A stretch of DNA of 64,000 nucleotides from Eledone cirrhosa (lineage: Eukaryota): the NCBI GenBank assembly GCA_964016885.1, contig OZ024743.1:74400001-74464000 (forward strand), read 5' to 3'. The translations under genes were made by a program, and so were the position numbers. Positions within the stretch are counted from its first letter, which is position 1. Every line of letters begins with the position of its first letter. Positions 1 through 64,000 of the stretch are shown in pieces. The notes beneath the pieces are model-generated. The model saw only the letters and a program-made list of their open reading frames with translations, made no database searches and had not been told where the DNA came from.

Positions 1-14038: not shown

Positions 14039-16240
14039 CTGGTGTCTTCGAAGCCGTCTACTGCAATTGACAGCAGAATGGGACAATTCCCAATTCTGCA
14101 GGTAAGGGCGTTGTAACGCTGATCAGGAAAGACGAGAACAAGAGGGACGAAATAAACAATTTCAGGCCCATAACTCTGCTCAACACAGAGTTAAAGATTT
14201 TGGCCAAGGTGCTAGCAACGAGGCTGGCGCTTGTCGTCGAAAACCTGGTAGGGAAAGCGCAAACGTGTGAAATCCCGACCAGGTCCATACACGACAACCT
14301 CCACCTGATGCGATACATCATAGAGAGGGTGATGTGTAAACCCGGCTTCGGTGGGGCTCTGATCAATTTAGATCAGTCTAAGGCATTCGATAGGGTCGAC
14401 CATCGATACTTGGAAGCGGTTCTCAAGGCGGCCGGTTTCGGTCCCGTTTTCAGAGGCTGGATCAAGGCGATGCACACCAGCATCTGCTCGAAGGTCATGG
14501 TGAACGGCTACCTATCGGAGCTGTTCGCAAAAACGCGTTCCATTCGATAGGGATGTCCTCTCTTCTCCATTCTGTATGTATTGACTTTAGAGCCACTACT
14601 GCGGAAGTTGGAGCTTTTGCAGGGCATCCCTTTAGAACCGGGACTGCGAAAAGCGGCGTAGGCTTAAGGCGACGACGTGACGGTCCGGAAATCCAGGTAA
14701 TCGGCAACCTACTACAGGGATACAAAAGATTCACAGGAGCAAAACTGAACCCGGACAAGTCTGTCGGTTTGCAACTTGGAACGTGGAGAGGCAAACCGAT
14801 GCCGTCCGACAGTCTCGTCGGACGCTGGACGGAAGGACCGGTGAAATTGCTCGGGGTCTGGTTCGGTCCAGACCTCCAGGTGGAGAAAAACTGGAACGAG
14901 GTCATGGCCAAAGTATTTGCGCTCACACAGAAGTGGGCAGAGTGCAAACTGTCTTTGAAGGGTCGAGCGGAGGTGGCGAACACTTTCATAGCGTCCGCCA
15001 TCTACTACTGCTTGACTGTCTTGCCTTGTCCCCGTGAATACCTCACCAAGATGGAACGCATGCTCTTCCAGTTACTGTGGAAGAAGCAAGCTCCATTGGT
15101 GAGGAGGTCCGTCTGCTGTCAACACTCTTCCAACGGAGTGCTGGGCATGCCGTGGCTAATGATACGCAGACATGTGCTGAGGCTACGGCATCTCCAGGTA
15201 TTCCTCACCGACCAACCGGTGTGGGCACTGTTTGTGAGACAGGCCTTCCCACAACTTGTCTCGCTGACGGAGCTGCAGTCCTGGGTCAAGCGAAGACCGC
15301 AGAAGATGCGCACAGGCCACATTGAATGCGCCCAGGCGTTCACAGTCCTCTGTACAGCGGGCAAAGCAATCAGTGGAGACTCCACTTCGACATTCTATAG
15401 AGGGTTAGTACTTTACAAGTGCGACGACGTGCTCGGGGAGACTCTCAGTCTGTTCGGTAGGACTTTCCGCCCGGGACCTATGGACAACTTCCAGAGGTCC
15501 CTCGCCTGGCCGTGCTACCATGAGCTCTACCCGTTCGAGACAAGATTTACAGGCATGGACGCCCCGGCAGGGATCCTTCCAAGAGGACGTGTCCAAGATA
15601 CGAGCAGGACATTGAAACCGTCTTGCACGCAATTGTACACTGCTCGGGCGTAACCGACCTGTGGAACTATGCAGAACAACTGCTGTCGCGTATGGGACAA
15701 ATCCAGTTGACTGCCGAGTCCATAGTAAGGATCAAACGGCCAGCCTCTTTCAAAAACGAAAGAGAGGCAGTTTTCCTCTGTACTGTGGCTATGGTGAAAG
15801 AGGTTATATGGTGGACGAGATTGAGAGGACTGAGGACAGATGCCTTTCTCTCCGGACAACAATTGATTCCCTTCTTTAAGTATCACTTTAGAAGGAGAAT
15901 CAGAGTGGAGAGAGAGGCACTGCACCCCAGTAAATTTACTGAAAGGTGGGTGAATGAAGCGAAAATGGCCCGAGTGTTGGGCCTTCTCTGTTTATAAGCC
16001 TGTAGGATAAAGAAGAGAGCAAAAGGAAGAAAGGAGCACTTGCACAACACGCTCATGGAGTTGAGGGTTGTTCTATCGACGGGGTATTGAACAGCCCATT
16101 TGTGGCGCCTACTCCCTATTGGGGATTTCGATTGTTATAATTGTTTGTTTCAATGTTTTTACACGACTGTATGTAAAAAACCCGGCATGTATCTTTGTAT
16201 TGTCCTCTTTTCTTGTGCGCCCTTGTGGCAAATAAAGAAA
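14039..16240 (+). mobile_element. 5'-truncated Tx1-type (L1 clade) LINE; RT pseudogene with stops and frameshifts
   Basis: RT motifs NFRPITLLNTELKILAKVLATRL and LDQSKAFDRVDH, then AKLNPDKS, KLLGVWF, LSLKGRAEV and a C-terminal zinc-knuckle remnant (ETVLHAIVHC). AATAAA then (TCTA)n. Confidence 0.92.
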
Positions 16241-16859
16241 TCTATCTATTACCTATCTATCTCTCTATCTATCTGTCTGTCTATTTATCAATCTATCTAT
16301 CTGTTTATCAATCTGTCTGTCTGTTTGTCTGTCTATCTTTCATTTTATCTAGTTATTGTTTATTTTTCTCACTATGTCGTCCTCTCCTTCTGTTGCCTGT
16401 TTTTCTAATCCTTTCATATTTCTCATAACTTCTCAATATTTATATTTCTCGCACTTTTGCTCTTTCCTGGTTTCTCTCTTACACACACTCTCTCTCCCCT
16501 CTCTCCCTCCTTTCTCTCCACCTCTCTCACCCCTCTTTCTCTCCACTTCGCTTTCCCCCCTTTCTCTCAACCTCGCCCCCCCCCCCCCTCTCACCATCTC
16601 TCTCCCCCCTCTTTCTCTCCATCTCTTTCTCTCCATCTCTTTCTCTCCATCTCTCTCTCTCCATCTCTCTCTCTCACATAAATATCTGGAGGTTTTCTCT
16701 AATTATTTAGTAATTTCTCCTTAAAACAATTTTATCTGTCGGCTGGGCCTTCGTCGCTATCTGCGTCGAGTGTCCTAGCTGTTCAAATAACAAAGCAGCC
16801 TTCTCACAAAATTAATGTGTAAGTGACTACCCATTCCAAATTCACATCCATCGTTAACG

Positions 16860-17150
16860 TATTTCTCAGGGAGATTCAATGTGACAGTGAGTGACAAGGT
16901 TGTCCCTTTCTCAGGGAGATTCAATGTAACAGTGAGTGACAAGGCTGGCCATTTCTCAGGGAGATTCAATGTGACATTGAGTGACAAGGCTGGTTCTTTG
17001 ACTTACAGGTACAACGTATTACAGCTCACTGAGTGGACTGGAGCAACGTGAAATAAAATGTCTTGCTCAAGAACACAAGGATGTGCCGGGAATTGAACTC
17101 ACGACTTTACGTTCGTCACCCGAGTACCCCAACCACCGAGTCACGTGTTT
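16860..17150 (-). mobile_element. tRNA-derived SINE with a triplicated ~45-bp 3' unit
   Basis: GAGCAACGTGAAATAAAATGTCTTGCTCAAG and GAATTGAACTC as in 11366-11435. TTTCTCAGGGAGATTCAATGTGACAGTGAGTGACAAGG occurs x3. Confidence 0.7.
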
Positions 17151-17196
17151 TCATACTTTTATCTTTATCACCCTCTGCTTCCCTTTCTTTTTCATT

Positions 17197-18062
17197 GTTG
17201 GGTGACATACTCTACCTAATTCCATTAGTTGGGTGACATTATCTGCCTAATTTCATTAGTTGGGTGACATTATCTGCCTAATTTCATTAGTTGGGTGATA
17301 TTCTCTGCCTAATCTCATTAGTTGGGTGATATTCTCTGCCTAATTCCATTAGTTGGGTGATATTCTCTACCTAATTCCATTAGTTGGGTGACATTCTCTG
17401 CCTAATCTCATTAGTTGGGTGACATACTCTACCTAATTCCATTAGTTGGGTGACATTCTCTACCTAATTCCATTAGTTGGGTGACATACTCTACCTAATT
17501 CCATTAGTTGGGTGACATACTCTACCTAATTCCATTAGTTGGGTGACATTCTCTGCCTAATTCCATTAGTTGGGTGACATTATCTGCCTAATCTCATTAG
17601 TTGGGTGACATACTCTACCTAATTCCATTAGTTGGGTGACATTCTCTGCCTAATTCCATTAGTTGGGTGACATTATCTGCCTAATTTCATTAGTTGGGTG
17701 ACATTCTCTGCCTAATTTCATTAGTTGGGTGATATTCTCTACCTAATTCCATTAGTTGGGTGACATTCTCTGCCTAATTCCATTAGTTGGGTGACATTCT
17801 CTGCCTAATCTCATTAGTTGGGTGATATTCTCTACCTAATTTCATTAGTTGGGTGACATTATCTGCCTAATTTCATTAGTTGGGTGATATTCTCTACCTA
17901 ATTCCATTAGTTGGGTGACATTCTCTGCCTAATCTCATTAGTTGGGTGATATTCTCTACCTAATTTCATTAGTTGGGTGACATTATCTGCCTAATTTCAT
18001 TAGTTGGGTGATATTCTCTACCTAATTCCATTAGTTGGGTGACATTCTCTGCCTAATTTCAT
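17197..18062. repeat. 31-bp minisatellite, ~28 copies
   Basis: Unit TTGGGTGA(C/T)AT(T/A)(C/A)TCT(G/A)CCTAAT(T/C)(C/T)CATTAG with no spacers. Confidence 0.95.
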
Positions 18063-18421
18063 TCAATTTCTTTCATTCCTTCCATCTTATTATTTTCTTT
18101 ATTTATTATTTATTTTTCTTCAGTAATTAAATGTTCATTTTTTCCTATCACGAAAACACCCATAGACGTACATACACTCGTATGTAGACACGTACATTCT
18201 AATATACATGATGATGATGGCCGCAACTCGATGTAGAGTAATGCCATCGCTTGATACCTAAGCATGTGTATCACGGACGTGGCCTTTTAGTCCAGCTAGG
18301 GACATGCCTGTGGCCAGCAATACTATTCATCACAAAAAAGGTCACATAACAAGCGATGCCTGTGAGGAAAGACTTTGCATGAGGTCAATCTCACTCTCTG
18401 GACATCGAATGTATTTACATC

Positions 18422-18457
<36 letters not shown>

Positions 18458-18772
18458 CACACACATGCACACATACACACACACATGCACACACACCCAC
18501 ACACACATACATACAAATATACATACACGTGATGATGGATCTAGAGTAGGTTTCCGCGAATAGTGACACTGTTATTCCATCAACAGACCTAATGACTATT
18601 ATATATGGTGTTAGTGGCTGAGCATTCCACAGCCATATGTCTCCTTAATGTAACCCTTGGATAGATAGTTTCAGAGAGAATCCTGACCTCTTATTATTTC
18701 CGTCCAACAAATTTTTATCACATGGTTCGTAAAATCTTAATGAAAGACATTCTATAATATGTATTCTTCTTC

Positions 18773-19120
18773 GCCCACTTATTCCTGAAAGGATCATGGG
18801 GTGGGGAGTCCTCAAACACTCCTTCCAGTGAGTCCTGTTAAATGTAACCATTTTTGGCTGGATCCCCAAGCGAGACCAGCCGAGCAGCCGAAATGGGGTT
18901 CCTCTGAAGGGTCTTTGGAGCAACGTTACTCAATAGAGTACATGACTCGGAGATCAGAGAGTCACTCCATGTAGAGCCGCTACTTCTCCGAATTGAGAAA
19001 TCACAGCTCCGATTCTATGGGCATGTGGTTAGAATGTCTCAGGAAAGAATCGCTGGACGGAGACCCACGGGTAGATCCGAGCAAGATGGTGGAATAACAT
19101 CCATGAGCTCGGCTGGTCTT
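18773..19120. mobile_element. RTE-like 3' fragments in two orientations (18773-18900 minus, 18920-19120 plus)
   Basis: Similarity to 6520-6800 and 27290-27640. Confidence 0.65.
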
Positions 19121-19714
19121 TCATAAGATGATGGTTGGTTAATATAATGTCTCCACTAGCAATACAAAAATAATTACACAAGGATTACAGGGAAATCCTT
19201 TAAGTATGACCAGCTCCAGAACAACAGTTCGGTCTGTTATTGTCAATTGGACAATATGGATTCGTTTTATTTTGTAGTAGAGCTATGTAAGCATACAAAA
19301 AAAGAGAGCAGCATTGGAAAGGACTATAACTACCATAAATAAGAGGAAAAGTAAGATCTACTAGAGGAGGGAGGAAGGGGAGAGGGTGACAGACTCTACA
19401 CCTAAGTCAGACCGGTGCTTCGGCTCTGTTTGAAAAGCATGATTGACAACTGAGAGATGTAAAATATATCACCAGTAAGTTATGGTTAGTGTTATGTAAG
19501 CACAACCACTTAAGTTTCTGCTTCATAGAAAAGCTCCATTTACTTAAGTTATTCGTTGAGAATTTTGAAGAAGTCATTTCTGATGTGTGACAGACGGGAA
19601 CCGTCAAACTACGTCACCCACATCCAGAACTTAAACCAACCTTTTACTTTCAAACTGACAGTCTGTCGTCTGAACGAATCTGTTGTGATGTGTGAATCCT
19701 CATTATGTCACATT

Positions 19715-19905
19715 GGGGGATTGGCAGTATCGGTAGAAGGTCGGACGCCATGCTTTGCAGCAAAGAGTTATGTCCTTGCCATTCTGAGTTTAAATCCTGC
19801 CGAGGTTAACTTTGCCTTTCATCCTTACGGGTTCGATAAAATAAAGTACCAGTAATGCACTGGTTAATTGCTGGCCTTGTGCCTAAAGTAGAAACAATTA
19901 TTTAA
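19715..19905 (+). mobile_element. SINE
   Basis: Same family as 10697-10920. Confidence 0.8.
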
Positions 19906-19967
19906 CACACATATATACATATATATATATATACAAATATATATACATATATATATATATATATATT

Positions 19968-20016
<49 letters not shown>

Positions 20017-20017
20017 T

Positions 20018-20224
20018 TGTGAAGGCTGAGTGGTTAGAGAATTGGATTCGCAATCGTGAGGTTGTCAGTTCGATTCCTGGACCAGGCGATGCGTTATGTC
20101 CTTGAGACAGGCATTTTATTTCACGTTGCTCCTTCTACCTGGAGTTGCAGTTGATAGATAGTATTAGCAACTGGAAAGACCAATGGAAACATTGTGTCCT
20201 CGGTCCAATTTGACGAAAGTCGAT
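20018..20224 (+). mobile_element. Chimeric SINE: tRNA head plus structured tail, ends in (TA)n
   Basis: GGCTGAGTGGTTAGAG...GTTCGATTCC...CACGTTGCTCC-TTCTACCTGGAGTTGC...GACGAAAGTCGA-(TA)n. Confidence 0.75.
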
Positions 20225-20235
20225 ATATATATATA

Positions 20236-20416
20236 TATTAATAAAAGTTCGGAGGCCATATTCAGTTGAGTCAGGTTTATTTATCTTTTTAGAAAACTGT
20301 TTATCTTAGGTTTTGCCGTCTGAAGAGCTCGGGCTATCATGACTGATAGTCCTCATTGAAATATGTTTTCAATAAACCTGAATCAATTGAATATAGCCGC
20401 CGATCTTTTATTAATA
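20236..20416. mobile_element. Inverted-repeat PLE-end element (arms 20236-20282 / 20371-20416) with partial HHR core
   Basis: ~46-bp inverted repeat. Spacer has CTGAAGA-GCTC-GGGCTATCA-tgac-TGATAGTCC-TCATT-GAAA, but stem I is not evident. Confidence 0.6.
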
Positions 20417-20510
20417 TATAATGCTCCGTCTTGTACCATTTATACAGGTCGTTGAGCGCTTCTTCACAACCGCCAGACCAGGGTGTGATCTGCACATCCA
20501 TGTATTGTTA

Positions 20511-20626
<116 letters not shown>

Positions 20627-20789
20627 CCAGAGATAAGACTAACATAGAAATCACCGTGAACTCGCTGCATCACTATAGAAGCGTCTTGTTGAGTCAAACT
20701 AAGCCATACGTTAATACCATCCACAACACAGAGTACTCTAACTGGACTACCCCTAAGTGGATTGCCTATAACGATAACTTGTTATCCCG

Positions 20790-20931
<142 letters not shown>

Positions 20932-20960
20932 AAAAACCACAGACCCTCCATCTCAACTCT

Positions 20961-20998
20961 ACTTTTGAAAAGCAGAAGAACTGCGAAACCGGTAAAGG
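20961..20998 (+). ncRNA. Hammerhead U3-A8 variant (F3)
   Basis: ACTT-TTGAAAA-GCAG-aagaa-CTGC-GAAA-CCGG-TA-AAGG. Confidence 0.65.
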
Positions 20999-21129
20999 AA
21001 CCAAATAAATGTATATATTTATTTTTAAAATAAGACTCCAGTTGGATTTTCGATTTCATCTTTTTTTCTTTATATATATATATATATCTGTTTGGATTGC
21101 CTCGGGAACGTAACCTTATTATATAAGAA

Positions 21130-21204
21130 GCTGTCTGATGATGTCACGGCACTGGGTACACGGATTCGTGTAGCCACTGTCGTCATTGAAATATGTATCG
21201 CAGC
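21130..21204 (+). ncRNA. Type I hammerhead motif, extended stem II
   Basis: GCTGT-CTGATGA-TGTC-ACGGCA-c-TGG-g-TACACG-gatt-CGTGTA-g-CCA-c-TGTCGT-CATT-GAAA-TATGTA-TC-GCAGC, followed by AATAAA. Confidence 0.72.
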
Positions 21205-21331
21205 ATTACCAATAAAGGACCTTAACATCTGAAACTACTTCACATTTTCTCATTCTAAATATACTCCGTTTTTTGTATGTGGAAAATGTGCATCGAGTGG
21301 TTGATTTTAATTGCATCAATATTTGCCATAA

Positions 21332-21664
<333 letters not shown>

Positions 21665-21731
21665 CAACACGCAACCTACTACTATTCTTGTATAAGTTGT
21701 CTCTCAGATATGAGGAGCAGTGATATGAATA

Positions 21732-22988
<1,257 letters not shown>

Positions 22989-22993
<5 letters not shown>

Positions 22994-23351
22994 GTGAGGT
23001 TTTTTTTTTTTTTTACAAAATGAAAAATAACCGGGGTGTCCTACACGAGTGAAAGTATAAAGAAAAAGAGATGAAATCGAAAATGCAACTGAAGTCTTAT
23101 TTTTAAAAAAAATATATATATTTATTTGGTTCCTTTACCGGTTTCGCAGTTCTTCTGCTTTTCAAAAGGTGAGTTGAGATGGAGGGTCTGTGGTTTTTCT
23201 CACATCAGATGTGAGAAAAACCACAGACCCTCCATCTCAACTCTACTTTTGAAAAGCAGAAGAACTGCGAAACCGGTAAAGGAACCAAATAAATATATAT
23301 ATTTAAAAAAAAAATAAGACTCCAGTTGCATTTTCGATTTCATCTTTTTTT

Positions 23352-23356
<5 letters not shown>
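22989..23356. mobile_element. Spacerless palindromic PLE-end element F3 with two opposed U3-A8 HHRs (23132-23169 minus, 23245-23282 plus)
   Basis: ~150-bp arms meeting at TTTTTCTCACATC-A-GATGTGAGAAAAA. Confidence 0.8.
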
Positions 23357-23436
<80 letters not shown>

Positions 23437-23500
23437 CATATATACATACATACGTACATACATACATACATACATACATACATACATACACATATATATA

Positions 23501-23536
<36 letters not shown>

Positions 23537-23540
<4 letters not shown>

Positions 23541-23772
23541 TAGTATATTTGGCAATATACTGTATGTTCAATTAAAAACATTTAGAAGATCATTCGCTAT
23601 GAGTGAATATGTCACTTACTTAAACTCGGAGATTAAGTAAGTGACATAGTCACTACTTTAAAACTCATAGCGAATGATCTTCTAAATGTTTTTAATTAAA
23701 CATACGGTATATTGCCAAATATACTATACATACATTCATGTATACATCGCTATTTCAGAGCATCAATACTAA

Positions 23773-23829
<57 letters not shown>

Positions 23830-24029
23830 TAACAGATTAAAGTTTAAGCGAAGAATCGCTGCTTTCACCCTTAACGGGATCTTCTGGAACTAACAAAGTC
23901 AATCTGTAAACGCAGAAGTGGATATTTCAAAAAACGTTGCAACCAGAGGAAGACAGGAAGACGATACTTTGGTTCGTGGAAACGTTCGCTGGCAAAGAAC
24001 GGGAAAAAAGTCTTCAAATTTATTATTAT

Positions 24030-24098
<69 letters not shown>

Positions 24099-24522
24099 CA
24101 TATATACATACATACATACATACATACATACATACATACATACATACATACACACATACACACATACACACATACATACATACATACATACATACATACA
24201 TACATACATACATACATACATACATACATACATACATACATACATACATACACATATATATATCTATATATATATATATATATATATGTCTAGTATATTT
24301 GGCAATATACTGTATGTTCAATTAAAAACATTTAGAAGACCATTCGCTATGAGTGAATATGTCACTTACTTAAACTCGGAGATTAAGTAAGTGACATAGT
24401 CACTACTTTAAAACTCATAGCGAATGATCTTCTAAATGTGTTTAATTAAACATACGGTATATTGCTAAATATACTATACATACATTCATGTATACATCGC
24501 TATTTCAGAGCATCAATACTAA

Positions 24523-24561
<39 letters not shown>

Positions 24562-24763
24562 TAACAGATTAAAGTTTAAGCAAAGAATCGCTGCTTTCAC
24601 CCTTAACGGGATCTTCTGAAACTAACAAAGTCAATCTGTAAACGCAGAAGTGGATATTTCAAAAAACGTTGCAACCAGAGGAAGACAGGAAGACGATACT
24701 TTGGTTCGTGGAAACGTTCGCTGGCAAAGAACGGGAAAAAGTCTTCAAATTTATTATTATTAC
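23537..24763. repeat. Tandem duplication (offset ~750 bp) of a palindrome (23537-23730) plus an F2 PLE end (23822-24033)
   Basis: 23537-24033 is nearly identical to 24287-24763 apart from microsatellite lengths. Confidence 0.9.
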
Positions 24764-24787
<24 letters not shown>

Positions 24788-24794
<7 letters not shown>

Positions 24795-25485
24795 GTGAGG
24801 TTTTTTTTTACAAAATGAAAAATAACCGAGGTGTCCTACACGAGTGAAAGTATAAAGAAAAAGAGATGAAATCGAAAATGCAACTGAAGTCTTATTTTTA
24901 AAAAAAATATATATATTTATTTGGTTCCTTTACCGGTTTCGCAGTTCTTCTGCTTTTCAAAAGGTGAGTTGAGATGGAGGGTCTGTGGTTTTTCTCACAT
25001 CTGGTTGGTCTCTGAATGTTACTTGTTATATATGGAAAAAGTGGCTCGAAATTCCAGGTTTTTCGAGAAGTAATTTGATTGGTTTGTCAATAACTATAAT
25101 AAATTTCGCGCCAGTTCGCTTTACAATAGTTCTTCAAATAAGAGAGGGGGGGGGGGGGTTGTCACAGGTTGTTTTTTCATATATGAGTGTTTGAATTTCT
25201 TTTTACTTGAAAAAAGGAGGCTCACGAAGGCTTTTTTTTGGTTGGTTATAAATGAAATTTGGCTGTCACGTGAACAAGTTTTTATTACATTTTTGCGCCC
25301 TTATTTGGAAAACTATTCTGTAGTCTTTATAGTGAATGTTATGACAATGGAGAGATAGTGGTCAAGAGAAAAGGGATTGGGAGAAATGTTCTGGTTCAGT
25401 GAATATGGCCAGCTCGCCGGGGTGTCAGAGTTCAGATTTTCTATTGAGACTGAAGATATGTATGTTTATTTGTGTGCTTGTGTGT

Positions 25486-25524
<39 letters not shown>

Positions 25525-26625
25525 TATTGGAAGAGGATTCTATTAGTAGAGATGGGGGAGGGAGTTGTGTGTGTGTGTATATGGGTGTTATGTGTGTGTG
25601 TGCGAGTATGTTAAGATGGAGAGAATATATATTTTGTGTGTGTGTATATATATATGTGTGTAGGAAAGTGGTTCTATTAGTAGAAATGGGGAGGGAGTTG
25701 TAGGTGTGGGGTTGTTATGTGTGTGTATGGGTGTTATGTGTGTGGGTGTATGGTTAGCATGTTAAGATGAAGAGAATATAATATTGTGTGTGTGTGTATG
25801 TGTGTGTGTAGGAAAGTGATTCCTTTAGTAGGAATATTTTTGAATGAACATATTTTCCTTACTTTTTCGTGTTTGCTGTTGTATTGCCAGTGCAAACGTA
25901 TGTTAAGGTTTATTTAGTTCGGGTTTTTATTTTCTAAAGTAGAAGGTGTTATGTGTGTGTGTGTATGTCATATTGTGGTGTTGACATAATGTATATTAAA
26001 CCTTATTTAATGTTGGTCTATATTTTTGAATAAACATATTTTCCTTATTTATTCGCATTTGTTCTGTTGTATTGTTAGCGCAAAGGTAAAATGGGAAGAC
26101 TTGGAATTTGGGTGTCTTATCTCTCCATTGTCATAACATTCACTATAAAGACTACAGAATAGTTTTCCAAATAAGGGCGCAAAAATGTAATAAAAACTTG
26201 TTCACGTGACAGCCAAATTTCATTTATAACCAACCAAAAAAAAGCCTTCGTGAGCCCCCTTTTTTCAAGTAAAAAGAAATTCAAACACTCATATATGAAA
26301 AAACAACATGTGACAACCCCCCCCCCCTCTCTTATTTGAAGAACTATTGTAACGCGAACTGGCGCGAAATTTATTATAATTATTGACAAACCAATCAAAT
26401 TACTTACTTCTCGAAAAACCTGGAATTTCGAGCCACTTTTTTCATATAAAACAAGTAACATTCAGAGACCAACCAGATGTGAGAAAAACCACAGACCCTC
26501 CATCTCAACTCACCTTTTGAAAAGCAGAAGAACTGCGAAACCGGTAAAGGAACCAAATAAATATATATATTTTTTTTTAAAATAAGACTTCAGTTGCATT
26601 TTCGATTTCATCTCTTTTTCTTTAT
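24788..26625. mobile_element. PLE-derived element F3 with ~490-bp inverted arms (24851-25336 / 26117-26625) and a GT-rich decayed interior
   Basis: Arms are near-identical reverse complements. Each carries an HHR: 24927-24964 (-) and 26513-26550 (+). Confidence 0.82.
26513..26550 (+). ncRNA. Minimal type I hammerhead, U3-A8 core variant
   Basis: CCTT-TTGAAAA-GCAG-aagaa-CTGC-GAAA-CCGG-TA-AAGG. All three stems pair. Confidence 0.75.
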
Positions 26626-26809
26626 ATATATATATATATATATATAGCTAAACGACTGCAGATCTTCTCCCAAACCTTTCTCTCGTGTGGTAAACTATTC
26701 GGAAAGTTAATGAAAGTCTAAATCTTATTATAGAAGAACCAGATCCCTTTCTAAAAATTAAACCACTCTTCTCTCCCCACCCCCTCTCTCTCTCCTCACA
26801 TATAAGCAC

Positions 26810-26955
26810 TGTCATGGAATTTGCGAGAGAAAGATGACTTGCTAACTAACACTCAGGTTGACTTTCGTCCGGGAAGAATCTTTTATAGTATTATGACTAA
26901 ACACAGAAACGTCTGTTAAGCCGTTTAGATGTGATTTATCTCGACTTCAGAAAGA
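26810..26955 (+). pseudogene. Highly decayed CR1-like RT fragment
   Basis: GACTTTCGTCCGGGAAGA (FRPGR) and GATGTGATTTATCTCGACTTCAGAAAG (DVIYLDFRK). Confidence 0.5.
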
Positions 26956-27289
26956 GAAAATGATTCTATTATTTCCTTGCTAATAGTATAATATTGTCCC
27001 TGGCGTACACGTTCTATTAAGTTGCTTATTTTATGACGGTGCATCTCTTTTCATATTGTCGCGTTATTCCGTATCGTTATCCCCAACACCTGTTTTCCTC
27101 GCGTTCTCTGTTTCTTTCCCTATACCTTTGTCTTCATGTTTTATAGGCTCTTTATGACTTAAATGTCGTACATCTATTTCTATATAGGCAACGTTTGTTT
27201 TCTGTTTTGGTTTTTAGTATTGATACTTTACAGACAGCTGGTATTATATTTCTTAAAATCTTCTATCTTCTGCTTATCATGTCTTTGGC

Positions 27290-27645
27290 GTAACGTTACT
27301 CGATAGAGTGTGTAACTCGGAGATCAGAGAGTCACTCTAGGTAGAGCTACAACTTCTCCGAATTGAGAGATCACAGCTCCAATACTATGGACATGTCGTT
27401 AGAATATCTCAGGAAAGAATCACTGGACGGATTTTATGGGCAAAACCAACCGAGAGGAGCCCCAGGGTTAGACCACGAACAAGATGGCTGGTTAACATCC
27501 AAGAACTTGGCTGGTCTTGCTTGGAAATCCAGCCGGATCAATTGGAGACGGTTGCTTCTGACAGGACCCGCTGGAATTAGTGTTTGAGGATTCTGTCCCC
27601 ACGACCCACTCAGGAATAAGTGGGCGAAGGAGAAGAAAAAGAAGA
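27290..27645 (+). mobile_element. RTE-like LINE 3' end
   Basis: Homologous to 6520-6852 with a GAA-like tail. Confidence 0.7.
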
Positions 27646-29053
27646 ACCGTTTGGCAGTACAGTTCTCTGAAAGATCTCGCTTGAGAAAATAATAAAAATT
27701 CATTAACTGGGTCGATTATCGTTAGAAAATTGCCTTCATAGAAAAATCGATTGATAGGTTTGAGTGACAAGGGTTATCACACGAACAACAAGAAAAGAAA
27801 ATTAAAAGAAAGAAAACGTAACATTAAAAGTTAAAAAGGATTGAAACGCCTGTATACAAATTTATTCAGTAAACAAACACGTATTCATCAATATTCCTTG
27901 ACATCTTCTTAACTTTCAGAAATGGCCATGAACCGTCATTTCTTGAATTTCTGATATTTAGTATTTAGCTCTCGCTTCTTAAATGTCAAGATTATACGGA
28001 TTAAGTATATCAACCGGAGAGGACGTAATTCAATTAAATGTAGCTCTCTAGCTTTCTATCAATGTGTGGTAATTACATTTCAAACAATTATACTTAGGTT
28101 AGTATCTTTCTCAAAGAAAAGGCAATTGTAACACATTTCCTTGAATATCAATTCACATTTATATAGCTGAACCGAGCACGTCCGGATACATCAACTGTAA
28201 TATTTGATTAACTTGGTCTTATTACAATACATTTTAGTAATTATATTAACCACAGATAATTAGAAGTGTTTGATGATAATCATGCCTATGTATGTATGCT
28301 ATGCTCATATGTATATATATATATATATATCTGTGTGTGTATGTATACATACATATACACACACACACATAAATATATATAATCAGGAAAGAACCAGTTT
28401 AAAACTAGCTAGGGGTAGTAGATTATGGCGATATTATAAAGAATCGAGACCCAACGGCTGAGCTCTCGCCGTTTGAACAGCTAGTTCCGGAACATATCTT
28501 TCCAAACTTAGATCATTAATTATGAAGAAATAGGCCAAACATACACTCGTTAGGATCATTCTGAATATTATGTAGGTGTGATCCTCGCCATTACTGTGGA
28601 ACAATACATCGCCTGGTTCAAAACCGCATCCAATAGACAACGAAAATGATGTCCTTACAGTCGGATATAAATAACCTCCCCACATCAAAACACTATCGCT
28701 TGTAAAAATATGTCTTCATTAGGAATACCTTTCTAAATATCACACTAGACTTGGCCATTTTGTTTTTACTACCCGCACCAAATACTAATAAAATATTTAA
28801 ACTACAAACATTTATTCAAATAACTTAGGAATACAATCAACTATAAAGTACCTCAAATATTTTGTAGGTCCTCATATATTTCCTGAAATAGACGAATATT
28901 TCCTGACTACAAGATATACTACCTAAACATGGGTGTAAGCAGACAAATCTAGACCCAAAATGTACATATAGCAACAGCATAAGATCGTTAGTTGGTTTAC
29001 AAGGAACACATACACCCAACCCACCCCGATATTAGTACTATATATGCATATTA

Positions 29054-29194
<141 letters not shown>

Positions 29195-29195
29195 C

Positions 29196-29246
<51 letters not shown>

Positions 29247-29251
29247 CATAC

Positions 29252-29329
<78 letters not shown>

Positions 29330-29347
29330 AGAGAGTATTTATGTATG

Positions 29348-29389
<42 letters not shown>

Positions 29390-29591
29390 TGTATAATTAT
29401 CTATTTAATTATGCATGTGTGTGAATGTGTATTTATATATGTAACGATATGTTTAAATATATATATATGAGTGTATATTCATTTATTTATATATATATGT
29501 GTGAGTGTGTGTGTATTTATGTATTATATATGTGTATATATGAATGTCTATTTATATATTTACATATATATGTGTGTGTGTGTGTGTGTAT

Positions 29592-30660
29592 GCTAAACGG
29601 TTTTCTTTCTGCCAAATCACCTGTAATAAGTGGCATATCTCAAGGTGTGGTGTTAAGAATATTACTATATATCGTCCCCCTATCAACTACAAGCTCAGAG
29701 GTACACTTGGCCAACCTACAGAGTAAGCCGATGACACAAAAAACAATGAGTATCCAAACTTTAGAAGTGGTCACACTCCAGAATGAGCTAAACAGTATTT
29801 ATCGATTGGCAAATGGAAATAATATGAGATTCAAGACATCAAAGTTTCAGGTTCTTCATTACGGAGGGGCTATAAGCAATATACATTATTTGACCCCAGA
29901 TAACACAATCAAGAGCGCTAATGACTTACGGGACCTAGGAATACTTATGTCAAATGATATATTTTTCATCAGATACATCACTAAACTAACCTCTAAATGC
30001 AGACCCCTCATAAAATGGGTCCTACGAACCTTCATAACCAGAGAACCAGTCATTATGCCGACTGTATGTAAAAGTTTAGCTCAGAATAGATTAGATTACT
30101 AGTCATAGCTTTGGTTTCCCAACACAGCTGGTCTCATAGAATAAAACTGAAGGGTTGCAGAGAAGGTTCTCTAGTAAGATAATTTCGGTCAAAGGCTTTA
30201 ATTACTGGGAAAGTCTTAAAGCTCTGCGTTTCTACTCACCTCAACGATGATATATATATATATATATTATAATGGAAGATCCGGGAGGACCATGTTCCAA
30301 ACTTTGGCATTAAAGAGAATTTTAATGCGTGAGCTAGCAGATACTTCAGATTACAATATACCACCTTTGCAGTCGCGAGGAAGACCGTTCTATGAAAAGT
30401 CTGATATTGAGAGACCCTTGAGGTTTCAAATACCTAAAGAAAGAAATGAAAAATATAAAATGGACCTCTGTTGATACATTCAAATAAGTATTGGATGTGC
30501 TCCTAGCTACGATATTTGATCAGCCAACACTTCAAGGAAAAACGTAAGGAAGACCAGCTGCTAAAAACTCAATTTCAATAAAACTATAACAAAAGTAAAA
30601 ACAAATACTATATAAGGCGGTTCCATACCACGGCCGGTGAATGACGACTGACAACATTAA
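29592..30660 (+). mobile_element. Decayed CR1-like LINE 3' part (RT C-terminus)
   Basis: SGISQGVVL, NNMRFKTSKFQVL, RDLGILMSND, LRTF, RLDY. Confidence 0.8.
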
Positions 30661-30846
30661 AAGAATAAAGAAAACAATGAATATGTATATATATATAGGT
30701 ATAGTTTTATATATATATTAGTATAGGTGTGTATATATATATATATAATTTCATGTATATATATATAAATAGGTATAGATATATATGTATAGGTAGTAAC
30801 ATAATCATGTATGCCATAACCATGGTTATGCATAACCATTACCAGT

Positions 30847-30887
30847 CCGAGATAAAGACCCGCATAAGGTGAAACAATTGTTCTCGG
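30847..30887 (+). ncRNA. Fossil hammerhead motif (core mutated)
   Basis: CCGAG-ATAAAGA-CCC-gcataa-GGT-GAAA-CAATTG-TT-CTCGG. Stems I and III are intact; CUGANGA is replaced by AUAAAGA. Confidence 0.45.
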
Positions 30888-31024
30888 TATGGTGAACTAA
30901 CTGTTGTGTTACTACTTCTACCAAACTCGTCCCTTGGACTGAGTGCTCTACCACTACGGATATTATCTTCCAGTGTTCTACCTCTATGCATAGCTATATA
31001 GATATAGGTATATATATATATATG

Positions 31025-31134
<110 letters not shown>

Positions 31135-31204
31135 GCATAGCTATATAGGTATAGGTATATATATATGTATTATATATATATATATATTCCATATATATAG
31201 AGAG

Positions 31205-31345
31205 AATCCAGAAATAGCCGTCGTAACGGCTTGAGCTCTGCCGTGGAGGTCATACTTTTTCCTATTTCCCACTCTACTAACCTAAGTATTGAGTACTCTG
31301 GTGCGTTATGGTCCATCTGGTTCCTTACCACATCTCCTTCGTTAC
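31205..31345 (+). mobile_element. F4 PLE end, 5'-truncated within HHR stem II
   Basis: Matches 21528-21612 and 52270-52390. Confidence 0.7.
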
Positions 31346-31362
31346 ATATATATATATAGGTA

Positions 31363-31850
31363 TAAAATTGAAGCACCTCAATAATTATAAAAAAAAGTAG
31401 ACGATATGACAATCCTTGACTTTTGGTGTCGACTAGAAAAGCTCAGAAAAGTTTACTCTCATCATTCAAATGATGATGGAACCATCTTTAAAGTATACCT
31501 AAGGTTTGGGCCCCGTGATATCTGCCCACAACAGAAATATAACTTTCATCTCATAACAACATTATGACACAACTATATTCACTTCAATTGGTCCCGTTCT
31601 CTTTAACATTACACCAAAACATTAAAACAGAAAAAGATCTTATACAATTCAAAACATCATTGGACAAATTCCTTCAAGAAATCCCGTATAAATCTACTAC
31701 ACTGGGATACGTCTCCGTAAACACTAACTCTCTGCTTGAGTGAGCCATGGTGTCTAAATCCTGATTTGAAGGACTTCGCCAGTTGGTGCTATTAAGTGAG
31801 ACATGGCCTTGGCCAATGCTAGACGAAACTTATCGAAGTTATCAAAGTTA
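31363..31850 (+). mobile_element. CR1-like LINE 3' end
   Basis: AAAATTGAAGCACC...CCTTGACTTTTGG.GTCGACTA.AAAAGCTCA matches the reverse complement of 59430-59520. Confidence 0.65.
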
Positions 31851-31941
31851 TATATATATGATAACAAGGATTAAATATATGTATGTAAACATATATATAT
31901 ATAGGTATATATGAACACATATATATATATAGGCATATATG

Positions 31942-31982
<41 letters not shown>

Positions 31983-32161
31983 AATTTAATATAATATAAA
32001 ATTATGATCAACACTAATGTGTTTTTTTTGCAAATTGACAATAAATTAGCCAGATAGAAATACCTTAATTCAAGTACATAAAGTCCGCCTGTATCGATCT
32101 AAAAGATAATAAATCTATACTTACAGACTTAACATGGCAACTGCCCTGGTATATATATATT

Positions 32162-32369
32162 TATTAAAATAACAGATTAAAGTTTAAGCAAAGAATCGCT
32201 GCTTTCACCCTTAACAGAATCTTCTGAAATTAGTTTTAGAAGATCCCGTTAGGGGTGAAAGCAGTGATTCTTTGTTTAAACTTTAATCTGTTATTTTAGT
32301 AGATATTTGCTCTACGGTTTTTATATATACATGATCCTTATCGAGCCCTTTTCACATTTTAGTCTCCAC

Positions 32370-32370
<1 letters not shown>
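32162..32370. mobile_element. Palindromic F2 PLE-end element
   Basis: Palindrome 32162-32301. Tail is the reverse complement of 11790-11870. Confidence 0.78.
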
Positions 32371-32409
<39 letters not shown>

Positions 32410-32469
32410 GTAAGCAGAAATAACAACACAATCGGTACAGTATATGGAAGGGATATATTATTGTTTATA

Positions 32470-34093
<1,624 letters not shown>

Positions 34094-34229
34094 GAGAGAG
34101 AGAGAGAGGCGGGTGGGGTGAAATACAGGTGTGTACAACTGATAACAATTGGTGCCCAGGTAAAACAGTTGACTAAAAACTTATGTAAAAGTATAAAAGT
34201 ATAAAAGTAATAACGAGGTTGTTATTTAC

Positions 34230-34485
34230 CTGTTGCTGTCCTCTTAATTGTAAAGAGACGGTCCTGTTTACGACGGTAGACCGATGTAGACAAGTTCTTC
34301 AAGTTGTTCTTTGAGAAACTGATCTCTTTCTCACTTTATATTTGTTTTTCTTCGATCTTAATTTATGCAGAAATAATAAAAATTATCAATAAAAAAAAAG
34401 AAAAAATAATGACAAGCAGTAATGAAGATTAGGAAAAAGAATTATTTTGTCTGTTGTTGTTGGCAGATTCCGCAGTTGTTGTCTT
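34230..34485 (-). other. Candidate first non-coding exon of a minus-strand host gene
   Basis: Unique sequence ending CAACAG|GTAAAT (donor at 34230/34229). No ATG seen. Lies directly downstream of a TATA box. Confidence 0.35.
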
Positions 34486-34505
34486 GGCCAAGCTAACACA
34501 GGCTG

Positions 34506-34531
34506 CTTTATAATCAAACCAGTCACGTGAC
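34506..34531 (-). promoter_or_regulatory. Candidate core promoter: TATAAAG plus palindromic GTCACGTGAC E-box (CLEAR/USF type)
   Basis: Minus-strand TATAAAG at 34506-34512; GTCACGTGAC at 34522-34531. Confidence 0.4.
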
Positions 34532-34683
34532 GAGAATCATGAAGAGTTTGTCAGTCATTTTTACCCTTCCTCTTTTGCCTAGTTTCTCACCCACATACAT
34601 ATTGATAAAGTGACATATACAAGCAGAGAATGCAACACTCCACCTATCAACCCCTCGCTCTCTCCCGCTTTCCCTCTCTCCTG

Positions 34684-34782
<99 letters not shown>

Positions 34783-35174
34783 CCCTCTCTCTCTGCCTCT
34801 ATCTCTCTTTCTCTCTCCGCTTCTATCTCTCTTTCTCTTTCCCCCTTTCTCTCTCCATCATTCTCTCTCTCTCTCTTTTTCTCTCTCTCCCTTGTTTTCT
34901 CTCTTCCTCTTCCCTTTCTCCCTCCCTCACAGTTACATACACAACAAATACTTACACACATACATGCATACATTCATATATTTATATAGATGCATACATA
35001 ATCTACACCTACTCATCCTTACCAAACCCACCACACCAACACACCACACATCTATATACACACTTACAGGGGAACTTTACTGTGAAACCAGGACCAACAT
35101 CCTAGATATTACCCCACCCCCTCTCTCCCACATGTTCATGGAAAAGTTTACTGCCATATAGTATACACCCACTG

Positions 35175-36370
35175 AAGCACACACACACATACACACATAA
35201 ATACACACACACACACACATAAACACACATACAAACATACACACACCCACACACATAAACACACATACACACATAAACACTTATACACATACACACATAC
35301 ACACATAAACACACATAAACACACATAAACACACACATACACACATACACACACATACACACATACACACACCCACACACATAAACACACATAAACACAC
35401 ATACACACATAAACACTCATACACATACACATACACACACCCACACACATAAACACACATAAACACACACATACACACATAAACACACATACACACACAT
35501 AAAAACACCCACACACATACACGCACATAAACACACATACACATACACACATAAACACACATACACACATAAACACACATGCACAAACACACGTACATAC
35601 ACACGTTATTCATTCACAAATACGTGTATATACGTGTACGCATGCATACATACACACATACCTGCATACAACAATACATACATACAACAATACATACACA
35701 CACATGCATATATACATACATACATACACACATACATACAACAATGCATACATACAACAATGCATATACACACATGCATACAAACACAGATACACACATA
35801 CATACAATAATACATACATACAACAATACATACATACATGTAAAGGACTACATATCCCACGTATCCACAAGCGTAAACAAACACACACACCCACACATAT
35901 ACACACATAAACAAACACACACATACACATGCACACTTATTTATTCATCATATATATATATAGACACACACACATACACACGCATACACACACATACACA
36001 CACAAATAAACACACACACATAAACATACACACACAACCACAAACATATGAACAGACATACACACACACAAACAAAGACACGCACACTCATTTATTCATC
36101 ATGTATACCAAGACACACATATATACACACACACATTCACACATATACATACATATATACATACACACATACACACACATATATACATACACACATACAC
36201 ACATAAACAAACACACACAGATATACATACACTCACATACACACACATACGAACAGGCATACGCACACACAAACAAAGACGCGCACACTCATTTATTCAT
36301 CATATATACAAAGGCACACATATATACACACATATATACACACATATATATACACACATATACACACATT
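35175..36370. repeat. Degenerate (CA)/(CATA)-rich low-complexity tract
   Basis: Read directly. Confidence 0.9.
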
Positions 36371-36467
36371 ATACCCAAATACACACATCTTTTTACAAGA
36401 CATGCACATCAACTCGAACACACAAACATTCTTTATTTCTCTAGTAAGGCTGCTGTTTGGAACAGAT

Positions 36468-39400
36468 TCTGTCAAACCAACACACCACTCTATATATAAC
36501 ACTGGCAAACCAACACACCTATCTATATAGAACACTGTCAAACCAAAACACCACTCTATATACTACACTGTCAAACCAACATACCTCTCTATATACAACA
36601 CTGTCAAACCAACACACCACTCTATATACTACACTGTCAAACCAACACATCAGTCTATATACAACATTGTCAAACCTGCCACTACACCATTCTATATACA
36701 ACACTGTCAAACCAAGGCACCACTCTATATACTACACTGTCAAACCAACATACCACGCTATATACAACACTGTCCAAACAACACACCACTCTATATACTA
36801 CACTGTCAAACCAACACACCTCTATATATAACACTGTCAAACGAACACACCGCTCTATTTCTACACTGTCAAACCAACACACCACTCTATATACTACACT
36901 GTCAAACCAACACACCTCTCTATATATAACACTGTCAAACCAACAAACCACTCTATATACTACACTGTCAAACCAACACACCTCTCTATATAGAACACTG
37001 TCAAACCAACACACCTCTCTATATATAACACTGTCAAACCAATACACCATTCTATATACAACACTGTCAAACCAACACATCACTCTATATATTACACTGT
37101 CAAACCAACACACCGCTCTATACACTACACCGTCAAAGCAACACACCTCTCTATATACAACACTGTCAAACCAACACACCACTCTATATACAACACTGTC
37201 AAACCAACATACCACTCTATATACTACACTGTCAAACCAACACACCACTGTATATACAACACTGTCAGACCAACACACCTCTCTATATACTACACTGTCA
37301 AACCTACACACATTTCTATATACAACACTGTCAAACCAACACAACACTCTATATACTACACTGTCAAACCAACACACCACTCTATACACTACACTGTCAA
37401 ACCAACACACCAATCTATATACTACACTCTCTAAACCAACACACCACTCTATATGCTACACTGTCAAACCCACACACCACTCTATATACAACACTGTGAA
37501 ACCAACACACCTTTCTATATACACCACTGTCAAACCAATACACCAGTCTATATACTACACTGTCAAATCAACACACCACTCTATATACAACACTGTCAAA
37601 CCAACACACCGCTCTATATACTACATTGTCACACCAAGACACCACTCTATATACTACACTGTCAAACCAACACACCACTCTATATACAACACTTTCAAAC
37701 CAACACACCACTCTATATATTACACTGTCAAACCAACACACCACTCTATACACTACACTGTCAAACCAACACACCTCTCTATATACAATACTGTCAAACC
37801 AACACACCTCTCTATATACTACACTGTCAAACCAACAAACCTTTCTATATACAACACTGTCAAACCAACATACCACTCTATATACTACACTGTCAAACCA
37901 ACACACCTCTCTATATACTACACTGTCAAACCAACAAACCTTTCTATATACAACACTGTCAAACCAACACACCACTCTATATACAACACTGTCAAACCAA
38001 CACACCACTCTATATACTACGCTGTCAAACCAACACACCGCTCTATATACAACACAGGTCAAACGAACACACCGCTCTATATGGACCACTGTAAAACCAA
38101 CACACCAGTCTATATACTACACTGTCAAACCAACACACCACTCTATATACAACACTGTCAAACCAACACACCGCTCTATATATTACACTGTCAAACCAAC
38201 ACACCACTCTATACACTACACTGTCAAACCAACACACCTCTCTATATACAACACTGTCAAACCAACACACCACTCTATATACAACACTGTCAAACCAACA
38301 TACCACTCTATATACTACACTGTCAAACCAACACAACACTCTATATACAACACTGTAAAACCAACACACCTCTCTATATACTACACTGTCAAAACAACAC
38401 ACCTTTCTATATACAACACTGTCAAACCAACACAACACTCTATATACTACACTGTCAAACCAACACACCTCTCTATATACTACACTGTCAAACCCACACA
38501 CCACTCATTAAACAACACTGTGAAACCAACACACCTTTCTATATACACCACTGTCAAACCAACACACCAGTGTATATACTACACTGTCAAACAAACACAC
38601 CACTCTATATACAACACTGTTAAACCAACACACCACTCTAGATACAACACTGTCAAACCAACACACCTCTCTATATACTACACAGTCAAACCAACACACC
38701 TTTCTATATACAACACTGACAAACCAACACAACACTCTATATACTACACTGTGAAACCAACACACCACTCTATATACTACACTGTCAAAACAACACACCA
38801 CTCTATATACTACACACTCAAACCAACACACCACTCTATATGCTTCACTGTCAAACCCACACACCACTCTATATACAACGCTGTGAAACCAACACACCTT
38901 TCTATATACACCACTGTCAAACCAACACTCCAGTCTATATACTACACTGTCAAACCAACACACCTCTCTATATACAACATTGTCAAATCAACACACCTCT
39001 CTATATACAACATTGTCAAACCAACACACTACTCTATATACAACACTGTCAAACCAAAACACCAGTCTATATACAACACTGTCAAACCAACACACCACTC
39101 TATATACTACACTCTCAAACCAACACACCTCTCTATATACAACACTGTCAAACCAACACAACCACTCTATATACTACACTGTCAAACCAACACACCTCTC
39201 TGTATAGAACACTGTCAAACCTACATACCACTCTATATATAACACTGTCAAACCAACATACCACTCTATATGCTACACTGTCAAACCAACATTCCACTCT
39301 ATATACAACACTGTCAAACTAACACACTACTCTATATAAAACACTGTCAAGCAAACATCCCACTCTATATACAACACTCTCAAATCAACACGCCACTCTA

Positions 39401-42400
39401 TATACAACACTGTCAAACCAAGACACCACTCTATATAAAACACTGTCAAACCAACATATCACTCTATATACTACACTTCTCAAACCAACACACCAGTCTA
39501 TATAGAACACTGTCAAACCAAGACACCAGTCTATATACAACACTGTGAAAGCAACACACCAGTCTATATAGAACGCTGTCAAACTAACATACCACTCTAT
39601 ATACAACACTGTCAAACCAACACACCACTCTATATGCTAATCTGTCAAACCAACACACCATTCTATATACTACACTGTCAAACCAACACACCACTCTATA
39701 TACAACACTGTCAAACCAACACACCACTCTATATACTACACTCTCAAACCAACACACCACTCTATATGCTACACTGTCAAACCCACACACCACTCTATAT
39801 ACAACACTGTGAAACCAACACACCTTTCTATATACACCACTGTCAAACCAACACACCAGTCTATATACTACACTGTCAAACCAAAACACCACTCTATATA
39901 CAACACTGTCAAACCAACACACCTCTCTATATACTACACTGTCAAACCAACACACCTTTCTATATACAACACTGTCAAACCAACACACCACTCTATATAC
40001 TACACTGTCAAACCAACACACCACTCTATATACTACACTGTCAAACCAACACACCACTCTATATACTACACTGTCAAACCAACACACCTCCCTATATATA
40101 ACACTGTCAAACGAACAAACCACTCTATCTACTACACTGTCAAACCAACACACCTCTCTATATATAACACTGTCAAACGAACACACCACTCTATATACTA
40201 CACTGTCAAACCAACACACCACTCTATATACTACACTGTCAAACCAAACACCACTCTATATACTACACTGTCAAACCAACACACCTCTCTATATACAACA
40301 CTGTCAAACCAACACACCCCTCTATATACAACACTGTCAAACCAACACACCACTCTATATACGACACTGTCAAACCAACACACCACTCTATATACTACAC
40401 TTTCACACCAACACACCACTCTATATACAACACTGTCAAACCAACACACCAGTCTATATACAACATTGTCAACCCAACACACCACTCTATATACTACACT
40501 GTCAAACCAACACACCTCTCAATATACTAAACTGTCAAACCAACACACCTCTCTATATACTACAATGTCAAACCAACACACCACTCTATACACTACACTG
40601 TCAAACCAACACACCACTCTATATACTACACTGTCAAACCAACACACCACTCTATACACTACACTGTCAAACCAATACACTACTCTATATACGACACTGT
40701 CAAACCAACACACCTCTCTATATAGAACACTGTCAAACCCACACACCACTCTATATACGACACTGTCAAACCAACACACCACTCTATATACAAGAATGTC
40801 AAACCAACACACCTTTCTATATACAACACTGTCAAACCAAGACACCACTCTATATACTACACTCTCAAACCAACACACCACTCTATATGCTACACTGTCA
40901 ACCCAACACAGCACTCTATATACTACACTGTCAAACCAACACACCACTCTATATACAACACTGTCAAACCAACACACCACTCTATATATACAACACTGTC
41001 AAACCAATACACCACTCTATATACTACACTGTCAAACCAACACACCACTCTATATACTACACTGTCAAACCAACACACCACTCTATATACTACACTGTCA
41101 AACCTACACACCACTCTATATACAACACTGTCAAACCAACACACCCCTCTATATACAACACTGTCAAACCAACACACCACTCTATATACTACACTGTCAA
41201 ACCAACACACTTCTCTATATACGACACTGTCAAACCAACACACCACTCTATATACTACACTCTCAAACCAACACACCACTCTATATACAACACTGTCAAA
41301 CCAACGCACCAGTCTATATACAACATTGTCAACCCAACATACCACTCTATATACTACACTGTCAAACCAACACACCACTCTATATACTACACTGTCAAAC
41401 CAACACACATCTCTATATATAACACTGTCAAACGAACAAACCACTCTATCTACTACACTGTCAAACCAACACACCTCTCTATATATAACACTGTCAAACA
41501 AACACACCACTCTATATACTACACTGTCAAACCAACACACCACTCTATATACTACACTGTCAAACCAAACACCACTCTATATACTACACTGTCAAACCAA
41601 CACACCTCTCAAAATACAACACTGTCAAACCAACACACCCCTCTATATACAACACTGTCAAACTAACACACCACTCTATATACGACACTGTCAAACCAAC
41701 ACACCACTCTATATACTACACTATCACAGCAACACACCACTCTATATACAACACTGTCAAACCAACACACCAGTCTATATACAACATTGTCAACCCAACA
41801 CACCACTCTATATACTACACTGTCAAACCAACACACCTCTCTATATACTAAACTGTCAAACCAACACACCTCTCTATATACTACAATGTCAAACCAACAC
41901 ACCACTCTATACACTACACTGTCAAACCAACACACCACTCTATATACTACACTGTCAAACCAACACACCACTCTATACACTACACTGTCAAACCAATACA
42001 CTACTCTATATACGACACTGTCAAACCAACACACCTCTCTATATAGAACACTGTCAAACCCACACACCACTCTATATACTACACTGTCGAACCAACACAC
42101 CACTCTATATACAAGAATGTCAAACCAACACACCTTTCTATATACAACACTGTCAAACCAAGACACCACTCTATATACTACACTCTCAAACCAACACACC
42201 ACTCTATATGCTACACTGTCAACCCAACACACCACTCTATATACTACACTGTCAAACCAACACACCACTCTATATACAACACTGTCAAACCAACACACTA
42301 CTCTATATATACAACACTGTCAAACCAATACACCACTCTATATACTACACTGTCAAACCAACACACCACTCTATATACTACACTGTCAAACCAACACACC

Positions 42401-44402
42401 ACTCTATATACTACACTGTCAAACCTACACACCACTCTATATACAACACTGTCAAACCAACACACCCCTCTATATACAACACTGTCAAACCAACACACCA
42501 CTCTATATACTACACTGTCAAACCAACACACTTCTCTATATACGACACTGTCAAACCAACACACCACTCTATATACTACACTCTCAAACCAACACACCAC
42601 TCTATATACAACACTGTCAAACAACGCACCAGTCTATATACAACATTGTCAACCCAACATACCACTCTATATACTACACTGTCAAACCAACACACCACTC
42701 TATATACTACACTGTCAAACCAACACACATCTCTATATATAACACTGTCAAACGAACAAACCACTCTATCTACTACACTGTCAAACCAACACACCTCTCT
42801 ATATATAACACTGTCAAACAAACACACCACTCTATATACTACACTGTCAAACCAACACACCACTCTATATACTACACTGTCAAACCAAACACCACTCTAT
42901 ATACTACACTGTCAAACCAACACACCTCTCAAAATACAACACTGTCAAACCAACACACCCCTCTATATACAACACTGTCAAACTAACACACCACTCTATA
43001 TACGACACTGTCAAACCAACACACCACTCTATATACTACACTATCACACCAACACACCACTCTATATACAACACTGTCAAACCAACACACCAGTCTATAT
43101 ACAACATTGTCAACCCAACACACCACTCTATATACTACACTGTCAAACCAACACACCTCTCTATATACTAAACTGTCAAACCAACACACCTCTCTATATA
43201 CTACAATGTCAAACCAACACACCACTCTATACACTACACTGTCAAACCAACACACCACTCTATATACTACACTGTCAAACCAACACACCACTCTATACAT
43301 TACACTGTCAAACCAATACACTACTCTATATACGACATTGTCAAACCAACACACCTCTCTATATAGAACACTGTCAAACCCACACACCACTCTATATACT
43401 ACACTGTCGAACCAACACACCACTCTATATACAAGAATGTCAAACCAACACACCTTTCTATATACAACACTGTCAAACCAAGACACCACTCTATATACTA
43501 CACTCTCAAACCAACACACCACTCTATATGCTACACTGTCAACCCAACACACCACTCTATATACTACACTGTCAAACCAACACACCACTCTATATACAAC
43601 ACTGTCAAACCAACACACCACTCTATATATACAACACTGTCAAACCAATACACCACTCTATATACTACACTGTCAAACCAACACACCACTCTATATACTA
43701 CACTGTCAAACCAACACACCACTCTATATACTACACTGTCAAACTTACACACCACTCTATATACTACACTGTCAAACCAATACACCTCTCTATATACAAC
43801 ACTGTCAAACCAACACCGCTCTATATACAACACTGTCAAACCAACACACCACTCTATATACTACACTGTCAAACCAACACACTTCTCTATATACTACACT
43901 CTCAAACCAACACACCACTCTATATACAACACTGTCAAACCAACGCACCAGTCTATATACAACATTGTCAACCCAACATACCACTCTATATACTACACTG
44001 TCAAACCAACACACCTCTCTATATACTACACTGTCAAACCAATACGCTACTCTATATACAACACTGTCAAACCAACACACCTCTCTATATAGAACACTGT
44101 CAAACCCACACACCACTCTATATACTACACTGTCAAACCAACACACCACTCTATATACAAAAATGTCAAACCAACACACCTTTCTATATACAACACTGTC
44201 AAACCAAGACACCACTCTATATACTACACTCTCAAACCAACACACCACTCTATATGCTACACTGTCAACCCAACACACCACTCTATATACTACACTGTCA
44301 AACCAACACACCACTCTATATACAACACTGTCAAACCAACACACCACTCTATATACAACACTGTCAAACCAACACACCACTCTATATACAACACTGTCAA
44401 CA
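36468..44402. repeat. 33-bp satellite, ~240 monomers, with ~1320-bp higher-order repeat in the 3' half
   Basis: Unit ACACTGTCAAACCAACACACCACTCTATATACT. Diagnostic variants recur at 1320-bp spacing (ORF starts 41663/42983 and 41787/43107). Confidence 0.97.
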
Positions 44403-44517
44403 ACGACTACTTAACACTTGTTGCATTTACAATCTTACATACCAAGGCAACATTTTACCTCTTTCGCCCTCAATCTCTCTCTTCTCTCTCTCTCTCCCTC
44501 TCTCTACCTCTCTCTCC

Positions 44518-44600
<83 letters not shown>

Positions 44601-44621
44601 GTATGTATATATATATATATA

Positions 44622-44953
44622 TAACCAAATGTTTAACAAGGTTCATTGATTAATCAGTGAATATAGTTTTACAATAAATTAGAAGCACTCAACAAAAAGG
44701 TTTTCTAATAAATATAGACATTCATGTGATCAAACATATTTTATTATATATATTTCAGAGGTACTGGGCCGTTTCTTCAGTACGTCCTCTTCAGATAAAA
44801 TAAATTGATGTCTGACATACCTCAACTGTGCTGATGGTTCAATTCCAGTTGAGGTATGTCAAACATCAATTTATTTTATCTGATGAAACGGCTCAGTACC
44901 TCTGAAATATATATAATAAAATATATTTGATTACATGAATGTCTATATTTATT
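44622..44953. mobile_element. Palindromic F1 PLE-end element (palindrome 44707-44953)
   Basis: ~120-bp arms with a ~17-bp spacer. The right arm has a 14-bp deletion between two CTGA(A/T)GA repeats. Confidence 0.82.
44739..44800 (-). ncRNA. Type I hammerhead ribozyme (F1), intact core
   Basis: Reverse complement: TTTTAT-CTGAAGA-GGA-C-GTACTG-aagaaacggcc-CAGTAC-C-TCT-GAAA-TATATA-TA-ATAAAA. Confidence 0.85.
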
Positions 44954-44967
44954 GATATTTTGAAGTA

Positions 44968-45045
<78 letters not shown>

Positions 45046-45077
45046 AACGACAAAACAGGGGTACAAGTTGTATTCGT

Positions 45078-45175
45078 CCGAAACGTTAAGACCCTCTTCC
45101 TTCTATATCAAGCGTGAACCTAATATATACCTTCCATATACTGTACCGATAGTGTTGTTATTTCTGTTTACCACT

Positions 45176-45178
<3 letters not shown>
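45078..45178 (+). mobile_element. PLE end truncated within HHR stem II
   Basis: GTCC-GAAACGTTAAGAC... is the reverse complement of 1227-1328. Ends in (TA)n. Confidence 0.7.
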
Positions 45179-45267
<89 letters not shown>

Positions 45268-45269
<2 letters not shown>

Positions 45270-45575
45270 TATGTATGTATGTATACGTACATACATATAT
45301 GTATACAGACGTACAGTAGTATGTATATATATATATATACATCGTGCCTGTGTCAGTGTTGAACAAAAAGATGACGTGGTTTCCTAAACACTGTACGGCG
45401 TAATTCGGGCTGTTTGTTTGTTTACAAACAAACCGAGCATTATTATAAATGTTCGGTAAACTGATACGTGCATATATATATATATGTGTGCATGTATGTA
45501 TGTATATATATATATACATACTACTGCACGTCTGTATACATATATGTATGTACGTATGCATACATACATACTTAC
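45268..45575. repeat. Inverted repeat (~65-bp arms) around a hairpin-rich spacer
   Basis: GTATGTATACGTACATACATATATGTATACAGACGTACAGTAGTATG is mirrored at 45517-45573. Confidence 0.65.
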
Positions 45576-45948
45576 ATTTAAGTAACTGCCACACTAAGAT
45601 TGAGAAATGAAATTTCGTTTCATTCTATTCCATTTATCTATATATATAGATAGATATATATATTCTCATAGTTTTTGGCAGTAGTATATATACTGGTTGG
45701 ATGCCCTTCATAACACAACCACGATTTTAGAGCATGGACTGGGTGCTTTTATTCGTATATATATATATATACTGTAGTACAAGTTTGGTCGGAATATCCA
45801 AGAGTAAGAGCATTCAGTCCATAATATATTCTTTATTAAAATCATGTTTGAATTCTTCCTCTGGAGTTTCCCCTTTGTACTCAGTCACCAGACTTGACTT
45901 AATGGAAAAGTGTATGTGTCTGTGTGTACATCCACACACACATCCACA

Positions 45949-46029
<81 letters not shown>

Positions 46030-46034
<5 letters not shown>

Positions 46035-47520
46035 AAAATGGAACGGGGACAAAACAGAGAGGCAGTACGAACAAAGGTTTATTAGTTTCAGTCTCTTGAG
46101 AGTGGGGGGACGTTTCGGGCACAAGCCCTTCTTCAGGCGAAAAGTGTGTGGGAAGAGAGTTCCAAGGGTGTGTAGGGGAGTGGGGGAGAGACATTTAGAA
46201 AAGAGGGGGTGAGAGGAAACGGTGGAAGTGGTAGAAATGAAAATAAATATGAAAAAAAAATGAAAAAATAATAAAAATAAACATGAAGATAAACAAGTGG
46301 TGGGAGGGTGTGGGTCGTTTAGGGGTGGTGGCGGGTGGAGTGGGGAGAAGGAGGCGGGTTGTCCGAGCGGGGAGGGCTGAAGGTCGTTTGTGTGTGTAGG
46401 TGTACGCGTGTGTGTGTGTATGTGTATGTGAGAGTTGGGGGAAGAACGGGGTTCCATCTTCAGGAAAAGGTGTGTGTGGGATGGGGTGTAGGTCGATGTG
46501 TGGATGGGGCGGGGCCGAGGGGTGAGGGACGGGGAAAGAGGATTCCGGAGGCTGAGTGTGTAAATATGTGGGGGTACGCACGTGTGTGTGGTGTTTATAC
46601 GTATTGTGGATGTAGGTGGTGTGTGGAAAAAATTTTTTTGTGAGTGTATGTCCGTGAGTAAGTTCCTAAGATAGTTCCGTAGAGGATGTGGTGGGGTGCC
46701 GGATATTTTCCTTGTGATGGAGTTGATTCGTGGGAGCGAGGTCCAATGTGTGTAATCCGTGGCTGGGCTGGTCGGAAGAGGGGAGATGTGGGGTGCGCGC
46801 GCAACAGGAAGTGGTCAGAGGGTCAAGGCAGGAGGAGGGTTGTGTGTCTGTGTGTGCGGAGAAGTGGTCAAAGGGTCAGGGAATAGCAGCAGTAGGGGAG
46901 AATGGCAGGTGGAGCAAGTCGGTGTGTCAGTGTGTGCGGAGGTGCGGTGGACAGGGGCGAGGATGGGTAGGTGTGAAAGATGGAGTGAGGAGGGTGTAGC
47001 ACGGGGGAGGGAGTGTATTAGTAGAGGTGTTAGTGGGATGTGTCTGTGTGTGTGCGAAGGGGTGTGGGTGGAGCGGGGAGAGGGGGAGGGGTGTGGGTGT
47101 AGGTGGAGGGAGTGTGGTGTACTGGTGTGTGTGTGTGGTGAAGGGGGTGTTAGTGGGTGTTAGTATACTGGTGGTGGGGAAAGGGTTGAATGCGGGTGTG
47201 TTAGTGGGGGTCAGTGGTGGTAGGGTGTGTAGAGTGGGTGGTGTAAGTGGGTGTGGGTGGGTGTGTGTGTTCGTGTGCGTGGGGTCGGGGGGATGTTAGT
47301 GGTATTAGTTGTGGGGTGGTGGGAGTGGATGTGTGGGTGAGGGTTAGTGGTGGTAGTAGGGGGGAGGGGGAGGGGGATGTTACTATTGTTAGTTGGGGGT
47401 GGGCGGTGAAAAGGAGGAGTGTGTTAGTGGTGTTAGTGGAGGATATGTGTGTGGGGGGTTGGGCTGACAGGGAGGTCGAAGGCTAAAGGAATAGGAGTGG
47501 GGAGTTCAGGCCGGGGGGAG
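46030..47520 (-). mobile_element. Decayed, C/A-rich PLE derivative with HHR core at 46109-46136
   Basis: Reverse complement CTGAAGA-A-GGGC-ttgt-GCCC-GAAA-CG-TC with poor stem I. Terminus is shared with 5605-5645 and abuts (TA)n. Confidence 0.55.
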
Positions 47521-47707
47521 TGAGGGTTGTAGGGTGAATATATATATATATATCCAGGGAGTGTAATTGGAGTTAATGTAGGTTCACCTGTAGGTTCACC
47601 CAATAAACGTAATAGAGGAGTAACCAATCGTCCTTGTTAACTTATTTCACTATATATATATATATAACTATATATATATATATAACTATATATATATATA
47701 TATACAG

Positions 47708-47780
<73 letters not shown>

Positions 47781-47831
47781 GATAGATAGATAAATGAATA
47801 GATAGGTTATATAGATAGATGGATAGATATA

Positions 47832-48660
47832 TTTCTTTATTTGCCACAGGGACACAAAAGATGGGGACAAATACAAATACAAAGTGGGGAGTTTACATAT
47901 AAGCGTATAAAAATAGAACCAATAAATAAATAACAAATAACAATTGAAATCCTCAATAGGGGGAGGGAGAGGCGTTACACATGGGTTGTACACACCCCGA
48001 AAAAATGTACAACCCTCATCTCCAGGAGCACGAAGAGCGAGCGCTCCTTTCCTCTCTTCCTCTTTATATTCTTTCCACATTCACCCACCTTTCGTAAAAT
48101 TTGCTTGGGAGCAGCTCCTCTTTCTCCACTCTGATTCTTCTTCTAAAGTGATATTTGAAGAAGCGAACCAGTTGTTCGCCGGAGAGAAAGGTGTCTGCCC
48201 TCAGCCCTTTCAACCTCGTCCACCATATAACCTCTTTCACCATAGCCATTACACAGAGGAAAACCGCGTCTCCTTCGTTTTTGAAGGAGGGTGGCGGTTT
48301 GATCGTAATAATGGACTCGATGGCCAACCGGATTTGTTCCACCCGCGACAGTAGCCATTCTGCGTAGCTCCACGGGTCGGTAACGTCCGGACAGTGTTCG
48401 AATGTGTGCGCGACGGTTTCCTCGTCTCGCACGCATCTCGGACAGATCTATTTCGAGGGATCTCTGCTCGGGCGCCCGTGTCTGTAGAGCTTGTCTCGAA
48501 CAGGTAGAGCTCCTCGGTAGCACTGCAAAGCCAGGGACTTTTGGAAGTTGTCCATCGGTCCCGGGCGGCATGTCCTACCGAACAGACTGGCCAGTTCGTC
48601 TTCCTCTACGCCTAGAGTTCCCCTGAGAGTGTCGTCGCACTTGCTGCGCACCAACCCTAA
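47832..48660 (-). mobile_element. Tx1/L1 LINE 3' fragment (diverged copy)
   Basis: ETVAHTFEHCPDVTDPW...FFKYHFRRRIRVE is homologous to 15400-16240. Ends AATAAAGAAA then (TCTA)n. Confidence 0.9.
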
Positions 48661-48992
48661 GATATCGTTTGACATGAGAAGCACTGGCAAATTTTGAAAT
48701 TGTGGGTGTCCTAACGTAACTGACCCTAATAATATTTGACTACTATATATAATAGTTGCGAAAACCTGTTAAACACTTCTTTCCGTCTCCAGTTGTACTT
48801 TACATAATTTTCTCATCTATTATTATTATTGAGGTCGTTTACGAACTGACGCGCATATTTCAAAATAGGTACACCCCAACACACCCCACCACCACCACAC
48901 ACACTCACTCCCACACCCACACCCACATCCACACCCACACACACGAACACACACACAAACACGAACACGCATACACACACATACACACACGA

Positions 48993-49042
<50 letters not shown>

Positions 49043-49127
49043 TTATCATATACATATTTTATATATTATTCATACACATATAGACACTTACACAAGCACC
49101 CAGCATACATAATACTTACACATATAT

Positions 49128-49158
<31 letters not shown>

Positions 49159-49359
49159 CTACATACACACATATATGTGCGTGTATATGTTTGTGTGTTT
49201 GTACACCCCACAAATATATTCACACACTATTGCAACCCCGCCCCCCCCCCCACAGTAAGGTCACTGTTTCCGATGTTGAACGGAAAATTTATATTTCCAC
49301 CCACACACATTAAACTATTATTTACACCACCACTGCACCACACCCCCACCTCAGTACAA

Positions 49360-51868
49360 GACCACACCACCACAACAACATCACACCACCACCACAACAT
49401 CACACCGCCACCATCACACTACCACCACACCACCACTACACCACCACCAGCATCACCACACCACCACCACAACATCACACCAGCACCACACCACCACCAC
49501 AACATCAAACTACCACCACCACACCACCACCACAACACCACACCACCACCACCATCACACCATTACTACAATATCACACCACCACCACACCTCCACACCA
49601 CCACCACAACATCACACCACCACCACACCACCACACCACCACCACCATCACACCATTACCACAATATCACACCACCACCACACCTCCACACCACCACACC
49701 ACCACCACACCTCCACACCACCACACCACCACCACACCTCCACACCACCACCACACCACCACACCACCACCACACCACCACCACCACACTACCACCTCAC
49801 CACCACCACACCACCACACCACCACCACAACATCACACCAACACCACACCACAACACCACCACCACCATCACACTACCACCACACCACCACCAGAGCACC
49901 ACACCACCACCACACCACCACCACAACATCACACCGCCACCATCACACTACCACCACACCACAATATCACACCACCACCATCACACTACCACCACAATAT
50001 CACACCACCACCACACCACCACCACACTAGTACACCCCCACCACATCATCACACCTCCACCACACCATATCATCACACGACCACCACCCCACCGACACCA
50101 CCACAACACCACCACATCCCTACAACACACCACCACCACACCACCACACCACATCAGCACCACACGAGACCATTACACCATTACACCACATCACCACCAC
50201 ACCACACCATTACACTACACCACCACACCACCACACCACACCATTACACTACACCACCACACCACCACACCACACCATTACACCACATCACCACCACACC
50301 ACCACACACCACACCACACCATTACACCACATCACCACCACACCACACCATTACACTACACCACCACACCACCACACCACACCATTACACCACATCACCA
50401 CCACACCACACCATTACACTACACCACCACACCACCACACCACACCATTACACTACACCACCACACCACCACACCACACCATTACACCACATCACCACAA
50501 CACCACACCATTACACTACACCACCACACCACCACACCACACCATTACACTACACCACCACACCACCACACACCACACCACACCATTACACCACCACACC
50601 ACCACACCACACCATTACACTACACCACCACACCACCACACCACACCATTACACCACATCACCACCACACCACACCATTACACTACACCACCACACCACC
50701 ACACCACACCATTACACTACACCACCACACCACCACACCACACCATTACACCACATCACCACCACACCACACCATTACACTACACCACCACACCACCACA
50801 CCACACCATTACACCACATCACCACCACACCACCACACACCACACCACACCATTACACTACACCACCACACCACCACACCACACCATTACACCACATCAC
50901 CACCACACCACACCATTACACTACACCACCACACCACCACACCACACCATTACACCACATCACCACCACACCACACCATTACACTACACCACCACACCAC
51001 CACACCACACCATTACACTACACCACCACACCACCACACCACACCATTACACCACATCACCACCACACCACACCATTACACTACACCACCACACCACCAC
51101 ACCACACCATTACACTACACCACCACACCACCACACCACACCATTACACCACATCACCACCACACCACACCATTACACTACACCACCACACCACCACACC
51201 ACACCATTACACTACACCACCACACCACCACACCACCACACCACACCATTACACTACACCACATCACCACCACACCACACCATTACACCACATCACCACC
51301 ACACCACACCACACCATTAAACCACATCACCACAACACCACACCATTACACTACACCACCACACCACCACACCACACCATTACACTACACCACCACACCA
51401 CCACACCACACCATTACACCACATCACCACCACACCACACCATTACACTACACCACCACACCACCACACCACACCATTACACTACACCACCACACCACCA
51501 CACACCACACCACACCATTACACCACCACACCACCACACCACACCATTACACTACACCACATCACCACCACACCACACCATTACACTACACCACCACACC
51601 ACCACACACCACACCACACCATTACACCACCACACCACACCATTACACTACACCACCACACCACCACACACCACACCACACCATTACACCACCACACCAC
51701 CACACCACACCATTACACTACACCACCACACCACCACACCACACCATTACACCACATCACCACCACACCACACCACACCATTACACCACATCACCACAAC
51801 ACCACACCATTACACTACACCACCACACCACCACACCACACCATTACACCACATCACCACCACACCAT
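49360..51868. repeat. (CAC)-based low-complexity satellite (CACCACACCATTACACTACAC-type units)
   Basis: Read directly. Confidence 0.93.
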
Positions 51869-51870
51869 CT

Positions 51871-51904
<34 letters not shown>

Positions 51905-52160
51905 ATGTATATATTTATGTGTGTATGTATATATGTATGTGTGTGTATATATGCATGTGTGTATATTTAATTCATTCATTAATTGGTTGATATTAGTTAC
52001 ATTAATTTTATTGATAGCCCTAATCGATTTATTCGATTAATACCCCCCCCCCCCCGCCCCCGCCCACTACTACTAAATCTGTTCCTAGAATATATTTCAG
52101 TTACAATTAAGCAAGATACTGTGTTACATTGCATTAGGCAGTGTTACGCTGTCTTATGGT

Positions 52161-52237
<77 letters not shown>

Positions 52238-52241
<4 letters not shown>

Positions 52242-52425
52242 GAAAAGTATGACCCCGGCGGCTATTCTGTCGAGAAATAGCCGTCGAAACGGCTTAAGCT
52301 CTGCCGTCGGGGTCATACTTTTTCCTATTTCCCACTCTACTACCCTAAGTATTGAGTACTCTGGTGCGTTATGGTCCATCTGGTTCCTTAGTAACTGTTG
52401 TGTTAATGCTTCTACCAAACACGTC
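52238..52425. mobile_element. Palindromic F4 PLE end with a deleted left arm
   Basis: GGAAAAGTATGACCCCG...CGGGGTCATACTTTTTCC. Confidence 0.72.
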
Positions 52426-52426
52426 C

Positions 52427-52522
<96 letters not shown>

Positions 52523-52646
52523 TATATGTATATATATATATACAGAGAGAGAGATAGAGAGTTGGGTCCCGATTATTTAAAATTTAACCATATTCTACTA
52601 ACCCAATTATCGAGTACTCTGTTAAGCAATGGTCCAGCTAGTTTCG

Positions 52647-52737
<91 letters not shown>

Positions 52738-52781
52738 GGGATATAAATATATATGTATATATATATATATATATATACAAT

Positions 52782-53485
52782 GATATTAAATAAATGGAAA
52801 CTATATTTATAAAACCATATTTATTTCATTATACATATTTTCAAGGACACCAAATTAAATTATGGTGTGCTTTCATCAGATAAAATATAATATAGAGCAG
52901 TTTTATAAATAAATATTGACATACCCTTAAAGAATGCAACCATTACTGTTGGAAGCTCCCGGATAGTGGAGTTATATCTTTAATTATATTATTAGGTAAG
53001 TTAGTATTGGATATTTTTAAATAAGCCGTTGGGTTACGGAGAAAGAGAAAGAGAGAGAAAGAGCAGAACAACAGAGAGAAAAAGATAGAGAGAGAGGAGA
53101 CAGAGAAAGGAGATAGAACGAAATCGTAACATTTGAGATGAAATGAATAAATAAAATCATTTTAAAATATCCAATACTAACTTACCTAATAATATAATTA
53201 AAGTTATAACTCCACTATCCGGGAGCTTCCAACAGTAATGGTTGCATTCTTTAAGGGTATGTCACTATTTATTTATAAAACTGCTCTATATTATATTTTA
53301 TCTGATGAAAGCACACCATAATTTAACTTGGTGTCCTTGAAATATGTATAATGAAATAAATATGGTTTTATAAATATAGTTTCCATTTGTTAATATCTTA
53401 TTTTTACTCCAAATATTTGTTGAGTGCTTTATATCAGTTATAAAAATATTTGCTTGTTGTATCCCAACAATTTAAATAGAACTTT

Positions 53486-53490
<5 letters not shown>
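52782..53490. mobile_element. F1 element with ~240-bp inverted arms (52782-53022 / 53159-53397)
   Basis: Near-identical arms with a GA-rich spacer. HHR on each arm: 52824-52885 (-) and 53296-53356 (+). Confidence 0.85.
53296..53356 (+). ncRNA. Type I hammerhead ribozyme (F1), intact core
   Basis: TTTTAT-CTGATGA-AAG-C-ACACCA-taatttaact-TGGTGT-C-CTT-GAAA-TATGTA-TA-ATGAAA. Confidence 0.85.
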
Positions 53491-53519
<29 letters not shown>

Positions 53520-54609
53520 GTGTGCTTCCATAGAAATAGAAATAATGGTTGGGAATATCGAATAAAATACCGATTGAAAGGGATATAATGGATAGGGACT
53601 CCTGGAACTAAAACCCCGATTTCCTCCGAAGTTGGGGAACACACATTTATAGTTTACAATTTACCAGATGCTTCTTAAATTAATAGCTTGCTAATATATA
53701 CATACATACATGTATGCATGTATTCATACATACATGTATTTATATATACACACATACATGCATACATAATGCATACATGCATGCACACATGCACACATAC
53801 ATATATGCATACAAACATATGCACATTCATACATGGATGTATATATACATACACACACATGCATATATGTATTCTACAAACATACATACATACATACATA
53901 CATACATACATACATACATACATACATACATACATACATACATACATGATGGCTGCCACCTCGTTATCGAGTATGGCCATTGCAGGACATACCATTATTA
54001 ATTAATTCTATCATGCAATGCCTGTGCGTGAAGATATTTTTTTAAATGAGGAAAGACTGTGCACTGAGCCAATCCCACTCTCTAAGCGACTGTACCTATA
54101 ACCCGAAAAGAAGAAAAGATCAACAACATCGGTAACTACTGAGCCGCAGGTTCTATGTCGGAGTTATCCCAGTTTCCTGAGTTGCCTTCTCATAGAAGAA
54201 TGCCCTGACAAAGGCTAGGGGTCTTTCACTCCCAGTGGTTTAACATATATACGTTCATACAACTTTTAAAATTCTCGTTTGATATGAAGACAAATACAGT
54301 TTAGGGAAAAAATATAATATAGACGAATTCTTAGAAAAGGAAATAGAACTAGTCTTGTAAGAGTCATTATTTATATAAATTTGCACACTTATATACTTAC
54401 ATACATACATTCATTCATATATTTATATATATAAAATATATATATGTTCATTATCTAATGTAGAAATGGTTTCTATAGGACTAGAACAGTTCTAGTCTTG
54501 TATAAGCCATATTTAATCGCCATTTAACTCTGGATCTACACACATACACACGCACACACACACACACACAAAAAAAAACACACACACACACTCACACACA
54601 CACACACAC

Positions 54610-54660
<51 letters not shown>

Positions 54661-54661
54661 G

Positions 54662-54698
<37 letters not shown>

Positions 54699-54853
54699 TG
54701 TTATAATTTGGGAGTGTCATGTTACCAATAAGAAACACACGCACCAGTTGCTTTCACTTCAATTTATTATAAATTTTATAAATTTTATAAATATAAATTT
54801 TATAAATTTCCGGTTTTTGGTTGGTTCCAAAACCGGATGGTTGTTCATATATT

Positions 54854-54896
54854 GTCAAAGTTCTTTCGTCACACATTCTGTGACCTCTTCAGTGAC
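54854..54896 (-). ncRNA. Minimal type I hammerhead ribozyme in PLE 3' UTR
   Basis: Reverse complement: GTCA-CTGAAGA-G-GTCACA-gaatg-TGTGAC-GAAA-GAAC-TT-TGAC. Confidence 0.82.
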
Positions 54897-55080
54897 TGGG
54901 GATTCTCTTCTTTGTTTTGTGGCTCTTTTTCGTTCTGTCCTACGCCATCTTGTTTTTGTGTGTGTTGCGTGTTTAGTTTGCGCATGTGTTACATCCGGGT
55001 GTCTGTGTGTGTTTTTATTTGTTTATTTACATGTTACTAGTTAGTTGTTTGTTCTATGTGTGTGCGTTTTCATTTTGTCC

Positions 55081-55815
55081 TCAATTATAAGTTGTGATGT
55101 TGCTATTCCTATCATGTTTTCTATTTAATTTTGGTTGGAGTTCATTTATGTTTATAGCCTCTGTGATTTGTCTAAGCATTGCGTCTTTTCTGTGTGTAGA
55201 TTCTTTTTTTTATCTCTATGTTCTCTAATTTTCCCTTGTGTTCTATTTTAGCATATTGGTGGAGTATTGATGAGTCTTTTCTATCTTGGAGTTCTCGCCA
55301 GTGTTCATTTAATCGTTCTCCTATGCTACGAGCTGTCTCACCTATGTACATTATATTCTTATTTTTACATTGTCCCTCAGTACATCTTATGCTATATACT
55401 ATGTTTCTAGTTTTACAGTTAATATGGGGAGTTAGCTTACAGATTATGCATTTCCTATCTCTACAGGGAGTTCTTTGAAAAGGTATTACTAATTAGTGTT
55501 TTTATGGAGTATGACTAATTAGTGTTTTTATGGATGTACCTGGTCTTTCCACTATCTTAATATTTAGTTTAAGTTTATCTAGGGCCCTTCTAAATTTGTA
55601 AGCTAGTTCACCTGTAGGGGTTGCATTGATGAACATTACACTCTGGTATTTATTGCTATCATACCATGAGTTTATTTTATTAACCTTATTCTTAGTTGTT
55701 TCTATTCTATTCAAAATTTTGCTCCTATACAAGGGGCAGGTCCCATTTGTATCATTATTTATCATTTTTTCCCATTTGATTCTGGCTCCTCTATATATTC
55801 TGATTTTATCTTTCT
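55081..55815 (-). pseudogene. PLE RT-linker / GIY-YIG endonuclease C-terminal fragment (stop plus frameshift)
   Basis: CPLYRSK...FINATPTGELA...KIVERPGTSIK...CRDRKCIIC...CKTRNIVYSIRC...MYIGETARSIGERLNEH...DAMLRQITEAININELQPKLNRK. Confidence 0.9.
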
Positions 55816-55941
55816 GGTAAAATTTATATTTATAAAATTTATAAAATTTATAATAAATTGAAGTGAAAGCAATGGTGCGTGTGTTTCTTATTGGCAACAT
55901 GACCCTCTCAAAGTATAACAATATATATATATATATATATA

Positions 55942-56008
<67 letters not shown>

Positions 56009-56517
56009 CCAGAGTTAAATGGGGATTAAATATGGCTTATACAAGACTAGAACTGTTCTAATCCTATAGAAAGCATTTCTACATTAGATAATGAACATAT
56101 ATATATTTTATATATATAAATATATGAATGAATGTATGTATGTATGTATATATGTGTGCAAATTTATATAAATAATGACTCTTACAAGACTAGTTCTATT
56201 TCCTTTTCTAAGAATTCATCTATATTATATTTTTTCCCTAAACTGTATTTGTCTTCATATCAAACGAGAATTTTAAAAGTTGTATGAACGTATATATGTT
56301 AAACCACTGGGAGTGAAAGACCCCTAGCCTTTGTCAGGGCATTCTTCTAGGAGAAGGCAACTCAGAAAACTGGGATAACTCCGACATAAAAGTATATATA
56401 TATATATATATATAAGTTAAAAATAAAAAACAAAAACAATAACGATGAGTGCAGTACAAAGTGTTAGTATTAGGTTCACGTTTGAGTGGGGGGTTCATAT
56501 GTATATATAAAAATATA

Positions 56518-56577
<60 letters not shown>

Positions 56578-56584
<7 letters not shown>

Positions 56585-57188
56585 TGTTATACTTGGGGAG
56601 GGTCATATTTGCGTAATATTGCCAGAATTAATAACAGAACAACAACAACACCCAAACAAACAACACTGACCTAAGAGAAGTATAAATAAGTAAATAAATA
56701 AAATAAAATAAAATAAAATAAGATAAATAAATACACACACTAGTCACCCAGCAGACACAAGACTATACACACTAATCACACAGCACACACAACACTGTAC
56801 ACACACGCAAACGCATGCGCAAAGAAGACAAAATAAAATAAACAAACAAGCAAATAAATAAATAAATATATAGACAGACTGATTAAAAAAAAATGGCGTA
56901 GACATACAACACAACAGGAGGAAAAAATATAACACCACTGACGATGTTGCAGATGTGCAACGAAAGATTTATGTAAATTATGTAAACTATATATATGTAT
57001 TTGTGTCTATATTGTATCTGTATTATTTTTGACCGTCGGTCAGTCAATGGCAACATTGAGGACCGAGCAAGTTAGATCGCAGATATAAAAGACAGCGTGA
57101 AGCGAAAACCAACCAAACAGTGAGTGTGTTCTGTTATTAATTCTGGCAATACTACGCAAATATGACCCTCCCCAAGTATAACAATATT
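56578..57188 (+). mobile_element. Non-coding relative of the 54.7-55.9 kb PLE with inverted termini (56578-56642 / 57125-57188)
   Basis: Termini ATATTGTTATACTTGGGGAGGGTCAT resemble those at 54697 and 55925. Contains an HHR. Confidence 0.75.
56936..56973 (+). ncRNA. Minimal type I hammerhead motif
   Basis: CA-CTGACGA-T-GTTGCA-gatg-TGCAAC-GAAA-GATT-TA-TG. Stem II covaries with 54854-54896; stem I is short. Confidence 0.7.
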
Positions 57189-57242
57189 TGTTTCGACACA
57201 CGATTTCATATAAAAAACCTCGCTAAACTAATTCATCGCCGC

Positions 57243-57305
<63 letters not shown>

Positions 57306-57484
57306 GGCCAATCGGTGGAGGGGCGCGCATCGCCAGCCAATGGGTGTGGTGAAGGAGTAACCGATCATCCTTGTTATCTTTTAACTATAATACACTCTAT
57401 ACCTCTACACCTCGACACTGAAGTGAACCTAAACATCGAGTGCTCACCCGGGTGAACCTACAGTAACTCCAAGTTACACTCCCT

Positions 57485-57534
<50 letters not shown>

Positions 57535-57536
<2 letters not shown>

Positions 57537-57604
57537 TTAATATAGATGAGATTCTACAGGACTAGACAGTTCTAGTCCTGTAGAATCTCATCTATATTAA
57601 AACT
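57535..57604. repeat. Near-perfect ~32-bp-arm palindrome next to (TA)n
   Basis: GTTTTAATATAGATGAGATTCTACAGGACTAGA-cagt-TCTAGTCCTGTAGAATCTCATCTATATTAAAAC. The core hairpin is shared with 54475-54503. Confidence 0.85.
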
Positions 57605-57670
57605 TTTATACTCTGCTATGTATTGAGTACCTTACATACTGTGGTTACCTCCGATTCAACCCGGAATAAC

Positions 57671-57757
<87 letters not shown>

Positions 57758-57851
57758 CCTACATATATATGTAGGTATATATATATATATATACCTACAT
57801 ATATATATATTTATATACATATGCATATGAATATATGTATACATATGCAAA

Positions 57852-57882
<31 letters not shown>

Positions 57883-58088
57883 CACACATATATATATATA
57901 CCTGGAGTTGCGACCGATAGATAGTATTAGCAATTGGAAAGACCAATGGAAACATTGTTTCCTCGGTCCGATTTGACGAAAGTCGATCGTTAGGAATATA
58001 TATATGTGTGTTTATATATATATATATATATATATATCCACATATATACATATATATATATGTGTGTGTATATATATATATATACATA

Positions 58089-58139
<51 letters not shown>

Positions 58140-58325
58140 CGTTTCTGAATATATATACATATATTTATATATATATGTATATATACATATATATACATTC
58201 GTTCTTACTCGGTTCCGCCAATGTCTTCCTATTTCTTCATATTTGTTTATTTTCCACCAATCACGCCTCCATTAGTTTAGTAATTTATTCTTTCAAAATA
58301 TCTCTCTCTCTCTCTCTCTACCTAT

Positions 58326-58389
<64 letters not shown>

Positions 58390-58696
58390 TTCTCTCTCCT
58401 TCCTTCTCTCTCTCTCCCTCTCTCTGTTCTTCTTCCTTCTCTCTCTCCCTCTCTCTGTTCCTCTCCTTTCTTCTCTCTCTCCCTTTCTCTGTTCCTCTCC
58501 ATCCTTCTCTCTCTCTCTCTTTCTCTTTCTCCCTCTCTATCTTCCCCCTCTATCTCTTCCCCCTCTCTCTCGCTCCTTCTCCCTCTCCCTCTCTGTCCTC
58601 TCTCTTGTTTTCCTCTTTTCATTATTCTTTCATTCACAATTCATTCATACCCACACACACTGGTACACATATACACACACGCACTCACACACACAT

Positions 58697-58765
<69 letters not shown>

Positions 58766-59032
58766 CACACACACATTTCCTTCTACCTGTTCTCATATAC
58801 ATTCATATAGTTACAAAACAAATCTGTGTGGTCGGTTGACCTGTTAGAAATAGGTGTTAAGTCCTCCTTTAAATCACACCTTTAAAGAATTATGGGATGG
58901 GATGGTCACATCTGGAATAGGTTTGATCCAAGGTCTGCTTCATCATAATCGGAGTCGATTATCGAGCAGCACCCAGAGCAGTGTATTGGTTGAGAAGACA
59001 GCCTCCCCCAATCACCAGTTGGGGGGGGGGGG

Positions 59033-59145
59033 AGAAGAAGAAGAAGAAGAAGAAGAAGAAGAAGAAGAAGAAGAAGAAGAAGAAGAAGAAGAAGAAGAAG
59101 AAGAAGAAGAAGAAGAAGAAGAAGAAGAAGAAGAAGAAGAAGAAG

Positions 59146-59175
<30 letters not shown>
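59033..59175 (+). repeat. (GAA)n, ~47 copies
   Basis: Read directly. Confidence 0.98.
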
Positions 59176-59177
<2 letters not shown>

Positions 59178-59234
59178 GCAGACCACCATTCTGTTGTACT
59201 GATGTTTGGACAATATCCATGAGCTTGGCTGGTA

Positions 59235-60900
59235 AAGTCTTTTAAATCAGGATTTGGACACCATGGCGTACTCAAGTAGAGAATTTACGGATGTAGGAGG
59301 TTTATCCGGAGTTTCTTGGAGAAAAAGAGAGCGAGACCAGTTGAGGGAAAATAATTGTGCCGTAATATTGAGATGCGAGTTTAATTTTTGTTGTGGGTGG
59401 ATAGCTCACAGCAGCGTTGGAGAGACTTGAGTTTGAGCTTTTTTAGTCGACCCCAATAGTCAAGGCCTGTCATGCCATCTAGCATTTTTGTGATTGACCT
59501 TTAGGGTGCTTCAATTTTGATAATACTGTGTTTCGTGTGGGAAGACCACAGTGGACAACAGTATTCAAGGTGGGGTCGGGCAAAAGTAGAGAAGAGAAGG
59601 ATAACGTTATGGATATCTCTCGACTGGAAGGTTCTGAGAATCCAGGAACATATTCTGTGGGCCATGTCAACTTTGCTGTTTATATGAGTGGCCCAGCTTA
59701 TGTTGTTTTCGACAATTACTCCCAGATCTTTTATGTTGTTGGATGCCACGAGAGTTTCACATGGGGTAAGAGAATATGGTTGGTTCAGTGCATCCTCTTT
59801 TACAAAGTGGATTAGTTCGAATTTATTCTCGCATATTGTATTTTTTCCACCCATTGGATAACAGCCAGTACGTCTGATTGAAGGCATGTCCGGTCACCCA
59901 CTCCATTGATGACCTCTGGAGCTTGGAATCATCTGCAAATATTCTTATGTTGCTGGGCATGTTGACGTCCATAATGGCATTGATATAAATAATGAAAAAA
60001 AGTGGGCCCAACACAGTGGCTTGTGGGACGCCACTACTGACTTTGGCTAGGCTTGATTTTATTTCTTCAACTACAACATGTTGGGCTCTGTTTGACAGGA
60101 AACAATTAATCCAATGCAGTAACTTTCCAGTGACACCAATTTTGGATAGGTTTTTCAGTAGGATGTTGTGATCAACCCTATCAACGGCCTTGCTGAAATC
60201 AAGGTAGATGACATCAGTTTTGGAGCCCTCTCCCAAAGCTCTTAAAATGTCATCAAAGTGACGCAGGAATTGCATTAGGCAGTCCCTTCCATTACGGAAC
60301 CCATGTTGGTTGGAAATCAGCAGATTGTTTCTTTCAAGAAAGTGAGTTATTCATAATCTCACCGCCCTCTAAAATACCTTAATGATATGAGAAGTGAGTG
60401 AGATAGGACAGTAATTCCCTGCAAGGGACTTGTTTCTCTTTTTAAAAACTGGGACAACAGACTAGTTAAAAATCTGGGACAATAGAAAGTTTTCCGGTGT
60501 ATAGCCAGCGTCCAGTGAGTTCCTCCACAGATTAGCAAGAGGAGATGCAGGTTGGTGTCGACACACCGTCTGGACACTAGCAGGGAACCTATCGGGGCCT
60601 ACTGTTGAATTGCCTTTAATTTCGTTACCGCTAAGACACCAGGGGCGTCAAACGTTATATCCGACATAGTGTGATGGGGATTAACATCACTGATACAGCC
60701 CAGATCGGCCATACTAGGATTGCTGGAAACAGAGCAGTATTGTTTCTGCAGTATCTCACCCATGGTTTTCGCATTGTCTTGGCGTGTGTCATTTTCAGAC
60801 AGTGACCTTGTGTTTTTTCGCAAATGAAAAGAACACTTTAGGATTGAGTTTGATTTTCTCAGTAATCCATTTCTCCTCATCTGGTTTTTGGTTATTGATG
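59235..60900 (-). mobile_element. CR1-like LINE RT region, pseudogenised
   Basis: NQHGFRNGKDC, DVIYLDFSKAVDRVDH, SGVPQATVLGPLFFIIYIN, FADDSKL, IKDLGV, RPHLEYCCPLWS. Confidence 0.92.
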
Positions 60901-61300
60901 ATGGTCTTCATGCATTGCTAGAGATTATATATTTTTTTTATTATTCAAGCAGTGCAATAGCAGTCGAATGTGTGTATTTATGGAAGGGTTGACACTTTGT
61001 ACATTGAGTAGAAATGTTGAAGCTAGAGTAGTGACTGGTTTTGACTGTTGCAGGGGCTTGTTTTGTGTTTGCATGTTAGTGACAGCAATGGGCAGTTGGT
61101 GTACAGGGGTAATAGCAGAAGTTGGTGTTGCGTGATAGCTAGAAGATTTTTTGTTGTTTTTATTTTTCTGGTGATAGTTTTTCTGTTTGAGGGGATTCTG
61201 CACTCAGTTTTATTAATAGATCTTGATGGGGTATATTTTGCACATATATTTGTGACAGTGTCTACAAATATCTTCCAGGATGTTTAAATGTTGGTAGTGA

Positions 61301-61340
<40 letters not shown>

Positions 61341-61411
61341 CGTGTGTCTCTGTGTGTGTGTGGGGGTGTCTGTGGGTCTGTGTGTGTATGTGTGTATATC
61401 TGTGTGTGTGC

Positions 61412-61574
<163 letters not shown>

Positions 61575-61609
61575 TGCGTGTGTAAAAGATCAGTCAACAT
61601 GTGCTAGAT

Positions 61610-62490
61610 CGTTAGTGATTACATCCCAGTTGGCATTATAAAGATCCATGTTATCAACTGGATGGGTTGGAGAGAGGTCATTGGTTTAGTTTACGGCTGA
61701 TGGAATCTCAGGTTACAGAGAACCATGTCATGGTCTGATAGAAGAGTTTTATCCACTGTAATACTATGTTCTACTGTAACATGTGTGGTTACTAAATACT
61801 AGGTCCAGAATGTTTTTCTGTTATCTTGTTGGTGCAAGGACAAGTTGGGACAAGAAAAACTCATTCATAATGTCGAGAAGTGACTCTACTGCTGCTATGT
61901 CAGTGGTTGGGGTAGGACTGCTTGGTTTCAAACTGTTTGTAGACCAATCAACACAGGGTAATTGAAGTCTCTCATCATTAGTATGTTACTAGAATGGCAC
62001 TGTTGTATCAAGCACTTAATTGAAGCATAGTATAGGCCTACTATCAAATTATTGACTTTGTTGTGCACGGTGACTGATTGATAGTAGCCAATTGAGAATG
62101 TGATATTTCCGTCTGCCGTAAAGGAATCATGCAGGAAAATAGCAGTTCCACCCTTCCTTCTGCCGACACGATCCGCGCGGATGGTTTTAAAATTCCTCAC
62201 CTTCACTTCGGCTTTCAAGTGGGAGTTGTCGAAATGGATCTCAGTAAGGATAAAGAATGGATATGGTGTGGATGGTTGCCAAGCCAGTCCTCAACTGGAC
62301 CTGCCATTTTCGTGTATTGATGGAAGGGCTGACACATTGGACATTGAGTAAAAATGTTAAGGCTAGAGTCATGGCTGATTTTGACTGTTGCAAGGGGCTT
62401 GTTGTGTGTTTGTGTGTTAGTGACAGCAATAGGGGGAGTTGGTGCACGGGGGTAATAGCAGAAGTTGGTGTTGTGTGATAGCTAGAAGAT
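61610..62490 (-). mobile_element. CR1-like LINE AP-endonuclease region, pseudogenised
   Basis: FLLNVQCV, LTEIHF, RADRVGRRKGGTAIF, RDFNYP, NILDLVF, SDH motifs. Confidence 0.82.
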
Positions 62491-62984
62491 GTTTTTGTAT
62501 CACTTTTGGCAGGTCCATTATGGCTAAAAACGAGTTTTCTTGTTTAGGGAGCAGTTGCTGACTGGGGTGTGGTTGCACTGTTGGATAAGGTTATAGTTTC
62601 CACTTTTGGTTGTGATTTTATACCTTCGTGAAAAGTCTGGACCAGCAATAATGCAGCAGGGAGTGTTTTTACCGTGGGTTACATATTGGAGTGAAGCTTC
62701 ATTTCTGTTAGTGCATCGAGTCCCTGGAAGATGAGTGAAGGGATAAGATCTATGAGTTCAGTTTGACTCGTTTTGAGAAAAAGGCAAAGTTGACATTGAC
62801 GGGATTTGAATTTGTAACATTAACAATCGAAAAAAGTACACTCATACACACACACATGCTCACAAACACACCCGAACACAGACACACTCACGCACACTCA
62901 CACACACATACATTTACACATACACACACACAAGTCAAAACTTCAAGCGCAAGAGATGAACGAAGCATCCAAAATATGCTCTTT

Positions 62985-63425
62985 TTAGCTGTTGACCTGC
63001 TAGAAATAACAGCTAAACTTTCCCGATATCAGCCTTTCCTTTATAATATGATCTCTTCAGCTGTTGACCTGTTAGAAATAACAACCAAGCTTACCCGAAA
63101 GCACCCCTTCATCCATAATATGATCTCTTGACCTGCTAGAAATAACAGCCAAACTTGCCCGAAATCATCCTTTCATCCATTACATGATCTCTTGAACTGT
63201 TGACATGCTAGAAATAACAGCCAAACTTATCCGAAATCACCTCTTCATCCATACTATGATCTCTTGACCTGCTAGAAATAACAGCCAAACTTTCCCGAAA
63301 TTACCCCTTCATCCATACTATGATCTCTTGACCTGCTAGAAATAACAGCCAAACTTGCCCGAAATTACCCCTTCATCCATACTATGATCTCTTGACCTGC
63401 TAGAAATAACAGCCAAATTTGCCCC
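62985..63425. repeat. ~62-70-bp tandem repeat x6-7
   Basis: GACCTGCTAGAAATAACAGCCAAACTTGCCCGAAATTACCCCTTCATCCATACTATGATCTCTT. A related single unit lies at ~58835-58885. Confidence 0.9.
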
Positions 63426-64000
63426 TCCCAGGACACTCTCGATATATACTTGTAACACAAACAATTGAAATAACTACCGCAAGGTATTTTGTCTGCTATA
63501 CTAACGACTGTTACGTCCCTGTCATATAATATATGTTTATGTATTTGGGAATTTACCAACTTCCTCACTTCTCTTCTTACTCTTTGTTCTTTTCATTGAA
63601 ACTCTCACCCACATTTGCTGCTTCTACATATTTCACTCCCACGTCGATTACAGCTCGTATCGATATGTAGACACACATACACATACAGATACACACATAC
63701 ACATACAGATATACTGACATACACATACAGATACACACACATACACATACAGCTACACATACAGCTACACACACATACACATACACATACACATACACAT
63801 ACATAGACATACAGCTATACACATACACATACAGCTACACACACAGATCTATCTCATTTATATACGTATACACACACATACAGATATACACACATACACA
63901 TACAGCTACACACACAGATCTATCTCATTTATATACGTATACACACACATACAGATATACACACATACACATACAGCTACACACACGCACGCACAGATCG

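What the first reader, a model, noticed from the sequence alone, without database searches (positions are those of the whole stretch)
54156..56387. PLE insertion with inverted duplication of ~550 bp of its own 3' flank
Seen: symmetric structure [A]-(CA)n-(TA)n-[PLE 3' end...GIY-YIG...inverted 3' end]-(TA)n-(TG)n-[A inverted]. The inverted repeat runs past the element terminus through the microsatellites into ~390 bp of flank. Inference: the inverted 5' repeat formed by a template switch that copied on into flanking DNA, or from a 3'-transduced transcript. This would explain how PLEs generate palindromes and multiply or invert microsatellites.
Basis: partly seen in the sequence, partly recalled or inferred. 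Interest (0 to 1): 0.7.

Follow-up and report, generated by a model that had tools for sequence, protein, structure and literature searches.

The report
Retrotransposon fold-back that copied its flank
A truncated Penelope-type retrotransposon has an inverted end repeat that runs about half a kilobase into the neighbouring host DNA, most likely because the new DNA copy folded back on itself during insertion, which hints at how these elements make their characteristic inverted repeats.

Summary
Observation confirmed. A 2.24-kb palindrome (arms 54151-54802 and 55818-56391, 1015-bp spacer) holds a 5'-truncated, decayed Neptune/Nematis-type Penelope-like element (PLE) on the minus strand, with a Cys linker, GIY-YIG domain and hammerhead motif. 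The inverted arm copies 104 bp of element end, then (TA)n, (CA)n and 387 bp of flank. Protein homology stops at the inner arm boundary. Both arms carry their own substitutions (about 2-5%), so an artefact is unlikely. The right arm ends beside a (TA)11 run that starts with a possible target-site duplication; the left arm's end shows no junction. Best reading (0.6): the cDNA 3' end folded back at insertion, DNA-templated synthesis ran through the junction into the flank, and the end then joined the other half of the TA target. A later template switch (0.17) or RNA-borne transduction (0.15) is not excluded, because no empty site, genome or reads were available. It is 1 of 14 local palindromes examined; the other 13 stop at or inside the element. 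Similar fold-backs are published for R2 and L1; my searches found none for PLEs. New variant of a known kind.

The parts
54151..54537 (+). Segment A, inferred native host flank and template of the inverted copy; contains decayed pieces related to the palindrome at 57534-57603
54538..54698 (.). Compound microsatellite (CA)n-(TA)n, interrupted; the (TA)n part is the inferred left half of the insertion target
54655..54681 (+). ATAAATG(TA)10, left copy of the candidate target-site duplication (weak, noticed after the fact)
54699..55817 (-). 5'-truncated Neptune/Nematis-type Penelope-like element, about 1.12 kb, 3' terminus joined to (TA)n at 54699
54699..54802 (-). Element 3'-terminal 104 bp, the left inner arm; terminus resembles the element at 56585-57183
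54854..54896 (-). Minimal type I hammerhead-like motif in the 3' UTR; not included in the inverted arm
   Evidence: the only strict-descriptor hit in the window, 0 in 20 shuffles; stems I and II form but fold z is only -0.69; no Rfam hammerhead hit here
55081..55816 (-). Decayed ORF: region downstream of the RT core, CX4CxxC linker (55439-55465), GIY-YIG (YIGET at 55334-55348), C-terminal motif; broken by a 26-bp tandem duplication (55483-55534) and a frame change near the T8 run (55204-55211)
55817..55818 (.). Inner fold-back junction: protein homology starts at 55816, the inverted arm at 55818; its partner position 54802 lies in a quasi-palindromic TTTATAAA repeat
55818..55920 (+). Inverted copy of the element's 3' end (right inner arm)
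55921..56004 (.). Inverted microsatellite copy (TA)12-(TG)30, shorter and purer than the left block
56005..56391 (-). A', inverted copy of flank A (ends at 56388 if the duplication reading of the junction is right)
56386..56414 (+). ATAAAAG(TA)11, outer junction; inferred right half of the TA target and right copy of the candidate duplication

Best explanation
One insertion event with fold-back (snap-back) synthesis that overran the junction. (1) A Neptune/Nematis-type PLE nicked a (TA)n microsatellite and reverse-transcribed about 1.12 kb from the plus-strand 3' end at about 54698. The anatomy is shown; target-primed reverse transcription (TPRT) is inferred from PLE biology. (2) The cDNA 3' end, at 55817, re-primed on the same cDNA at 54802 through one to a few bases, in an AT-rich quasi-palindrome, looping out 1015 nt (junction shown, priming inferred). 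(3) DNA-templated synthesis, by the PLE RT or by a host polymerase on a resected end, copied 104 nt of cDNA and went on through (TA)n, (CA)n and about 385 nt of the covalently attached host flank (inferred). (4) The extended end joined the other half of the TA target at about 56388 (inferred). The empty site should therefore read A-(CA)n-(TA)n followed directly by the sequence after 56414. Speculative add-on: this copy's primary end has no 'tail', the short extension linked to endonuclease resolution in PLEs, so the hairpin was not cut at the element end and synthesis ran on.
For: Strand polarity fits a single plus-strand product: cDNA 54699-55817, then the complement of the same strand from 54802 back to about 54151. 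Homology to PLE proteins starts at 55816, two bases from the arm boundary. The right outer end is 1 nt from (TA)11, while the left outer end is 303 nt from any (TA)4 or longer run. About 3% of non-run positions lie within 4 nt of a (TA)5 or longer run. GC shows no step across 54151 (0.44-0.50 in the four 50-nt bins from 54050 to 54249). No direct repeat longer than 5 bp links the 54 bp left of the left end with the 55 bp at the right end. The 7-mer before the right TA run is matched within one mismatch by 1 of 551 other TA-run starts, and by 1 of 182 plus-strand internal interruptions; that one lies in the TA run touching the element's 3' end. Outer and inner arm divergence do not differ significantly (9/387 vs 5/104, Fisher p 0.19), as one event predicts. 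Precedents: cDNA snap-back onto cDNA or nearby target DNA in engineered R2 insertions (PMC11371274); self-annealing-primed inverted duplications at L1 sites (10.1101/2024.12.14.628481). The anole PLE initiates RT internally whatever 3' extension the RNA has (PMC11167929).
Against: No empty site, other family copy, or read was available, so 'native flank' is not shown. Homology could not show continuity across 54151. The duplication signal was noticed after the fact, needs one mismatch, and the same bases can be read as arm homology. The general background for such matches is 4.5% per pair (972 of 21408) and 9.7% (352 of 3621) in a looser test. The inverted (TA)12 lacks the AATG interruption that a faithful copy of the left duplication would carry, so a skip or later contraction is needed. 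Inner arms are nominally twice as diverged as outer arms, and all 5 differences lie in the terminal 50 bp (p 0.023, post hoc). The other 13 of 14 local palindromes stop at or inside the element.
Confidence: 0.6

Rival explanations
1. Two steps. A canonical PLE with short inverted ends inserted first. Later a replication or repair template switch, helped by the existing stem and by (TA)n being self-complementary, copied the left flank inverted between the right inner arm and the right TA run.
For: Outer arms 2.3% vs inner arms 4.8% divergence, in the predicted direction. Short-armed inverted PLE ends beside TA runs are the norm in this window. (TA)n offers ready homology for a switch.
Against: The divergence difference is not significant (p 0.19-0.29). 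The innermost 54 bp of the inner arms are identical. It needs a second event that leaves and rejoins at the element/target junction.
Confidence: 0.17
2. RNA-borne flank. A source element elsewhere was transcribed with its flank, either as a sense read-through primed from both target ends, or as an antisense transcript that self-primed. Both A copies then arrived with the insertion, possibly as a multi-copy composite unit.
For: PLEs mobilise non-element DNA between their terminal repeats, and self-priming on antisense or read-through transcripts has been proposed (PMC3846280). The anole PLE extends both target strands from the same RT start sites and shows a faint product attributed to priming at the RNA 3' end (PMC11167929). 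The left insert boundary could lie further out, for example at the TACA array ending at 53947.
Against: No TA run or direct repeat at the left arm end. The main RT start is internal, so read-through sequence is mostly not copied. The candidate duplication brackets 54699-56385, not the whole palindrome.
Confidence: 0.15
3. Assembly or library artefact (fold-back chimeric read, amplification chimera, or inverted haplotype mis-join).
For: PLE tandem and inverted structures are known to trouble assemblies (PMC8557442). The region is rich in microsatellites, and the sequencing technology is unknown.
Against: The arms differ by 13 substitutions and only 1 indel outside the microsatellites. Polarised on related window copies, 4 changes are on the left arm and 2 on the right (6 of 13 could be polarised). 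The inversion ends cleanly and returns to new sequence at a TA run.
Confidence: 0.05
4. A is a common dispersed repeat, and two copies happen to flank the PLE symmetrically.
For: A contains decayed pieces of a palindromic family also seen at 57534-57603.
Against: Homology is continuous from the element arm through both microsatellites to the end of A. No other whole copy in 64 kb (score 729 vs 73 or less).
Confidence: 0.03

Closest known systems
Canonical EN+ PLE insertions with an inverted 5' copy and optional tail (Neptune, Nematis, Penelope/Poseidon, Naiad; PMC8557442, PMC3846280)
   Same: 5' truncation, an inverted copy of the 3' end at the 5' junction, hammerhead motif near the terminus, CX2-5CxxC linker before GIY-YIG, (TA)n target.
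   Different: In the texts read, the inverted copy ends at the element terminus or 30-40 bp from it. Here it continues 471 bp past the terminus into non-element DNA.
R2 PRINT 'snap-back' 5' junctions (PMC11371274)
   Same: The cDNA 3' end primes further synthesis on the cDNA or on nearby target DNA before the 5' junction forms.
   Different: Engineered R2 in human cells, read mostly as junction reads. The passages seen do not describe a single product running from cDNA through the 3' junction into flank. Here: a natural PLE locus whose arms have since diverged.
L1 insertions with local inverted duplication or inversion (10.1101/2024.12.14.628481, PMC11702581)
   Same: Self-annealing through about 2 bp primes synthesis, duplicates target DNA inverted, and the target-site duplication is kept.
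   Different: The two inverted-duplication examples are on the reciprocal end with small hairpins. Here it is the primary RT end, with a 1-kb loop, and cDNA and flank are copied in one tract.
PLE-mediated capture of host DNA in Adineta vaga (PMC3846280)
   Same: Host sequence lies within a PLE-bounded structure.
   Different: There the host DNA lies once, between terminal repeats, and is moved to a new site. Here it is duplicated inverted and lies outside the element termini.

Membership tests
EN+ Penelope-like element | GIY-YIG endonuclease with PLE-type Cys/His (CCHH) residues | tested here: met
   PF01541 E 9e-5; 499 relatives at E<=0.001; C26, C37, H64 and H85 invariant or nearly so in 24 aligned sequences
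EN+ Penelope-like element | Telomerase-related RT in the same ORF | tested here: inconclusive
   RT core is lost by truncation. Six long relatives inspected (of 150) have a YxDD-like motif upstream of the matched region; Pfam found no RT family in 7 of 7 scanned
EN+ Penelope-like element | Hammerhead motif in the terminal region | tested here: met
   Descriptor hit at 54854-54896, 0 in 20 shuffles; not found by Rfam; cleavage not testable
Neptune/Nematis clades | C-terminal EN preceded by a CX2-5CxxC linker | tested here: met
   CX4CxxC before GIY-YIG, EN followed by stop and 3' UTR; motif in 121 of 150 hits; definition from PMC8557442
Neptune/Nematis clades | RT phylogeny separating Neptune from Nematis | not testable with these tools
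Naiad | N-terminal EN and no hammerhead | tested here: not met
   EN is C-terminal and a hammerhead motif is present
Canonical PLE inverted repeat | Inverted copy limited to element sequence (plus or minus tail) | tested here: not met
   Arm runs 471 bp beyond the terminus
Snap-back / fold-back insertion product | Inverted tract templated by the same strand with a short junction homology | tested here: inconclusive
   Polarity fits; at least one shared base at 55818/54802, true length unknown without a family consensus
Snap-back / fold-back insertion product | Duplicated DNA is native to the target site (empty allele) | not testable with these tools
   No eukaryotic genome collection or reads; only indirect support
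3' transduction | Source element elsewhere with the same flank, and target-site duplication around the whole unit | tested here: inconclusive
   No direct repeat over 5 bp at the outer ends; source search impossible beyond the window

The most novel reading that the evidence does not exclude
PLE inverted repeats in general are made by DNA-templated fold-back of the first-strand cDNA and are normally cut or joined at a fixed TA-like site near the element end, which gives the one-sided tail. When the primary end lacks the tail, synthesis overruns into host DNA. Loci like this would then be a countable class that decides between the fold-back, dual-priming and antisense-RNA models, and a recurring source of host-DNA palindromes and inverted microsatellites in TA-rich genomes.
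Probability: 0.25. Interest if true: 0.7.

Novelty: new variant of a known kind. Interest (0 to 1): 0.42.

Why it matters
How PLEs build tandem and inverted structures is stated as open (PMC8557442), and the proposed model uses self-priming on RNA (PMC3846280). An arm that continues into target-site DNA can only be DNA-templated in place, so such loci discriminate between the models. They can be counted in any long-read assembly with an empty-site comparison. As a single decayed locus it has no evident function, and the underlying reaction is already described for R2 and L1.

Tried and rejected
The repeat finder on the whole window was swamped by microsatellites; masked BLAST was used instead. 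Rfam gave 129 sub-threshold matches, mostly microsatellite-driven miRNA hits, none at a gathering score and no hammerhead in this element. Two word-indexed protein searches found no relative; the full HMMER scan did. A scan of prokaryotic genome contigs for stray related loci failed with the alignment and found 0 of 146 candidates with the single protein. Six-frame translation across the left boundary gave no recognisable protein by eye. The first background test for the target-site duplication was dominated by one degenerate array at 32.5-34.1 kb and was redone; both rates are reported. Naiad membership was rejected on domain order. Two papers searched for passages gave nothing relevant. No structure prediction was run, as it does not bear on the question.

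Full report
Observation. Masked self-BLAST gives three nested inverted matches (98%, 97%, 92%). A global alignment joins them into one arm pair, 54151-54802 and 55818-56391, around 1015 bp of unique spacer. The arms contain, from inside out, 104 bp of element end, a TA run, a CA/TG run and 387 bp of segment A. A against A' scores 729, against at most 34 in 200 shuffles and 73 for the best non-overlapping tile of the window. Of 17 inverted HSPs within 6 kb, only this locus has arms that continue across microsatellites.

The element. The minus strand of the spacer encodes a decayed ORF: the region downstream of an RT core, a CX4CxxC linker, a GIY-YIG domain (PF01541, E 9e-5) and its C-terminal motif. 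It is broken by a 26-bp tandem duplication and by a frame change near a T8 run. A full HMMER scan found 499 relatives at E<=0.001. The best, P0001, is 50% identical over 204 positions, and its match begins at 55816, two bases from the start of the inverted arm. Six long relatives inspected carry a YxDD-like motif upstream and the Cys linker before the nuclease. That is the Neptune/Nematis order defined in PMC8557442, not Naiad. A minimal hammerhead motif lies in the 3' UTR at 54854-54896: the only strict hit in the window, none in 20 shuffles, though Rfam missed it and its fold is not unusually stable. So this is a 5'-truncated EN+ PLE whose 3' end meets (TA)n at 54699. The host is not identified. 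The repeat landscape recalls octopus genomes, but that is memory and comes from no call.

Is it an artefact? Outside the microsatellites the arms differ by 13 substitutions and one indel. Six substitutions could be polarised on related window sequences: four are on the left arm and two on the right. Both arms have therefore changed independently, which a fold-back read or amplification chimera would not show. Reads were not available.

Which copy of A is native? The two outer ends differ. The right end is 1 nt from (TA)11; the left end is 303 nt from any TA run of four units or more. The left end shows no GC step and shares no direct repeat over 5 bp with the right end. About 3% of non-run positions are as close to a TA run. 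The right junction reads ATAAAAG(TA)11, and the TA run touching the element's 3' end contains ATAAATG(TA)10 in the same orientation. That is the only match within one mismatch among the 551 other TA-run starts, and among 182 plus-strand internal interruptions. It suggests a target-site duplication around 54699-56385. I noticed it after the fact, and it is weak. General background rates are 972 of 21408 pairs and 352 of 3621, the bases can also be read as arm homology, and the inverted (TA)12 lacks the interruption. Homology could not demonstrate continuity across 54151. On balance the left A is native and the right A' is the copy.

Mechanism. On the plus strand, the inserted DNA reads as cDNA (54699-55817) followed by the complement of that same strand from 54802 back to about 54151. 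One nascent strand explains this: primed at the TA target, folded back on itself, extended through the insertion junction into the attached flank, then joined to the other half of the target. The junction positions and polarity are shown; priming, polymerase and timing are inferred. One event predicts equal arm ages, and 9/387 versus 5/104 is not a significant difference (p 0.19). The nominal excess in the inner arms keeps a two-step rival alive (0.17). Transduction (0.15) is disfavoured because the anole PLE starts RT internally whatever 3' extension the RNA has (PMC11167929). The same paper reports extension from both target strands and a faint 3'-end product, and PMC3846280 proposes self-priming on antisense or read-through RNA, so it is not excluded.

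Context. I examined 14 local palindromes picked by hand, leaving out dispersed inverted repeat pairs and cross-matches between copies. In the other 13, one arm ends within 20 nt of a TA run. In 8 of them the other side runs 58-91 nt to the next run, and this extension is visibly shared between related copies (11862/32157, 23056/24851, 44707/52782). This resembles the one-sided PLE tail (30-40 bp in PMC8557442). Only three of the 13 show a hammerhead core, so their PLE origin is inferred. At the finding's locus both inner arms end at the same position, with no such extension. The tail is ascribed to endonuclease resolution and was reported as needed for endonuclease recognition (seen only as cited in PMC11167929). 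A tail-less primary end might therefore let fold-back synthesis overrun. This is speculation; whether this family has a tail is untested.

Comparison with what is known. Inverted 5' copies are canonical for PLEs, and their formation is called unresolved. Snap-back onto cDNA or nearby target DNA is described for engineered R2 (PMC11371274). Self-annealing-primed inverted duplications of target DNA, with the target-site duplication kept, are described for L1, on the reciprocal end (10.1101/2024.12.14.628481; earlier version PMC11702581). Nine searches found no report of a PLE inverted arm extending into host flank. The library lacks most subscription papers, and I did not read the older PLE reviews.

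What I saw of each paper. PMC3846280: parts 1-4 of 5. PMC11167929: parts 1-3 of 4. PMC8557442: passages and section 6. PMC11702581: passages and section 7. PMC11371274, the 2026 L1 preprint, PMC13282606, PMC12602865 and 10.64898/2026.07.22.740005: passages only. No supplements were read; those of the L1 preprint and the R2 paper could hold closer precedents.

Verdict. A real, aged, flank-duplicating fold-back at a Neptune/Nematis-type PLE insertion. It works like R2 snap-back or L1 end remodelling, and departs from the canonical PLE inverted repeat in passing the element end. New variant of a known kind. Interest 0.42: one locus with an unproven empty site, but a cheap genome-wide test of an open mechanistic question.

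Noticed in passing
window 56581-57187: Second element with a related terminus, 61-bp inverted arms and a hammerhead core at 56938 (+); arms stop at the terminus, with 58 nt to the next TA run on the 3' side.
   Followed up: partly
window 52782-53478, 44707-44953, 2463-2757: Related AT-rich palindromes; CTGATGA...GAAA cores at 53302(+), 52879(-) and 44880(+); one arm meets (TA)n, the other carries an 80-90 nt extension.
   Followed up: partly
window 22988-26626: Composite: a near zero-loop palindrome (23056-23358), a roughly 750-bp tandem duplication including microsatellites (23359-24032 / 24033-24788), and a longer palindrome of the same family (24851-26626); both palindromes end their short arm at the same TATA site.
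   Followed up: partly
window 11560-11618, 11862-11994, 20239-20413, 21491-21563, 23538-23747, 32157-32306, 57534-57603: Short, nearly loop-less palindromes abutting TA runs; several share family-specific one-sided extensions.
   Followed up: partly
window 54318-54362 and 54455-54515: Two decayed pieces inside segment A related to the palindrome at 57534-57603.
   Followed up: partly
window 53948-54245: A block richer in GC than the adjoining AT-rich DNA, spanning the left arm end; by recall only it resembles an RTE-type LINE untranslated region; weak match to 18347-18422.
   Followed up: partly
window 36469-44400, 17190-18063, 49324-51867: 33-bp satellite (about 240 copies), 31-bp array (28 copies) and a degenerate CAC-rich array weakly similar to the 33-bp satellite.
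   Followed up: no
window 59200-62300 and 47833-48600: Decayed LINE-like reverse transcriptase fragments on the minus strand, judged from translations; the second has a related copy at 15446-16239.
   Followed up: no
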